Below are positions 1 through 64,000 of a stretch of 64,000 nucleotides of DNA, piece after piece. How positions within the stretch are numbered: position 1 is the first letter of the stretch; the number at the start of each line of letters is the position of its first letter. This stretch comes from a virus: positions 1 through 64,000 of IMG/VR virus record IMGVR_UViG_2716884767_000001; one strand, written 5' to 3'. Below the pieces are notes generated by a model, which made no database searches, had not been told where the DNA came from, and saw only the letters and a program-made list of their open reading frames with translations. A program made the translations under genes and the position numbers.

Positions 1-15
1 CCCAGACCTATCCTT

Positions 16-109
16 ATTATAATACATATCTAATTGGAATCAAGTTAGAGTGTGCCACTAATATCACTGTCACACACGTGGTGATATTCGTGGTCAGTTA
101 CACTATAAT
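16..109. promoter_or_regulatory. Divergent early promoter pair sharing one 22-bp palindrome
   Basis: GTGCCACT-aatatc-ACTGTCAC at 52-73. TATAAT on + at 104-109 and on - at 21-16, each exactly 30 nt from the palindrome. Confidence 0.75.
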
Positions 110-187
110 GTGTACATGAGGTTCTTAATTAGACTTGGTAAACAAGTTAGCATAGAATCTCAAAAGTTCCTTATCCTTTTTTCCCTT

Positions 188-652
188 ATGCCAAATTGGT
201 GCAGAAACAGAGTTGATGTTTACTCAGAAAACAAAACTGACTTGCAGAAGGTGTTGGACATCTTTAATAATAAGGAATCCGTATTTGGTAAAGTCATTCC
301 CGAACCAAACTGGTCAAAGATTCCTTTTAAAGGAGAACTTCCCAAAGTTCGTGAAATGAAAGCACCGAACGGAAAGGTAGTTACAACAGTCACAGAATTT
401 TCTGATGGCACACAGGATACCAGATGGTATGACTGGAGACTACAAAATTGGGACACGAAGTGGGATGTCGCGGGCAGTGTTGAAGTTGAGGAGGAAAGAT
501 GGAAAGATGAGTTGGAATCTTTCACAGCAAACTTCACAACAGCATGGTCTCCACCCGAAGGAATCTGCATGCGATTGCGTCAACTGTTTCCGAATGTTAG
601 CATCTCATGGTTCTATGATGAGCCAGGATGCCAAGTAGCGGGATACCTATAG
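188..652 (+). CDS. DUF1281/YubB-like ferredoxin-fold early protein (154 aa)
   Basis: Motifs MPNWC.N, W...NW.TKW, F.TAWSPP and Y.EPG. Start moved from 110 to ATG 188 because the family begins MPNWC and 110 abuts the -10 box. Confidence 0.8.
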   Translation: MPNWCRNRVDVYSENKTDLQKVLDIFNNKESVFGKVIPEPNWSKIPFKGELPKVREMKAPNGKVVTTVTEFSDGTQDTRWYDWRLQNWDTKWDVAGSVEVEEERWKDELESFTANFTTAWSPPEGICMRLRQLFPNVSISWFYDEPGCQVAGYL

Positions 653-735
653 GACAGTTTAATTAGTGTCACAACACCCCCTTCACAGAGGGTTTTTTAT
701 TGCTATTATAAGTACATAAGCAAATTTCCCACACT
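651..735 (+). promoter_or_regulatory. Early promoter cassette (palindrome, hairpin/T-tract, -10, leader)
   Basis: AGGACAGT-ttaatt-AGTGTCAC at 651-672; CCCT..AGGG followed by a T-run; TATTAT at 704-709; leader GTACATAAGCAAATTTCCC. Confidence 0.75.
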
Positions 736-1014
736 ATGCCGAAACCAGAAATTCATTATTCAGTTGCATTCGGAATGGGGTTCTACATCGCAGAAGATGG
801 AACTCTCATGAGTATGCCAGCAGTTACAGATGCAGATGGTCGCACCACTATGGACATTGGCAATGAAATTGCCGTTGATGAATGGGATGACCCCAGTGTT
901 TATTCCCCATCACATATGATGGTGCTTGCACAGATTATGCAGATTTGCACTCTCAAACGTGACTATGTTAACATCGGTTATTATGCCGAAAGATTCGGGA
1001 GGGCAGCAGCATGA
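736..1014 (+). CDS. Hypothetical early protein (92 aa)
   Basis: ORF directly after a promoter cassette. Confidence 0.75.
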   Translation: MPKPEIHYSVAFGMGFYIAEDGTLMSMPAVTDADGRTTMDIGNEIAVDEWDDPSVYSPSHMMVLAQIMQICTLKRDYVNIGYYAERFGRAAA

Positions 1015-1139
1015 ATGAGAATACCTACGAAGAAATTCTCAAACTTTATAACGAAGGGGACTTTAACCTCTTCGACTTAAAGTCAGATCTCTATTACCAA
1101 CTCTTTTACTCTTATAAGGATGATTACTATGAAACCTAA
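1011..1139 (+). CDS. Small acidic hypothetical protein (42 aa, MNENTYEEIL...)
   Basis: Translated by hand; ATGA overlap with the upstream stop; fills the gap. Confidence 0.6.
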   Translation: MNENTYEEILKLYNEGDFNLFDLKSDLYYQLFYSYKDDYYET

Positions 1140-1329
1140 CGGCATTAACATTGAACTCACACCGAAACAGTATGACTACCTATATGAAGTATTAATGGAA
1201 GCATACTCAAACGATGTTGCAGAGCAAAAGGAATGGGACGTGCAGACATTCGACAATCTAATTGATAATGTCTGTAATGGAAAGTCTACCATACTTTCAA
1301 ACGATGTCAAAGGTATTATGCCAGTTTAA
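1120..1329 (+). CDS. Hypothetical early protein (start 1120 or 1129)
   Basis: ORF track; stop lies inside the next palindrome. Confidence 0.7.
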   Translation: MITMKPNGINIELTPKQYDYLYEVLMEAYSNDVAEQKEWDVQTFDNLIDNVCNGKSTILSNDVKGIMPV

Positions 1330-1409
1330 TTACTGGCACATACTGACTTCACAAAACGTTTACCTATCGTTTATAATAGGTACATAAGCAATTTAATCCC
1401 TTTCCCTAC
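1318..1409 (+). promoter_or_regulatory. Early promoter cassette
   Basis: ATGCCAGT-ttaatt-ACTGGCAC at 1318-1339; TATAAT at 1372-1377; leader GTACATAAGCAATTTAATCCCTTTCCCTAC-ATG. Confidence 0.8.
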
Positions 1410-1766
1410 ATGAGACAAATTGAACAGCAAATGAACTCTGCAATCCGTAACAAGCAGAACTTTACCAAGTCTAACACTATGGTGCGTTATGACAAAGCAG
1501 AGAATTTGAGCTCAGTCTACTTACATGGTCATCGTATTGCCGACTACTGCCACACTAAGGGCAAAGCATGGATCAGTTCATGCGGGTGGGAGACAGTTAC
1601 AACGAAGTCCAGACTTAATGCGTTTCTTTATGAGGTCGCATACGGTGTATCCGTATTTCAAAAGAACTGGCAGTGGTTCCTACATGACAACCGCACCACG
1701 GCAACAATCGACTTCTATGATAATATGGTAGTCTTCAGCAAACCTCTTACACTCTCAGCAGTGTAA
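1410..1766 (+). CDS. Conserved cyanophage early hypothetical protein (118 aa)
   Basis: Motifs MRQIEQQM..AI, VYLHGH.IA, GW.T.TTKSRLNA and VFQKNW.W, recognised as typical of marine phage early genes. Confidence 0.8.
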   Translation: MRQIEQQMNSAIRNKQNFTKSNTMVRYDKAENLSSVYLHGHRIADYCHTKGKAWISSCGWETVTTKSRLNAFLYEVAYGVSVFQKNWQWFLHDNRTTATIDFYDNMVVFSKPLTLSAV

Positions 1767-1767
1767 G

Positions 1768-1887
1768 ATGGAGCTATTCGTTCTTATCGGTGGTTGCTAT
1801 GCTCTTTATACTGTAGGCATGGCAATTGCAGCTCAGCTTGATTATCAGGCAGTCAATCGTGACCAGTCAAAAAATCGTCACAAGTAA
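1768..1887 (+). CDS. Small single-pass membrane protein (39 aa, MELFVLIGGCYALYTVGMAIA...)
   Basis: Translated by hand; hydrophobic N-terminus; starts 1 nt after the previous stop. Confidence 0.6.
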   Translation: MELFVLIGGCYALYTVGMAIAAQLDYQAVNRDQSKNRHK

Positions 1888-1949
1888 ACCCCCATTTTAT
1901 ATGTGGTGCGTTTATAATAACAGTATAAGCAATTTATTCTCTCTCTTTT
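1860..1949 (+). promoter_or_regulatory. Early promoter cassette (degenerate palindrome)
   Basis: TGACCAGT-caaaaa-ATCGTCAC at 1860-1881; TATAAT at 1913-1918; leader AACAGTATAAGCAATTTATTC. Confidence 0.7.
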
Positions 1950-2171
1950 ATGACTGATACTTACAACGGATGGGCAGACTGGACTACATGGAACTGTGCC
2001 TTGTGGATTCAAAACGAAGAGACAATTTACAATCTTGCGAAGGCATGCACCGACTACATGGAATTTCTATTTGAAATGCAAGTAATGTGCGGTTTCTTTG
2101 CAACACCAGACGGGGCAGACTATGGAGAGGCACACGTCGGAGAGATGAACGAACTCATAAAAAGTTTGTAA
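1950..2171 (+). CDS. Conserved phage hypothetical protein (YNGW..W.TWN.ALW family)
   Basis: YNGWADWTTWNCALWIQNE...TPDG motif. Confidence 0.8.
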   Translation: MTDTYNGWADWTTWNCALWIQNEETIYNLAKACTDYMEFLFEMQVMCGFFATPDGADYGEAHVGEMNELIKSL

Positions 2172-2249
2172 ATTAATATTACATATACCCCATTCGTGAT
2201 GGGTGGGGTACTATAATAACAGTATAAGCAATTTATTCCCTTTCCCTAC
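2167..2249 (+). promoter_or_regulatory. Early promoter cassette with variant palindrome and strong stem-loop
   Basis: TGTAA-N7-TTACA at 2167-2183; stem TACCCCATTC/GGGTGGGGTA at 2186-2210; TATAAT at 2212-2217; leader nearly identical to those of the 1410 and 1950 genes. Confidence 0.7.
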
Positions 2250-2495
2250 ATGACAAAAACAGACAGAGTAATTAAGAGAATCCTTGAAGTCGAGAACTTT
2301 CAAAACATGGCATGCGTATGTGATGACTTCGCAGACTTCGTAACAGAGATTATGGAGTGGGGTGTGGATCACATCGCAGGAGTTGACTTCTTTGATTCGT
2401 ATAAGTCATTCAGAGATTTCACTTTCAATCCTGAGTTAGACATCGACAAACTAGATGCGTTCATCGTATCAGAAAACGGATACATCAGGGGGTAG
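2250..2495 (+). CDS. Hypothetical early protein (81 aa)
   Basis: ORF follows a promoter cassette. Confidence 0.75.
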   Translation: MTKTDRVIKRILEVENFQNMACVCDDFADFVTEIMEWGVDHIAGVDFFDSYKSFRDFTFNPELDIDKLDAFIVSENGYIRG

Positions 2496-2498
2496 AAA

Positions 2499-2666
2499 AT
2501 GAAGAGATATACATCACCCGTTGACGGTTGCCAATTCGACTACTACGTAGAGAACGGCAACCTATCCTATAAGATCGATGGACTCGACTGGCAGGATTTC
2601 GTGATTGAAGACAAAAGAGCATATGCGGATTATGAGTATAAGGAGTTTATGTCCTTATTGCGTTAA
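2499..2666 (+). CDS. Hypothetical protein (55 aa, MKRYTSPVDGCQFDY...)
   Basis: Translated by hand; purine-rich AGGGGG upstream. Confidence 0.65.
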   Translation: MKRYTSPVDGCQFDYYVENGNLSYKIDGLDWQDFVIEDKRAYADYEYKEFMSLLR

Positions 2667-2693
2667 GTCCATTCGTTCGTGATTGCAGCAGTT

Positions 2694-2844
2694 GGGGGGG
2701 GTTGATGCCCCCCGTATATAAAAACGGCATGGGAACCTAGTCTACAAAGTGTTACGAAAGGCAGATATAAATTCCACGTCTTAAAAAAAATTTTCGCATA
2801 TATAAAAACGACCACTAGGTTTTCATGAAATGAAAAAAAATTTT
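2694..2844. repeat. Structured intergenic element (G8/C6 hairpin, direct and inverted repeats, A-tracts)
   Basis: G8 at 2694-2701 and C6 at 2708-2713; TATATAAAAACG at 2715 and 2799; AACCTAGT at 2734 with ACTAGGTT at 2814; A8T4 at 2783 and 2833. Confidence 0.7.
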
Positions 2845-3003
2845 GACGAAATTTATTCCACTGTAGAGATCGATCCAGTAACAGACAGATATCATATGAC
2901 AATTCCAGAAGAAGTTGTAAATGAACTTGACTGGTACGAGGATATTGTGCTAAAATGGAATCTAGATGTAGACGGAATTTACCTCACCTTAAAAGATGAC
3001 TAA
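2830..3003 (+). CDS. AbrB/MazE-like swapped-hairpin DNA-binding protein (57 aa)
   Basis: Translated by hand: MKKNFDEIYSTVEIDPVTDRYHMTIPEEVVNELDWYEDIVLKWNLDVDGIYL. The TIP...L.W pattern is AbrB-like. Confidence 0.6.
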   Translation: MKKNFDEIYSTVEIDPVTDRYHMTIPEEVVNELDWYEDIVLKWNLDVDGIYLTLKDD

Positions 3004-3187
3004 TACTCAAACAAAATTTTATCATATTTACCTCAATGATAAATGCCTGTTTAAGAACCTATCACTTGAAGAATTTTCATTAATATGGGAGAAGTTATAT
3101 ACATCATACTGGAGAGAAGAAATTACATATACAGAAGTCTCTGATATGAGTGCGGAAGACTCTACAATCTATGAATCTTCTTATTGA
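2996..3187 (+). CDS. Conserved cyanophage hypothetical protein (63 aa)
   Basis: ORF track; YHIY...CLFKNL..EEF...W motif. Confidence 0.75.
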   Translation: MTNTQTKFYHIYLNDKCLFKNLSLEEFSLIWEKLYTSYWREEITYTEVSDMSAEDSTIYESSY

Positions 3188-3212
3188 CAAAACCTTCTAT
3201 ATAAGTTAGAAT
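3184..3212 (+). promoter_or_regulatory. Sigma70-like promoter
   Basis: TTGACA-17 nt-TAGAAT, 20 nt upstream of ATG 3233. Confidence 0.75.
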
Positions 3213-3232
3213 TGAATTGATCGCAATCTATT

Positions 3233-4015
3233 ATGGCAAAAGGATTTACAGTAAAAGCTAAGACACCCACAAAACCAAAAGCACCAGAGTGGGACTATGA
3301 AAGAGCAAAAGAATTAATTAAAGGTAAAAGAATTGTTTTCTGTTTACCAGGTCGAGGAGTATCATATCAATACTTAAAGGCATTCGTACAATTATGTTTT
3401 GATATTGTACAGTGTGGTGGAAGTATACAGATATCACAGGATTATTCATCAATGGTCAACTTTGCCCGTTGTAAGTGTTTAGGTGCAAACGTACTGAGAG
3501 GACCAAATCAAGTTCCATGGGATGGAAAGTTAGAGTATGACTATCAACTTTGGATTGACTCTGACATTGTTTTTAATTCAGAGAAGTTCTTTCAGTTAAT
3601 TCTTGATGCCAATCCAGAAGGAGAAGGAGCAAAAGAGAAGCACATTGTTGCAGGATGGTATTGTACCGAAGATGGTAGAACAACCTCGGTGGCACATTGG
3701 TTGGAAGAAGATGATTTTCGAAGCAATGGTGGTGTGATGAATCACGAAACAATCGAAAGCATATCAAAACGCAAGAAACCTTTCACCGTAGACTATACAG
3801 GTTTCGGATGGTTACTTATAAGAAAGGGTGTATTCGAACACGAAGGACTACCATATCCATGGTTTGCTCCAAAGATGCAGGTCTTTGAGTCGGGTGAAGT
3901 ACAGGACATGTGCGGCGAGGATGTCTCGTTTTGTCTCGATGCAAAGGAAGCAGGATTTGAAATCTGGTGTGACCCACGAATTCGTGTCGGACATGAAAAG
4001 ACAAGAGTTATATAG
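3233..4015 (+). CDS. GT-A-fold glycosyltransferase-like protein
   Basis: DxD motif (LWIDSDIVF), GFGWLLIRKGVFE, GEDVSFC and C-terminal GH; all GT2-like hallmarks. Confidence 0.75.
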   Translation: MAKGFTVKAKTPTKPKAPEWDYERAKELIKGKRIVFCLPGRGVSYQYLKAFVQLCFDIVQCGGSIQISQDYSSMVNFARCKCLGANVLRGPNQVPWDGKLEYDYQLWIDSDIVFNSEKFFQLILDANPEGEGAKEKHIVAGWYCTEDGRTTSVAHWLEEDDFRSNGGVMNHETIESISKRKKPFTVDYTGFGWLLIRKGVFEHEGLPYPWFAPKMQVFESGEVQDMCGEDVSFCLDAKEAGFEIWCDPRIRVGHEKTRVI

Positions 4016-4166
4016 AGTTCGTCGAGGACAGGAGATTCTGGGAAAGAATCTCACAGAGGAAGAGTACTTTGATTTAATGGAAGATCTGGCACAACAGTTT
4101 TATGATGGTGATCTTCCGAACCCTCTCGATCTTACAACTGAGATTCAGAATAAATACGAAGAGTAG
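3993..4166 (+). CDS. Conserved cyanophage hypothetical protein (57 aa, MKRQELYRV...)
   Basis: 3' part of track ORF 3828-4166; ATG 3993 avoids a long overlap. Confidence 0.65.
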   Translation: MKRQELYRVRRGQEILGKNLTEEEYFDLMEDLAQQFYDGDLPNPLDLTTEIQNKYEE

Positions 4167-4180
4167 GAGAATAATTAAAA

Positions 4181-4705
4181 ATGTCAACATTAAAAGCAGA
4201 CTCGATTAAACATGCAAGTAGCAGTTCAAATAATATTGTTTTAAATTCGAATGGAACAATTACAGCTACTAATACTAATGCTCCTGCACCTGCAAGTGCT
4301 ACTGGTGCAGGATCAGGTAATCATAGTACCACATCTTTTGCTGATTTTGTAACCGTTACTATCACTCCCAATCAAAGCACTTCTCATATGCTGATTCTTA
4401 CTACAGGCACAGTAGGTGGTGAAGAGGGTAATACTAATAATAATGCTGGAAGTGGGACAGTCCAACTTGTAAGATCTAGTACACAATTAGGAGACCAGAT
4501 TACTACACCTAATAGAGGTAATATGCGTTTTGATCAAGCAATTCTTGATACGAATAATCATGGTGGTAGTGCTGTTACTTATAAATTACAATTGAGAAAA
4601 GGTGGAGGAAACCAAGCACATTGCTACATAGGTGCTCAAAGATCTACAAATGGTTCATCTGCTCAAGGAAGTGCTAGAATTACAGTATTAGAAATACTTC
4701 AATAA
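4181..4705 (+). CDS. Small fibre/receptor-binding-like virion protein (174 aa)
   Basis: MSTLK.. N-terminus, VTITP..S.S..LI core and ITVLEI C-terminus; late-promoter ATAAATA at 4150; SD AGGAG. Confidence 0.6.
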   Translation: MSTLKADSIKHASSSSNNIVLNSNGTITATNTNAPAPASATGAGSGNHSTTSFADFVTVTITPNQSTSHMLILTTGTVGGEEGNTNNNAGSGTVQLVRSSTQLGDQITTPNRGNMRFDQAILDTNNHGGSAVTYKLQLRKGGGNQAHCYIGAQRSTNGSSAQGSARITVLEILQ

Positions 4706-4713
4706 ATATTGAC

Positions 4714-5097
4714 ATGAAATATACAATACTAGAGGCATTAAAAGAATTGAAACCAGGTTCATTACATTCTATTCGTGGAGACGTTAACGGTCAATTGACT
4801 TACTCTGGAATTGACTGGTTAGATGAAAACCAAACAAAACCGACAGAGGCAGAGATTAATACAAAAATTGCAGAACTTGATGCTGCCGAGCCAATGAAAT
4901 TACTAAGAGAGGAAAGAAACTCACTTTTAAAAGAAACTGACTGGACACAGAATGATGATGTGCCAACTGAAACGCAGACAAAATGGCAGACATATCGACA
5001 GCAACTTCGTGATTTACCTGCAAGTGCATCACCAAAATTAGATTCAAATTATAATTTAGATTTAACTTCAGTCACTTGGCCAACAGAACCCACATAA
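4714..5097 (+). CDS. Phage tail (fibre) assembly chaperone
   Basis: LR.ERN.LL.ETDWTQ..D.P....W..YRQ.LRDLP...WP..P signature; ATAAATA at 4702. Confidence 0.85.
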   Translation: MKYTILEALKELKPGSLHSIRGDVNGQLTYSGIDWLDENQTKPTEAEINTKIAELDAAEPMKLLREERNSLLKETDWTQNDDVPTETQTKWQTYRQQLRDLPASASPKLDSNYNLDLTSVTWPTEPT

Positions 5098-5099
5098 CA

Positions 5100-5128
5100 T
5101 TGACTACTTCTCAATTATTTGCTATTAT
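5100..5128 (+). promoter_or_regulatory. Sigma70-like promoter for the 2OG oxygenase
   Basis: TTGACT-17 nt-TATTAT with an extended TGn. Confidence 0.7.
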
Positions 5129-5140
5129 ATAAAAAACTAT

Positions 5141-5716
5141 ATGGGTATGGAAGATTTCATTTGTACATATGATAATATATTAGACGAAGACTTAATAGAT
5201 CAATTAAAATCTATTATTGATCATAATATTAACTATATTGCTAATTCTGCTTATTTCAGACAAGATAAACAATTAACCATGGAACCCTTTTTCCCTGATT
5301 TAGCAATGATTATAAACGATAAATTAATCAAAAATTGTTTAGTTCATTATCTGAACAAGTATCCTTGTCTAACTAAACTTTCAAATTGGACAAGTTCTTG
5401 CACAATAATACAAAAAACTTGTCCTTCAGAGGGATATCATGACTGGCACTCTGAAAATATAACTTATAATAATAATACCAGAGCAGTTGCATGGATGATA
5501 TATCTCAATGATGTTGAAGAGGGAGGAGAAACAGAATTTTTATATCAAAGAAAAAGAATGAAACCAACTAAGAATAGAGCATTATTTTGGCCAGGTTCTT
5601 GGACTCATCAACATAGAGGTAATCCACCATTAAGTGGAGATAAGTATATATTGACAGGTTGGTTCACTCCATCATCAGGGATGTATACGATGTCTATCGA
5701 TAACATTTCAACATAA
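5141..5716 (+). CDS. 2OG-Fe(II) oxygenase
   Basis: GYHDWHSE (HxE), MIYLNDVEEGGETEF and HRGNPPLSGDKYILTGW. Confidence 0.92.
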   Translation: MGMEDFICTYDNILDEDLIDQLKSIIDHNINYIANSAYFRQDKQLTMEPFFPDLAMIINDKLIKNCLVHYLNKYPCLTKLSNWTSSCTIIQKTCPSEGYHDWHSENITYNNNTRAVAWMIYLNDVEEGGETEFLYQRKRMKPTKNRALFWPGSWTHQHRGNPPLSGDKYILTGWFTPSSGMYTMSIDNIST

Positions 5717-5729
5717 TTTTAATTTTACA

Positions 5730-6440
5730 ATGTCTACACTAATTACAAATTTACCCTCCTATGAGGTTTGGGTCAGAAAAGAATATTTGACCGACCATAA
5801 GAGTGGTCATGGTGAATTTGTAAAGGGAGTTTGGGTATCGGCAAAGAGTATACCTGGTCGTGCCTTTTATTTTGAAACTTATCTACCTGACTATGCAGCA
5901 ATGTTTGATAAGTTACCAATCTCTGCGTTTCTCTCGTCTCCAGAAATACCTGATCCTGACATGACTCTTCATAATCTACAGTTTTGGAACTGTATGGACT
6001 ATGGTGTAGTTGCCGTTCAGAAGCAGTTTATCGGAAGTATGCACTATGAAGTCTATACAAGAGACTATGGTAATCAGACAGGCACGTACATATGTACTCT
6101 TGACAACTATCACTCTGATGTTGATGCGATTGATTACTCAACTAGTGAACAACCTGCCGAACATAAGTCTCATAACCTTCTTGAACTTGATAATGGGCAG
6201 TTTTGTCTCTATCCAAACAACAGAATGAGAATCTATGACAACAGTATCACTCCTGAGACACCTAAGATTCCTGATTTTAAGGTATCAACCGTGTACTATC
6301 AGGTGGAGAATGGTCATGATCGTGACGGATTAGGTTCAGAAGAGAATTATTTCTGGAAAACTGCCAAAGAAAGGTCTGTTGACATGAATGTTGGGGCAGG
6401 AAATACTGCAATTGAGAATACTGAACCAGAATTAGGATAA
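5730..6440 (+). CDS. Conserved T4-like cyanophage hypothetical protein (236 aa)
   Basis: VWVRKEYL, S.PGRA.YF, QFWNC, HKS and GQF..YPNNR motifs; typical position before gp25. Confidence 0.85.
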   Translation: MSTLITNLPSYEVWVRKEYLTDHKSGHGEFVKGVWVSAKSIPGRAFYFETYLPDYAAMFDKLPISAFLSSPEIPDPDMTLHNLQFWNCMDYGVVAVQKQFIGSMHYEVYTRDYGNQTGTYICTLDNYHSDVDAIDYSTSEQPAEHKSHNLLELDNGQFCLYPNNRMRIYDNSITPETPKIPDFKVSTVYYQVENGHDRDGLGSEENYFWKTAKERSVDMNVGAGNTAIENTEPELG

Positions 6441-6457
6441 TTTTCTTAAAAAAACGG

Positions 6458-6465
6458 TATAAATA
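6458..6465 (+). promoter_or_regulatory. T4-type late promoter TATAAATA (representative)
   Basis: Further TATAAATA, ATAAATA or CTAAATA copies upstream of genes at 21415, 30556, 35918, 39877, 42703, 44391, 45516, 48220, 48360, 49837, 55497 and 58150; gp55 sigma is in the window. Confidence 0.85.
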
Positions 6466-6482
6466 AATATAAAACTTGGTTC

Positions 6483-6884
6483 ATGGCAATCAAAAGGGTA
6501 TCAAGAGCGTTTAAAGACATTAGTTTATCGTTTTCACCCCATCCAGTCACTAAAGATTTACCAATTCTCAAGAATGAGAGTGCAATTCGTCGATCTGTGC
6601 GTAATATTGTCGAAACAATACCGTCTGAAAAGTTTTTTAACCCTGATTTTGGGTCAGATGTGTACCGAAGTCTCTTTGATTTTGTTGATTTTGGTACAGC
6701 AAACGAAATTCAGGAGCAAATTAAGACTTCAGTCGAAAATTTTGAACCAAGAGTTGATAATGTAAGGGTTGAAGTTGACCCATTTCCTGATTTAAATCAG
6801 TTTGAAGTCACTGTAATTTATGATATCGTCGGTCAAGAGTTCCCAACTCAAGAATATTCATTTATATTAGAGGCAACAAGGTAA
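6483..6884 (+). CDS. gp25: Baseplate wedge subunit gp25
   Basis: FKDISLSF..HPVT.D, AIRRSVRNIV.T...E..F.P.FGS and FEPRV. Confidence 0.93.
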   Translation: MAIKRVSRAFKDISLSFSPHPVTKDLPILKNESAIRRSVRNIVETIPSEKFFNPDFGSDVYRSLFDFVDFGTANEIQEQIKTSVENFEPRVDNVRVEVDPFPDLNQFEVTVIYDIVGQEFPTQEYSFILEATR

Positions 6885-8786
6885 ATGCCTTTCTCAAATT
6901 TTACAAATCTTGATTTCGATCAGATAAAAACATCAATTAAGGACTATTTAAGAGCAAATTCTAATTTTTCGGACTTTGACTTTGATGGTTCAAACTTTTC
7001 TGTCTTAATTGACACACTTGCGTATAACACATATATTACTGCATTTAACTCAAACATGGTTGTAAATGAATCTTTTCTCGATTCTGCAACTTTAAGAGAG
7101 AATGTGGTTTCATTAGCATCAAACATTGGATATACACCAAGGTCTAGAACGGCAGCAAACGCACAAATATCGTTTGATGTTACTATCAGTAATAGTGTGA
7201 GTTCAGTCACCTTACAACCTGGTATAGTATGCACAGGAGACGTTGATAATGAGACATATACTTTTGCAATTACAGAGCCAATAAGTGTAAATGTTGTTGA
7301 TGGGGTTGCAAAGTTTGAAAATATTAATGTTTATCAAGGAACTTACCTTGAAAAAACATTTAAATATGATGGATCACTTGATCAAAGATTTATATTAGAT
7401 AATGCATTCATAGATACTTCAAAAATTGTTGTTTATGTCAAACCATCTGGATCTGATGGAAATGGAACTGAATATACACTAATAGATGATATTGTTAACA
7501 TTGATTCAAATTCAAAAATTTTCTTAATTAAAGAAATACAGGATGAAAGATATGAACTCAAATTTGGAGATGGATTTTTTGGTAAAAAATTAGGAAATGG
7601 TGCTAATCAGGATGGTGATGAAATTAATGTTAAATATATTACAACAAATGGTGAGGAAGGAAATGGTGCACAAGTTTTTACTTTCTCTGGAATATTAAAA
7701 TCTGGAAACACAATCGTAAATTTTGAAACTCCATCAATTATAACGAATGTCAAAGCACAAAATGGAGGAAATATTGAATCTATTGATTCAATTAAGTATT
7801 TTTCACCGATAACATACTCATCTCAGAATCGAGCAGTTACATCAAGGGATTATGAGTCAATAATTAAGAAAATTTATCCAAATACAGAGTCTGTTTCAGT
7901 AATCGGTGGTGAAGAACTAGATCCACCAGAATTTGGTACAGTTGTAATCAGCATAAAACCCAAAAATGGTGATTTATTATCAGATTTTTCAAAAAATCAA
8001 ATTTTATCAAAATTAAAGCAATATACAATTTCAGGTATTAATCAAAAAATTGTAGATCTTAAAATATTATACATTGAACTTGATTCAAACGTGTATTATA
8101 ACGATTCTTTTATATCATCAGCTGATTCTTTAAAAACAACTGTTATAGATTCTCTCACAAAGTATTCCCAATCGATTAACTTAAATCAATTTGGTGGAAG
8201 ATTGAAATATAGTAAGTTGTTAAGTGTTATTGACAATAATAATAAAGGAATTACATCAAATATAACTAAAATTAGAATGCGTCGTAATTTGCAAATAGTA
8301 TCAAACAAATTTTCACAATATGAATTGTGTTTTGGTAACAAATTTTACGTTGATCCTAATGGATTTAATATAAAATCAACTGGTTTTTCTATTTTTGGAA
8401 AATCAGGAACTTTTTATCTATCAGATGTTCCAAATTCTGATCTTATAACAGGAGTTTTACGTATAATTCAAATATTAGAAGATGGATCAATAGGTAATAT
8501 AATTTCAAATGCAGGATCAATCGATTATGAAAAAGGTGAAGTAAACATATCCACAATTAATTTTTTATCAACAGAAAAACCCAATAATATTATTGAAGTA
8601 CAAGCATTTCCAAGATCAAATGATGTTGTTGGATTGAAAGATTTATATGTTTCACTTAACATCTCAAATAGTTCAATAAATATGGTAAGAGATGTTATTT
8701 CATCAGGAGATGAAGTTTCTGGAGTTCAATTTACCAGAGATTTCTACTCATCAAGTTATCCAAACGGAAAAATAATTAGGACATGA
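6885..8786 (+). CDS. gp6: Baseplate wedge subunit gp6
   Basis: LDFDQIK..IKDYL, FDGSN.SVLID.LAYNT, FGDG..G and QNRAVT..DY. Confidence 0.95.
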   Translation: MPFSNFTNLDFDQIKTSIKDYLRANSNFSDFDFDGSNFSVLIDTLAYNTYITAFNSNMVVNESFLDSATLRENVVSLASNIGYTPRSRTAANAQISFDVTISNSVSSVTLQPGIVCTGDVDNETYTFAITEPISVNVVDGVAKFENINVYQGTYLEKTFKYDGSLDQRFILDNAFIDTSKIVVYVKPSGSDGNGTEYTLIDDIVNIDSNSKIFLIKEIQDERYELKFGDGFFGKKLGNGANQDGDEINVKYITTNGEEGNGAQVFTFSGILKSGNTIVNFETPSIITNVKAQNGGNIESIDSIKYFSPITYSSQNRAVTSRDYESIIKKIYPNTESVSVIGGEELDPPEFGTVVISIKPKNGDLLSDFSKNQILSKLKQYTISGINQKIVDLKILYIELDSNVYYNDSFISSADSLKTTVIDSLTKYSQSINLNQFGGRLKYSKLLSVIDNNNKGITSNITKIRMRRNLQIVSNKFSQYELCFGNKFYVDPNGFNIKSTGFSIFGKSGTFYLSDVPNSDLITGVLRIIQILEDGSIGNIISNAGSIDYEKGEVNISTINFLSTEKPNNIIEVQAFPRSNDVVGLKDLYVSLNISNSSINMVRDVISSGDEVSGVQFTRDFYSSSYPNGKIIRT

Positions 8787-11638
8787 TACAAACAGGGATT
8801 GTAAGTAAAGTAAAAATACAAGATATATTATCGAATCAACTTCCCAATTTTATTCGGGATGAAAGTCCTCTTACTGTTGATTTTTTAAAACAATATTATA
8901 TTTCACAAGAATATCAAGGTGGTCCTACTGATATTTCTGATAATTTAGATCAATATATTAACGTTACTAATTTAACACCAGAAGTTATAGTTGATACCTC
9001 TACTACAGTTGGTATTACTACCATTGGTGCTAAAATAATTAATGTTACTAGCACAAAAGGATTTCCAAATCAGTATGGTTTATTAAAGATTGATAATGAG
9101 ATAATTACTTACACAGGGATTACCACAAATTCTTTCATTGATTGTAAACGTGGATTTAGTGGTATTACAAGTTATCATGCTGATTTAGAAAAGGATGATT
9201 TAGTATTTAATTCATCAACAGCAGAAAGTCACGTCGCATCATCTTCTGTTCAGAATTTAAGTTCATTATTTTTAAAAGAATTTTATAAAAAATTTAAAGC
9301 AACATTTTTACCAGGATTAGAGGAGACTGATTTTCAATCAAATTTAGACGTTGGAACATTTATAGGAGAAGCAAGGTCATTATATCAGACAAAAGGAACA
9401 GATGAGTCATTTCGAATATTATTTAATGTTTTATATGGTGTAACACCGTCTATTCTTAATTTAGAAGAGAGATTGATAAAACCCTCATTTGCAAATTATG
9501 TAAGAAGAAGAGTTTGTGTTGCCGAACTTTTAGAAGGAAATCCTCGAAAACTTCAAGGACAATCTTTACTTAAAGGATTGACTGGACAAACTTTGTTTAG
9601 AAGTGATCTTGATATTGATGTAAACGCATCAATATCTGAAATTGAACCTTTTGAAAGAACTGATTCTGGTTTGAGTGGAATCACAACTTACTATAAGATT
9701 GGTTTATTTATTGGATATGACGATAATTCAGATGTAAGAAGTGATTTTATAGTTGTTCCAAATACAAAATCAATTGAAAATGTCTCAGTTGGTGCAAGTA
9801 TAATTACTGTTGATTCAACGGTTGGTTTTGGAACTACAGGAACAATTGTATCAGGTGTAAACACAATCACATACACTGATAAAACAGTAAATCAATTTTT
9901 GAATTGTACAGGTGTTACGAGTGCAATAGAACCGATACAAAATATTAGATCAAATATAACTTATTTTGGTTTTGAGGATGGTGACTTAGATAAAAAAGTA
10001 GTATTAAGATTAACTGGAGTTATTTCTGAGTTTGAGCAAGAAGGAAATATTGATGTTGATGAAGGGGAAATAATTTCTATTAAACATATTGGTGATAAAG
10101 TTCAAAATCCTGAGAGTAATGCTACATATAAGGAAACTTTTTCAAATTCATGGATTTATAATACAAGTTCTTCATATTTTATTATTGACAAGCAGGGTAC
10201 TAGTTATACTCTAGGTAGTGTAATTGACCAATCAAGTTTAAAAATTGGTGATACTGTTGAGATTGTTCAAAGAGATAGTAATAAAATTATATCATCAAGT
10301 GATGAAATTCGTGTGGTGAATATTAACAAAACTCAAAATTCTGTTACTTTAAGTGATAGTGTTATTTCAGATTTTGTTACAGAAGAAGATAAAGAAGAAT
10401 TTAAGTTAAGAAAAAAATTAAATAAACCAAATAGTTCTGGTGCTGTAATAGAGTATGGTTCCAACTTGATATCAGATATTCAAAATGTTTATGTTGATGA
10501 TGAAAATGCATATATTACATCAAACTCATTACCATCATTTTCAAATACATCTAACAAGTATTTCGATCAAATAAAAATAAACACAAAAAATATTTCAGCA
10601 AATTTCGCAGATGCTGATAATGTAATATTAGAAGATTCAGTAGATGATGAAACGACTTTTTCAACAATAAAATTTGGATCTGCTGTTCCATTTAAAACTG
10701 GAGATAAAATATTTTACAGTTTTACCAATGGAAATTCACTTGTAGGTTTGGAGACTGGTGCTTACTATCTAAAAGTTTTTGGTGATAATCAAAAAATTAA
10801 ATTATATGGATCTCCTTCGGGTTTAGATGATGGACAGAATATTAATATTTCAAGAGATCCAAATGATGGAATTCATAATTTTATTTTATTTTCACAAAGA
10901 TCAAATGAAATTGGTGCTCAGAAGTTAGTAAAAAAATTCACTCTATCTCAAAATATAGGGAATGGGGAAAATGAAATAACACCAGTAGGTGAAACAGGAA
11001 TATTAATTAATGGAGTTGAAATTAAAAATTATAAATCAGATGATAAGATATATTTTGGACCATTAACTTCTGTTGATGTTTTAAATTCTGGTGAAGATTA
11101 TGATGTAATAAATTTACCTAATATTACAATATCAACTGGAGTTGGCACAACTGCATTAGTACAACCTGTTGTATCTGGTAAAGTTGAAGATATTTTTGTA
11201 GATCCTCAAAATTTTGATGTTGATCGAATAGTATCAATTGGAATAACTGGAGGTAATGGATCTGGTTGCATATTGGAACCAATTATAGGTACAAGATTTA
11301 GAAAAGAATTCTTTAGAACAGAACCAATAACAAACGAAAATAGTAGTGGTATTAATACATCCAATGAAACTATTACATTTTTGGAAGAGCATAATTTTGT
11401 TGATGGAGATAAAGTAATTTATGATTCCAATTCTCGTGAACCTATAAAAATTGTGGGTGTTGCAACTAATAAATTAGTCAATAATTCAGCTTACTATGTT
11501 GGGTTAGTTAATACAAAGACAATTAAATTATATGAAACATTTGAAGATTATTCATCTGGAATATCAACAATAAATTTAGATGCTAATAGTGGATTAGGTG
11601 ACCATATTTTTAAAATTGGATTAAAAATTCTTTATTAG
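8783..11638 (+). CDS. gp7: Baseplate wedge initiator (gp7-like giant protein), N-terminal part; frameshifted
   Basis: QLP.FI, Y..KGT.ESF.ILF..LYG; lies between gp6 and gp8; continues in the -1 frame after the A5 run at 11623-11627. Confidence 0.8.
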   Translation: MIQTGIVSKVKIQDILSNQLPNFIRDESPLTVDFLKQYYISQEYQGGPTDISDNLDQYINVTNLTPEVIVDTSTTVGITTIGAKIINVTSTKGFPNQYGLLKIDNEIITYTGITTNSFIDCKRGFSGITSYHADLEKDDLVFNSSTAESHVASSSVQNLSSLFLKEFYKKFKATFLPGLEETDFQSNLDVGTFIGEARSLYQTKGTDESFRILFNVLYGVTPSILNLEERLIKPSFANYVRRRVCVAELLEGNPRKLQGQSLLKGLTGQTLFRSDLDIDVNASISEIEPFERTDSGLSGITTYYKIGLFIGYDDNSDVRSDFIVVPNTKSIENVSVGASIITVDSTVGFGTTGTIVSGVNTITYTDKTVNQFLNCTGVTSAIEPIQNIRSNITYFGFEDGDLDKKVVLRLTGVISEFEQEGNIDVDEGEIISIKHIGDKVQNPESNATYKETFSNSWIYNTSSSYFIIDKQGTSYTLGSVIDQSSLKIGDTVEIVQRDSNKIISSSDEIRVVNINKTQNSVTLSDSVISDFVTEEDKEEFKLRKKLNKPNSSGAVIEYGSNLISDIQNVYVDDENAYITSNSLPSFSNTSNKYFDQIKINTKNISANFADADNVILEDSVDDETTFSTIKFGSAVPFKTGDKIFYSFTNGNSLVGLETGAYYLKVFGDNQKIKLYGSPSGLDDGQNINISRDPNDGIHNFILFSQRSNEIGAQKLVKKFTLSQNIGNGENEITPVGETGILINGVEIKNYKSDDKIYFGPLTSVDVLNSGEDYDVINLPNITISTGVGTTALVQPVVSGKVEDIFVDPQNFDVDRIVSIGITGGNGSGCILEPIIGTRFRKEFFRTEPITNENSSGINTSNETITFLEEHNFVDGDKVIYDSNSREPIKIVGVATNKLVNNSAYYVGLVNTKTIKLYETFEDYSSGISTINLDANSGLGDHIFKIGLKILY

Positions 11639-11790
11639 ATATAAAGGTCATAGATGGTGGTCAAAATTACACTAATAGAAAGTTAATTGTCAAACCAACG
11701 GGTATATCCACAGCAAATAATACAATCAATTTTACAAATCATGGATTTAATGATGGTGATTTAATTGAATATACTGGAAATATTTCGGGA

Positions 11791-14700
11791 TTGAACCAAA
11801 ATAATAATTATTACGTTATTAAAACCGATGATAATTCTTTTAGTTTAAGTAATGCTGGAGTTGGTGGAACAATAATATCAAACTATCAAAGAGAAGAGAT
11901 AGTAACTTTAAATTCTGTAGGTTCAGGATCTCATATTTTTAAATTTCCAGATATTAAAGTATCTGTATCAATCGCAAATACAGTAGGAGTTGGAACCACA
12001 AGTTTAATTGCAACACCTAAAGTAAGAGGATCTATCAAACAACTATATCTTTATGAACCTGGTACTGGTTATGGTTCAACAACTGTTAATAATCATAAAA
12101 GACCAATAATAACTTTAAAAAATGGTAAAAATGCATCATTAACACCTATTATCAAAAATGGTGCAATTTCAGAAGTTACAATTCAATCAGGTGGAGGAGA
12201 ATATTTTTCAGTTCCTGACCTTGAGGTTATAGATTCAACTGGTAAAGGTGTTGGAGGATTGTTAAGACCAGTAATATCAAACCAAAGAATAACTGATGTT
12301 ATAATCATTAATTCTGGAATTGGATATTCAACTTCATCATCAATAAATGTTAAACCTGCAGGTAAAAATGCATTATTTAATTCTAGTGTAAGGTCACTCA
12401 CCATAAACAAAGGCAATAATGAAAATGGAATTAAAGTTACTGAACATTTAGAGGAATCTGAAAATAAACTTAAGTATAGTTTTATTGGTTATTCAACAAG
12501 TCCATTTAATGACGGTGGTGAAAAAGTATCTAAAATTATTGGATGGGCATATGATGGGAATCCAATATATGGACCTTTTGCTTATGATAATCCAGAAAAT
12601 CCCCCCAGTAATGATATTGGTAGAAGAAGATTAGAATCAGGATATACACTTAATACTGCAAATATAGTTGATAGACCGAATTTTGTAGGTGGTTTCTTTG
12701 TGGAAGATTATATTTTTACAAATGCTGGAGATTTAGATGAACATAATGGTAGATTTGAAATTACTGAAGATTTTCCAAATGGTGTTTATACATATCATGC
12801 CACAGTGGATGCAGATAATAATCCAACATTCCCATATTTTATAGGAAACACTTATAGATCTAAAAAAGAAAATTTTAACTTTGAAAATAATTTACAGACA
12901 AACTTTGATTTTACTGGTAACAACTTACTAAGAAATACATTTCCTTATAAAGTTGCAGACAATTTTGCAAATAACGATTTTATTGTTGAGACTAATGAAA
13001 TTGAAGATCAAAAAATTGAAATAACGTCAGTTTCATCTGGATCAGTTACTGGATTTGAAATTTTAAGTAGTGGTTCTGATTATAAAGTGGATGAATTGTT
13101 AAGTTTCGATTTAGATAATTCTGATGATTTAATTGCATCAATATCAAAAGTAAAAGGACAAACAATAACAAATTTAACATCTGAGATTGAAAAAACAGAA
13201 GATTCGGTATTATTATGGTCTGATGGTAAGATAAAAGTGGTTACACCAACTAGTCATACTTTTAATACTAATGATGTAATTAATATATCAGGTTTGACAA
13301 CTGATTTGTCATCATTAAACGGTAGTTATAAGATTGGAATTACTACATCTGCATCAAAAACAATATCTGCAATTACATCTTCACCTGTTGCAGGATTTAC
13401 AACAGAAATATTTGTTTCAAGTATACCATCATCTATTTCTGTAGGAAGTAGTATTGGTATAGGAACTGAGACTTTAAAAATATTGAACATTTACGATAAT
13501 TTAAATATTTTAACTGTTCAAAGAGGTACACTTGCTTATGGCACGGTTCACAATCGAGGAACTCAAGTAAATTATTTACCTGATTCATTTGTATTCAATA
13601 AAAATATATCTTTCTTTGATTCTATAGTTAACAAAAAAGTATTTTTCAATCCAGATCAAACAGTTGGTTTAGGAACTGATGATGGAACTGAAAACACGTT
13701 ATCATTCTCCTTTGCTGGTAGTAATGTAACAAGAAATGTACCAACAAAACAAATACATCTTGAGAATCACCCATTTAAAACAAATGAAAAAGTAATATTT
13801 ACAATACCTGGTGGATCTCCCGTAATTGCAATATCAACTGATAAAGATTCTCCTACATTTAACCTTTCAACTGGTGATTCTTTATATATTGTAAATAAAA
13901 CAATTAATACAGTAGGTATAAAAACAGGTATTGGAAATAATTTTAATGAAGTATATTTTAGAAATATTAACAGTGCTGATAGTGATCTATATTCATTTGA
14001 AACTGATTTCAATCAAGTTAAAACCACTGTTAGTAGAGTAAAAACAACAGTAACCACATCTTCATCACATGATTTAGAAAATAATGATTCAATTGACTTA
14101 TTAGTCAAACCTAAATTATCGGTTGGTATAGGAACTTCATCTCATGTAAGAATTTTAAGAGATACTCAAACAGGTAATTTATTAATCAATCCAATTTCAT
14201 TCAGTAATGCTGGAATATCAACATTGACAAATACAATTACTATAGTTGATCATGGATTAAAAACAGGTGAAAAAGTTAAATATAATTCAAATTTACTTCC
14301 AGAAGGATTAGAAAATCAAAATTATTTTGTATATAAAGTTGATGATGATAATATTAAATTATCAAAAACATTTAAAGATTCGAAAAAACTAATACCAAAT
14401 ATAGTTGGTTTGGGGTCTACAGGTGGAACGTCACAATCTCTATCCTTAATCAATCCACAATTAATTTCTGTAAAGAATAATAACTTAAGATTTGATTTGT
14501 CTGATTCTTCAGTTTCTGGTTACAAATTAAGATTCTATTATGATCAAGACTATGGTAATGAATTCATATCATCTGGAATTTCCACCACTTTTGATGTGGT
14601 ATCAGTTGGAAATACCACAACAATTGGATTTGGAAGTAGTTTACCAGAAAAATTATTTTATAATCTTGAAAAATCTGGATCAATTAGCACAACTGACACT

Positions 14701-17700
14701 GAAGTTCACAATTATTCAAAAATAATATTTGTAGACAGTGATTATAATGGAACATATAATATAACTGGAATAGGAACTACAACTTTTAGTTTGTTTTTAG
14801 GTAATAGACCTGAAAAATTATCTTATAACAATGTTGAGGCAACTACAACATATAAGACAAATTCAAAAACAGCAAAGGGTGGTATTGAAGCAATAAAAAT
14901 AATATCAAGTGGATCTAATTATAAAAAAATACCTGATTTCGTTGGTGTTTCAGGGACTTCTATTGGTAGAGGTGCTGCTATTATTCCTACATCAAATTCA
15001 ATAGGAATTGTCCAATCTGTGAGAGTTATTAATGAAGGGTTTGAATATTCTTCTGATAAAACTTTAGAACCAGAAAGTTTAATATCTTCAACCATAGAAA
15101 TTAAAAATTCAAGTACTTTAGGTATTGTTAGTGTTACTGATGGTGGATCTGATTATATAAATTCACCAGATATTGTAATTATTGATTCTGATTCTGGAGC
15201 AAAAATTGAAAGTGGTTTTATAGAACCAATAATGCTTGAAAATAGTATTTTATCTGTTGATATTAAAGAACTTCCTAAAGGTCTACCAGTAAATCCTGTA
15301 ACTCTAAGAACTATTAATAATACAAACGGAATCACAATACTTGAAGTTAAATCTAATGCAGGATCTTCCTATACATGTAAATTATCAACTCCAGATGGAT
15401 TATTTTCATCAAACCCATTTGCAGCTAATGATAGAGTTTTTATAGAAGGTATAGAAAAAATTTCTGGAATAGGTTCGGGATTTAATTCTAAAGATTATGG
15501 ATTTAATTTATTAAAAGTAACAAAATTTGATGCAAATGTTGGTGGATTTGCAGAGATAACAATTGATGTATCTGAGTTTGGAGCAAGTAACACAGGTATT
15601 GCAAAAACAATCGTAACAACATTTGCGAATGCTATAAATGAAGCAGATTATCCTAAATTCTTTGTAACACAAAATCAATCTTTATTTGATGTAAATGAAC
15701 CACTAATAATTGGTAACAGAACTTCAAATTTAAAAATTTTAAAAACATCTAATAGTAAGTTAAAAGTATTTGGAACCGATACCTTAAATAAAGGTGATGT
15801 TATAACAGCAAAAAATTCTGGTAGTCAAGCAACAGTTTCTAAAGTTATAGAAAATAAGGGTAGATTAAAGACAGATTTCTCTATTTCAAAGAATATAGGA
15901 TGGAATGATAATATTGGAAAATTAAGTGAAGATTTTCAAGTTATACCTGATAATGATTATTATCAAAATATGTCTTACTCTATTCAAAGTCCTATAGAGT
16001 GGAGAAATTTAGTAACACCTGTTAATAATTTATTACACTCAAGTGGAACTAAAAATTTTGCTGATACTGGAATAACATCTACGACTAACATATCAATAGG
16101 CTCTTCAGATATAGTCTCAGTTATTGTAGATTTATTTGATGAGAGAAGAGTAGATGAATTAAGAAATATTGATACAGTAACGGATGATGATGTGACTGAT
16201 GATAATGTAACTAGAAAAATTGTTTTTGATAACATTCGATTATCAAATTATATTAGTTGTGATACAAATGATGTTCTTGTAATTGATAATATAAATCAAG
16301 AATTTTCTAATTTAGAAGGAGATCCTGACGATTTTCTAACTTTATTTCAATTTGGTCCACAGCAAGTATTTAAAAATTTATTAATAAGAGTATCAAGTGC
16401 TTCTGGTTCATTAAATCGAATACAATTTTCTGAGTTTGTATTATTAAGTAATGATTCTAATAATGTTTTATTAGAAAAATCAAGATTGATAAATTCTGGT
16501 ATCGGTTTAACTACCACTGAGGAGTCTAATTTTGCAACATTTAAATTAAATGAAGATAATGTTACTAAGATTAAATCATTTAGATTTGAACCAACTTTAG
16601 ATCCTAACTTTGATATTGACTATGATTTAAAAATATTCACATCAGATTTTAATACAGATAATGATGGTATTGGAACACAATTAGTTGGTCCTATATTCTT
16701 AAATTCTAGAATTCAAACATGTGCAGCAAATGGCACAACACTGATTTCAGTATATAATTTAAGTCGCAGTGGTATTTTTTATGAATCAAATTATTCTTCT
16801 ATTCATGCGATTGATACGGTAGATAATAGCATGAATTACATTGAGGCACTTGTTTCAAATTCAGGTGATGATACATTTGTTGCACAAGCATATGCTGATA
16901 CTGGATCTAATGGTTTATCTCTTAACCAGATTGGTATTGTAACATCTTACATTGAAAATATTGGTTCTGATCCTTACATGTTTGTGACGTTTGAAAACAA
17001 TAGTTCAAATCCAGTAAAAGTAAAATCTAAAAATATTGGTTTTGGAACGGTTGGATTATCCAATGATACATATAGATTTAAATCACCCAATCAGTCAAAT
17101 GGTTCTGAAAGAACTTCAATATATTCAGGAATTACATCAGTAAATACAGGTGTTTCTACATTTGTTAGTTTAAATTCACAATTGTTCAATACTGTAAAGT
17201 CTGTTGTTGAAGTTAGCATTGGTGCTTCTAAGGCAGTACATGAAATTACAGCACTACATGATGGAACAAATGCTTATGTTCAATCATCTGGATCACTATC
17301 AGTTACAAAAAACAGTAATACAGAATATGATCCATCATCTGGGTTAGGAACATTTAGTGCTTCTTATACAGCAAGTAATTTTGAAATAAAATTCCATCCA
17401 GACGATTTTGTTGGTGTTTCTACAGTTGTCACTTTTAATCACTGTTTCTATACCATTCTTGATAAAGTAAACGACCCATTAACCTTAACATATGGGCCAA
17501 TTACAGAAGATAATGAGGTTAAAGAATATAATGCTTTAGAGGGCACTAGAGTTGAAAAAACAGAGTTTAATTTAAATGTTAATAATATACCAATTTTTGT
17601 AAAATCATTCAATCCTTCAGATGACTCTGTTTTAAATTTATCAACTGGTAAGTTTACAATATCCAATCATTTCTTTAGAGAAAATGAAGAGTTAACATAT

Positions 17701-20700
17701 CTTCCTAAATCAACATTTGTTGGAGTTGGTTCAACTGCGATGCAGTACAAAAACGGATCCATTGTTGATGTTCTCCCATCAACAGTATTTGCAAATACTG
17801 TGACTAATGATTCATTTTTCATATCAACTACAAGATCAGGAACAGCTGTGACATTTATGAGTGTAGGAGAAGGAAATGCTCATAAGTTTGAAATGAAAAA
17901 AAGCAATGAAAAATCTATTATCTCAATTGATGATGTTGTACAATCACCTTTAATTAATACTAATATGAGTCATTTATTGGAGAATAATGTTGGATCTCAA
18001 GTTGGACTTAATACTAGCATTATTAATTTAAGTGGAATTTCAACTATCTCAGTGGGTGATATTTTAAAAATAGACAATGAATTTTTACAAGTTGTAAATG
18101 TAGGTATTGCGACAACAAATGGAAGTCCTGTTGGAACATCGGGAACTTTTAATGTGGTTGAAGTTGAAAGAGGATTTGTGGGTACTTCTAATTCGACTCA
18201 TGCTGATGGAACTACAGTTCAAAGATTTACTGGAACTTATAATATAGTCGAAAGTAAATTATTCTTGAGTGATCCACCAAGGGGTAATCCTAGTAGAGTT
18301 AAGGATGATAGTAATTTAGATTTTCCAAGATCAACCTTTAATGGAAGAGTATACTTAAGAAATAATTATGATAGTAATTTAATATATGATGATATTTCAG
18401 ATAGTTTTACTGGAATAAAATCAACATTTACCTTAAAAGTTGGGGGAGCTAATACAATTGGAGTTGGAACAACTGGTGGAAGTGGTATTTTATTCATAAA
18501 TGGCATTTTCCAATCACCATCAACAGAATTCAATCCAGATAAAAATTTCAAGATAATTGAAAGTGGTTCTGGTGCGACAGGAGTTACAAGTGTGGTATTT
18601 TCAGGAATAACATCAGATAACGGATCTCAGTTTATATCAAATGATAATGTTAACTTTAATGAATTACCAAGAGGTGGTATCCCTATATCATTTGGATCAA
18701 CTGTTACAGGATTAGGTTATGCTCCTTTGGTAGGTGCAAAAGTGAAAGCAACAACAAATGCATCAGGACAGATAACAAACGTTGTTGGAGTCGCATATAG
18801 TGGATCTGCATTAGGAATTCAAACTGCTACTTATAATGAAGTGACAGGTATAATGACAGTCAAAACTGTTAACGAACATAAATTTAAAAATTCAAATGAG
18901 GTGGTATTACTTGGAGGTTTAGAATTTGCTTGTGCTGCTCCTCATGCTGGAGTTACAACAACTATCTTCCCTGATGGCACAATAGGAGATAAATTCCCTG
19001 TCGTATCAATAGCAGCAACAAATGTGTTTGGTGTTAATATTGGTGTTAGTACAATACCTCATGCTTATGTTGGATCAGGTAATGCTTATCCATATTTTAG
19101 TAATTTAACATTTGGATCTGGATATAATGGATTAGTATCAATAGGAGTGACTGTTGAAGATTTTGGATATGAACATCGTTTTGTGTCTGCTGATGTGAAT
19201 GGCATTGATAAAAATACTGGTGGTGATATTACTGCAACTGATGCTGAATATAACCCTACAACGGGTGTTTTAGTTATTACCTCTCCAAATCATGGTATGA
19301 GTGATGACGATCTGGTTTTAATTAAAACTGGTTCAATTAGATTTACATGTGCAAGGGATAATTTTAAAACAGTTCATCCATATCCAAGGTCAACTGATCC
19401 AGTAGCTGGTATCAATACAGTAGTTGATGTATTAAGTCCTGATGTATTCAGTGTGGATGTTGGTGTCAATGTTGGAAGTGGTGCACAAATAACTGCGACT
19501 GCAGGTGTTGGTGGAACAGCAATATTTACAATTGCAGCAGCAGGATCAAATTATAAAGATCCTGAAGTATTTGTATCTGAACCATCATATTCAAATTTAT
19601 CAGTGACTGGTGTTTCAAGATTAGGTATTGGTGCCACAACAGATACAGGAACTGGTTTAAGAGTTAATGCAATAGTAAGTGCGAGTTCAACCACTGGAAT
19701 AGGTTCAACAATGTTTGAAATCTCAAGATATGAAATTGTAAATTCTGGTTATGGATTTAAAGAAGGTGATGTTGTTGAAGCTGTTGGTTTGGTCACCGCA
19801 AAGGGCATGGGATCTCTTCAAACTAGATCAACTCTAAGTATCGATCAAGTTTATAAGGATCGATTTGCAATGTGGCAATTTGGTGAATTTGATTATATCG
19901 ACTCTATCAAATCACTTCAAAACGGAACAAGAACTAGATTCCCACTTAATTTTAATAATGAGTTGATTAGTGTAGAGGCAAGTAATAAACTATCTGAAAG
20001 TGTGGATATTGAGAATATATTCTTAGTTACTATAAATGGTGTTATTCAAGAACCAACTAAAGCATATACTATAAATGGTGGAACTTCTATAAACTTTAGT
20101 GTAGCACCAACTGGTGATTCTGAAGTAGGTAAAAATGATGGTGACGATGTTAGTATTCTATTTTATAGAGGAACATCTGGAGAAGATTCATTAATTGTTG
20201 AAGGAGATGATTCAAATATAAAAACAGGTGATGGAGTAAGAATTGAATCTGGTAATCAAATACCAGCACAAGATACTAGAACCATAACAGGAATTACTAC
20301 ATCGACTGTTTTAGATACAACTGTATATCGAAATCAAGGCATTAGTGATACAATTTCAAGACCTTTAACACTTATCAAACAAAAAAATGATATTACGGTT
20401 AATAAAGTTGTGGTTTCGAAAAAAAGATCTGAGTTAGAACCAAGAATAATACCAATTGCAAAAATAATTGATGATATTTCTACTACAGACTCAGTATTGT
20501 TTACAGATAATGCAGATTTATTTAATTACGAAGATGAAGGAACAGTACTAATAACTGCATCAATTACCAATTTAAGTAATCTCAATTCTGTGAATGCAAA
20601 AGCAACTGCATCTGTTTCATCAGGAGAGGTAACTGGAATAACTACCATAACAAATGGATCTGGTTATACATCTGCTCCAACCGTAAAAATATCTGCACCA

Positions 20701-21396
20701 CCAGAAATTGGAGTTGGAATAGGAACCACTGCAACTGCAACTGCAACAGTATCAAATGGTCAAATAAATTCAATAACAATAACTAATACAGGTTTAGGAT
20801 ACACTATAGCACCTAAAGTTTTGATCAGCAGTCCAATACAATCAAATACCTTTGAAAACTTAACAACTTCAGGATTAACTATTTTGGAAAGCACTGGTTT
20901 GATTACAGGAATCGGAACAACAACATTATCAAACAAATTAGGATTAGAATTTTCAGTGAAAAAGGACAGTACTGCAAACTTTAATGCAATAACTGTTGGT
21001 GATCCAATTTATATTTTTAACACTACAATCGGATCAGGACTTATATCTATTAGTAATAGTGGTACAGATACTGATACTGTGGGTATTGGTACAACATTTG
21101 TAGATAATGTATATACCGTTGCATCATTTACAAGTAGTGCTAATACTGGAGTTGTTACTTGCCTAATAAAATCTAACACACCCACCACTGGATTAAGTGC
21201 CGTTGGATTTGCGACAGCACCAGTTGGAAACTATTCCATAGCAAAAATAAGTGGATTTACAAGATCATCATCACCTGTATCAATCGGAGTTACGGGATTA
21301 ACTATTGATGCTGGATTATCAACATTCCCAACACTTAAAAGGACTGGTGGTAACGATACATTCAATAAAACTGGTGGATTATTGACACCTTCTTAA
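11791..21396 (+). CDS. gp7: gp7-like giant baseplate protein, C-terminal part (frame open from about 11625)
   Basis: YHYH-like segment (IIGWAYDGNPIYG..GDLDEHNGRF), D.DYYQN.SYSI.S and many G.GY beta-repeats. The TTG start has no RBS, so it is probably one ~4200-aa gene with the previous ORF. Confidence 0.8.
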   Translation: MNQNNNYYVIKTDDNSFSLSNAGVGGTIISNYQREEIVTLNSVGSGSHIFKFPDIKVSVSIANTVGVGTTSLIATPKVRGSIKQLYLYEPGTGYGSTTVNNHKRPIITLKNGKNASLTPIIKNGAISEVTIQSGGGEYFSVPDLEVIDSTGKGVGGLLRPVISNQRITDVIIINSGIGYSTSSSINVKPAGKNALFNSSVRSLTINKGNNENGIKVTEHLEESENKLKYSFIGYSTSPFNDGGEKVSKIIGWAYDGNPIYGPFAYDNPENPPSNDIGRRRLESGYTLNTANIVDRPNFVGGFFVEDYIFTNAGDLDEHNGRFEITEDFPNGVYTYHATVDADNNPTFPYFIGNTYRSKKENFNFENNLQTNFDFTGNNLLRNTFPYKVADNFANNDFIVETNEIEDQKIEITSVSSGSVTGFEILSSGSDYKVDELLSFDLDNSDDLIASISKVKGQTITNLTSEIEKTEDSVLLWSDGKIKVVTPTSHTFNTNDVINISGLTTDLSSLNGSYKIGITTSASKTISAITSSPVAGFTTEIFVSSIPSSISVGSSIGIGTETLKILNIYDNLNILTVQRGTLAYGTVHNRGTQVNYLPDSFVFNKNISFFDSIVNKKVFFNPDQTVGLGTDDGTENTLSFSFAGSNVTRNVPTKQIHLENHPFKTNEKVIFTIPGGSPVIAISTDKDSPTFNLSTGDSLYIVNKTINTVGIKTGIGNNFNEVYFRNINSADSDLYSFETDFNQVKTTVSRVKTTVTTSSSHDLENNDSIDLLVKPKLSVGIGTSSHVRILRDTQTGNLLINPISFSNAGISTLTNTITIVDHGLKTGEKVKYNSNLLPEGLENQNYFVYKVDDDNIKLSKTFKDSKKLIPNIVGLGSTGGTSQSLSLINPQLISVKNNNLRFDLSDSSVSGYKLRFYYDQDYGNEFISSGISTTFDVVSVGNTTTIGFGSSLPEKLFYNLEKSGSISTTDTEVHNYSKIIFVDSDYNGTYNITGIGTTTFSLFLGNRPEKLSYNNVEATTTYKTNSKTAKGGIEAIKIISSGSNYKKIPDFVGVSGTSIGRGAAIIPTSNSIGIVQSVRVINEGFEYSSDKTLEPESLISSTIEIKNSSTLGIVSVTDGGSDYINSPDIVIIDSDSGAKIESGFIEPIMLENSILSVDIKELPKGLPVNPVTLRTINNTNGITILEVKSNAGSSYTCKLSTPDGLFSSNPFAANDRVFIEGIEKISGIGSGFNSKDYGFNLLKVTKFDANVGGFAEITIDVSEFGASNTGIAKTIVTTFANAINEADYPKFFVTQNQSLFDVNEPLIIGNRTSNLKILKTSNSKLKVFGTDTLNKGDVITAKNSGSQATVSKVIENKGRLKTDFSISKNIGWNDNIGKLSEDFQVIPDNDYYQNMSYSIQSPIEWRNLVTPVNNLLHSSGTKNFADTGITSTTNISIGSSDIVSVIVDLFDERRVDELRNIDTVTDDDVTDDNVTRKIVFDNIRLSNYISCDTNDVLVIDNINQEFSNLEGDPDDFLTLFQFGPQQVFKNLLIRVSSASGSLNRIQFSEFVLLSNDSNNVLLEKSRLINSGIGLTTTEESNFATFKLNEDNVTKIKSFRFEPTLDPNFDIDYDLKIFTSDFNTDNDGIGTQLVGPIFLNSRIQTCAANGTTLISVYNLSRSGIFYESNYSSIHAIDTVDNSMNYIEALVSNSGDDTFVAQAYADTGSNGLSLNQIGIVTSYIENIGSDPYMFVTFENNSSNPVKVKSKNIGFGTVGLSNDTYRFKSPNQSNGSERTSIYSGITSVNTGVSTFVSLNSQLFNTVKSVVEVSIGASKAVHEITALHDGTNAYVQSSGSLSVTKNSNTEYDPSSGLGTFSASYTASNFEIKFHPDDFVGVSTVVTFNHCFYTILDKVNDPLTLTYGPITEDNEVKEYNALEGTRVEKTEFNLNVNNIPIFVKSFNPSDDSVLNLSTGKFTISNHFFRENEELTYLPKSTFVGVGSTAMQYKNGSIVDVLPSTVFANTVTNDSFFISTTRSGTAVTFMSVGEGNAHKFEMKKSNEKSIISIDDVVQSPLINTNMSHLLENNVGSQVGLNTSIINLSGISTISVGDILKIDNEFLQVVNVGIATTNGSPVGTSGTFNVVEVERGFVGTSNSTHADGTTVQRFTGTYNIVESKLFLSDPPRGNPSRVKDDSNLDFPRSTFNGRVYLRNNYDSNLIYDDISDSFTGIKSTFTLKVGGANTIGVGTTGGSGILFINGIFQSPSTEFNPDKNFKIIESGSGATGVTSVVFSGITSDNGSQFISNDNVNFNELPRGGIPISFGSTVTGLGYAPLVGAKVKATTNASGQITNVVGVAYSGSALGIQTATYNEVTGIMTVKTVNEHKFKNSNEVVLLGGLEFACAAPHAGVTTTIFPDGTIGDKFPVVSIAATNVFGVNIGVSTIPHAYVGSGNAYPYFSNLTFGSGYNGLVSIGVTVEDFGYEHRFVSADVNGIDKNTGGDITATDAEYNPTTGVLVITSPNHGMSDDDLVLIKTGSIRFTCARDNFKTVHPYPRSTDPVAGINTVVDVLSPDVFSVDVGVNVGSGAQITATAGVGGTAIFTIAAAGSNYKDPEVFVSEPSYSNLSVTGVSRLGIGATTDTGTGLRVNAIVSASSTTGIGSTMFEISRYEIVNSGYGFKEGDVVEAVGLVTAKGMGSLQTRSTLSIDQVYKDRFAMWQFGEFDYIDSIKSLQNGTRTRFPLNFNNELISVEASNKLSESVDIENIFLVTINGVIQEPTKAYTINGGTSINFSVAPTGDSEVGKNDGDDVSILFYRGTSGEDSLIVEGDDSNIKTGDGVRIESGNQIPAQDTRTITGITTSTVLDTTVYRNQGISDTISRPLTLIKQKNDITVNKVVVSKKRSELEPRIIPIAKIIDDISTTDSVLFTDNADLFNYEDEGTVLITASITNLSNLNSVNAKATASVSSGEVTGITTITNGSGYTSAPTVKISAPPEIGVGIGTTATATATVSNGQINSITITNTGLGYTIAPKVLISSPIQSNTFENLTTSGLTILESTGLITGIGTTTLSNKLGLEFSVKKDSTANFNAITVGDPIYIFNTTIGSGLISISNSGTDTDTVGIGTTFVDNVYTVASFTSSANTGVVTCLIKSNTPTTGLSAVGFATAPVGNYSIAKISGFTRSSSPVSIGVTGLTIDAGLSTFPTLKRTGGNDTFNKTGGLLTPS

Positions 21397-21439
21397 ATAA
21401 TGTTAAATATTATGTATAAATATCTAAAAAACTATTAAT

Positions 21440-22999
21440 ATGCCAGCGGTAGTAACAGATCAATTTAGAATAGCAAACGCAGGTAATTTTGTAGATTCTG
21501 TTTTAGACTCTAATAATTCTTACTATGTATTTTTAGGATTGCCTAATCCAGCAGTAGCTGGTTTTGGTAGAACAACATCTTGGCCATCCGATCCAATTGA
21601 TAATCAGCAATATCTAACACACTACAGAGACACTTCACTATTCGGGAAAAAAATAAATTCTTCAAATATAAGAAGAGTAGTAAAAAAACATAGTTGGGCA
21701 GCTAACACCAAGTATGATATATATCGTCATGATTACAATGAACAAACAAATAAAGCACCAAACTCACAAACTGGAAGTTTATATAAAACAAACTACTATG
21801 TTATAACTTCTGAATTTAAAGTTTATATTTGTTTGAGTAATGGTAGTACTGGTGATTCTCCTAAAGGTGTAGATTCATTAGATGAACCCACTTTTACAGA
21901 TTTAGAACCATCTACAGCTGGTACGCAAGATCCCTATGTGTGGAAATATCTGTTCACGATTTCACCAAGTGACGTTATAAAATTCGATTCAATCGAGTAT
22001 ATTGTTTTACCAAATGATTGGTCAACAACCACTGACTCACAAATTCAATCAGTTAGAGAGGCAGGAGATTCTGATATTAATAAAAATCAAATAAGGAAGG
22101 TATATATTGAAAATGGTGGAACTGGTTATACAGATACAACAGGTGAAATTTGTAATATTCTTGGTGATGGAAGTGGTGCAAAGGCACTTGTAACTGTTAC
22201 CAGTGGTAAAATTACTGATGTGATTGTTACATCTGGTGGTTCTGGGTATACATTTGGTATGGTAGATTTAACAAGTATTGGTACACCGTCAACTCGTGCA
22301 AAGTTGATACCGATAATTCCACCCTCTAAAGGACATGGATTTGATATCTACACTGAGTTAGGTGCCGATAAAGTTTTAGTTTATTCACGTTTTGATGATT
22401 CAACAAAGGATTTTCCAACAGATACTCATTTTGGTCAAGTGGGAATAATTAAAAATCCAAATGACTTTACAAATTCAGGCATATTAACTGCTTCTCAATT
22501 CTCATCTTTATCCTCTATTAAATTAAGTACTGCAATTCCTTCAACCACAGATTTTAATGCTTTGATTGGTATTGGAATCACACAATCTGTAAGTGGAGGC
22601 ACTGCAAAGGGTGTTGTGGCATCATATGATAAAGATACTAAAGTTTTGAAATATATTCAAGATAGAGGTTCACATTTAAATCCAACTTCTTTTGATAATA
22701 CTGATTTTGCAAATGTCACTACAAGGTCAAAAGTTTTGTCTTTTGAAAATACAGATACATCTGGTGAAATATTTGGTCAAGGTGGAGCAGTTTCTTTTTC
22801 ATCTGGTATTGAGGATTTTACTGGAATTACAACCACAATTGATAATAAACAGATAAATTTGGGAGTTAACTTCACAAAAGGTCTAGCCAATCCAGAAATA
22901 AATAAAAAGACTGGTGATGTCATCTACATTGACAATAGAAAAAAAGTTGAGAGGGACATCAGGCAAAAAGAAGACGTTAAAATCATCCTAGAATTCTAA
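21440..22999 (+). CDS. gp8: Baseplate wedge subunit gp8
   Basis: TDQFRI.NA, YYV..SEFKVYICL.N, YVWKYL and GDVIYIDNR...R...QKEDVKIILEF. Confidence 0.93.
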   Translation: MPAVVTDQFRIANAGNFVDSVLDSNNSYYVFLGLPNPAVAGFGRTTSWPSDPIDNQQYLTHYRDTSLFGKKINSSNIRRVVKKHSWAANTKYDIYRHDYNEQTNKAPNSQTGSLYKTNYYVITSEFKVYICLSNGSTGDSPKGVDSLDEPTFTDLEPSTAGTQDPYVWKYLFTISPSDVIKFDSIEYIVLPNDWSTTTDSQIQSVREAGDSDINKNQIRKVYIENGGTGYTDTTGEICNILGDGSGAKALVTVTSGKITDVIVTSGGSGYTFGMVDLTSIGTPSTRAKLIPIIPPSKGHGFDIYTELGADKVLVYSRFDDSTKDFPTDTHFGQVGIIKNPNDFTNSGILTASQFSSLSSIKLSTAIPSTTDFNALIGIGITQSVSGGTAKGVVASYDKDTKVLKYIQDRGSHLNPTSFDNTDFANVTTRSKVLSFENTDTSGEIFGQGGAVSFSSGIEDFTGITTTIDNKQINLGVNFTKGLANPEINKKTGDVIYIDNRKKVERDIRQKEDVKIILEF

Positions 23000-23003
23000 G
23001 AAA

Positions 23004-26000
23004 ATGTCACAAAAAATTAATTTAAATTCAAGTCCATACTATGATGATTTTGATAGTCAGAAAAATTTTCATAGGGTTCTTTATAAACCTGGTTTTCCAG
23101 TACAAGCAAGGGAATTAACACAACAACAATCAGTATTACAGAATCAAATTGAAAAATTTGGTGATCATATATTCAAAGAAGGTTCAGTTGTAATACCAGG
23201 AGGAATAGGATATGACACTCAATATAACGCAGTAAAATTAAATAGCACTAATTTTAATATTGACATATCAGTATATATTGATAATTTTATTGGAAAGAGA
23301 ATAGTTGGATCAGAATCAGGAATAGAAGCAGTTGTAAAGTTCGTTTCTCTTCCAGATGGTGGTGATGTAGAAAATACAACTTTATATGTAACTTACTTAA
23401 GTGCCGATAACAATTCACAATATACTACTTTTGTGGATGGAGAAAAATTAAGTGCAACTGAATCTGTGGTATATGGTAATACTACAATTAATGCTAATAC
23501 TCCATTTGCATCACTAGTTTCTGAAGATGCAACTGCCATTGGATCTGCTGCATTTATTTCTGAGGGAGTATATTATGTAAGGGGATTTTTTGTTAATGTT
23601 TCTGATCAAACAATTATATTAGATCATTATTCAAATAATCCAAAATATAGAGTTGGATTGCAGATTAATGAATTAATTGTTGATGCAAAAGAGGATAATT
23701 CACTATTTGACAATGCGAAAGGATTTACTAATTTTGCAGCACCAGGTGCTGATAGACTTAGTATAGAATTAAAATTAACTAAAAAACTATTAACCGATAA
23801 AAATGATACTGATTTTATTGAATTATTAAGACTTGATGATGGTATATTAAAGGTAATACAACCAAAGAGTGAGTATAACAAAATTCGTGATTGGATTGCA
23901 GAAAGAACTTATGAAGAGTCTGGTGATTATAGTGTAAAACCATTTAAAATGAATGTATTCAATTCATTGAATGATAATTTGGGTAACGGGGGATTATTTT
24001 TTGAAGATGATATCACAGATCAAGAAAACACACCATCAGATGATTTAATGTGTTTAAAAATATCTTCAGGAGAAGCATATGTAAGAGGATATGATGTTGA
24101 AAAAGCAGGAACAACAATTATAGATGCTGATAAACCAAGAGATGTTGGAATTAGAAGTGATGTAGGTGTTGGTTTTGAGATGGGAAATATTTTAAAGTTG
24201 AATAATGTCACACAAGGTATTGCAGTTCAAGGAAGTATAGTAAAATTATTTGATAACTTTAGCTCTACTGGAACTAATATTGGTAGTGCACGAGTTTATG
24301 CATTTAATTTAGAAGATGCTGCTTATGAGGATGCATCTACAAGATGGGAACTAAGATTATTTGATGCTCAAACAAATACAGATTTAGTTTTAAATCAAGC
24401 AGTAAGTAATACTCAATTACCAAAAGGTTCATTTGTAAAGGGAAAAAGTAGTGGGGCAAGTGGATTTGCCGTTGATGCTGGTAGTGGTTTAGGAATTAAA
24501 TTAAATGAAACTTCAGGATCATTTAATGTTGGTGAACAGATACAAATAAATGGTGTTGATTTTCCAAGAACAATTGGAATCGCAACTGCATATACAGCAC
24601 AAGATATCAAATCTGTGGGTGACGGTGCCAAATTAAAGGCAGATGCCGTATTAGAGAGATTCAGACTGCCAAATAACATAGTCAATGTAGTTATTGATGG
24701 TGCCACTGTTACCGCACCAGGTAACGTATTTACAGGCATGAAGGTTGGATCTGTTGTTAGATATGCAAAACCAGGATTTACAACAGAAACTTATAACAAA
24801 GTTGCATCTGTTGGTGCTGGTGGAACTAATTTAACACTTCAAGCAATATCTTCAGGGGTTCCTGGTGTATATGAAGGTGCTCTTGCTGCTGGACAAATAG
24901 CAGTTCCAATGTTTATTGGTGCACCGTTTATAGAGGGAACAGGATCTTTATTCGTACCTTTACCAAACAGTAATATAGCAGATATTAATTTATCAGATTC
25001 TACATTAAAAATCACAAAACAAGTTTCTAAAGTTGCATCTGGTAATTCAGTAACAATTGCAGATAGTGATATTACAGATGTGTCTGATGTAATATTTGAA
25101 ACTTTTGATCAAGAAAAATATTCATTGTTTACCACATCTAGTGGTATTCCCACATCAATTACAAATGATTCGTTTTTATATGGAAGTAATCAAATTTCTG
25201 TGTTTGGTGTAACTAATAATAATAAGACATTAAACGTAACTCTTACTAAAACAAAAATTAGATCAAAATTAAAAAATTATAATCGAAGTCAAAAGATTAA
25301 TATAACTAGATCAAAAAATGCACAATCAGGTAGTGTTGCAGCAGGAAATGGTGGTTCAATTGCAGATGGACTTACTTTTGATGCCAGATATGGATTAAGA
25401 GTTCAAGATGAGGAAATATCTTTAAATTATCCAGATGTTGTTAAAGTTTTAGCAGTTTATGAATCTACAAATACATCTGCACCAGTATTGGATAAATTGA
25501 CTTTTACAGGCACTGTTGCCGTACATGATAATGCAATTATTGGTGAAAACATAATTAGTAAAGAGAATAATACCCTCGCAAGAGTTGTATCTTCTCCCAC
25601 CAATAATGTATTAGAAATAGTATACTTAACGTCTGGAAAATTTCAAACAGGTGAATTTGTTGAATTTAAAGAGTCAAACATAAAAACAAACATAGAATCA
25701 ATTACAATTGGAAAATATAAAAATGTAACGAATTCATTTACTTTAGATAAAGGACAAAAAGACCAGTATTATGATTATTCAAGACTTGTTCGTAATCGAA
25801 ATGTTTCTGAACCAAGTGCTCAATTATTAGTAGTATTTGACTATTATTCTGTTGCTTCTGATGATGGTGATGTTTTCACAGTGTTAAGCTATGATGAAGA
25901 AAGATTCTCAAAAGACATACCTAATATTGGATTTTCTAATATAAGAGCTACAGATACACTTGATTTTAGACCAAGAGTTTCAGTATATAATCCCTCTACT

Positions 26001-29000
26001 GATACAGGATCCCCATTTAATTTTACGTCAAGAGATTTTAGTGGAACTGCAGTTTCACGTTATATTACACCAAATGAAAGTTCTATAGTTGATTTTAATC
26101 ATTATCTACCAAGAACAGATAAAGTTTATCTTAACAAATTTGGTGAATTTATATACGAGAAGGGAATATCAAGTTTAGATCCAAAGGCACCAATTAAAAC
26201 TGGTGAATTGATGGAACTAGCAACAATTTCATTACCACCTTACTTATTTAATCCTCAAGATGCAATCTTGTCTTTTGTCGATAATCGAAGATTTACAATG
26301 AGAGATATTGGTGATATTGAAGATAGAGTTGCGAATTTAGAGGAAACCACTACCCTTTCTCTTTTAGAGGTTAGTGCTCAAACTTTACAAATTCAAGATG
26401 AAGAAGGTAGGAATAGATTCAAAAGTGGTTTGTTTGTAGATTCATTTAAAAATTACAATTTTATAGATGTTGATCAATCATTAATACAAATAAATCCTGA
26501 GTCACAAGAATTAATACCATTTAGAACTAGAGACACATTAGCTTCTCAAATAACACCATCGCAGAATACTATTAGTTCAGAGTTAGATTTTAATGAAGAT
26601 TTTCAATTATTTGATTCAAATGTTAAAAAAACGGGGAACGTAGTTACATTAAATTATGAAGAAGTTGAGTGGATTTCGCAACCATATGCAACAGAAATTA
26701 TAAATGTTAATCCTTATGAATTACCTACATTTTTTGGTGAAGTAGAATTAGATCCTGAAGATGATACATGGACAAGAACAGTACAACTTGATGATCGCAC
26801 TGTACAACAAACAGGAATTACTGAAAGAAGAAGAATAAATTTAGGTAATAATTTAGCACGAATAGGTAATGTAACTAGGGTTATAAAGGGTTTAGGAAAA
26901 CAAACTTTTACCTTTGGTCGAGTTCTAAGACAAACAATTACAACATCTAATACTGAAACTGAAATTCAAAATAATTTGGTTTCAACATCTGGTGATGATT
27001 TTATCAGATCTCGAAATATTCAATTTATATCAGAAGGATTTGTAGATTTTGTACAAACATATGTATTCTTTGATGGGCAAAAAATATTTGATGTAATTCC
27101 AAAATTACTTGAAATAACACCAACGAAAAATGGTTCTGTATCTGGATCAAATGGTGCATTTAAAATTGGAGAGGAGGTTCATGCTCTCAATGAAGAGGGT
27201 AATGTAATTATGAAATTTAGATTATGTCAACCAAACCATAAATCTGGAAAATATAATAGTCCATCAGAAACATATTTTAATAATCCTTATACTTTAGGTG
27301 TAACTGAAATATCTTCTAATTATAGTCAATCATCAACAGTTTTGAATGTTGATACAAAAGCATTGGCTGAGGAAGCACAGGGTAAATATTTTGGGTATGT
27401 TCAAAAAAATTCACAATTAGTTGGGCAGGAAAGTGGTGCCACTTCATATGTCAAAGATTTAAGATTAATTACTGATGCTTATGGTGATGTGCTTGGTTCC
27501 TGTTTTATTCGTGATCCACATAACCAACCAGCACCACCAGTTAAGATACAATCTGGTGTTAAAAATTTTAAAGTTACTACTAGTCCCACAAACCAAAATG
27601 TAGAACCAACACAAAAATTTGGTTTAGTTTATGGGGAAACTGAATATAGTGCTTTTGGTACAATTGAAGAATTTCAAAATACAGTTACAGTTACAACAAA
27701 TACTACGAACTTTGAAATTACAGGTCGAAGAAAAAGAAAGAAAAGAAAACCGCATAGTGATCCTCTCGCACAAACATTTATTGTAGGTGGTAATGTATTA
27801 GCACCGAGTGCGAGAGATGCAAATAAAGATTTAAATGGAGTTTTCATAACATCTGTTGAAGTTTATTTTGCAACAGTTGATACTGTAACAAATGCTCCAA
27901 TAAGATGTGAAATAAGGTCAACTATCGCAGATGCAAGACCATCAACCGAAGTTATCGGTAGAAGTAAAACTCTTAAACCAAAAGGTGTTGGTGCTGATGG
28001 AAATGAAATCACACTAATTGAAGCTGATCCAGATCAGGCAAGTAAATCCACCAAATTTACTTTCCCCGAACCAATTTATCTAGAGTCGGGCAAGTCATAT
28101 TCTTTCGTGTTAGTGGCACCAAGAAGTGTTGCTTACAATGTTTGGACAGGAAGACATGGTTCTATTGCTGTTAATCCATCCACAATTCAAGGAGCAGATC
28201 CTGGTTCTTCATTAATTTACTCAACACAGTATGGTGCAGGTGCTATATTTAAGTCACAAAATGGTGCTCTCTGGACAGAAGATCAGCATCAAGACATAAC
28301 CTTCAAGTTATATAAAGCTAAGTTCACATCACAATCAGGTTCAGTATCCTTTAATAATCCCGATTTGGATGAAAGCAATGGTTATGGAACTGGATTAATA
28401 AACAATCCTCTTTTCACTCTTTCAAAAACAGGATCAATTGGTATAACTACAAACCTAGATACAACCATTGGTAATAAACTTACAGCAGGTCGAAAAATTT
28501 GTGGAGGTCAAAACACAAGCACCGCAGTGATTACGGGTGTTGGAAGTTCTACACTAACTCTTAGTGTTACTAAGGGTGGAACTAATTACTCGACAACTCC
28601 TCCTGAAGACACTGATAGTGTTGATACATTTACCATCACTGGTAGGGGTTCTGGACTTAAATTAAATTTAGATACATCTAGTGGTTCAGTGGGTAGTGTA
28701 CAAAGTATAATAGAAGGAGGAAACGGGTATCAGGTTGGAGACGTTGTTGGTATTGTCACAAGTAGTGCTGGAAATCAAGGAAGTGGTGCAGAAATAACAA
28801 TCGCAAGTATTAATGGTATTGATACATTATTCTTGAATAATATTCAAGCGGATAATACTTCAAATGGATTCCAAAATGGCACTCAAATTAAGTATTTTGA
28901 TGATGATGGAACTGTTGTAGGAATGGCTGCTACAGGTGAAATTCGTCCTGATACTGTTGCATTTGATGGTGGATTACATGCAGGTAATGTAATGTTTGTT

Positions 29001-30353
29001 GATCAATTTAATCATGGAATGTACTCCACATCAAATAAAGTAAAATTAAGTGATATCGAGTCTGATGTAGAACCAACTGTGATAAACGCACAATTGAGTA
29101 AAACCGAAACATCAATTATCAGTGTTGCATCAACATCTCAATTTGCAAATTTTGAGGGAATAGCAGTAGGTGCTGCAAATACTGGATACGTCAAAGTAGG
29201 AAGTGAAATTATAGGATATGAATCTGTCGGAACAGGTGTATTAAATATTGGAAATGGACAAAGAGGTGTTGATGGGACAATTGTAATAGATCACACACCA
29301 AATTCTATAATTAAAAAGCATGAGATTTCTGGTGTATCTATAAGAAGATTAGAAACAACCGATGGAACAGGTCTTTCAGTAACAACTCCAATAAATCTTG
29401 ATGATTATCATGTAACATTTGATAGATCAACAAACGGAAAGGATAGATCTGTTGATACTGCAACTGCTCCTCAATTATCATTTACCAATGATGCATTTTT
29501 AGGTGGATCGCACGTAAAAGCAACTCAGAATATACTCTATAGTGCCATAGTTCCACGATATGATGTATTGACTCCTACTGGTGTCAATGGATCTGTGACA
29601 GGCATAGAAGCATCAATTAGAAGTGTTTCTGGTACAAGTGTAAGTGGAAATGAAACATCATTTGTGGATGAAGGATTTGAAAATGTTCAAATTAATAATA
29701 TTAACTCATTTGATAAAGTTAAGTTAGTTGCATCTAAGATAAACGAAAATCAATATTTAAGTAGTTTGCCATCAAACAAATCATTCACCACTATTCTTAA
29801 TCTATCTTCAAATGATGAGAATATATCTCCTATGATAAGATTAACTAGTGGTTCTGAAACTGAATTTATTAGTCATAGATTAAGTAGACCGATTAGTTTA
29901 GATGCTTATAATATGGATGGACGTGTTAATTCATTAACTAACGATCCTCACTATGCAATTTATGTTTCAAACACAGTTACATTGAAAAAACCAGCAACTT
30001 CAATAAAAGTTTTATTGAGTGCGTTTAGACCAGAGTCATCAGACTTTAGAGTTCTTTACAAATTAATTAGATCAGATTCAAGTGAAATCGAACAATCATT
30101 TGAATTATTTCCTGGTTTTAAGAATAGTACTAAAACAGATAATGATGGTTTTATTGTGACTGATGAATCTAAAAATGACGGTAGATCTGATGTAATAGTT
30201 ACACCAAGTGTGAATGACGAATTTAAAGAATATCAATTTACTGCAGATAATTTACCAGAATTTACAGGATTTTCAATTAAAATTGTAATGTCGGGAACGA
30301 ATCAAGCTCAACCACCTAGAATTAAAGAATTGAGGGCAATTGCTGTTAAGTAA
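23004..30353 (+). CDS. VrlC-like (DUF4815) large virion structural protein
   Basis: LN.SPYYDDFD..KNFHRVL.KPG.PVQARELT, APGADRL, RTYEESGDY, DPLAQTF and P.IKELRAIA. Confidence 0.9.
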   Translation: MSQKINLNSSPYYDDFDSQKNFHRVLYKPGFPVQARELTQQQSVLQNQIEKFGDHIFKEGSVVIPGGIGYDTQYNAVKLNSTNFNIDISVYIDNFIGKRIVGSESGIEAVVKFVSLPDGGDVENTTLYVTYLSADNNSQYTTFVDGEKLSATESVVYGNTTINANTPFASLVSEDATAIGSAAFISEGVYYVRGFFVNVSDQTIILDHYSNNPKYRVGLQINELIVDAKEDNSLFDNAKGFTNFAAPGADRLSIELKLTKKLLTDKNDTDFIELLRLDDGILKVIQPKSEYNKIRDWIAERTYEESGDYSVKPFKMNVFNSLNDNLGNGGLFFEDDITDQENTPSDDLMCLKISSGEAYVRGYDVEKAGTTIIDADKPRDVGIRSDVGVGFEMGNILKLNNVTQGIAVQGSIVKLFDNFSSTGTNIGSARVYAFNLEDAAYEDASTRWELRLFDAQTNTDLVLNQAVSNTQLPKGSFVKGKSSGASGFAVDAGSGLGIKLNETSGSFNVGEQIQINGVDFPRTIGIATAYTAQDIKSVGDGAKLKADAVLERFRLPNNIVNVVIDGATVTAPGNVFTGMKVGSVVRYAKPGFTTETYNKVASVGAGGTNLTLQAISSGVPGVYEGALAAGQIAVPMFIGAPFIEGTGSLFVPLPNSNIADINLSDSTLKITKQVSKVASGNSVTIADSDITDVSDVIFETFDQEKYSLFTTSSGIPTSITNDSFLYGSNQISVFGVTNNNKTLNVTLTKTKIRSKLKNYNRSQKINITRSKNAQSGSVAAGNGGSIADGLTFDARYGLRVQDEEISLNYPDVVKVLAVYESTNTSAPVLDKLTFTGTVAVHDNAIIGENIISKENNTLARVVSSPTNNVLEIVYLTSGKFQTGEFVEFKESNIKTNIESITIGKYKNVTNSFTLDKGQKDQYYDYSRLVRNRNVSEPSAQLLVVFDYYSVASDDGDVFTVLSYDEERFSKDIPNIGFSNIRATDTLDFRPRVSVYNPSTDTGSPFNFTSRDFSGTAVSRYITPNESSIVDFNHYLPRTDKVYLNKFGEFIYEKGISSLDPKAPIKTGELMELATISLPPYLFNPQDAILSFVDNRRFTMRDIGDIEDRVANLEETTTLSLLEVSAQTLQIQDEEGRNRFKSGLFVDSFKNYNFIDVDQSLIQINPESQELIPFRTRDTLASQITPSQNTISSELDFNEDFQLFDSNVKKTGNVVTLNYEEVEWISQPYATEIINVNPYELPTFFGEVELDPEDDTWTRTVQLDDRTVQQTGITERRRINLGNNLARIGNVTRVIKGLGKQTFTFGRVLRQTITTSNTETEIQNNLVSTSGDDFIRSRNIQFISEGFVDFVQTYVFFDGQKIFDVIPKLLEITPTKNGSVSGSNGAFKIGEEVHALNEEGNVIMKFRLCQPNHKSGKYNSPSETYFNNPYTLGVTEISSNYSQSSTVLNVDTKALAEEAQGKYFGYVQKNSQLVGQESGATSYVKDLRLITDAYGDVLGSCFIRDPHNQPAPPVKIQSGVKNFKVTTSPTNQNVEPTQKFGLVYGETEYSAFGTIEEFQNTVTVTTNTTNFEITGRRKRKKRKPHSDPLAQTFIVGGNVLAPSARDANKDLNGVFITSVEVYFATVDTVTNAPIRCEIRSTIADARPSTEVIGRSKTLKPKGVGADGNEITLIEADPDQASKSTKFTFPEPIYLESGKSYSFVLVAPRSVAYNVWTGRHGSIAVNPSTIQGADPGSSLIYSTQYGAGAIFKSQNGALWTEDQHQDITFKLYKAKFTSQSGSVSFNNPDLDESNGYGTGLINNPLFTLSKTGSIGITTNLDTTIGNKLTAGRKICGGQNTSTAVITGVGSSTLTLSVTKGGTNYSTTPPEDTDSVDTFTITGRGSGLKLNLDTSSGSVGSVQSIIEGGNGYQVGDVVGIVTSSAGNQGSGAEITIASINGIDTLFLNNIQADNTSNGFQNGTQIKYFDDDGTVVGMAATGEIRPDTVAFDGGLHAGNVMFVDQFNHGMYSTSNKVKLSDIESDVEPTVINAQLSKTETSIISVASTSQFANFEGIAVGAANTGYVKVGSEIIGYESVGTGVLNIGNGQRGVDGTIVIDHTPNSIIKKHEISGVSIRRLETTDGTGLSVTTPINLDDYHVTFDRSTNGKDRSVDTATAPQLSFTNDAFLGGSHVKATQNILYSAIVPRYDVLTPTGVNGSVTGIEASIRSVSGTSVSGNETSFVDEGFENVQINNINSFDKVKLVASKINENQYLSSLPSNKSFTTILNLSSNDENISPMIRLTSGSETEFISHRLSRPISLDAYNMDGRVNSLTNDPHYAIYVSNTVTLKKPATSIKVLLSAFRPESSDFRVLYKLIRSDSSEIEQSFELFPGFKNSTKTDNDGFIVTDESKNDGRSDVIVTPSVNDEFKEYQFTADNLPEFTGFSIKIVMSGTNQAQPPRIKELRAIAVK

Positions 30354-30559
30354 TGATTAAAGTCAAAGGATACTCACATCTATTCAGAGATGAAAGAACA
30401 GGTGCAATTATAAATTGTGATGATGTTGGATATGATCAGTATGTTAAATCTGTTAAACTAAGAAAAAATCAAAGACGTGAGATTTCTGATATGAGAAAAG
30501 ACATTGATGAAATAAAGGCATTATTGAAAATAATAGTTGATGGCAATAATAAGACATAA
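30353..30559 (+). CDS. Conserved small virion-module protein (68 aa)
   Basis: KV.G...L.RD..TGAIIN followed by a coiled coil. Confidence 0.85.
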   Translation: MIKVKGYSHLFRDERTGAIINCDDVGYDQYVKSVKLRKNQRREISDMRKDIDEIKALLKIIVDGNNKT

Positions 30560-30588
30560 ATATAATTAGAAAATATTATTTTAAGTAG

Positions 30589-30930
30589 ATGGCAGCCGTA
30601 TATGTTTCGAATTTAATTATCAATGCAGGATCAGATTTCAGTCAAACATTTGATTTGATAGAGAGTGATGATTCTGGACCATTAGATTTAACTAATTTTA
30701 CAGTCTCAGCTCAATTTAGGAAACATGCTGGAAGTTCTTCGAAACATGATTTTACAACTGCTGTAAGTGATGCAGAACAGGGAAAGATACTAATATCTTT
30801 GTCAGCTGCATCCTCATCTACACCAAAACCAGGTCGATATGTGTATGATATTGTAATAACGGATGTAGGAAATGTTAAAACAAGAGTAATTGAAGGATCA
30901 GTTCTCTTGAGGGAGGGAGTAACTCGATAA
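30589..30930 (+). CDS. Virion structural protein (113 aa)
   Basis: NL.I..G.DF...F, GRYVYDIVI and RVIEG...GVT. Confidence 0.85.
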   Translation: MAAVYVSNLIINAGSDFSQTFDLIESDDSGPLDLTNFTVSAQFRKHAGSSSKHDFTTAVSDAEQGKILISLSAASSSTPKPGRYVYDIVITDVGNVKTRVIEGSVLLREGVTR

Positions 30931-32429
30931 TGCCAATAAAAGTAAGAGTTGGACAAGCAGATGCAGTAAAAATACTATCCAGTGCGGGTGGTGGTTCTGT
31001 TGAGGCATTTACTGCTCAAAACGTCATAGGTGGTATTGCCTCTGTAACACAATTGGATGTTACTGGTATATCAACTTTTAATGGAAATATTGATGCGACT
31101 GGTATATCAACTTTTAATGGAAATGTTTCAATCGGATCTAGTATCCTACTTGAATCTAATGGACAAGCATCTTTTACAGGTTTTACAACATTTCAAGGTT
31201 CAAAATTTAATGATGATGTTTTTATTAGAAATCCTGCTGGAAATACTATCATCTTTAGAAATGAAGGTGATGCGTTTTTCAATGGTATTGTTACTGCTAC
31301 TACATTTTCAGGAGATTTAAGTGGAATTGCAACTTCTGCAAGAGGTTTAACTGGTTCTCCAGATATTGATGTAAGTAAAATTGTCGGTACTGATTTATCA
31401 ATATCTGGTATTACCACACTCGGCAATACCGATATTAATGGTGATTTAGGTTTAAAGAAAACCATTAGTATTCAATATTCACCAACAACATCTATTACAC
31501 CGATAGTAAGTGTAAGAAATGATGCTACTTTAAACAATTCATTTGGAGGATTAAGATTACAAGCACATAATGCTAATGCTGCTGCAGCAATTTTTGATAT
31601 TTCTGTTCTTAATGGTTCTGATAACTATAAATCTACTCTTGTATTTCAATCAAGAGATGGTGAAAATTCTTTTAGTGAAAAACTTCGTATCACATCAGAT
31701 GGTTCAGTTGGTATTGGAACAATTAATCCTCAAGGAGATTTGCAGGTTGGAACTGGTGTAACTGTTTATGGTAATACAGGAATTGTAAGTGCCAAAACAT
31801 TTAGTGGTAATGCAACAACTGCTACTTTGTCAATATTCTCGTTCATGAAGAATAATAGTACTGCTGATGAAACAGTATTCCCTGTCTTCGTGGATGGTGA
31901 TGGTAATTTAACTGCTCAAGAGTTAGAGGTAGATAGTGGATTTACATATAATCCATCCACTGGAATATTAAGTGCCACTACATTTAAGGGTTCTTTAACT
32001 GGTGATATAATTGGTGATGTAACTGGAAATGTTTCAGGAAATGCTGGAACTGCAACGTCACTAGCAAACTCAAGAACTATAGGTGGTGTAAGTTTTGATG
32101 GCACTGCAAACATAGATTTACCTGGTGTAAATACAGCTGGTAATCAAAACACAACTGGAACTGCTGGAGGATTAAGTGGTACACCAAGTATAACTGTTCA
32201 GGATATCACTGCTGAAACAGTTTCTATTGGAGGAACATTATCATATGAGGATGTAACAAACGTAGACTCAGTTGGTCTTGTTACTGCAAGAGAAGGTGTA
32301 AGAATCAGCACTGGAGGACTTGTTGTAACTTCAGGTGTTTCTACTTTCAGTGGAATTGCAACATTTACGCAAAATGTATTTGTTGATGGAACATTAACCG
32401 CAGCACTTATAGATGGAGGTGTATTTTAA
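30930..32429 (+). CDS. Tail fibre-like protein (499 aa)
   Basis: G/T/S-rich; EKLRITSDGSVGIGT, GNAGTATSL..SRTIGGVSFDGTANI.LPGVN and YEDVTNVDSVG.VTAR fibre modules; IDGG.F C-terminus. Confidence 0.85.
   Translation: MPIKVRVGQADAVKILSSAGGGSVEAFTAQNVIGGIASVTQLDVTGISTFNGNIDATGISTFNGNVSIGSSILLESNGQASFTGFTTFQGSKFNDDVFIRNPAGNTIIFRNEGDAFFNGIVTATTFSGDLSGIATSARGLTGSPDIDVSKIVGTDLSISGITTLGNTDINGDLGLKKTISIQYSPTTSITPIVSVRNDATLNNSFGGLRLQAHNANAAAAIFDISVLNGSDNYKSTLVFQSRDGENSFSEKLRITSDGSVGIGTINPQGDLQVGTGVTVYGNTGIVSAKTFSGNATTATLSIFSFMKNNSTADETVFPVFVDGDGNLTAQELEVDSGFTYNPSTGILSATTFKGSLTGDIIGDVTGNVSGNAGTATSLANSRTIGGVSFDGTANIDLPGVNTAGNQNTTGTAGGLSGTPSITVQDITAETVSIGGTLSYEDVTNVDSVGLVTAREGVRISTGGLVVTSGVSTFSGIATFTQNVFVDGTLTAALIDGGVF
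31062..31124 (+). repeat. In-frame duplication with a 36-nt period in the fibre gene
   Basis: ACTGGTATATCAACTTTTAATGGAAAT identical at 31062 and 31098 (TGISTFNGN twice). Confidence 0.9.
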
Positions 32430-33274
32430 TGGCTAAACCAAGTACTAGACAAGAATTAATTGATTATTGTTTTCGCAAATTAGGTGCACCAGTTTTAGAG
32501 GTCAACGTGGATGATGATCAAGCAGATGATCTAATTGATGATGCTCTTCAATTGTTTGGAGAAAGGCATTTTGATGGTATTGAGAGAATGTATCTTAAGT
32601 ATGAATTAACTCAAGAAGATATAGATCGTGGAAAGGCATCGGGAACGTCTGGAGTTGGAATCGTCACAACCACTGGAAATTCAACAAGTGTAAGTGGTTT
32701 AGGAACTGTTACTTCTAATTTTTACGAAACATCAAACTTTATACAGGTACCAGATTCAGTTGTTGGAATTGATAGAATATTTAAATTTGATACAAGTTCA
32801 ATATCTGGTGGAATGTTTAGTATTAAGTATCAGTTATTTTTGAATGATCTGTATTATTTCAATTCTGTTAATCTTTTACAATACTCTATGACAAAAAGAT
32901 ACCTTGAGGATATTGACCATTTACTTACAACAGATAAACAAATAAGATTTAATAAAAGACAAAATAGATTGTATTTAGATATTGATTGGGCTGCACAAGA
33001 TGCAGGAACATTTTTAGTGATTCAATGTGATCGAATTTTAGATCCTGATAACTTTACTGGTGTCTATAATGATAGTTTCTTAAAATTATATCTCACATCA
33101 TTAATAAAAAGACAGTGGGGTCAAAATTTAATTAAATTCCAAGGTGTTAAATTACCAGGTGGTTTAGAACTGAATGGAAGACAGATATACGACGATGCAG
33201 AGAGAGAATTAGAAAGTATTAGAGAAAGACTTATTTCCGAGTATGAATTACCACCTCTTGATTTTATAGGTTAA
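32429..33274 (+). CDS. gp13: Neck protein gp13
   Basis: LIDYC.RKLGAPVLEVNV and KRQWGQNL.KF.GVKLPGG..LNG. Confidence 0.95.
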   Translation: MAKPSTRQELIDYCFRKLGAPVLEVNVDDDQADDLIDDALQLFGERHFDGIERMYLKYELTQEDIDRGKASGTSGVGIVTTTGNSTSVSGLGTVTSNFYETSNFIQVPDSVVGIDRIFKFDTSSISGGMFSIKYQLFLNDLYYFNSVNLLQYSMTKRYLEDIDHLLTTDKQIRFNKRQNRLYLDIDWAAQDAGTFLVIQCDRILDPDNFTGVYNDSFLKLYLTSLIKRQWGQNLIKFQGVKLPGGLELNGRQIYDDAERELESIRERLISEYELPPLDFIG

Positions 33275-33279
33275 TTATA

Positions 33280-34713
33280 ATGGCATTAAATCCCTTTTTC
33301 TTACAAGGATCACAAAGTGAACAAAGACTCGTTCAAGATTTAATCAATGAGCAGTTAAAAATTTATGGTGTTGAGGTAAAATATTTACCTCGAAGAATAG
33401 TTAAAAAGGATAATATATTTACAGAGGTTCAATCTTCTAGATTTGGTGATAATTTTTCAATTGAAGCATACGTAAACACATTTGATGGGTATGGTGGAGC
33501 TGGTGATATTATGACTAAATTTGGTATGAGTTTAAAAGATGAACTTATAGTTACAATATCCAAAGAAAGATTCGAAGATTTTATTTCCCCATTTTTAGAG
33601 TCTTTACCTGAAGATGAGATAGAAGTTACAAGTAGACCGAATGAAGGAGACTTAATATTCTTTCCATTAGGTGGAAGACTCTTTGAAATTAAATTTGTTG
33701 AACACGAAAAACCTTTTTATCAGTTAGGTAAAAATTACGTTTATGAACTTAGGTGTGAACTCTTTGAACTTGAAGACGAAGTGGGTGGATGGGATCAACT
33801 TAGTACAACAACTGAGGAAATTGATGATGCTCTTGTTGATCAAGGTTATATTACATCTCTCAAACTTATATCGGTTGGTTCAACAGCAACATTAGGTGTA
33901 ACCACTGCAACTGGATATATTAGAAATATATTTTTAAATGAGGATGGATATGATTACGATAAAGTACCAACAGTCACAATCAGTTCACCACCAGGAGCAG
34001 GAACTACTGCTACTGCAGTGGCAATCACAACATCCATCAATGGTGTAAATTCTGTCAAAGAAATATTATTAACAAATGCAGGATCTGGATATACTGTTAC
34101 ACCAACTGTAACAATTGTGAGTGCTGCCTCTACAATATTAGGTGTTGGATCAACAACGTATGGTGTTGGTGCAGCTGCAACAGCATTATTAGTCAAAGAT
34201 AGTGCTGGTATTGGAAATGTAAATATTACATCAAGTGGTAGTGGATATGCTAATGCACCAACATTATTCTTCAACAGTCCTATATCTGGAGTAGGAACTG
34301 CTACAGGTAGAGTTTTAATTGATACCACAAGCAACGTCGTTACACAAGTTCTCATATCAGATGCAGGTATTGGATATACAAGTGGTACTGGAATTGCTAC
34401 GGTTTCTCCTCCACCAGTAATAACAGGTATTGGAACATATCAATTTAATGAGGTTGTTACAGGTTCAGTTTCTAATGCAACAGCAAGAGTTAAATCTTGG
34501 AATGTGACAACGAATACATTAAAATTAGGAACAACAAACGGTACTTTTGTTGCTGGTGATACCATAGTTGGATCTGCATCATCTGCACAATATACGGTTG
34601 ATTTTGTAGAATCAGCAGAATTTGCTGATAAATATGATAAAAGTGATGAAATCGAAACAGAAGCAGATGATATCATCGATTTTTCAGAAAATAATCCATT
34701 TGGTACATTCTAA
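33280..34713 (+). CDS. gp14: Neck protein gp14 with central insertion domains
   Basis: EQ.LVQDL.NEQ, RPNEGDLI, EHEKPFYQLGK and DFSE.NPFG. Confidence 0.93.
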   Translation: MALNPFFLQGSQSEQRLVQDLINEQLKIYGVEVKYLPRRIVKKDNIFTEVQSSRFGDNFSIEAYVNTFDGYGGAGDIMTKFGMSLKDELIVTISKERFEDFISPFLESLPEDEIEVTSRPNEGDLIFFPLGGRLFEIKFVEHEKPFYQLGKNYVYELRCELFELEDEVGGWDQLSTTTEEIDDALVDQGYITSLKLISVGSTATLGVTTATGYIRNIFLNEDGYDYDKVPTVTISSPPGAGTTATAVAITTSINGVNSVKEILLTNAGSGYTVTPTVTIVSAASTILGVGSTTYGVGAAATALLVKDSAGIGNVNITSSGSGYANAPTLFFNSPISGVGTATGRVLIDTTSNVVTQVLISDAGIGYTSGTGIATVSPPPVITGIGTYQFNEVVTGSVSNATARVKSWNVTTNTLKLGTTNGTFVAGDTIVGSASSAQYTVDFVESAEFADKYDKSDEIETEADDIIDFSENNPFGTF

Positions 34714-35510
34714 TGTTAGGAACTTATTACTATCATGAAATAATTCGAAAGACAATTGTTTCTTTTGGCACCTTGTTTAATGCTATTAGTATTCGACATG
34801 GTGATAAATCAGGTAGTACTTATAGTGAATTAAAAGTTCCTTTGGCATACGGACCTTCACAAAAATTCTTAGCAAGACTCGAACAACAAGCAGATTTGAA
34901 TAAACCAGTTGGAATTACTCTTCCTCGAATGTCTTTTGAAATGAATAATGTTTCATATGATTCATCGAGAAAAACTGGAATCACTCAAACATTTAAAGCA
35001 TCAGATGGTAATAATGTAAAAAAAGTTTTTATGCCCGTTCCATATAACATTGGATTTGAATTAAATATACTTGCAAAATTAAATGATGATGCTCTACAAA
35101 TTATTGAACAGATATTGCCATATTTTCAACCATCATTCAATCTTACAGTTGATTTAGTTAAATCTATTGGAGAAAAAAGAGATATACCAATTGTTTTAGA
35201 CAGTATTAATTTTCAAGATGATTATGAAGGAGATTTTTCAACACGTAGAGCATTAATATATACATTAGGATTTACGGCAAAGACCTATCTATTTGGTCCT
35301 GTTGCAGAGTCCTCTGAGGGTCTTATTAAGAAAGTTCAAGTTGACTATGCTGCTGATACTGATGTTCGAAATACAAAACGAGAAGTCAGATACACTGTAA
35401 CACCTGACCCCGTAGATGCTGGACCAGATGATGATTTTGGATTTAGTGAAACAACTTCATTCTTTTCTGATTCTAAATCTTATAGTTCTACAAGGCAAAC
35501 TGATATCTAA
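34713..35510 (+). CDS. gp15: Tail sheath stabilizer/terminator gp15
   Basis: IRKTIV.FGTLFN, VPLAYGP.QKFLARL, LPRMSFE and QIIEQILPYFQP. Confidence 0.95.
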   Translation: MLGTYYYHEIIRKTIVSFGTLFNAISIRHGDKSGSTYSELKVPLAYGPSQKFLARLEQQADLNKPVGITLPRMSFEMNNVSYDSSRKTGITQTFKASDGNNVKKVFMPVPYNIGFELNILAKLNDDALQIIEQILPYFQPSFNLTVDLVKSIGEKRDIPIVLDSINFQDDYEGDFSTRRALIYTLGFTAKTYLFGPVAESSEGLIKKVQVDYAADTDVRNTKREVRYTVTPDPVDAGPDDDFGFSETTSFFSDSKSYSSTRQTDI

Positions 35511-35962
35511 TGGATAATTTCAAATCTATTGACAAAGCTTTAAATATCAACTCTGAAGTTGTGCCTACACCTGAAGATGTTGTTGCTAAGAAGGGTCAAC
35601 TTAAAAAAGTTGAAAATCATGATGTTAGTAAAGATTATGATTATACAAGAGGTAATTTATATTCATTAATCGAAAAAGGACAGGAAGCAATTAATGGAAT
35701 TATGGAAGTTGCTGGTGAAACCGCAAGTCCAAGGGCATATGAAGTTGCAGGTCAATTAATAAAATCAGTGGCAGACACAACTGATAAATTAATGGATCTA
35801 CAGAAAAAAGTCAAAGAAGTAGAAGAAGATAGTAATAAAACTACAAATAATGTTACTAATAATGCTTTGTTTGTTGGATCAACATCAGAGTTATCAAAAA
35901 TGTTGAAACAAGGAATTCTAAATAATAAAGAGGAATCGAATCCTAAGAATGAAAAAGTGTAA
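35510..35962 (+). CDS. gp16: Terminase small subunit gp16
   Basis: DYDYTRGNLYSLIEKG, SPRAYEVAGQLIK and FVGST.EL. Confidence 0.93.
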   Translation: MDNFKSIDKALNINSEVVPTPEDVVAKKGQLKKVENHDVSKDYDYTRGNLYSLIEKGQEAINGIMEVAGETASPRAYEVAGQLIKSVADTTDKLMDLQKKVKEVEEDSNKTTNNVTNNALFVGSTSELSKMLKQGILNNKEESNPKNEKV

Positions 35963-37727
35963 ATCTGGATACTATTATTGCCAAACTGATAAGAAGTGTA
36001 AACCAATTCCTTCGGGATATCGTATTGGTTTTGGTGGATTTTTAAGACCTGAAAAAAGTAATGGAAAGTCTAATGGTAATGGTAACGGAAATGGTAATGG
36101 TAACGGAAATGGTAATGGTAATGGTGGTAATGGGAACGGTGGATCTAATGGAGGAGGAATGAGTGAAGGATCATTACATAAATGGTTTAAAGGTTCCAAA
36201 TCTAAAGATGGTAAAGGTGGTTGGGTCAACGTAGTCACAGGTGGAACTTGTGCAAGTGACGAACCTGGTGAAGGAACACCAAAATGTGTTTCATCTTCTA
36301 AGAGAGCAAGTATGACAAAGGCAGAAAGATTATCTGCTGCCCGTCGTAAGAAAAAAGCAGATCCTGGTCAACAATCAAAAACTGGTGCTGCAAAACCAAC
36401 TTATGTTTCAACTGACAAACCTAAAAAGAAAATGAAAGAAGAAATTCAAATTAATGAATCTGACAAAAAGGGTAAAGGTAGTGGATCTAAAGATGCCTGT
36501 TACCATAAAGTCAAATCAAGATATTCTGTGTGGCCAAGTGCTTATGCTTCAGGTGCATTAGTTAAGTGTCGTAAAGTCGGTGCTGCAAACTGGGGTAATA
36601 GTAGTAAGAAAGAAGAGTTTGAACCAACTGGTATTTCATTCCAACAGTTTTCAGAAAAATGTTGGAAGGGATATGAAAAGAAAGGCATGAAGACAATGTT
36701 TGGTAAGAGGTATCCAAACTGCGTAAAGAAGGAGCAAGTTGAAAGAGATGAGTATGGTGATCCGATGGGTGGACCAAAGATATCAGATAAACAGAAAAAG
36801 AAAAATTTAGCAAAGAACGAACCAGACAAGCAACATACTACAGATACTTCTGAAGGAATGGCATATGGAATCACTAGAGGATCAGGTAAACCATCAGGTC
36901 AAATGGCAGCATTTGGAAAAAAGAAAAAAGAAAATCCTTATTCTCTAAAGAATAAGTTAAAGATGGTGATTAAAAGTGTTGCCGAAAAAGAAAGAGCAAA
37001 GGCTGGTGTGACAAAAGAGGATGTCATACCAGAGGCAAAGTATGAAGCAGGTGCTTCAACTTATGGTAAAGCAACAATTAGAAATAAAAGAAAGTTTGGA
37101 ACATCTGGTGAAATGCCAGATATTATGACTGGAAAGAAGATCACAAAGGATGCGACAAGAGGTGAACTAATTACTAAAAGAAGAGAGGAACACAAAGCAA
37201 AACGTGGTGTGAAAGAAGAGGTTGGTGTTAGCACATCTACCATGAAAGATAATGCAAAGAAAGAGGCAATGCTTAGAAAGAAGGAGCAGGATGCCGTTGC
37301 TAAAAAGATGAAGAAAGAAGAAAGTGAATTACTTGTTCAAGATTGGAAAAAGGATAATATTAAATTTACTGAAATTCAGACAGTAGATATTATCAAACCA
37401 GAACCACTAAATCCTTCTGATTGGAGAAATGAACTCAGTGAAGATGATATGAAAGGTATGAGTGTTAAGTCGGGACATAAAAGACCTACAAAGAGTGGTG
37501 CAGGAATGACACAAAAAGGTGTTGAAGCATATCGTCGTAGAAATCCTGGTTCTAAATTAAAAACTGCAGTGACCACAGAACCATCTAAGTTAAAAAAGGG
37601 TTCGAAGGATGCGAATCGTAGAAAAAGTTATTGTGCTCGAAGTGCAGGTCAAATGAAGAAGTTTCCAAAGGCAGCAAAAGACCCAGATAGTAGATTAAGA
37701 CAAGCACGTCGTCGTTGGAATTGCTGA
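35949..37727 (+). CDS. Highly basic modular protein (592 aa); putative internal-head polyprotein
   Basis: K/R/G-rich mini-domains (WPSAYASGALVKCRK; C-terminal DUF6321-like YRR.NPGSKLKTAV..SYCARS..RW.C) separated by Glu-containing linkers; late promoter at 35918. Confidence 0.85.
   Translation: MKKCKSGYYYCQTDKKCKPIPSGYRIGFGGFLRPEKSNGKSNGNGNGNGNGNGNGNGNGGNGNGGSNGGGMSEGSLHKWFKGSKSKDGKGGWVNVVTGGTCASDEPGEGTPKCVSSSKRASMTKAERLSAARRKKKADPGQQSKTGAAKPTYVSTDKPKKKMKEEIQINESDKKGKGSGSKDACYHKVKSRYSVWPSAYASGALVKCRKVGAANWGNSSKKEEFEPTGISFQQFSEKCWKGYEKKGMKTMFGKRYPNCVKKEQVERDEYGDPMGGPKISDKQKKKNLAKNEPDKQHTTDTSEGMAYGITRGSGKPSGQMAAFGKKKKENPYSLKNKLKMVIKSVAEKERAKAGVTKEDVIPEAKYEAGASTYGKATIRNKRKFGTSGEMPDIMTGKKITKDATRGELITKRREEHKAKRGVKEEVGVSTSTMKDNAKKEAMLRKKEQDAVAKKMKKEESELLVQDWKKDNIKFTEIQTVDIIKPEPLNPSDWRNELSEDDMKGMSVKSGHKRPTKSGAGMTQKGVEAYRRRNPGSKLKTAVTTEPSKLKKGSKDANRRKSYCARSAGQMKKFPKAAKDPDSRLRQARRRWNC
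36072..36158 (+). repeat. (Asn-Gly)n coding minisatellite
   Basis: AATGGTAATGGTAACGGA twice plus further AATGGT units. Confidence 0.9.
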
Positions 37728-37733
37728 TAAGTT

Positions 37734-39380
37734 ATGGTTGATAATGTATATCTTGGTAATCCAAATTTAAAAAAAGCAAATACTCCTCACGAATTTACAG
37801 AGGAGCAGGTCATTGAGTTTATCAAATGTAAGAATGACCCAGTTTATTTTGCAAAAAATTATATTAAGATTGTTTCTCTTGATGAAGGACTAACTCAGTT
37901 TCATCCATATGACTTTCAAGAAAAATTAATTAAAAACTTCCATGAAAACCGTTTCAACATATGTAAGATGCCTCGACAGACGGGTAAATCTACTACATCT
38001 GTATCATATCTTTTACATTATGCTGTTTTTAATGATAGTACAAACATTGGTATCCTTGCAAACAAAGCAGCAACTGCCCGTGATTTATTAAGTAGATTGC
38101 AAACTGCATATGAGAATTTACCTAAATGGATGCAACAGGGTATTATATCTTGGAATAAAGGATCACTGGAGTTAGAAAATGGATCAAAAATACTGGCAGC
38201 ATCTACCTCTGCATCTGCAGTTCGAGGTATGTCTTTCAACGTTCTTTTTCTGGACGAGTTTGCCTTTGTTCCTAATCATATTGCTGACTCGTTCTTTGCC
38301 TCTGTATATCCTACTATCACTTCTGGTAAAAACACCAAAGTCATAATGGTTTCAACCCCTCACGGGATGAACCATTTTTATAGGTACTGGCATGATGCGG
38401 AAAGAGGTAGAAATCAATATGTTACAACAGATGTGCACTGGTCGGAAGTTCCTGGTAGAGATGATGTTTGGAAACAACAAACAATTGCCAACACATCAGA
38501 ACAACAATTTAAAGTTGAGTTTGAATGTGAATTTCTTGGATCAGTTAATACTTTAATAAATCCTGCCATATTAAAAAATATGGTATATGATTCTCCAATT
38601 ACAAAAAATGCAGGATTAGATATTTACGAAGAACCAATAAAAGAACATAATTATATTATTACAGTTGACGTAGCTCGTGGGTTAGGAAACGATTATTCTG
38701 CATTTATAGTTTTTGATGTCACGCAGTTCCCTTATAAAGTTGTAGGAAAATATCGAAACAATGAAGTCAAACCTATGCTGTTTCCAAATGTAATATTTGA
38801 TGTTGCAAAGGGATATAATAATGCATACTTATTAGTTGAAGTTAATGATATTGGTGATCAGGTTGCAAGTATTCTCCAATTTGATCTTGAGTATGAAAAT
38901 CTACTTATGGCATCAATGAGAGGGAGAGCAGGTCAAGTGGTTGGACAAGGATTTTCAGGAAAGAAGACACAATTAGGTGTTAGGACAACTGCAGCAGTTA
39001 AAAAATTAGGTTGTAGTAATCTTAAAACAATGATTGAAGATAATAAATTGTTAACATGTGATTATGAAATCATATCGGAATTGACTACATTTGCACAAAA
39101 ACATAATTCATTTGAAGCAGAGGAAGGATGTAATGATGATTTAGCAATGTGTTTAGTATTATTTGCATGGTTAGTTGCACAAGATTATTTTAAAGAAATG
39201 ACAGATAACGATATCCGAAAAAGATTATATGAAGAACAAAGAAATCAAATTGAACAGGACATGGCACCTTTTGGATTTATTAATGATGGTTTGGATAATG
39301 AGAGTTTTGTTGACAAAGATGGAGATTTATGGAAAATTGATGAATATGGAGACCGTTCATATATGTGGGATTATTACTAA
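37734..39380 (+). CDS. gp17: Terminase large subunit gp17
   Basis: YLGNPNLKK, Walker A PRQTGKST, Walker B LFLDEFAF, VDVARG and NDDLAM. Confidence 0.98.
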   Translation: MVDNVYLGNPNLKKANTPHEFTEEQVIEFIKCKNDPVYFAKNYIKIVSLDEGLTQFHPYDFQEKLIKNFHENRFNICKMPRQTGKSTTSVSYLLHYAVFNDSTNIGILANKAATARDLLSRLQTAYENLPKWMQQGIISWNKGSLELENGSKILAASTSASAVRGMSFNVLFLDEFAFVPNHIADSFFASVYPTITSGKNTKVIMVSTPHGMNHFYRYWHDAERGRNQYVTTDVHWSEVPGRDDVWKQQTIANTSEQQFKVEFECEFLGSVNTLINPAILKNMVYDSPITKNAGLDIYEEPIKEHNYIITVDVARGLGNDYSAFIVFDVTQFPYKVVGKYRNNEVKPMLFPNVIFDVAKGYNNAYLLVEVNDIGDQVASILQFDLEYENLLMASMRGRAGQVVGQGFSGKKTQLGVRTTAAVKKLGCSNLKTMIEDNKLLTCDYEIISELTTFAQKHNSFEAEEGCNDDLAMCLVLFAWLVAQDYFKEMTDNDIRKRLYEEQRNQIEQDMAPFGFINDGLDNESFVDKDGDLWKIDEYGDRSYMWDYY

Positions 39381-39473
39381 TATAATTATAAAGCAATTAT
39401 TAAATGATTAAATATTTTTTGTATGGTATAATGAGATATAATAAAAAACTAAAAATTACAATGAGGAGGACTT

Positions 39474-39623
39474 ATGAGTGGAGACATGGGATTAGAACAA
39501 CCGATTATTTTTTATAGTAAAAAGATGACAGAAGCTAAAAAAATTGTTTTAGAGCATAAAGGAATTAAATTAGAATATCTAGAAATAAATAATAAAAAAT
39601 GTAATCGACATGGAGTTCGATGA
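39474..39623 (+). CDS. Small hypothetical protein (49 aa, MSGDMGLEQPIIFYS...)
   Basis: Translated by hand; strong SD GAGGAGG; extended -10 TGGTATAAT at 39424-39432. Confidence 0.65.
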   Translation: MSGDMGLEQPIIFYSKKMTEAKKIVLEHKGIKLEYLEINNKKCNRHGVR

Positions 39624-39837
39624 ACAGATAGAATTAGAACATTTATTATTTTCAGAAAGGAAATGTAGAGTTTGTGGTAAGGTTAAAAATTTAGTAGAAG
39701 ATTTCTATCTTACGAGAAAATATAAAGGAACTCTCCCATCAGCATATTCTTATGAATGTAAGACTTGTACTGTAAAAAGAATTACAAAAAGAAGAAAAGT
39801 TAAAATTTTAAAAGAAGATATATATCCAGACTGGTGA
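39610..39837 (+). CDS. CxxC..CxxC zinc-finger protein (75 aa)
   Basis: RKCRVC...FY...YSYECKTC and YPDW end; typical position between gp17 and gp18. Confidence 0.8.
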   Translation: MEFDEQIELEHLLFSERKCRVCGKVKNLVEDFYLTRKYKGTLPSAYSYECKTCTVKRITKRRKVKILKEDIYPDW

Positions 39838-39917
39838 TGCTCACGCATTGTTTCCCCGTCGTAAATACCCTTTTTCCTAAATATTTTTAGATAAATTTGA
39901 ATTACGAGGAGTAAGGG

Positions 39918-42092
39918 ATGGCCTTAAATTTAGCATCTCCAGGTATACTAATAAGAGAAGTCGATCTCACGATTGGGAGAATTGACGGAACAACAGGTAA
40001 AGTTGGTGGAATCGTGGGATCTTTTGAAAAAGGACCTGTCGGTGAACCAACTCCTATTACAGGAGAAAATGACCTGTTTGATCAGTTTGGTAAACCATAC
40101 GATACAGATAAGCAATACGAAACATGGATGGTAGCATCTTCATACTTATCGTATGGAGGAAGTTTAAGTGTAATCAGAGCAGATGATACTGAATTAAAAA
40201 ATGGTTTTGTGGGATCTGCATCAAGTGTAAAACTGAAAAGCACTGAACACTACCAAGAATTAGGGTATCAAGAAAATGCTTTAACGACTGTAACTGTTGC
40301 TGCAAAAAATCCTGGCACATGGTCAAATGGAATTAAAGTTGCCATTATTGATAATGCAGCAGATCAAGTACTAAAAATTGATACAGTTGGTGTTGCTAGT
40401 ACAATAGTAGTTGGTATGGGTATAACACAAGCAGTTCCATCAGGAACAGTTATATCAGGTGCTGGTAGCACTAGTTTATTAGATGGTCATTTTAAAGGTA
40501 TTGTTACTGCAAAGGGAGCAGGAACTATTGATGTTAAATTCTTAAGTCATGTTTCTGCTGGAAATACCGAAACAGCACAAGACTTTAACAGCATTTACAA
40601 ATTTGGATCTGCAACAGATATATCAGTGTCTGGTAGTGGTACTACATCTGTTACTTCTGTAGTAGACTGGTTTGATCAACAAACCTATGATGTTACTACT
40701 GCTTCAGTTGGAGGAGGAACAACAATTACGACTGCTAAGTGGAATGCGGTTGCCGATAAACCAGGTACATCTGAATATGCTGCTGCTAGAGGTGGTAGAT
40801 TTGATGAAGTTCATGTTTTAGTCATTGACGCAAAAGGAACTATTTCAGGAAATGCAGGAACAATTCTTGAAAAACATCTTAACCTATCAAAAGCAAAAGA
40901 TGCAGAATTCTCAGTTGGATCACCATCTTACTGGAGAAAGTATCTTTACACAAACTCCGAAAACTTATTTGGTTTAAGTGGTTCAATAATTGGTGTTACA
41001 ACAACTGGATTTAGTGCAGACTTCACTAAGTTTGGTGATGGTGGATGGGATCAGGATGCAGAAGGAATTATTTTCAATAGTTGTGGAGCAACTAATTTAA
41101 CATTAGCAGGTGGACTTAACTACAGTGGTATCAGTACAATTACAGAAGCAGGAGCACTTAACTCTGGTTTAGGTGATTTGATTTCAGGATACCAAACATT
41201 TGAGAATGATACAATCAATAATGTTGATTTCTTACTTATGGGTGGTGGACATCTTGGTAAGGATAGCACAAGACAATTAGCAACAACAATGATTTCTGTT
41301 GCAGAGGTTAGACAGGATGCTGTTGCATTCATCTCACCATCAAGAGATACTATCTTATCAGATACAGATGATCAAACAGCCGTTACTGTTAAGAGTGATG
41401 AGGATATCACCACAGGTGTTATTGAGTTTTATGACACAATTACATCATCAACCTTTGGAGTATTTGACAGTGGGTACAAATACATGTATGATAGGTTTAA
41501 TGAAGTGTTCCGTTATGTTCCATTAAATGGAGACATTGCGGGAACATGTGCAAGAAACGACATTAACGATTTCCCTTGGTTCTCACCAGCAGGTACAGAC
41601 AGAGGAGCAATCTTAAATGCAGTTAAACTTCCATATAATCCAACTAAATTACAGAGAGATAAACTTTATTCAAATCGAATAAACCCAGTAATCAATTCAC
41701 CTGGTGCTGGAATTATCTTATTCGGTGATAAAACTGCTTTCGCAAAGGCATCAGCATTTGATAGAATCAATGTTCGCAGATTATTCATCTACCTTGAGCA
41801 AGGTATTGCAGCTGCTGCTAAAGATCAGTTATTCGAATTCAACGATGAGATCACAAGGGCAAACTTTGTGAATATTGTCGAACCTTTCCTAAGAGATGTT
41901 CAGTCCAAGAGAGGTATTCAAGATTATGTTGTTATTTGTGATGAGACAAATAACACTGCTGCTGTTATAGATAACAATGAGTTTATAGCAGATATCTTTA
42001 TCAAACCAGCAAGATCAATTAACTTCATTGGTCTTACCTTTGTCGCCACTCGAACTGGTGTATCATTCGAAGAAGTTATCGGTTCCGTTTAA
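39918..42092 (+). CDS. gp18: Tail sheath protein gp18
   Basis: SPG...REVDLT, PWFSPAG..RG, FDRINVRRLF and IKPARSINFI.L.FVATRTG. Confidence 0.98.
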   Translation: MALNLASPGILIREVDLTIGRIDGTTGKVGGIVGSFEKGPVGEPTPITGENDLFDQFGKPYDTDKQYETWMVASSYLSYGGSLSVIRADDTELKNGFVGSASSVKLKSTEHYQELGYQENALTTVTVAAKNPGTWSNGIKVAIIDNAADQVLKIDTVGVASTIVVGMGITQAVPSGTVISGAGSTSLLDGHFKGIVTAKGAGTIDVKFLSHVSAGNTETAQDFNSIYKFGSATDISVSGSGTTSVTSVVDWFDQQTYDVTTASVGGGTTITTAKWNAVADKPGTSEYAAARGGRFDEVHVLVIDAKGTISGNAGTILEKHLNLSKAKDAEFSVGSPSYWRKYLYTNSENLFGLSGSIIGVTTTGFSADFTKFGDGGWDQDAEGIIFNSCGATNLTLAGGLNYSGISTITEAGALNSGLGDLISGYQTFENDTINNVDFLLMGGGHLGKDSTRQLATTMISVAEVRQDAVAFISPSRDTILSDTDDQTAVTVKSDEDITTGVIEFYDTITSSTFGVFDSGYKYMYDRFNEVFRYVPLNGDIAGTCARNDINDFPWFSPAGTDRGAILNAVKLPYNPTKLQRDKLYSNRINPVINSPGAGIILFGDKTAFAKASAFDRINVRRLFIYLEQGIAAAAKDQLFEFNDEITRANFVNIVEPFLRDVQSKRGIQDYVVICDETNNTAAVIDNNEFIADIFIKPARSINFIGLTFVATRTGVSFEEVIGSV

Positions 42093-42112
42093 TTAATTTA
42101 GAGGTTTAAGAA

Positions 42113-42706
42113 ATGCCTTCACGTCAACAAATCAACAATATTCCACTAAGGAAAATTAGTGATTTCAAAAGTAGATTGTCTGGTGGTGGTGCTAGACCGA
42201 ACCTCTTTGAGGTAGAGTTAGCATTCCCAGATGCCGTTGCAATTGCAAACGATGTCTTACAGAAATCTAGATTTTTAGTCAAAGCAGCAGCACTTCCTGC
42301 TTCAACAATTGCTCCAGTCGAAATACCATTCAGAGGTCGTATTTTAAAAGTTGCTGGAGACAGAACATTTGAAACTTGGACTATCACAGTTATCAACGAT
42401 ACAGATTTTGTTATCAGATCTGCGATGGAAAAATGGATGAATGTAATTAACAAACTAGAAGATGCCACAGGATTAACTGATCCAGACGAGTATCATAAAG
42501 ATGCTTTTGTTCATCAGTTAGATCGTGATGGTTCAATTCTACGTTCATACAAATTCTGGGATATTTTTCCAACTAATATTTCCACAATTGATCTTAACTA
42601 CGAAACAACTGACACAATTGAACAGTTTGATGTAGAGATGCAAGTTCACTGGTGGGAAGCATTTAAAGGAACTAGCTCTCAAGCTGGTGGTGAAAATATC
42701 AGATAA
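42113..42706 (+). CDS. gp19: Tail tube protein gp19
   Basis: GGARPNLFEV and FRGR.LKVAGDRTFE.WT.TV.ND. Confidence 0.97.
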   Translation: MPSRQQINNIPLRKISDFKSRLSGGGARPNLFEVELAFPDAVAIANDVLQKSRFLVKAAALPASTIAPVEIPFRGRILKVAGDRTFETWTITVINDTDFVIRSAMEKWMNVINKLEDATGLTDPDEYHKDAFVHQLDRDGSILRSYKFWDIFPTNISTIDLNYETTDTIEQFDVEMQVHWWEAFKGTSSQAGGENIR

Positions 42707-42733
42707 ATAATAAAATACTAGTACAATTATAAT

Positions 42734-44395
42734 ATGGCACGGCTATTTGGGTTTTCTGTTGAAGATAACGAAAAAAAATCACAGTCGATAGTTTCACCCG
42801 TTCCTGAGAACAATCAGGACGGGTCTGACTATTATATACAGAGTGGGTTTTATGGTTCTTACGTAGACATCGAAGGAGTATATCGTAACGAGTTTGATTT
42901 AATTAAAAGATATAGAGAAATGGCACTTCATCCAGAGGTTGATGGTGCAATCGAAGATATTGTAAATGAAGCAATTGTAAGTGATCTATATGATTCACCA
43001 GTTGAAGTTGAATTATCTAATTTAAATGCGAGTGATAAATTAAAGAAAATAATTCGTGAAGAGTTTAAAAATATCAAAGAAATATTAGATTTTGATCGAA
43101 AGGCACATGAAATATTTCGTAACTGGTATGTTGATGGTAAATTGTGTTACCTCAAAGTTATTGATCAAAAGAGACCACAAGATGGTATTCAAGATTTAAG
43201 ATATATTGATTCACTTAAGATTAAATATATCCGTAAAGAACAGAAAAAAGATCGAAATGATTATATAAGTGTGAGAAGAAATAATGATGAAGATCCATCT
43301 ACTCTCAATCCTCAGATTGATGAATATTTTATATACACACCTGCACCAGCATATCCATCAAATCTTGCAACAGGTGGTGGTGGTAGTAAAGGAATTAAAA
43401 TTGCCAAAGATGCAATTACATATTGCACATCAGGTTTAATAGATCGAAATCGTGGAAGTGTTTTATCATATTTACATAAAGCAATTAAAGGACTCAATCA
43501 ATTAAGAATGATTGAAGATAGTCTTGTAATTTATAGATTATCAAGAGCACCAGAAAGAAGAATATTTTATATTGATGTTGGAAATCTTCCAAAGATAAAA
43601 GCAGAACAATATCTCAAAGAGGTAATGTACCGTTACCGCAATAAGTTAACTTACAATGCACAAACTGGTGAAGTTCGTGATGATCGAAAGTTCATGTCAA
43701 TGATGGAAGACTTTTGGTTACCAAGAAGAGAAGGTGGAAGAGGAACTGAAATCACAACTCTACCTGGTGGACAAAATCTTGGTGAATTATCAGATATTGA
43801 ATACTTCCAGAAAAAATTATATCGTGCACTTGCTGTTCCAGAATCACGTATAGCATCTGATGGTGGATTTAATTTAGGTCGTTCGTCCGAAATATTAAGA
43901 GATGAACTTAAGTTTGCAAAGTTTGTTGGACGTTTGAGAAAGAGATTTGCTCAGATGTTTAATGATATGTTGAAGACTCAGTTAATTCTTAAGAATATAA
44001 TCACACCCGAAGATTGGGAGTCAATTCGTGAGCATATTCAATATGATTTCTTATATGATAATCAGTTTGCAGAACTCAAAGAATCTGAATTGATGAATGA
44101 AAGACTTGGAACTCTTGCAACAATTGAACCTTATATTGGTAAATACTACTCAAATGATTATGTAAGAAGAAAGGTATTACGTCAAACTGATGCAGAGATA
44201 CTTGAAATCGATGAACAGATTGAACAAGAAATTAAAGATGGTATTATTCCAGATCCAAGTGCAGTTGATCCAATTACAGGTGAACCACTCGAAGGTGAAA
44301 TGGGAATGATGGGTGATGTTCCGACAGAACCAGATATTGATGGTGGCATTACTGATGCACAAGTACAGAAAGATACTAAATCGGCGGAGATATAA
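42734..44395 (+). CDS. gp20: Portal protein gp20
   Basis: IYRLSRAPERRIFYIDVGNLPK.KAEQYL and EDFWLPRREGGRGTEI.TLPGG. Confidence 0.99.
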   Translation: MARLFGFSVEDNEKKSQSIVSPVPENNQDGSDYYIQSGFYGSYVDIEGVYRNEFDLIKRYREMALHPEVDGAIEDIVNEAIVSDLYDSPVEVELSNLNASDKLKKIIREEFKNIKEILDFDRKAHEIFRNWYVDGKLCYLKVIDQKRPQDGIQDLRYIDSLKIKYIRKEQKKDRNDYISVRRNNDEDPSTLNPQIDEYFIYTPAPAYPSNLATGGGGSKGIKIAKDAITYCTSGLIDRNRGSVLSYLHKAIKGLNQLRMIEDSLVIYRLSRAPERRIFYIDVGNLPKIKAEQYLKEVMYRYRNKLTYNAQTGEVRDDRKFMSMMEDFWLPRREGGRGTEITTLPGGQNLGELSDIEYFQKKLYRALAVPESRIASDGGFNLGRSSEILRDELKFAKFVGRLRKRFAQMFNDMLKTQLILKNIITPEDWESIREHIQYDFLYDNQFAELKESELMNERLGTLATIEPYIGKYYSNDYVRRKVLRQTDAEILEIDEQIEQEIKDGIIPDPSAVDPITGEPLEGEMGMMGDVPTEPDIDGGITDAQVQKDTKSAEI

Positions 44396-44421
44396 ATAAA
44401 ATATAACGTTATAATTAAAAT

Positions 44422-44604
44422 ATGGAAGACATTATCGATTTGATAGCAACAGATTCTGCTGCTTCTGAGGTTACTGATAAACTCAAAGACATTCTTTTTA
44501 CAAAATCTGCAGAAAGAATTGAGTCTCAGAGACCAAATATTTCTGCGTCTATGTTTGATGAACCAGAAGAAGAATTATCACAAGAACCTCAAGAGGAGGA
44601 ATAA
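44422..44604 (+). CDS. Small acidic prohead core protein (gp67-like)
   Basis: Position after the portal, acidic tail, late promoter at 44391. Confidence 0.65.
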   Translation: MEDIIDLIATDSAASEVTDKLKDILFTKSAERIESQRPNISASMFDEPEEELSQEPQEEE

Positions 44605-44858
44605 TGAAAATTAAAGGAACTGCTGCTGCATTATCTGGCACAACACAATTTACATCATCAACTGCTGTTTGGGTCGCAAACACTGATGCTACCACAAACA
44701 AAACAGTAACTCTACGCAATACGGATGACGACGCTGATTTGGGCACATTGGTTGTTCCAGCAGCTGGTGGAGTTATTATTCACTTAAACGTCGGTGAAGG
44801 ATTACGTGGAGTAGCCGCACTTATGGCAACTCAAGTCGATTCAAATTCAGGTAGATAA
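44604..44858 (+). CDS. Hypothetical head-module protein (84 aa)
   Basis: Translationally coupled ORF between the gp67-like gene and gp21. Confidence 0.75.
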   Translation: MKIKGTAAALSGTTQFTSSTAVWVANTDATTNKTVTLRNTDDDADLGTLVVPAAGGVIIHLNVGEGLRGVAALMATQVDSNSGR

Positions 44859-44860
44859 AA

Positions 44861-45511
44861 ATGAAACTAATCACAGAAGAAATTTCAAGCGTTAAATTTA
44901 TCACCGAAGGAAAGGGTGCTAAAAAGAAGATGTATATCGAAGGTGTATTCTTGCAAGGCGATATTAAAAATCGTAATGGTAGAATGTATCCAGTATCAAC
45001 TCTTGCAAAAGAAGTTGGTAGATATAATGAATCTTTTGTACAAAAAGGTCGTGCACTTGGTGAACTTGGACATCCAGATGGTCCGACTGTAAATCTAGAT
45101 CGTGTTTCTCATAAGATTACATCTCTTCGTCAAGAAGGAAATAATTTTATAGGTAAGGCACAACTTCTTGATACACCAATGGGTAAGATTGCAAAGTCAC
45201 TTATTGGTGAAGGTGTAACACTCGGAGTTTCCTCTCGTGGTGTTGGATCATTAAAAGAAGATCGTGATGGATGCAAAGTAGTTGGTGAAGATTTTATGTT
45301 AGCAACTGCTGCAGATATCGTTGCAGATCCTTCTGCTCCTGATGCATTTGTATCTGGAATTATGGAAGGAAAAGAGTGGGTTTGGGAAGGAGGAATTCTT
45401 CGTGAACAACAAGCAACAATCACTAAAAAGAGAATCAATACTCTTGTAGATCAAGGTAGATTGGAAGAGCACAAACTGAATTTATTCAGTGATTTCTTAT
45501 CAAATCTATAA
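44861..45511 (+). CDS. gp21: Prohead protease gp21
   Basis: MKLITE, KNRNGR.YP, ALGELGHP, GVSSRG.GSL and DIVADPSAPDAFV. Confidence 0.98.
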   Translation: MKLITEEISSVKFITEGKGAKKKMYIEGVFLQGDIKNRNGRMYPVSTLAKEVGRYNESFVQKGRALGELGHPDGPTVNLDRVSHKITSLRQEGNNFIGKAQLLDTPMGKIAKSLIGEGVTLGVSSRGVGSLKEDRDGCKVVGEDFMLATAADIVADPSAPDAFVSGIMEGKEWVWEGGILREQQATITKKRINTLVDQGRLEEHKLNLFSDFLSNL

Positions 45512-45563
45512 GTTCTATAAATAAATATAGAAAAATCTCCGAAAAGGCAACAATTTACACAAC

Positions 45564-46688
45564 ATGGAAAACGTAGTAACCAAAGGAGCTCAACCTGCAG
45601 AACCAATGCAGAAGCTTACCACAGGTGGAACACCACCAACAGTAGAAGATCTAGGTGGTCCTACACCAGAAAACTATAAACCAGACGACGATTCAGCAAA
45701 ACTCAAAGATGCTGGTGCAATCCTTAAGCAAGTTAAAGATATTGTTAACAAAGGTGCAAAACCAGCAGAGCCTATGAAATCATCAGGCATGAAAGAGGAA
45801 GAAACAGAAATCGAAGGTGAAGTAGTAGCAGAAGAACCTGCTGTTGCTGAAGAGGAAGAAGTTGTAGCAGAAGAACCTGTTGCATCTGAAGAATCTGAGG
45901 TTGTTGCCGAAGAGGAAGAGGTAGAAGAGGAAGAGGTTGTTACCGAAACTATCGTCAATGTTGACGAAGATATCGAGGCACTCTTAGCAGGTGAGGAATT
46001 ATCTGAAGAGTTCCAAGAGAAAGCAAAAACAATCTTCGAAGCTGCTATCAAATCAAAAATCGCAGAAGTTAAATCAGAACTTCAAGAGCAATACGAAGCA
46101 ACTATTGTAGAAGAAGTTACTGCTGTTAAATCAGAATTAACAGAAAGAATCGACGCATACCTTGAGTATGTTGCCGATGAATGGATGTCCGAAAATCAAC
46201 TCGCAGTTGAAGCAGGACTTAAAACAGAAATGACAGAATCATTCCTTACAGGAATGAAAGGTCTATTTGAAGAACATTATGTAACAATCCCTGAAGACAA
46301 ATACGATGTACTCAATAATATGGTAGATAAACTTGATGAAATGGAAGGAAAACTCAACGAGCAAATCAATAAAAACATCGCTCTTACTAAGAGATTATCA
46401 GAATCTACTTCTGATGTAATCTTTGCAGATGTCACAGAAGGTCTTGCTGTAACACAGAAAGACAAGTTGGCAAAACTTGCAGAGAATGTTGAGTTTGATA
46501 GTGAAGACACATACCGTGAGAAACTAGTAACATTAAGGGAGTCTTATTTCCCAACTAATGGATCTAGTGTTCAAAGAAACGAAACTGAGACATTAACAGA
46601 AGGTACAGAAACAGGTCATCAAGAACCAGCAGTCACTGGTATGATGGAATCTTATCTTCAAACTCTAAGCAGAGTTTCTAAAAAATGA
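45564..46688 (+). CDS. gp22: Prohead core scaffold gp22
   Basis: Very acidic; LSEEF.EKA.TIFEAA and YLEYVA.EW..EN.LA. Confidence 0.95.
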   Translation: MENVVTKGAQPAEPMQKLTTGGTPPTVEDLGGPTPENYKPDDDSAKLKDAGAILKQVKDIVNKGAKPAEPMKSSGMKEEETEIEGEVVAEEPAVAEEEEVVAEEPVASEESEVVAEEEEVEEEEVVTETIVNVDEDIEALLAGEELSEEFQEKAKTIFEAAIKSKIAEVKSELQEQYEATIVEEVTAVKSELTERIDAYLEYVADEWMSENQLAVEAGLKTEMTESFLTGMKGLFEEHYVTIPEDKYDVLNNMVDKLDEMEGKLNEQINKNIALTKRLSESTSDVIFADVTEGLAVTQKDKLAKLAENVEFDSEDTYREKLVTLRESYFPTNGSSVQRNETETLTEGTETGHQEPAVTGMMESYLQTLSRVSKK

Positions 46689-46735
46689 TTTTTATATCAT
46701 AAATTCAAACTAAACTTTTAAAGAGGTAAATTTCA

Positions 46736-48166
46736 ATGCAAGCTCCTATTAATCACGAGCATCTGCAGAAGAAGTGGGCACCATTACTTGATTACGATGG
46801 ACTAGATCCAATCAAGGATAATCATAAGAGAATGGTTACCGCACAACTTTTGGAGAACCAAGAGACAGCAATTAGAGAAGAAAGAGAGTTTCTTTCAGAA
46901 GCTGTGCCAACAAACAGCACAGGTTCATCAGGTGCAACAGCAGGTTTCTCTGCTGGAGCAAACGCACCAGTAGCAGGTTTCGACCCTGTTCTAATCAGTT
47001 TAATCCGTCGTTCAATGCCTAACTTGGTCGCATATGACCTAGCTGGTGTTCAACCAATGACTGGACCTACTGGTTTAATTTTCGCAATGAGATCTAAGTT
47101 CAGCGGACAGTCTGGACCAGAAGCACTATTCGATGAAGCAGACACAGCGTTCTCTGCAGTTAGTGCAAGTGGTACTGCAGGAGACGTTGGTAGTGGATAT
47201 GTATCAGGATCTGACGGAGTGGCCGTTGGTTTCGGTACAACAGGTGGATCAAGTCAAGGTACAAATCCAGGCGCACTTAACCCTAATGCAGGTCAAGATG
47301 CTACTCAGTTTGCTTACAGAACTGGTCAAGGTATGGATACTGAGAACTCTGAAGCACTTGGCACAGATAGCTCACCAGCTTTCAACGAAATGGCATTCTC
47401 AATCGAGAAGGTCACCGTTACTGCGAAGTCCAGAGCACTAAAGGCAGAGTACAGTTTAGAACTTGCTCAAGACCTTAAGGCAATTCACGGTCTAAATGCT
47501 GAAGCAGAATTAGCAAATATTCTTTCAACAGAAATACTTGCTGAAATCAACAGAGAAGTTATTAGAACTATCTACAAAACTGCTGAAACTGGTGCTGCTG
47601 TTAACACTGCACAAACAGGTGTATTTGATCTTGATATCGACTCAAACGGTAGATGGTCAGTTGAGAAGTTCAAAGGACTTATCTTCCAGATCGAAAGAGA
47701 TGCAAACAGAATCGCACAGAGAACTCGTAGAGGAAAGGGTAACATGATCCTTTGTTCTGCTGACGTTGCTTCTGCATTAACAATGGCTGGTGTACTTGAC
47801 TACACTCCTGCACTTAATGCAAATCTTAACGTTGATGACACAGGTAATACATTTGCTGGTGTTCTTCAAGGTAAGTACAGAGTATACATCGACCCATTCT
47901 CTGCAAACAGTGCTACAAATCAGTACTATGTTGTAGGATACAAAGGTACATCACCTTATGATGCAGGACTGTTCTATTGCCCATACGTACCACTACAGAT
48001 GGTTCGTGCTGTGGGAGAGAACTCCTTCCAGCCAAAAATTGGCTTTAAGACCAGATATGGTATCGTTGCAAACCCATTTGCTCAAGGTACTACTGCAGGT
48101 CTTGGAAAACTTGTTAAAAACTCTAACAGATACTATCAGAGAGTTACAGTTAACAACCTTATGTAA
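46736..48166 (+). CDS. gp23: Major capsid protein gp23
   Basis: LIRRSMPNL.AYD..GVQPMTGPTGLIFAMR, AKSRALKAEYS.ELAQDLKAIHG and YCPYVPLQM. Confidence 0.99.
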   Translation: MQAPINHEHLQKKWAPLLDYDGLDPIKDNHKRMVTAQLLENQETAIREEREFLSEAVPTNSTGSSGATAGFSAGANAPVAGFDPVLISLIRRSMPNLVAYDLAGVQPMTGPTGLIFAMRSKFSGQSGPEALFDEADTAFSAVSASGTAGDVGSGYVSGSDGVAVGFGTTGGSSQGTNPGALNPNAGQDATQFAYRTGQGMDTENSEALGTDSSPAFNEMAFSIEKVTVTAKSRALKAEYSLELAQDLKAIHGLNAEAELANILSTEILAEINREVIRTIYKTAETGAAVNTAQTGVFDLDIDSNGRWSVEKFKGLIFQIERDANRIAQRTRRGKGNMILCSADVASALTMAGVLDYTPALNANLNVDDTGNTFAGVLQGKYRVYIDPFSANSATNQYYVVGYKGTSPYDAGLFYCPYVPLQMVRAVGENSFQPKIGFKTRYGIVANPFAQGTTAGLGKLVKNSNRYYQRVTVNNLM

Positions 48167-48187
48167 TTTACATATTACATACTATTC

Positions 48188-48216
48188 AAGAGATTCCTTC
48201 GGGGATCTCTTTTTTT
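48188..48216 (+). terminator. Rho-independent terminator after gp23
   Basis: AAGAGATTCC-TTCG-GGGATCTCTT followed by a T-run. Confidence 0.92.
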
Positions 48217-48232
48217 GTGTATAAATACTCAT

Positions 48233-48367
48233 ATGAAGGATAAGAAAGCAGCTAAAAAAATAATTAAAATTGCAAAATGTTGCCCAGAATATTACTCAGA
48301 AGCAGAAGTAACTTACGCAAAAATTATTAAAAAACGAATTAAGCATCTTGAAAAAGATTCTAAATAG
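48233..48367 (+). CDS. Small basic late protein (44 aa, MKDKKAAKKIIKIAK...)
   Basis: Translated by hand; TATAAATA at 48220. Confidence 0.65.
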   Translation: MKDKKAAKKIIKIAKCCPEYYSEAEVTYAKIIKKRIKHLEKDSK

Positions 48368-48378
48368 TTAAAAAACTG

Positions 48379-48627
48379 ATGAAACATTTTCGCAAATTCA
48401 TGGAGGAAATTGACTCCACTGAAAAATCAGTGGATAACAGAGCTGATGCTGCAAAAAAGAAATTTGAAATTCAAAAAATGAAAACAAAAAGTGAACTTGA
48501 ATCAACTAGAGAAAAAATAAAAGATTCAGGAAAAAGATCTACATCAATGTTTAACAAACATAAATCAGTTAAATTAAATAAAAGCACAGGTCAACTACCA
48601 AGTTTTAATAAAAAGGAGGAAAAATAA
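48379..48627 (+). CDS. Basic protein with CTS-like N-terminus; putative internal head protein
   Basis: MKHFRKFMEE resembles the T4 CTS MKTYQEFIAE; CTAAATA at 48360. Confidence 0.65.
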   Translation: MKHFRKFMEEIDSTEKSVDNRADAAKKKFEIQKMKTKSELESTREKIKDSGKRSTSMFNKHKSVKLNKSTGQLPSFNKKEEK

Positions 48628-48860
48628 TGCCTTATCATATCAAAAAAACAAGTGTTTTAGGAAATGCAGTGCCAACAAATGGTGCTGAATATTATGCTGG
48701 AGATAATAAATGGACTAATGTCTATGAGAATCGTAAAGTATATGCAAATGAATCGGATGCAAATGCTCAAAAAGCAACGACTGTAAGTCGTACTATTGGT
48801 GATAAAACGTATACATACACACCATCTTGGTTTAAAAATAGCACAGTAGTCGAAGAATAA
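48627..48860 (+). CDS. Conserved cyanophage hypothetical protein (77 aa)
   Basis: MPYHIKK..YY.G.N.W motif; coupled to gp3. Confidence 0.8.
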   Translation: MPYHIKKTSVLGNAVPTNGAEYYAGDNKWTNVYENRKVYANESDANAQKATTVSRTIGDKTYTYTPSWFKNSTVVEE

Positions 48861-49408
48861 TGGCAAGAATTTATTCCAATCAAATTGAAAATCGTAATTT
48901 TTTATCTCCAATTGGATTTAAATTTACATTATCAAAAACACCAAAGGTAACATTCTTCTCAAACTCAAGTCGTATTCCTGAGATATCTCTTGGTACAGCA
49001 TTACAACCAAGTTACCTAAAAGATATTGATATACCTGGTGATAAGTTACAGTATGGTGAATTTTCTCTTCGATTCTTGGTTGATGAGAATATGGAAAACT
49101 ATATGTCAATACATAATTGGTTGACAGGACTTGGATATCCAGAAACAACAGAGCAATTTAAAAAGGCAACAACAAATGAAGATGGACAAAGAGATAGAGA
49201 AATAATTTTTAGTGATGGTAATCTACACATACTGAATAGTAATTTTAATACAACAGCAATCGTTAAGTTCTTTGATCTATTTCCAATCAGTTTATCCTCT
49301 CTCGAATTTGAAGCAACAGACACAGATGTCAATTACTTTACAGCAGATGCAATTTTTCGATATACAGTGTATAATATAGTTAAACCCGACGGAAGAACTC
49401 CTTTATGA
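48860..49408 (+). CDS. gp3: Tail completion/tube terminator gp3
   Basis: NRNFLSP.GFKF and PGDKL.Y....RFLVDE..ENY..I..W. Confidence 0.92.
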   Translation: MARIYSNQIENRNFLSPIGFKFTLSKTPKVTFFSNSSRIPEISLGTALQPSYLKDIDIPGDKLQYGEFSLRFLVDENMENYMSIHNWLTGLGYPETTEQFKKATTNEDGQRDREIIFSDGNLHILNSNFNTTAIVKFFDLFPISLSSLEFEATDTDVNYFTADAIFRYTVYNIVKPDGRTPL

Positions 49409-49836
49409 ATCTTGATGAAATTCAGGAGATGTGGGAACGTGATGCAACCATTGATCCTGATAACCTACATGATGAGTCACTAAAAATACCTCAGTTACAC
49501 GCAAAGTATTATACTGTTTATAATACCATTACTTTGATGCGCGAGAAAGCAAAAGATCAAAAAGCAAAGATTAAATTGGAAAGATATAATTACTACACAG
49601 GAAAGGCAGATCCTAAAGTTTACGAAGAGGAACCATTTCCGTATAAGGTTAGAGAAAAGGATGCCATACAGAGGCACCTAGATGCCGATGAGAGGTTAAC
49701 TAAGATAGATTTAAAGATAAGATATTACGACACAACTCTTAAGTTTCTGGAAGAAATAATACGCATCATATCAAATCGCACTTATCAGATTAAAAATGCA
49801 ATTGAGTGGCATCGTTTTCAGTCTGGATTTACATAA
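49405..49836 (+). CDS. uvsY: Recombination mediator UvsY
   Basis: ESLKIPQLHAKY, YYTGKA and R.YQIKNAIEW. Confidence 0.93.
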   Translation: MNLDEIQEMWERDATIDPDNLHDESLKIPQLHAKYYTVYNTITLMREKAKDQKAKIKLERYNYYTGKADPKVYEEEPFPYKVREKDAIQRHLDADERLTKIDLKIRYYDTTLKFLEEIIRIISNRTYQIKNAIEWHRFQSGFT

Positions 49837-49863
49837 CTAAATAAAATCAGATGAGCATATTTT

Positions 49864-51330
49864 ATGTCACATTTGATTATATCAAAGAAGAATGAGGTCT
49901 ATCTAAAAATAAATGCGGAACCTCATATCTATTATGAGTTGTCGGATCAATTCACCTTTGATATTCCAAATGCAAAGTTTTCACCAGCATATAAGAAGAA
50001 ATATTGGGACGGTAAGATAAGACTTTTTAATACTCAGAAGGGAGAAATATACGTTGGATTATTAGATCGAATTATACAATTCTGTAAAGATCATAGTTAT
50101 ACTTATGAGTTTGTTGATAGTGAATACTATGGACTACCCTTTGAGGTCAATGATTTTATATCATCTGAGGGTGTCAAAGACTATATGAATGCAATATCTA
50201 AATTTAAACCTAGAGATTATCAAATCGAGGGAGTATACGACGCTTTAAAACATAATAGAAAATTATTGATATCTCCAACTGCTTCGGGTAAATCGTTGAT
50301 GATATATTCGATTGTTCGATATTATGTTGGAAATAAGAAAAATATTCTGATAGTTGTTCCGACGACATCGTTAGTAGAACAGATGTATAAAGATTTTGAA
50401 GACTATGGTTGGAATGTGGGTTCATTTTGCCATAAGGTATACGCAGGTAAGGAAAGAGAGACGGACTCTCAAGTTATCATTACGACTTGGCAATCAATCT
50501 ACAAACTCCCCAGAAAGTATTTTGAGAGATTCTCTGTGGTAATTGGGGATGAGGCGCACCAGTTTAAATCAAAGTCATTAATATCTATAATGTCAAAACT
50601 TGACAGTGCAAAGTATCGATTTGGATTTACAGGCACATTAGACGGAAGTGAGACTCATAAATGGGTTCTTGAGGGATTGTTCGGACCTTCCTATAAGATC
50701 ATTAAAACTGACGAGCTCATGAAGAAAGGGCACCTTGCAAAACTAGATATCAACGTGCTTTTGTTGAAACACCCACCGAATAAATTTGAAAATTTTGAGG
50801 AAGAAGTTCAGTATATAATTGGACATGGAAAACGAAATAACTTCATTAAAAACCTTGCACTCGATCTCAAAGGCAATACTTTGATACTGTTTGCAAGAGT
50901 TGAAAAACATGGAGAACCTCTTTACAATTTGATAAATAGTAACAACATTATTGAAAATCGAAATGTCTTTTTTATTCATGGTGGAGTGGAAACCGAGGAC
51001 AGGGAAAAAGTTCGAGAAATCACTGAAAAAGAGAATGATGCTATTATCGTTGCCTCGTACGGGACTTTTTCCACTGGGATTAATATCAAAAATTTACACA
51101 ATATAATTTTTGCATCCCCCTCAAAATCAAGAATACGTAATTTACAGTCAATCGGAAGAGTTCTAAGAAAAGGAAACCAGAAGACAAGAGCAACTCTTTA
51201 CGATATTGCTGATGACATTAGTTATAAATCTCGAAAAAATTATACTCTAAACCACTTAATTGAAAGAATAAAAATTTACAATGAAGAAAATTTTGATTAT
51301 GATATAGTCAACATACCACTTAAAAAATAA
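49864..51330 (+). CDS. uvsW: RNA-DNA/DNA helicase UvsW
   Basis: WDGKIRLF, SPTASGKS, DEAH and LQSIGRVLR. Confidence 0.97.
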   Translation: MSHLIISKKNEVYLKINAEPHIYYELSDQFTFDIPNAKFSPAYKKKYWDGKIRLFNTQKGEIYVGLLDRIIQFCKDHSYTYEFVDSEYYGLPFEVNDFISSEGVKDYMNAISKFKPRDYQIEGVYDALKHNRKLLISPTASGKSLMIYSIVRYYVGNKKNILIVVPTTSLVEQMYKDFEDYGWNVGSFCHKVYAGKERETDSQVIITTWQSIYKLPRKYFERFSVVIGDEAHQFKSKSLISIMSKLDSAKYRFGFTGTLDGSETHKWVLEGLFGPSYKIIKTDELMKKGHLAKLDINVLLLKHPPNKFENFEEEVQYIIGHGKRNNFIKNLALDLKGNTLILFARVEKHGEPLYNLINSNNIIENRNVFFIHGGVETEDREKVREITEKENDAIIVASYGTFSTGINIKNLHNIIFASPSKSRIRNLQSIGRVLRKGNQKTRATLYDIADDISYKSRKNYTLNHLIERIKIYNEENFDYDIVNIPLKK

Positions 51331-51734
51331 TGGGAGAAGAATTTTACGCAATACTCAAGTTAGTTTCAGGAGAAGAAATCTTCTCACTTATCGTTGTGGA
51401 TAATGAAAATGATGATGATACTGTGATTGTCCTTCAAAATCCTGTTATCATGTGGTCAGTTGTAAGTCCAGCTGGAACTTTTGTTAAAGTTAAACCTTGG
51501 ATGGAATTACCTGATGAGGATATTTTTATAATAAGACTTGATAAAGTCATCACTATGACAGAATCAAATGATAAAAAATTAATTAATTTATATAACCACT
51601 ACATTAATGATGAGGAACCTATTTACAAAGAAAATGGTTTGATAAAACCAAATTATGAAATGGGTTACATTTCTTCGGTTGAAGAAGCTCGTAAGAATTT
51701 AGAGAAAGTCTTTAAGCTTAATAAAGAAACATAA
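51330..51734 (+). CDS. Conserved hypothetical protein (Sm-like fold)
   Basis: LKLVSGEEI..LQNP..PW motif; typical position between uvsW and gp55. Confidence 0.8.
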   Translation: MGEEFYAILKLVSGEEIFSLIVVDNENDDDTVIVLQNPVIMWSVVSPAGTFVKVKPWMELPDEDIFIIRLDKVITMTESNDKKLINLYNHYINDEEPIYKENGLIKPNYEMGYISSVEEARKNLEKVFKLNKET

Positions 51735-51768
51735 CTATATTATATCCCTTCCAAACCTTACAAAGGTT

Positions 51769-51818
51769 ATTGTACACATATTTACACTACTTGTCAAGTA
51801 TCCAAAATATGTTATAAT
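51769..51818. promoter_or_regulatory. Overlapping divergent sigma70-like promoters
   Basis: Minus strand: TTGACA(51797-51792)-17-TACAAT(51774-51769). Plus strand: TTGTCA(51791)-16-TATAAT(51813), towards gp55. Confidence 0.7.
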
Positions 51819-51843
51819 ATTCATATGAAAACAATAATTTGTT

Positions 51844-52365
51844 ATGCCCAGAAAAAAGTCAGAACACTATGTAAATAACAAGGAATTACTTCAAGCAATA
51901 ACAATTTATAGATCAAAGGTTTTAATTGCTAAAAGTGAATATATTAAGAAATATGATCAAGATCCACCTAAGTCAGGACCGTGGGAGGGTAAACCCCCTA
52001 TTTCAAATTATCTTGGTTCTTGTTTCTTAAAGATCGCAACACACTTGTCGTATAAACCGAACTTTGTTAATTATATGTTCCGTGAAGACATGATATCGGA
52101 TGGAATCGAAAATTGTGTTCAGTACATACATAACTTTGATCCTGAGAAGTCTAAAAATCCTTTTGCTTATTTTACACAGGTAATACATTATGCATTCCTT
52201 AGACGTATTCAAAAAGAAAAGAAACAATTAGATATTAAAACAAAGATTATTGAAAGAAGTGGATTTGACGAAGTTATGGCAGTTGATGATAATGCAATGT
52301 CAGGAAGTAGTTCTGATTTCAATACTATTAAAGATAATATTCAATATCGTAATAATAATCGATGA
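51844..52365 (+). CDS. gp55: Late transcription sigma factor gp55
   Basis: HYVNNKE, PNFVNY..REDMISDGIENC and NPFAYFTQ...AFLRRIQKEK. Confidence 0.97.
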   Translation: MPRKKSEHYVNNKELLQAITIYRSKVLIAKSEYIKKYDQDPPKSGPWEGKPPISNYLGSCFLKIATHLSYKPNFVNYMFREDMISDGIENCVQYIHNFDPEKSKNPFAYFTQVIHYAFLRRIQKEKKQLDIKTKIIERSGFDEVMAVDDNAMSGSSSDFNTIKDNIQYRNNNR

Positions 52366-52478
52366 AACTAGGATTAATTGGAATTATTTTTATTATGCTT
52401 TTACATTTTATAGGTATATCTGTGTCAGAATTTTACACAAATCCGAATGACAATGAAATTTTATGGAGAGATGAATGA
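52362..52478 (+). CDS. Small membrane protein (38 aa, MKLGLIGIIFIMLLHFIGISV...)
   Basis: Translated by hand; ATGA overlaps at both ends. Confidence 0.6.
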   Translation: MKLGLIGIIFIMLLHFIGISVSEFYTNPNDNEILWRDE

Positions 52479-53509
52479 AAGTTGCCATAATTACAGATAC
52501 TCATTACGGTGCACGTAAGGGATCTACATCCCTTCATGAATACTTTCAGTTATTTTATGATAATGTATTTTTTCCTACTTTAGAAAAAGAGGGTGTAGAT
52601 ACCATAATTCATATGGGAGACATATTTGATAGTCGTAAATCAATCGATTATCAGAGTTTGGAGTGGTCAAAGAAAGTTGTTTTTGATCCAATGAGAAAGT
52701 ATAAGGTCTATGCAATTACTGGTAATCATGATTGTTATTACAAAAATACTAATTATGTAAATTCACCAGAACTCTTGTTAAATGATTATTCAAATATATC
52801 AACTTTCTCAAAAGCAACTGAAATTAATTTAAATGGATTAGATATATTATTATTACCTTGGATTAATTCTGAAAATTATGAGCATACAACTAATCTAATC
52901 AGTGAAACCAAAAGTAAGGTGGCAATGGGTCATCTCGAACTGAATGGATTTAGAGCTACTCGTGGTCATATGATGGAGAATGGAATGGATGTTGATATAT
53001 TCGATAAGTTTGATGTAGTTTATTCTGGACATTTTCATACAAGATCAACTAACGGAAAGATACATTACTTAGGTAATCCATATGAGATGTATTGGAATGA
53101 TGTAAATGATACAAGAGGATTTCATATCTTTGATACGGATGACCTCACTCATACTCCAGTTAACAATCCTTATAAATTATTCTATAACGTATATTATGAA
53201 GATAGTAATTATAAATTATTTAATACGACTGAATATAAAAATAAAATTGTTAAATTGATCGTTCGTAAAAAATCTGATCCTAAAAACTTTGAAAAATTTG
53301 TAGACAAACTTTACTCTTCTGGAATTAAAGATTTAAAAATAATTGAAAATTTTGCAATAGAGGAGGGTGAGAATTTTGAAATAGAGGAAGAGGAGAGTAC
53401 AATTTCAATATTAAATCGTTATATTGATGAATCTGATATTGAATTTGATAAGAATATTATCAAAAATATTTTTCAAGATCTTTATCGACAAGCTTGCGAG
53501 GTAGAGTAA
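52475..53509 (+). CDS. gp47: Recombination endonuclease subunit gp47 (Mre11/SbcD-like)
   Basis: DTHYG, GDIFD, GNHD and SGHFH phosphoesterase motifs. Confidence 0.97.
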   Translation: MKVAIITDTHYGARKGSTSLHEYFQLFYDNVFFPTLEKEGVDTIIHMGDIFDSRKSIDYQSLEWSKKVVFDPMRKYKVYAITGNHDCYYKNTNYVNSPELLLNDYSNISTFSKATEINLNGLDILLLPWINSENYEHTTNLISETKSKVAMGHLELNGFRATRGHMMENGMDVDIFDKFDVVYSGHFHTRSTNGKIHYLGNPYEMYWNDVNDTRGFHIFDTDDLTHTPVNNPYKLFYNVYYEDSNYKLFNTTEYKNKIVKLIVRKKSDPKNFEKFVDKLYSSGIKDLKIIENFAIEEGENFEIEEEESTISILNRYIDESDIEFDKNIIKNIFQDLYRQACEVE

Positions 53510-53766
53510 TGTATCTCTTAACACTCAAAAATAAAAGAGATGAGGGAGTATACGCTGTAGATGATCGGCGTGGAAATCTTGTTTTGTTTTTATTTGAGGA
53601 TGAAGATGATGCGACTCGATATGCTATGATGTTAGAAGAAGATGAACAAAAAGAAATGGTCGTTGTTGAAATTGATGATGATCTTGCATTGAAAACATGT
53701 AAAATGAACAATTACAAGTATGCAGTAATTACACCTAATGACATTGTTATTCCACCCAAAAAATGA
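53509..53766 (+). CDS. Conserved hypothetical protein (DUF3110-like)
   Basis: EGVYAV..LFLFEDEDDA.RYA..LE; ATG 53509 overlaps the gp47 stop. Confidence 0.8.
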   Translation: MYLLTLKNKRDEGVYAVDDRRGNLVLFLFEDEDDATRYAMMLEEDEQKEMVVVEIDDDLALKTCKMNNYKYAVITPNDIVIPPKK

Positions 53767-55493
53767 TAACTTTTAAAACTATAAAATGGAAAAATTTTCT
53801 TTCAACTGGTGATCACTGGAATGAAATTAATTTTTTAGAAAAAAATACAAACTTAATAATCGGCACAAACGGTTCTGGTAAGTCTACAATGTTGGATGCT
53901 CTAACATTTGCTTTATTCAATAAACCTTTTCGTAAGATAAACAAATCACAGTTGATGAATAGTGCAAATGAAAGAGATTGTCTAGTTGAATTAGACTTTT
54001 CTGTGAATAATAGAGATTATATTGTTCGTCGAGGAATGAAACCAAATATCTTTGATATTGAAATCAATGGTAACCTAATGAATCGACAGGCAGATGATAG
54101 ATCTAATCAAAAAATATTAGAGGAAAGTATTCTAAAGGTAAATTATAAATCATTTACACAGATTGTAATATTGGGTAGTAGTACGTTTGTTCCATTTATG
54201 CAGTTAAGTGGGTCAAATCGGAGAGATGTGATAGAGGATCTCTTAGATATACGTATTTTCTCTGCAATGAATCAGTTAATTAAAGATCAAATTAGAGAGA
54301 AAAAAGAAAAGGTAAGATCTCTTGATCTCAAAAAAGATAACCTAAAAGATAAAATGACAATGCAAAAGAATTTTATCAAAGAATTGGAGGATAGGGGTAA
54401 GAGTGATATTACAATTAGTAAAGATAAAATTAATACTTTAATCACTGAAACTGATAATTATGTTACGACTAATGAGGGGTTAGAACTTGAGGTAACTGGT
54501 CTCATAGAGGATCAAGAAAAGGTTACAGGTGCAGGAAAAAAGTTACTAAAGCTTAACAATTTAAAGGGTAAATTATCTAATAAAGTAACAACCCTTACTA
54601 AAGAACATAAGTTCTTTAAAGATAATGTATCATGCCCTACATGTACTCAACCAATAGAGGAAGAGTTTCGTTTAAATAGAATTACTGACGTTCAAACTAA
54701 AGCTAAGGAACTTAAGAAAGGTTATAAAGACCTTGAAGAGACCATCAAAAAAGAGCAAGACCGAGAACGTCAGTTTCAAAAATTATCAAAGGAGATTACT
54801 AAACTCAATAATGACATTTCTCAAAATAACACTCGCATCTCTTTTAACCAAAGACAAATCAGAGATCTTGAATCAGAAATTCAAATTACTACCGAGCAAT
54901 TTAAAAACAGAAATACTGAACATGAAAAACTAAAAGAGTTTAAGGACAATCTTAAAGATACAATTGATGAACTTTCAGTTCATCGAGAAGATATAAATCA
55001 CCACGACTTTGCATATTCCCTACTCAAAGATGATGGTGTAAAAACAAAAATTATAAAAAAATATCTACCATTTATCAATCAACAGGTAAATCGATACTTG
55101 CAATTGATGGATTTTTATATTAATTTTACTTTAGATGAAGAGTTTAGAGAGACTGTAAAATCTCCTATTCATGAAGACTTCTCTTATGCATCCTTTAGTG
55201 AAGGTGAAAAGATGAGAATTGATTTAGCACTTTTGTTTACTTGGAGAGAAGTTGCAAGAGTTAAAAATTCTGTTAACACAAATCTGTTAATTATGGACGA
55301 AGTATTTGATTCATCTCTTGATGGATTTGGGACAGATGAATTTCTCAAAATTATTCGTTATATTATAAAGGGTGCTAATATATTTGTGATATCACATAAG
55401 TCTGACTTAAATGATAAGTTCGAAAATGTAATTAAATTTGATAAAGTCAAAGGATTTTCAAAAATTTGTTCTTCTCAACATTATGAACAGTAA
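53763..55493 (+). CDS. gp46: Recombination ATPase gp46 (Rad50/SbcC-like)
   Basis: GTNGSGKST, CPTC zinc hook, FSEGEK signature and DEVFDSSLD. Confidence 0.97.
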   Translation: MITFKTIKWKNFLSTGDHWNEINFLEKNTNLIIGTNGSGKSTMLDALTFALFNKPFRKINKSQLMNSANERDCLVELDFSVNNRDYIVRRGMKPNIFDIEINGNLMNRQADDRSNQKILEESILKVNYKSFTQIVILGSSTFVPFMQLSGSNRRDVIEDLLDIRIFSAMNQLIKDQIREKKEKVRSLDLKKDNLKDKMTMQKNFIKELEDRGKSDITISKDKINTLITETDNYVTTNEGLELEVTGLIEDQEKVTGAGKKLLKLNNLKGKLSNKVTTLTKEHKFFKDNVSCPTCTQPIEEEFRLNRITDVQTKAKELKKGYKDLEETIKKEQDRERQFQKLSKEITKLNNDISQNNTRISFNQRQIRDLESEIQITTEQFKNRNTEHEKLKEFKDNLKDTIDELSVHREDINHHDFAYSLLKDDGVKTKIIKKYLPFINQQVNRYLQLMDFYINFTLDEEFRETVKSPIHEDFSYASFSEGEKMRIDLALLFTWREVARVKNSVNTNLLIMDEVFDSSLDGFGTDEFLKIIRYIIKGANIFVISHKSDLNDKFENVIKFDKVKGFSKICSSQHYEQ

Positions 55494-55524
55494 CTGCTAA
55501 ATAATTTTAGATTCGGTTAACCGT

Positions 55525-55773
55525 ATGCTTTTACAAGAGGCTTGTAATTCTCTAAAATTAGAATGTGCGTTGAGAGAATTGGGGTTTGTAGATATAGGAT
55601 GGAAATGTGTTGCACATGCAGGTATATTTTTTGTACAACCCATGGGTATACCTGACAACCCAGAAGGGGACTTACTTGGATTTGCATTGACAGTTCCCTA
55701 TGCAAGAGATTATAATAAAATTAAACTAATGACCACGGCAAAAAAAGCACTCGATTATGCTCAAGGAATATGA
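55525..55773 (+). CDS. Hypothetical protein (82 aa)
   Basis: ORF with late-type CTAAATA at 55497. Confidence 0.7.
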   Translation: MLLQEACNSLKLECALRELGFVDIGWKCVAHAGIFFVQPMGIPDNPEGDLLGFALTVPYARDYNKIKLMTTAKKALDYAQGI

Positions 55774-55934
55774 ACACACCTAACTGGCAACACCACTCCA
55801 AGAAGGAGAAAAAACGAAAACTTAAACCACAAGCTCTACGTTCTGCAAGAGAGAGACGTAGACAGTTATTAAAGTGTCTACTCAACCCTGCCAATGGTAG
55901 GGTTTCTTTGTATAATGAGTATATCAGACAATAA
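55770..55934 (+). CDS. Small basic conserved cyanophage protein (54 aa, PNWQHHSKK)
   Basis: Translated by hand; ATGA overlap; its 3' end contains the next promoter. Confidence 0.7.
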   Translation: MNTPNWQHHSKKEKKRKLKPQALRSARERRRQLLKCLLNPANGRVSLYNEYIRQ

Positions 55935-55939
55935 TCCTC
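55859..55939 (+). promoter_or_regulatory. Early promoter cassette
   Basis: TAGACAGT-tattaa-AGTGTCTA at 55859-55880; hairpin AACCCTGCC-AAT-GGTAGGGTT; TATAAT at 55911-55916 (30-nt spacing). Confidence 0.75.
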
Positions 55940-58153
55940 ATGACCATCCAATACGAAATCAAATCTCAATTAGCAAAGTTACTTGCAACAGAAGACCTTG
56001 TTGTTGAGCACAAGCAAGTTCAGACTGCATCGTTCAATGTTGTAAGTCGAGTATTGACTCTACCTATGTGGAACAATACAACAGAAGAAGTTGTTGATAT
56101 GTTGGTAAGTCATGAAGTAGGACACGCACTCTATACTCCTACTGACGAGTGGTATAAGGAATATAAGATCAATCCAAACGTTGTTAATGTTGTAGAGGAT
56201 GCACGTATTGAGAAGTTAATGAAACGTCGTTATGAGGGTATCACAAAGACTTTCTACAAAGGATATACAGAATTACATAGTCAAGATTTCTTTGAAGTTA
56301 AGAAGAAAGATATCTCTAAGTTGAGTCTTGCTGATCGTATTAACCTATTCTTTAAGATTGGATCACACTATAGAATTTCCTTCACAGAATATGAGCAAAC
56401 ACTTGTAGATCGTGTTGCAGAATGTGAAACATTCCAAGATGTATTGGAAGTATCTAAAGATATTTACGAGTATTGTATGGAAGAGATTGAGAAGAGAAAA
56501 CAAGAGCAAGAGATAGAGCAAGATGCAGGACTAGAGATGGATAGTGGTGATGGTCAAAATAGTGGTGGAACAGGATCAGAACTTGAAGATGTAAAAGACG
56601 ATTGGTATGATGAAGATGGTAATATGACTGAACCTGATGAAGATGGTTCTGATGTTGAAAGTCATCAAGTTAGACCAGAAGGAATTAGTGGTGGTGGTTC
56701 TCAAATGGGAACTGGTGAATCAGAAATTGCTGAGACTGCTGAGAGTCTTGAGAGAGCATTAAAGAATCTTGCAGTTATGGAAGGTCTAGAAAATCACTAT
56801 CTAGAATTACCTGATGTAGATACAGATCAAATCATTATCGACAATGATGTTATTCATGCAATATGTGATGCTCACTTCGAATCCATTCGTAATGACTTTG
56901 AAGAAAAAAGTAAGATAGTAGGTTTAGAAAGAGATTGGTCATTGTATAGTTTGGAAGAATCAATCAAGAGTATGGCAGAAACAGATAAAGAGTTTCTTAA
57001 GTTTAAGAAAGAAGCACAGAAAGAAGTCAATTATCTTGTTAAAGAATTTGAGATGAAGAAGTCTGCAGGTGCCTATGCTCGTGCTACTACAAGTCGTACT
57101 GGTATTCTTGATACAAGTAAATTACACACTTACAAATACAACGAAGACTTATTTAAAAAAGTTTCTATTCTTCCAGATGGTAAAAATCATGGATTGATAT
57201 TTGTTCTTGATTGGTCTGGTTCAATGTCTCGTGAGATGTTGGATACTATCAAACAACTTTACAATCTAATTTGGTTCTGCAACAAAGTTCAAATACCTTT
57301 TGAGGTTTATGCTTTCACTGAAAACTTTCCTAATCAAGATGAAAATGGTATTCCGAAAGAATCTTATGAACCAAAAAATGGATTGTTTTCAATTAGACCT
57401 GGTTTTAGTTTGATGAATTTATTTACCAGTAAAGTTCGTGGTAAAAACTTAGAAAATCAATTAAAGAATATATTCTATATTGCTACAGCATTTAATAATT
57501 TTAATGGAGGTAGAGTCGTTCCTTTTGGTATGAGTTTATCAGGTACACCACTTAATGAGTCAATCGTAGCACTACACAAAATCATTCCACAGTTCCGTAA
57601 AGAGAATGGTGTTGAGAAAGTCAATTGTGTAATACTTACAGATGGTGAAGCATATCAATTAAATTATCATCAAGAAGTTCAAAGGAACTGGGAAGATACA
57701 CCATACATGGGGTCACGTTCAATAGACAACAGTTGTTTCCTACGTAATCGTAAAACAGGTAAAACATATCGAACAGGTGACAACTGGTCTACATTCACAC
57801 CAATTCTACTTCAAGACCTTCGTGATACTTATCCTGATGTAAACTTTGTTGGTATTCGCATCATGTCACCAAGAGACCTTTCTAGTTTCCTTCGCATCAA
57901 CTGTGATGACTATAATAGTCCAGATGTTGAAAAGCATAGACTTTCTTGGAAAAAGACAAAAGCAGTTGCAATTAAAGGATGTGGATATCATGTTTACTTT
58001 GGATTATCATCTGCTGCCCTTTCAAATGATTCTGAATTTGAGGTCGAAGAGGGTGCAACCAAGGCACAAATCAAGAGAGCATTTACTAAGTCATTGACTG
58101 CAAAGAAAATGAACAAGAAAATCTTGAATGAGTTTGTAACCATGATTGCCTAA
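55940..58153 (+). CDS. HExxH metallopeptidase-like + vWA domain protein (CobT-like MoxR partner)
   Basis: SHEVGHALYT, NVVEDARIEK, acidic linker, MIDAS LDWSGSM, SGTPLNE and ILTDGE. Confidence 0.9.
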   Translation: MTIQYEIKSQLAKLLATEDLVVEHKQVQTASFNVVSRVLTLPMWNNTTEEVVDMLVSHEVGHALYTPTDEWYKEYKINPNVVNVVEDARIEKLMKRRYEGITKTFYKGYTELHSQDFFEVKKKDISKLSLADRINLFFKIGSHYRISFTEYEQTLVDRVAECETFQDVLEVSKDIYEYCMEEIEKRKQEQEIEQDAGLEMDSGDGQNSGGTGSELEDVKDDWYDEDGNMTEPDEDGSDVESHQVRPEGISGGGSQMGTGESEIAETAESLERALKNLAVMEGLENHYLELPDVDTDQIIIDNDVIHAICDAHFESIRNDFEEKSKIVGLERDWSLYSLEESIKSMAETDKEFLKFKKEAQKEVNYLVKEFEMKKSAGAYARATTSRTGILDTSKLHTYKYNEDLFKKVSILPDGKNHGLIFVLDWSGSMSREMLDTIKQLYNLIWFCNKVQIPFEVYAFTENFPNQDENGIPKESYEPKNGLFSIRPGFSLMNLFTSKVRGKNLENQLKNIFYIATAFNNFNGGRVVPFGMSLSGTPLNESIVALHKIIPQFRKENGVEKVNCVILTDGEAYQLNYHQEVQRNWEDTPYMGSRSIDNSCFLRNRKTGKTYRTGDNWSTFTPILLQDLRDTYPDVNFVGIRIMSPRDLSSFLRINCDDYNSPDVEKHRLSWKKTKAVAIKGCGYHVYFGLSSAALSNDSEFEVEEGATKAQIKRAFTKSLTAKKMNKKILNEFVTMIA

Positions 58154-58176
58154 ATATAAAAAAAGTGTCTAGTGAA

Positions 58177-58668
58177 ATGAAGACCTATAAAGAATTCATG
58201 CAAGAGAGTAGTCTCTCTCGAATCAAAAGTAAATCTGATAAGGGTGGTATTGCTACAATGTCCGCATCCAGAGCAGATAAGTCTGCAAAGGAAAATCGTG
58301 CAAGGGCAAAACAATTAGACCGAGATATTCGTGGTAGAGGATTAGGTGGTGCTACAAAGGTAACTGGTTCATATGTTGAGAAAGATGATAAGACTGGTAA
58401 AGAGAAGAAAGTAAAGGAGAGGAGTCATGTAGTCTCCTCTGGTAAGATGGGTAAGAGAAAGTTTAAGAAAACAGTCAAGGCACTTGGTAAAAAGTACGGA
58501 CAAGATTCTGTGTTGACACAAACGAAAAAAACTGGTACACTATCAGCAACAAGAAAAGGTGGACTTGGCAAATCAAAAAATATAAAACTAGGAAAATTTA
58601 AACCACAGGGTAAAAACCCAGAGGGTCAATCTCAAATCAAAGGCAAAACTTTCACATACGGAAAATGA
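58177..58668 (+). CDS. Basic protein with capsid-targeting sequence; putative internal head protein (163 aa)
   Basis: Begins MKTYKEFMQE (T4 CTS: MKTYQEFIAE); CTAAATA at 58150; LG.KY.QDSVL motif. Confidence 0.8.
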   Translation: MKTYKEFMQESSLSRIKSKSDKGGIATMSASRADKSAKENRARAKQLDRDIRGRGLGGATKVTGSYVEKDDKTGKEKKVKERSHVVSSGKMGKRKFKKTVKALGKKYGQDSVLTQTKKTGTLSATRKGGLGKSKNIKLGKFKPQGKNPEGQSQIKGKTFTYGK

Positions 58669-58913
58669 CAACACCACTTTACGATGACTCCAATTGGAGA
58701 GAAGAATATAAAAGTTACATAAGTAACAAGATGGAACTTGATTTGCTAGAGAATGGACCTAAGAGTCTATCTCAATCTTGGCATCTTCAAGCACTTTATT
58801 CAGACTGGAAAAAAATGAAGGGATATAATAAATTAGATCCAAAAGAAAATAAAGGTCAACTTCAATCTTCTATGACTGAATTTTTTCAAAGTCAAAAAGA
58901 TCAGGGTATATAA
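58665..58913 (+). CDS. Conserved cyanophage hypothetical protein (82 aa)
   Basis: NWREEYK..LLENGPKSLSQSW motif. Confidence 0.8.
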   Translation: MTTPLYDDSNWREEYKSYISNKMELDLLENGPKSLSQSWHLQALYSDWKKMKGYNKLDPKENKGQLQSSMTEFFQSQKDQGI

Positions 58914-58995
58914 ACCAGTTAAATAAGTGGCACACACATGGTTGTTTTGATATTGATATCGATTATAATAAGTATATCAAACAAAGAACTACATC
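58912..58995 (+). promoter_or_regulatory. Early promoter cassette
   Basis: AAACCAGT-taaata-AGTGGCAC at 58912-58933; TATAAT at 58964-58969 (30-nt spacing); GTATAT downstream. Confidence 0.75.
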
Positions 58996-60105
58996 ATGAC
59001 TTACACTCCCTTCACTGTTAAAATGACTGAAGAGCAAATTACTGACAAGTTAGTATCACTTTATGGATCAGAAGTTACTACTGCAGATATCAAAGCATTT
59101 TGCTCTATGAATGACATTCATTATAACACTGTCACTCGCAAGTTGCAAAAATATAAAGTAACAAAAGGTAAATGGAATCTTGAAGTTACACAAGAAGCAG
59201 TTGAGCAGATTGAAAAAACATTCAATGCACCATCCGCACCAGTTCAAGAGAAGAACTTAGTTCCAACAAAAGATGATACATTTGTTCCTTTTGGTGGTTT
59301 CAAAGATATCAAAAAGATTATTCAATCCAAGCAATTCTATCCTGCATTCATCACGGGTCTATCAGGTAATGGTAAAACATTTTCTGTTGAGCAAGCATGT
59401 GCACAACTAAATAGGGAGTTAATTAGAGTTAATATTACGATAGAGACAGATGAAGACGATCTTATTGGTGGGTTTCGTCTTGTTGATGGTAACACTGTTT
59501 GGCACAATGGACCAGTTATCGAATCTTTGGAGAGGGGAGCTATACTCCTTCTAGATGAGATTGATTTAGCATCAAACAAGATTCTATGTTTACAATCTAT
59601 TCTTGAAGGTAAGGGTATCTTCTTGAAGAAGATAGGTAGATGGGTAAAACCTGCTGCAGGATTCAATGTCATTGCGACTGCGAATACAAAAGGTAAAGGT
59701 TCTGACGATGGTAGATTCATAGGAACGAATGTTCTTAATGAAGCATTTCTTGAAAGATTCCCTGTAACTTTTGAGCAATCATATCCATCAGTTAAGATTG
59801 AAGAGAAGTTATTAAATTTACATGCTGCAAGTGTAAATGTTTCTGATGATAAGTTTATCAAAAAACTTGTTGATTGGGCAGACATCATTCGTAAGACATT
59901 CTATGATGGTGGTATCGAAGAGATCATTAGCACTCGTCGTCTTGTTCACATCATTCGTGCATTCTCTATCTTTAAAGATAAGGCAAAGGCAATTCAAGTT
60001 TGTACAAATCGTTTTGATGATGAAACAAAGCAATCATTCATGGAACTTTATGACAAAGTAGATGCTGACTTTAACCTACCAGTTGACCAACAGTCAGGAG
60101 AGTGA
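58996..60105 (+). CDS. cobS: MoxR-family AAA+ ATPase (phage CobS-like)
   Basis: GLSGNGKT, ETDEDDLIGG, LLLDEID, ATANTKG, NEAFLERF and ISTRRL. Confidence 0.93.
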   Translation: MTYTPFTVKMTEEQITDKLVSLYGSEVTTADIKAFCSMNDIHYNTVTRKLQKYKVTKGKWNLEVTQEAVEQIEKTFNAPSAPVQEKNLVPTKDDTFVPFGGFKDIKKIIQSKQFYPAFITGLSGNGKTFSVEQACAQLNRELIRVNITIETDEDDLIGGFRLVDGNTVWHNGPVIESLERGAILLLDEIDLASNKILCLQSILEGKGIFLKKIGRWVKPAAGFNVIATANTKGKGSDDGRFIGTNVLNEAFLERFPVTFEQSYPSVKIEEKLLNLHAASVNVSDDKFIKKLVDWADIIRKTFYDGGIEEIISTRRLVHIIRAFSIFKDKAKAIQVCTNRFDDETKQSFMELYDKVDADFNLPVDQQSGE

Positions 60106-60111
60106 TATAAT
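60083..60111 (+). promoter_or_regulatory. Sigma70-like promoter
   Basis: TTGACC-17 nt-TATAAT with an extended TG. Confidence 0.7.
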
Positions 60112-60889
60112 GAATGCATGGAGTTTATTGTATGATATTCTCAATGGCACATTTGATAAGGAGTATCCAATCGTGGATAAAAAAGAAGTAGATGAGAAGA
60201 CAGGATTGTGGAAAGAACCCGATCCTGTCGAACATTCAGATTATTATTACGATTATAAACGTAATGATCCGAATGCAGAAAATCCTTTTACTGATCCTGC
60301 AGATCGAGCAAGAGCAGAAAGAGTAGTTAGCAACATTGATAAAGATCTAGAGTGGATAGAAAAGTCTGGTGGATTTGAGTGGACACCAGGTTCACCTTGG
60401 CCACCTTCTGATCCAGAGGAAGATGATCTTGATTATGATATAGATCTATCCACAATAGATGATCAGTATTCACATCATTTTACTAATGCCAATTCACCAT
60501 ATAATGATGGGTGGACTCAAGAATTTCACAAAAGAGAATTAGAAAAAATGGATTACAAACCACAAAGAAATCATCAATACAAATATCATGAACAGGAAAT
60601 TCTAAAAGATATTGAAGAATATGTTTCTAATACTTACAATGGACATTATACAGGAACGAAACATGAGTTTCGTAAAGTTCAAACAATTGATTTAATGGCA
60701 GCAAGAGATATTGCAGCACAATTCTGCCAAGCAAATATATTGAAGTATGGAAGTCGTTATGGAAGTAAAGATGGGAGAAATAAAAAAGACTTGTTAAAAG
60801 TTATACACTATGCTATGCTGTTATTACACTTTGATGGACATTATGGAGAACCATCCATGCCATCTGGAAACTTTGATCAAATGCCTTAA
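60110..60889 (+). CDS. DUF3310-like protein with long acidic N-terminal extension
   Basis: C-terminal TY..HY..QTID..FC.ANILKY..RYG.K.G..K.DL.K..HY; start MNAWSLL with SD AGGAG. Confidence 0.8.
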   Translation: MNAWSLLYDILNGTFDKEYPIVDKKEVDEKTGLWKEPDPVEHSDYYYDYKRNDPNAENPFTDPADRARAERVVSNIDKDLEWIEKSGGFEWTPGSPWPPSDPEEDDLDYDIDLSTIDDQYSHHFTNANSPYNDGWTQEFHKRELEKMDYKPQRNHQYKYHEQEILKDIEEYVSNTYNGHYTGTKHEFRKVQTIDLMAARDIAAQFCQANILKYGSRYGSKDGRNKKDLLKVIHYAMLLLHFDGHYGEPSMPSGNFDQMP

Positions 60890-61575
60890 TGATGAAATTA
60901 CGTGAATCTATGAAATTAACAGACAGCACTTTAACTGTTCTAAAAAACTTTGCAGGAATTAATAATTCAATACTTGTAAAGAAAGGAAATAAACTTCGCA
61001 CAATATCAGTTGCTAAAAATATTTTAGCAGAGGCAGATATATCTGAGGATTTTCCAAAAGATGTTGCAATATATGATCTTAATCAATTTTTAAATGGATT
61101 GAGTCTTCATCAGGATCCTAATTTAGATTTTAGTGAGGAATCATATTTAACTATTCGTGAGGGTAAGAGAAGGGTAAAGTATTTTTATGCTGATCCGCAG
61201 GTCATTATTTCACCACCAGAAAAAGAAATAACTCTTCCAACTGAGGATGTTTGTTTTCAGTTAGAGAGTGTTACTCTAGAGAAATTACTTAAGGCAGCAG
61301 CAGTTTATCAATTGCCAGATTTAGCAGCAGTTGGTGAGGCAGGTGTTGTTAAACTTGTTGTTCGTGATAAAAAAAATGATACATCAAATGAATTTGCAGT
61401 TGTTGTTGGTGAAACTGATAGAGACTTTACTTTTAATTTTAAAGTAGAAAATATCAAGATAATACCTGGTGCTTATGATGTTGTCATATCATCTAAACTT
61501 CTTGCAAAATTTACTAATTCGAATTATAATTTAATTTACTACATAGCATTGGAACCAGACTCTTCTTTTGGATAA
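60889..61575 (+). CDS. gp45: DNA polymerase sliding clamp gp45 (start may be 60892 or 60910)
   Basis: MKL...T..VLKNFAGIN.SI, IYDLNQFL, KVEN.KI.PG.Y and Y.IALE.DS. Confidence 0.96.
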   Translation: MMKLRESMKLTDSTLTVLKNFAGINNSILVKKGNKLRTISVAKNILAEADISEDFPKDVAIYDLNQFLNGLSLHQDPNLDFSEESYLTIREGKRRVKYFYADPQVIISPPEKEITLPTEDVCFQLESVTLEKLLKAAAVYQLPDLAAVGEAGVVKLVVRDKKNDTSNEFAVVVGETDRDFTFNFKVENIKIIPGAYDVVISSKLLAKFTNSNYNLIYYIALEPDSSFG

Positions 61576-61748
61576 TGAAGTATCATTTATACGACGAAAA
61601 GGAAAGGCATCAAGGTCGATTTGATTCAATCGAACAATTGAGAAATTTTTTATGTGATCGTAAATATGATATAAATTGTGATAAAGATATAGGATGTACA
61701 TTTGATTACATCAAATCTATTAAATGGTATTTTGAAATAGAAGAATGA
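61575..61748 (+). CDS. Hypothetical protein (57 aa, MKYHLYDEKERHQG...)
   Basis: Translated by hand; coupled overlaps. Confidence 0.7.
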   Translation: MKYHLYDEKERHQGRFDSIEQLRNFLCDRKYDINCDKDIGCTFDYIKSIKWYFEIEE

Positions 61749-61831
61749 ATAACATAGGATTAGAAGTTGTCTTTTGGACAGTATTATCAGTTTATCTCTT
61801 AGCAAAGTTAGGAGTATTTAAAAAGAAATGA
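61745..61831 (+). CDS. Tiny membrane protein (28 aa, MNNIGLEVVFWTVLSVYLLAKLGVFKKK)
   Basis: Translated by hand; ATGA overlaps on both sides; one TM helix with a basic tail. Confidence 0.6.
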   Translation: MNNIGLEVVFWTVLSVYLLAKLGVFKKK

Positions 61832-62049
61832 CTGCTATTAATAGATGTCGATTGATAGGAAGTGTTCTTTTAATATTAGGATATTTTCTAGTTTTATATG
61901 TTGATGTAAAGTCTGGATGCACCGCTAGACTTTTTGGTAATCTTTTAGTATTGCCATTTTCAATAAATTGTAAAGCATATGATATTGCTTTTGTATCATC
62001 TTTCTTTGCAGTTATCGATATATCAAAGATTATTCAATTATCCACATGA
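61828..62049 (+). CDS. Small multi-pass membrane protein (73 aa)
   Basis: Three hydrophobic segments. Confidence 0.75.
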   Translation: MTAINRCRLIGSVLLILGYFLVLYVDVKSGCTARLFGNLLVLPFSINCKAYDIAFVSSFFAVIDISKIIQLST

Positions 62050-62258
62050 CTCAAAAAGTGAACTATTCTCTTACTGAGGAGGAATGGGAATGTGTTAGGG
62101 TATGTGTGTCAAATGCACCCATACCCTATGATATTACAAAAAAGAAAATACCTGGTAATATCCTACAAAAAATAGGACAACCAATTAGAAAGAAAGAAGA
62201 AGGTATTGCCAAAGTAAAATACGATTTAACACCATACGGAATACAATCTGACGAATGA
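62046..62258 (+). CDS. Hypothetical protein (70 aa)
   Basis: Coupled ORF. Confidence 0.75.
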   Translation: MTQKVNYSLTEEEWECVRVCVSNAPIPYDITKKKIPGNILQKIGQPIRKKEEGIAKVKYDLTPYGIQSDE

Positions 62259-62530
62259 AACTCACACAAGAACTTATTGACAAAATTCAAGAAGCAATGC
62301 TTCATACTAATCTAAAAGGTGAAATAAACTGGAAAGATGGTGATGATATAGAAGTTAATCTTGCAGGGACTTTTGCAAAAGATAAATTTATTGTCATCAA
62401 GAATAAAACTAAAGATCCTGTTGTAAGTGCTTTACCACATCCTTTGTATGATTATGAAAAGAATGTCTTTACCGAAGATGGTAGAGAGCAATACATGAAA
62501 GAGCAGTGGATTAAGAAGGAGAAAAAATGA
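62255..62530 (+). CDS. Hypothetical protein (91 aa)
   Basis: Coupled ORF; NWKDGDDIEV segment. Confidence 0.75.
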   Translation: MKLTQELIDKIQEAMLHTNLKGEINWKDGDDIEVNLAGTFAKDKFIVIKNKTKDPVVSALPHPLYDYEKNVFTEDGREQYMKEQWIKKEKK

Positions 62531-62679
62531 ACTTTGAATATCTTGAAGAAACAATTGTAGATCAGATTCAAATTCTTGCAGAAGAATTAGGTGGAAAAAT
62601 GTCAAAATCAACACGTCACGATTACACTGGAAGAAGTAGTAAGATAATTACTATTGAGTATGATGTAACAGAATCTTAG
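62527..62679 (+). CDS. Hypothetical protein (50 aa, ...[12 protein letters not shown])
   Basis: Translated by hand; ATGA overlap. Confidence 0.7.
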
Positions 62680-62680
62680 T

Positions 62681-64000
62681 ATGTCAGAATTTATTCAAAG
62701 ACACATTGGTCCTACACCAGAAGAACAATCTAAAATGTTAGATGATTTAGGTGTATCTACTATTGATGAACTTGTAAGACAAATCGTGCCAGATTCGATT
62801 TTACTTCGTGGTGATAATAATTTACCAGAACCATGTAGTGAACAACAGGCACTTGAAGAATTAAAAGAAATTGCAGAACATAATATTGTTAGAAGAACTT
62901 TAATTGGTCAAGGATATTATGGTACGATTACTCCTCCAGTGATACTCCGTAATGTATTTGAAAATCCTGCTTGGTATACATCCTATACACCATATCAGGC
63001 AGAGATATCGCAGGGTAGATTAGAAGCATTATTTAATTATCAAACACTGATTACTGAACTTACTGGACTACCAGTTGCAAATGCATCTTTATTGGATGAA
63101 GGAACTGCAGCAGCAGAGGCCATGTTACTTGCTCACAGTGCATCTAAAAAAGATACATTTTTAGTTGACAGTGAAGTATTTCCACAAACTCTTGCAGTTT
63201 TACAAACAAGAGCAGAACCACTAGGAATTAGAATAAAATTACTTGATTGGCATACTGTAGCAACATTAGAAGATTTTGAAGATGCCTTTGGATTATTGGT
63301 TCAACTACCAAATAATAAGGGAAGACTTCGTGATCCGAGTTCACTTCTTCGTATTGCAGATGTGCATAAATGTATAAAGATTGCAATCGTAGATCCAATG
63401 TGTCAGGTTTTAATGAAACCTGTAGGAGAATGGGGATTTGATATTGCAGTTGGTAGTATGCAGAGGTTTGGAATCCCTATGGGTTTTGGAGGACCTCATG
63501 CAGCATTCTTTGCAACCACTGACAAATATAAACGTAAGATTCCTGGACGAATTGTAGGGCAGTCTCTAGACTCCCAAGGTAATAAAGCATTACGATTAGC
63601 ATTACAGACAAGGGAACAACACATAAGACGAGACAAAGCAACGTCCAATATATGCACTGCTCAAGCACTCCTCGCAAATATGGCAGGGTTTTATGCTGCT
63701 TATCACGGTTCGGAAGGTTTGAAAAAAATAGCAGATAGAATACTGCGATATAGGCACTTGTTACTAACAGCATTGAAATGGTGTGGTATTGAGGTTGATG
63801 AACATGAAGGATTTGATACTGTAAGATTTAAAGGTAAAAAAACTATAAAAGATTTCAATGTTCGATATGAAGATGGTTGGACTATTCTTTCATTAGATGA
63901 GCTTACAACATTAGAAGAAGTAGCATTGATTGTGTATTCACAATATGAAGATTTTCCTTTTAATGTGACCGATATCATTAAAAGATATGAGTGGTCAAAT
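62681..64000 (+). CDS. gcvP: Glycine dehydrogenase (glycine cleavage P protein), 5' part, runs off the window
   Basis: Absent from the ORF track; 440 open codons by hand: [72 protein letters not shown] and [27 protein letters not shown]. Confidence 0.97.

What the first reader, a model, noticed from the sequence alone, without database searches (positions are those of the whole stretch)
35949..37727. Candidate protease-processed polyprotein of basic mini-domains between the two terminase genes
Seen: a late-promoter-driven 592-aa K/R-rich protein made of about 8 short, unrelated modules. Glu-containing linkers mark the boundaries: GGMSE|GSLHKWF, IQINE|SDKK, ISFQQFSE|KCWKG, DTSE|GMAYG, DVIPE|AKYE, GVKEE|VG and NELSE|DDMKG. 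This phage's gp23 has FLSE|AVPT at the position of the T4 maturation cut. The internal ISFQQFSE resembles a capsid-targeting sequence. Several modules carry a Cys pair. Known: T4 gp21 cleaves after Glu in (I/L)-x-E and matures prohead core and internal proteins. Inference: the product is built into the prohead and cut into a set of small basic peptides that condense DNA or are injected as effectors. It would act as an exchangeable cassette array at the protein level.
Basis: partly seen in the sequence, partly recalled or inferred. Interest (0 to 1): 0.82.

Follow-up and report, generated by a model that had tools for sequence, protein, structure and literature searches.

The report
Cyanophage head-cargo polyprotein, T4-like cut sites
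This gene of a T4-like ocean cyanophage encodes a lysine-rich chain of small shuffled modules, each preceded by the short signal that the T4-type head protease cuts, so it is probably loaded into the capsid and chopped into small basic peptides, a fused version of phage T4's internal proteins, though no cut has been measured.

Summary
The ORF (35949-37727, 592 aa, net charge +68) is real. It lies between terS and terL, 31 nt below a CTAAATA late-type motif. It belongs to a very large marine-phage family (DUF6321 tail; cluster T4-GC119). Two homologues were detected in purified virions (S-SM1, S-SCSM1).

Relatives gain, lose and swap modules, and modules also occur as stand-alone genes.

The key result concerns the joints. 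Across 75 unrelated linker types in front of seven module types, P1 is Glu in 64 and P3 is I/L/V/M/F in 58 (background 7% and 15%). Codons vary freely, so selection acts on the peptide.

The genome encodes gp21. Its gp23 keeps the T4 cut site. Three other ORFs start with near-copies of the T4 capsid-targeting sequence.

Stand-alone DUF6321 genes carry such leaders on fragments of genomes estimated at about 165-185 kb. Leaderless and linker-less forms lie on contigs with no T4-like marker found.

Verdict: observation confirmed, reading partly supported. Cleavage, packaging of this protein and the function of the peptides remain inferred.

This scan reached the same reading earlier on homologous genes of other cyanophages. 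I found no paper that reports it.

The parts
35918..35924 (+). CTAAATA late-promoter-like motif, 31 nt upstream of the start codon, inside the 3' end of terS
   Evidence: 5 of 7 + strand copies lie within 80 nt upstream of gene starts (0.4 expected)
35949..37727 (+). ORF of 592 aa: lysine-rich modular protein, candidate head-cargo polyprotein
35949..36053 (+). N-terminal three-Cys beta-hairpin module (residues 1-35), pLDDT about 80
36054..36158 (+). Asn-Gly repeat linker (residues 36-70); its length varies in frame among relatives
36159..36167 (+). Candidate cut site M-S-E73|G in front of module A; many relatives start their protein here
36168..36440 (+). Module A (residues 74-164), Cys 101/113
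36432..36458 (+). Linker with two candidate sites, M-K-E164|E and I-N-E170|S; E170 is invariant in 64 relatives
36459..36632 (+). Module B (residues 171-228), Cys 184/207, weak DUF5872 likeness
36633..36656 (+). Internal capsid-targeting-like stretch ISFQQFSE (residues 229-236), ending in candidate site F-S-E236|K
36657..36734 (+). Module C, a beta-hairpin flanked by Cys 238/258 (residues 237-262)
36735..37034 (+). Middle modules (residues 263-362), ending in candidate site I-P-E362|A
37035..37217 (+). Replaceable module (residues 363-423), ending in candidate site V-K-E423|E
37218..37442 (+). Helical module plus acidic spacer (residues 424-498), with sites F-T-E475|I and L-S-E498|D
37443..37724 (+). 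C-terminal DUF6321 module (residues 499-592), Cys 562/592, net charge +21
44861..45511 (+). gp21 prohead protease homologue, the presumed processing enzyme
46889..46897 (+). gp23 maturation site L-S-E54|A, equivalent to T4 L-T-E65|A
48379..48627 (+). 82-aa basic ORF with a T4-CTS-like leader (same presumed cargo system)
58177..58668 (+). 163-aa SAM-lyase-family ORF with a leader 7/10 identical to the T4 CTS (same presumed cargo system)

Best explanation
The gene encodes a precursor that enters the prohead core of this T4-like cyanophage. The phage's gp21-type protease then cuts it after Glu in hydrophobic-x-Glu motifs that sit in disordered linkers. Cutting at the eight candidate sites that lie in disordered segments (nine motifs in all) would give seven basic pieces of about 50-125 residues (net +2 to +21) and two short acidic spacers that would leave the head. 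The basic pieces would stay with the DNA and probably enter the host with it, as T4 internal proteins do. The array most likely arose by in-frame fusion of stand-alone internal-protein-like genes that each carried a capsid-targeting leader. It evolves by swapping whole modules. Shown: gene, modularity, motif conservation, protease gene, virion presence of homologues. Inferred: targeting, cutting, fate and function of the pieces.
For: 1) Joints. In 241 family proteins, 75 unrelated linker types in front of seven module types have Glu at P1 in 64 and I/L/V/M/F at P3 in 58. Family-wide frequencies are 7% and 15% (binomial p about 1e-32). 2) P1 uses GAA and GAG at gene-wide ratios. P3 uses many codons within the hydrophobic class, and P2 is free. 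Selection therefore acts on the peptide, not on DNA spelling. 3) Eight of the nine [ILVMF]-x-E motifs in the protein lie in pLDDT<50 segments. 4) The same genome has gp21 (PHROG head maturation protease, E 8.5e-84; PDB 5JBL, E 5e-24). Its gp23 keeps the T4 cut site. 5) The T4 motif L/I-X-E and the CTS MKTYQEFIAE, with targeting at residues 4 and 7 and processing at 8 and 10, come from PMC9026906 and PMC8442874. Three ORFs of this genome start with that template, among them MKTYKEFMQE. That is 3 of 451 first-ATG ORFs against 0 of 913 internal Met. One of them is the cytidylyltransferase-like protein whose cluster, T4-GC190, was found in S-SM1 virions. 6) Family members start with such leaders directly in front of module A. 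Stand-alone DUF6321 genes of 93-104 aa carry perfect ones. Those genes sit on fragments of genomes estimated at about 165-185 kb, and one fragment has a gp23 that is 71% identical. 7) Leaderless stand-alone forms and linker-less module fusions lie in loci without T4 markers (0 of 80) and in a complete 65.8 kb genome without T4-like gp23. The modules therefore do not themselves need the Glu. 8) Homologues were detected in purified virions: T4-GC119 in S-SM1 with 13 peptide counts, and SSCSM1_29 in S-SCSM1.
Against: No experiment shows a cut in any family member; the virion data are tryptic identifications only. This protein has no CTS at its own N-terminus, and I know of no evidence that an internal CTS works. 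Within the protein the strict [IL]-x-E count is at chance. Family-wide, Glu two residues after a hydrophobic residue is enriched only 1.5-fold, similar to offsets -1 and -2. The module anchors were chosen after looking at the data, and linker independence is approximate. The conserved Glu could belong to the modules or to a binding motif. T4-like context of the leader-bearing stand-alone genes rests on one gp23 hit and on CheckV size estimates.
Confidence: 0.6

Rival explanations
1. An uncleaved, intrinsically disordered, lysine-rich virion protein. It is packaged whole (for example to neutralise DNA charge). The conserved hydrophobic-x-Glu joints then serve as short binding motifs for the scaffold or core (targeting only), or as module caps, not as cut sites.
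For: Virion detection of homologues says nothing about size. The models are mostly disordered. In T4, an Asp at CTS position 10 blocks processing but still allows targeting, so the two functions are separable.
Against: The joint motif matches the processing positions (hydrophobic P3, Glu P1), not the targeting positions. It recurs up to nine times per chain in front of unrelated modules. Linker-less fusions exist where no T4 markers are found.
Confidence: 0.24
2. The joints are relics or recombination aids. They would be leftovers of leaders from fused genes, or conserved joints that promote module exchange, as in this phage's tail-fibre genes, with no present role in proteolysis.
For: Module exchange is frequent. 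The terS-terL interval is a known hypervariable spot. Same-spelled joints were reported by this scan in the fibre genes of this genome.
Against: Codons at P3, P2 and P1 vary freely while the residue class is kept. Relics would decay, yet 58-64 of 75 unrelated linkers keep the motif.
Confidence: 0.07
3. Nested translation. The conserved internal Met codons in the linkers (K-K-M-K-E-E type) start separate shorter proteins, each with its own leader, so the pieces arise by initiation rather than by cutting between modules.
For: Met162 is at least 90% conserved. Several database proteins start at such a Met, although many of these are contig-end artefacts.
Against: The Met fits equally well as P3 of an M-K-E site. 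Most joints have no Met. No start signals were examined.
Confidence: 0.05
4. A cytoplasmic DNA-binding accessory of the packaging machinery, placed between terS and terL for that reason and not a head component.
For: The position between the terminase genes is conserved in 72 of 80 related loci. The protein is strongly basic.
Against: Homologues are found in purified virions. In P-SSM4 and in four loci the family lies elsewhere, beside the leader-bearing cytidylyltransferase-like gene.
Confidence: 0.04

Closest known systems
[quoted passage not shown]
   Same: Small, basic, highly variable head cargo. The leader template has aromatic residues at positions 4 and 7, a hydrophobic residue at 8 and Glu at 10. 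Cutting follows hydrophobic-x-Glu. The same genome carries the gp21/gp22/gp23 module. T-even internal proteins are a diverse set that shares only the CTS.
   Different: There is no sequence homology to the T4 IPs. The candidate cargo units are fused into one 592-aa chain with internal sites, instead of separate genes each cut once. This chain lacks an N-terminal CTS. The locus lies between terS and terL. None of the biochemistry has been done.
Cyanomyovirus cluster T4-GC119, 'structural protein' (Sullivan et al. 2010, PMC3037559); S-SCSM1 ORF29 'virion protein' (PMC9602691)
   Same: Same family: tblastn matches PSSM4_160 and SSCSM1_29, with shared modules A, B and DUF6321. It lies in the known hypervariable terS-terL interval.
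   Different: Those papers only list the protein as detected in virions. They propose no processing, targeting signal or modular reading.
Multiply cleaved head proteins of giant phages (phiKZ, 201phi2-1, SPN3US), cut after Glu by gp21-like proteases
   Same: Head proteins are cut after Glu at short motifs, often at several redundant sites. Ejected internal proteins are present.
   Different: The motif differs, the proteins are unrelated, and those are propeptide removals rather than a string of cargo modules.
Pfam DUF6321 (PF19846) stand-alone small proteins of marine podophages (e.g. Pelagibacter phage Skadi-4 gene 27, phage C75C1 CDS0042)
   Same: The C-terminal 94 residues are the same domain, at 67-74% identity.
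   Different: Those are single 70-94 aa genes without a leader or Glu joint, in small genomes. Here the domain is the last bead of a chain and is preceded by L-S-E.

Membership tests
T4-type capsid-targeted, gp21-processed internal proteins | N-terminal capsid-targeting sequence (aromatic at residues 4 and 7, hydrophobic at 8, Glu at 10) | tested here: not met
   The protein starts with a Cys-rich module and has no such leader. A CTS-like stretch is internal (residues 229-236), and relatives carry one N-terminally.
T4-type capsid-targeted, gp21-processed internal proteins | Cleavage motif L/I-X-E at accessible positions | tested here: met
   Three strict and nine relaxed motifs, eight of them in disordered segments. 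The motif is conserved at the joints across 75 linker types. This shows presence in the sequence only.
T4-type capsid-targeted, gp21-processed internal proteins | A gp21-type prohead protease, with gp22 and gp23, in the same genome | tested here: met
T4-type capsid-targeted, gp21-processed internal proteins | Physical presence inside the head and actual cleavage | not testable with these tools
   Only homologues were detected in virions by others; no size or terminus data exist.
T4-type capsid-targeted, gp21-processed internal proteins | Sequence homology to IPI, IPII or IPIII | tested here: not met
   Pfam and PHROG scans gave only DUF6321 and PHROG families of unknown function.
Pfam DUF6321 (PF19846) | Match above the curated gathering score | tested here: met
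   43.8 bits against a cut-off of 28.5, residues 518-590
Cyanomyovirus T4-GC119 virion protein cluster | Homology to annotated members, and synteny | tested here: met
   tblastn to PSSM4_160 (annotated T4-GC 119) and SSCSM1_29. The order terS>gene>terL holds in 72 of 80 related loci.
Viral polyprotein (one ORF, several mature products) | Several mature products released by a viral protease | not testable with these tools
   Inferred from motif conservation only.

The most novel reading that the evidence does not exclude
T4-like cyanophages use a readable 'cargo code'. A T4-type targeting leader would load proteins into the head: SAM-lyase-like and nucleotidyltransferase-like enzymes and small basic proteins. 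Hydrophobic-x-Glu joints would let one gene deliver a swappable cocktail of small basic peptides that are injected with the DNA. If so, the injected proteome of the ocean's most abundant myoviruses could be predicted from sequence.
Probability: 0.35. Interest if true: 0.82.

Novelty: new variant of a known kind. Interest (0 to 1): 0.68.

Why it matters
Cyanomyoviruses are among the most abundant viruses in the sea. Their purified particles repeatedly contain unexplained hypothetical proteins and enzymes. If the T4 targeting-and-cutting system is conserved and has been extended to fused arrays, that content is explained. A very large family of unannotated marine proteins (more than 8000 scored hits in one search) would gain a role. 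The hypervariable terS-terL interval would be read as an internal-protein locus, and candidate injected effectors for phage-host conflict in Prochlorococcus and Synechococcus would be named. It would also be a polyprotein strategy in a tailed phage. The idea can be tested directly with existing isolates and standard proteomics.

Tried and rejected
- A simple count of [IL]-x-E in the protein is uninformative: 3 observed against about 2.3 expected.
- A family-wide positional enrichment of Glu after hydrophobic residues is weak and unspecific: 1.5-fold at +2, 1.4-1.5-fold at -1 and -2.
- Structure prediction of the whole protein gave mean pLDDT 51, and of residues 74-262 gave mean pLDDT 50. These are too low for fold searches, which I therefore did not run.
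- The ESM Atlas returned only viral hypothetical clusters with DUF6321 or DUF5872.
- Pfam on separate pieces gave only sub-threshold DUF4215 and DUF5872 hints.
Contexts of database proteins were obtained instead from IMG/VR loci and record searches.
- One literature query failed on a term shorter than three characters, and one paper reading on a term with disallowed signs.
- I considered DNA-level 'same-spelled' recombination joints, as reported for this genome's fibre genes, and rejected them on codon evidence.
- A protease with a disordered substrate is a poor case for it.

Full report
**The object**

The window comes from a 210-kb T4-like cyanomyovirus. Gene order around the finding is gp13, gp14, gp15, terS (35510-35962), the ORF (35949-37727), terL (37734-39380), gp18, gp19, gp20, gp21 (44861-45511), gp22 and gp23 (46736-48166).

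The ORF encodes 592 residues: 17.4% Lys, 5.4% Arg, net charge +68. Its 11 Cys are grouped 4/11/17, 101/113, 184/207, 238/258 and 562/592.

A CTAAATA motif lies 31 nt upstream of the ATG. Five of the seven + strand copies in the window lie within 80 nt upstream of gene starts, against 0.4 expected. This fits a late-type promoter. That CTAAATA is a cyanophage variant of the T4 late promoter is my recollection, not something I tested.

**Family and what is already known**

- Pfam finds only DUF6321 at residues 518-590.
- PHROGs shows that different stretches match different families at different profile positions: 727, 3477, 12753, 38880, 10346, 4689 and others.
- tblastn finds relatives in 415 phage records. 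Most are Synechococcus and Prochlorococcus myoviruses; some are Pelagibacter, Roseobacter and Methylophilales phages.
- The large protein collection returns about 8000 scored hits in each of two length classes.
- PSSM4_160 is annotated T4-GC 119. Sullivan et al. 2010 (PMC3037559) list that cluster as a structural protein detected in S-SM1 virions with 13 peptide counts. They also name the gp16-gp17 interval as a hypervariable hot spot.
- The S-SCSM1 homologue ORF29 is a virion protein by mass spectrometry (PMC9602691).
- In 72 of 80 related IMG/VR loci the gene lies between terS and terL as far as the contig reaches. In four loci it lies beside a cytidylyltransferase-like gene.

**Modularity**

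Relatives of 67-90% identity differ by insertion, deletion and replacement of whole blocks. Shorter complete genes on long contigs carry two to four of the same blocks in other combinations. In P-SSM4 the blocks are spread over four neighbouring ORFs.

DUF6321 also exists as a stand-alone gene of 70-94 aa in small marine phages.

AlphaFold gives a mostly disordered chain (mean pLDDT 51). The confident islands are residues 1-35 (beta-hairpins), a helix at 333-351, a helix around 440-460, and 550-592 (the DUF6321 helices). In a second run the hairpin flanked by Cys 238/258 was also confident. 'Beads on a string' is a fair description. 'Eight folded mini-domains' is not shown.

**The joints**

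I defined seven module starts by short anchors and collected the residues in front of them in 241 family proteins. I then reduced these to 75 linker types that differ at four or more of the six other positions.
- Glu occupies P1 in 64 of the 75 types (family frequency 7%).
- I/L/V/M/F occupies P3 in 58 of the 75 types (family frequency 15%; binomial p about 1e-32).
- Most exceptions still carry the motif two or three residues further upstream.
- A recurrent linker (K-K-M-K-E..., then [DN]-W-R, then hydrophobic-x-E) precedes at least eight different modules.
- Across distinct DNA contexts, P1 uses GAA and GAG at about the gene-wide ratio. P3 uses eight or more codons within the hydrophobic class, and P2 is free. 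The constraint therefore acts on the peptide. This contrasts with the same-spelled joints that this scan reported in the fibre genes of this genome.

In the window's protein nine [ILVMF]-x-E motifs exist, eight of them in pLDDT<50 segments: E73, E164, E170, E236, E362, E423, E475 and E498. Cutting there would give basic pieces of 52-126 residues (net +2 to +21) and two acidic spacers.

GVKEE is better read as V-K-E423|E. DTSE302 has Thr at P3 and looks like part of a module.

**Link to the T4 system**

From the literature:
- gp21 cuts after Glu in L/I-X-E.
- The internal proteins carry the CTS MKTYQEFIAE and are cut once after it.
- Residues 4 and 7 of the CTS determine targeting, and residues 8 and 10 determine processing.
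- T-even internal proteins are a diverse set that shares only the CTS.
(PMC9026906, PMC8442874, PMC3012670.)

In this window:
- The gp21 aligns to T4 gp21 (PDB 5JBL, E 5e-24). It has His and Ser at the two positions where the crystallised chain carries Ala. I recall these as the catalytic His85 and Ser140.
- gp23 has F-L-S-E54|A55. T4 gp23 has F-L-T-E65|A66, and the mature chain in the PDB is 65 residues shorter.

A scan of the whole genome for the CTS template hit three of 451 first-ATG ORFs and none of 913 internal Met positions:
- 48379-48627: an 82-aa basic ORF.
- 58177-58668: its leader is 7/10 identical to the T4 CTS, and it matches Pfam PF23780, the SAM lyase family (E 3.5e-19).
- Genome 82419-83618: matches Pfam cytidylyltransferase-like. 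I did not align this ORF to PSSM4_155. The link rests on shared Pfam family, leader and neighbouring genes. PSSM4_155 is annotated T4-GC 190, which Sullivan et al. found in virions.

PSSM4_155, PSSM4_158 and SSCSM1_30 carry the same template.

Within the family, some proteins begin with a nine- or ten-residue leader of this type directly in front of module A. One of these leaders is nearly the same as the internal ISFQQFSE of the window's protein.

**Control by lineage**

A HMMER search of 1.8 billion representatives with the DUF6321 module found 2663 proteins.
- Many stand-alone genes of 93-104 aa start with perfect CTS-like leaders followed at once by the domain. Five such contigs are fragments that CheckV puts at 13-50% of a genome, implying about 165-185 kb. 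One of them carries a gp23 that is 71% identical to the window's.
- Leaderless stand-alone genes, and fusions of modules without any Glu joint, come from loci without T4 markers (0 of 80). One of these contigs is a complete 65.8-kb genome with terminal repeats and no T4-like gp23.

The modules therefore do not need the Glu for themselves. On this limited sample, leader and joint go with T4-like genomes. The sample is small and the contexts are partial.

**Assessment**

The best reading is a head-cargo precursor cut by gp21, a fused-array variant of the T4 internal-protein system (confidence 0.6).

The main rival is an uncleaved disordered virion protein whose joints bind rather than get cut (0.24). 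Relic or recombination joints (0.07), nested initiation (0.05) and a cytoplasmic packaging accessory (0.04) are less likely.

Weak points:
- No cleavage data exist.
- This chain has no N-terminal CTS.
- The anchors were chosen after seeing the data.
- The global motif enrichment is weak.

**Novelty**

The family is known only as a hypothetical virion protein. Searches for the capsid-targeting sequence together with cyanophage, for DUF6321, and for internal head proteins of cyanophages found no paper that makes this link.

This scan's earlier notes reached the same reading on homologous genes of other cyanophages. These are unchecked AI notes and I do not count them as evidence. Every claim above was tested here.

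Noticed in passing
window 58177-58668 (+): A 163-aa, very basic ORF of the SAM lyase family (Pfam PF23780, E 3.5e-19). Its first ten residues are 7/10 identical to the T4 capsid-targeting sequence, and CTAAATA lies 27 nt upstream. It may be a capsid-loaded, injected anti-restriction enzyme.
   Followed up: partly
window 48379-48627 (+): An 82-aa Lys-rich ORF just after gp23 with a CTS-like leader (aromatic at 4 and 7, Met at 8, Glu at 10) and CTAAATA 19 nt upstream. It matches no PHROG or Pfam family.
   Followed up: partly
genome 82419-86309 (locus L086 2420-6310), outside the window: A second cargo-like locus. A cytidylyltransferase-like gene with a CTS-like leader is followed by basic modular ORFs of 618 aa and 284 aa. 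These share modules with relatives of the finding. The layout matches PSSM4_155-160.
   Followed up: partly
window 35918, 39877, 48360, 49837, 58150: CTAAATA sits 19-41 nt upstream of five gene starts. TATAAATA and ATAAATA sit in front of others (e.g. 6458, 21415, 45516). There may be two spellings of the late promoter.
   Followed up: partly
locus L001 5548-5868 (S-SCSM1 ORF30): Between the homologue and terL, S-SCSM1 has a 106-aa ORF that starts with a near-perfect CTS-like leader. The terS-terL interval thus behaves as an internal-protein locus in other phages too.
   Followed up: no
window 11791-21396 and 23004-30353 (+): Two giant ORFs (3201 and 2449 aa) lie upstream of the neck genes and are presumably fibre proteins. 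I did not examine them.
   Followed up: no
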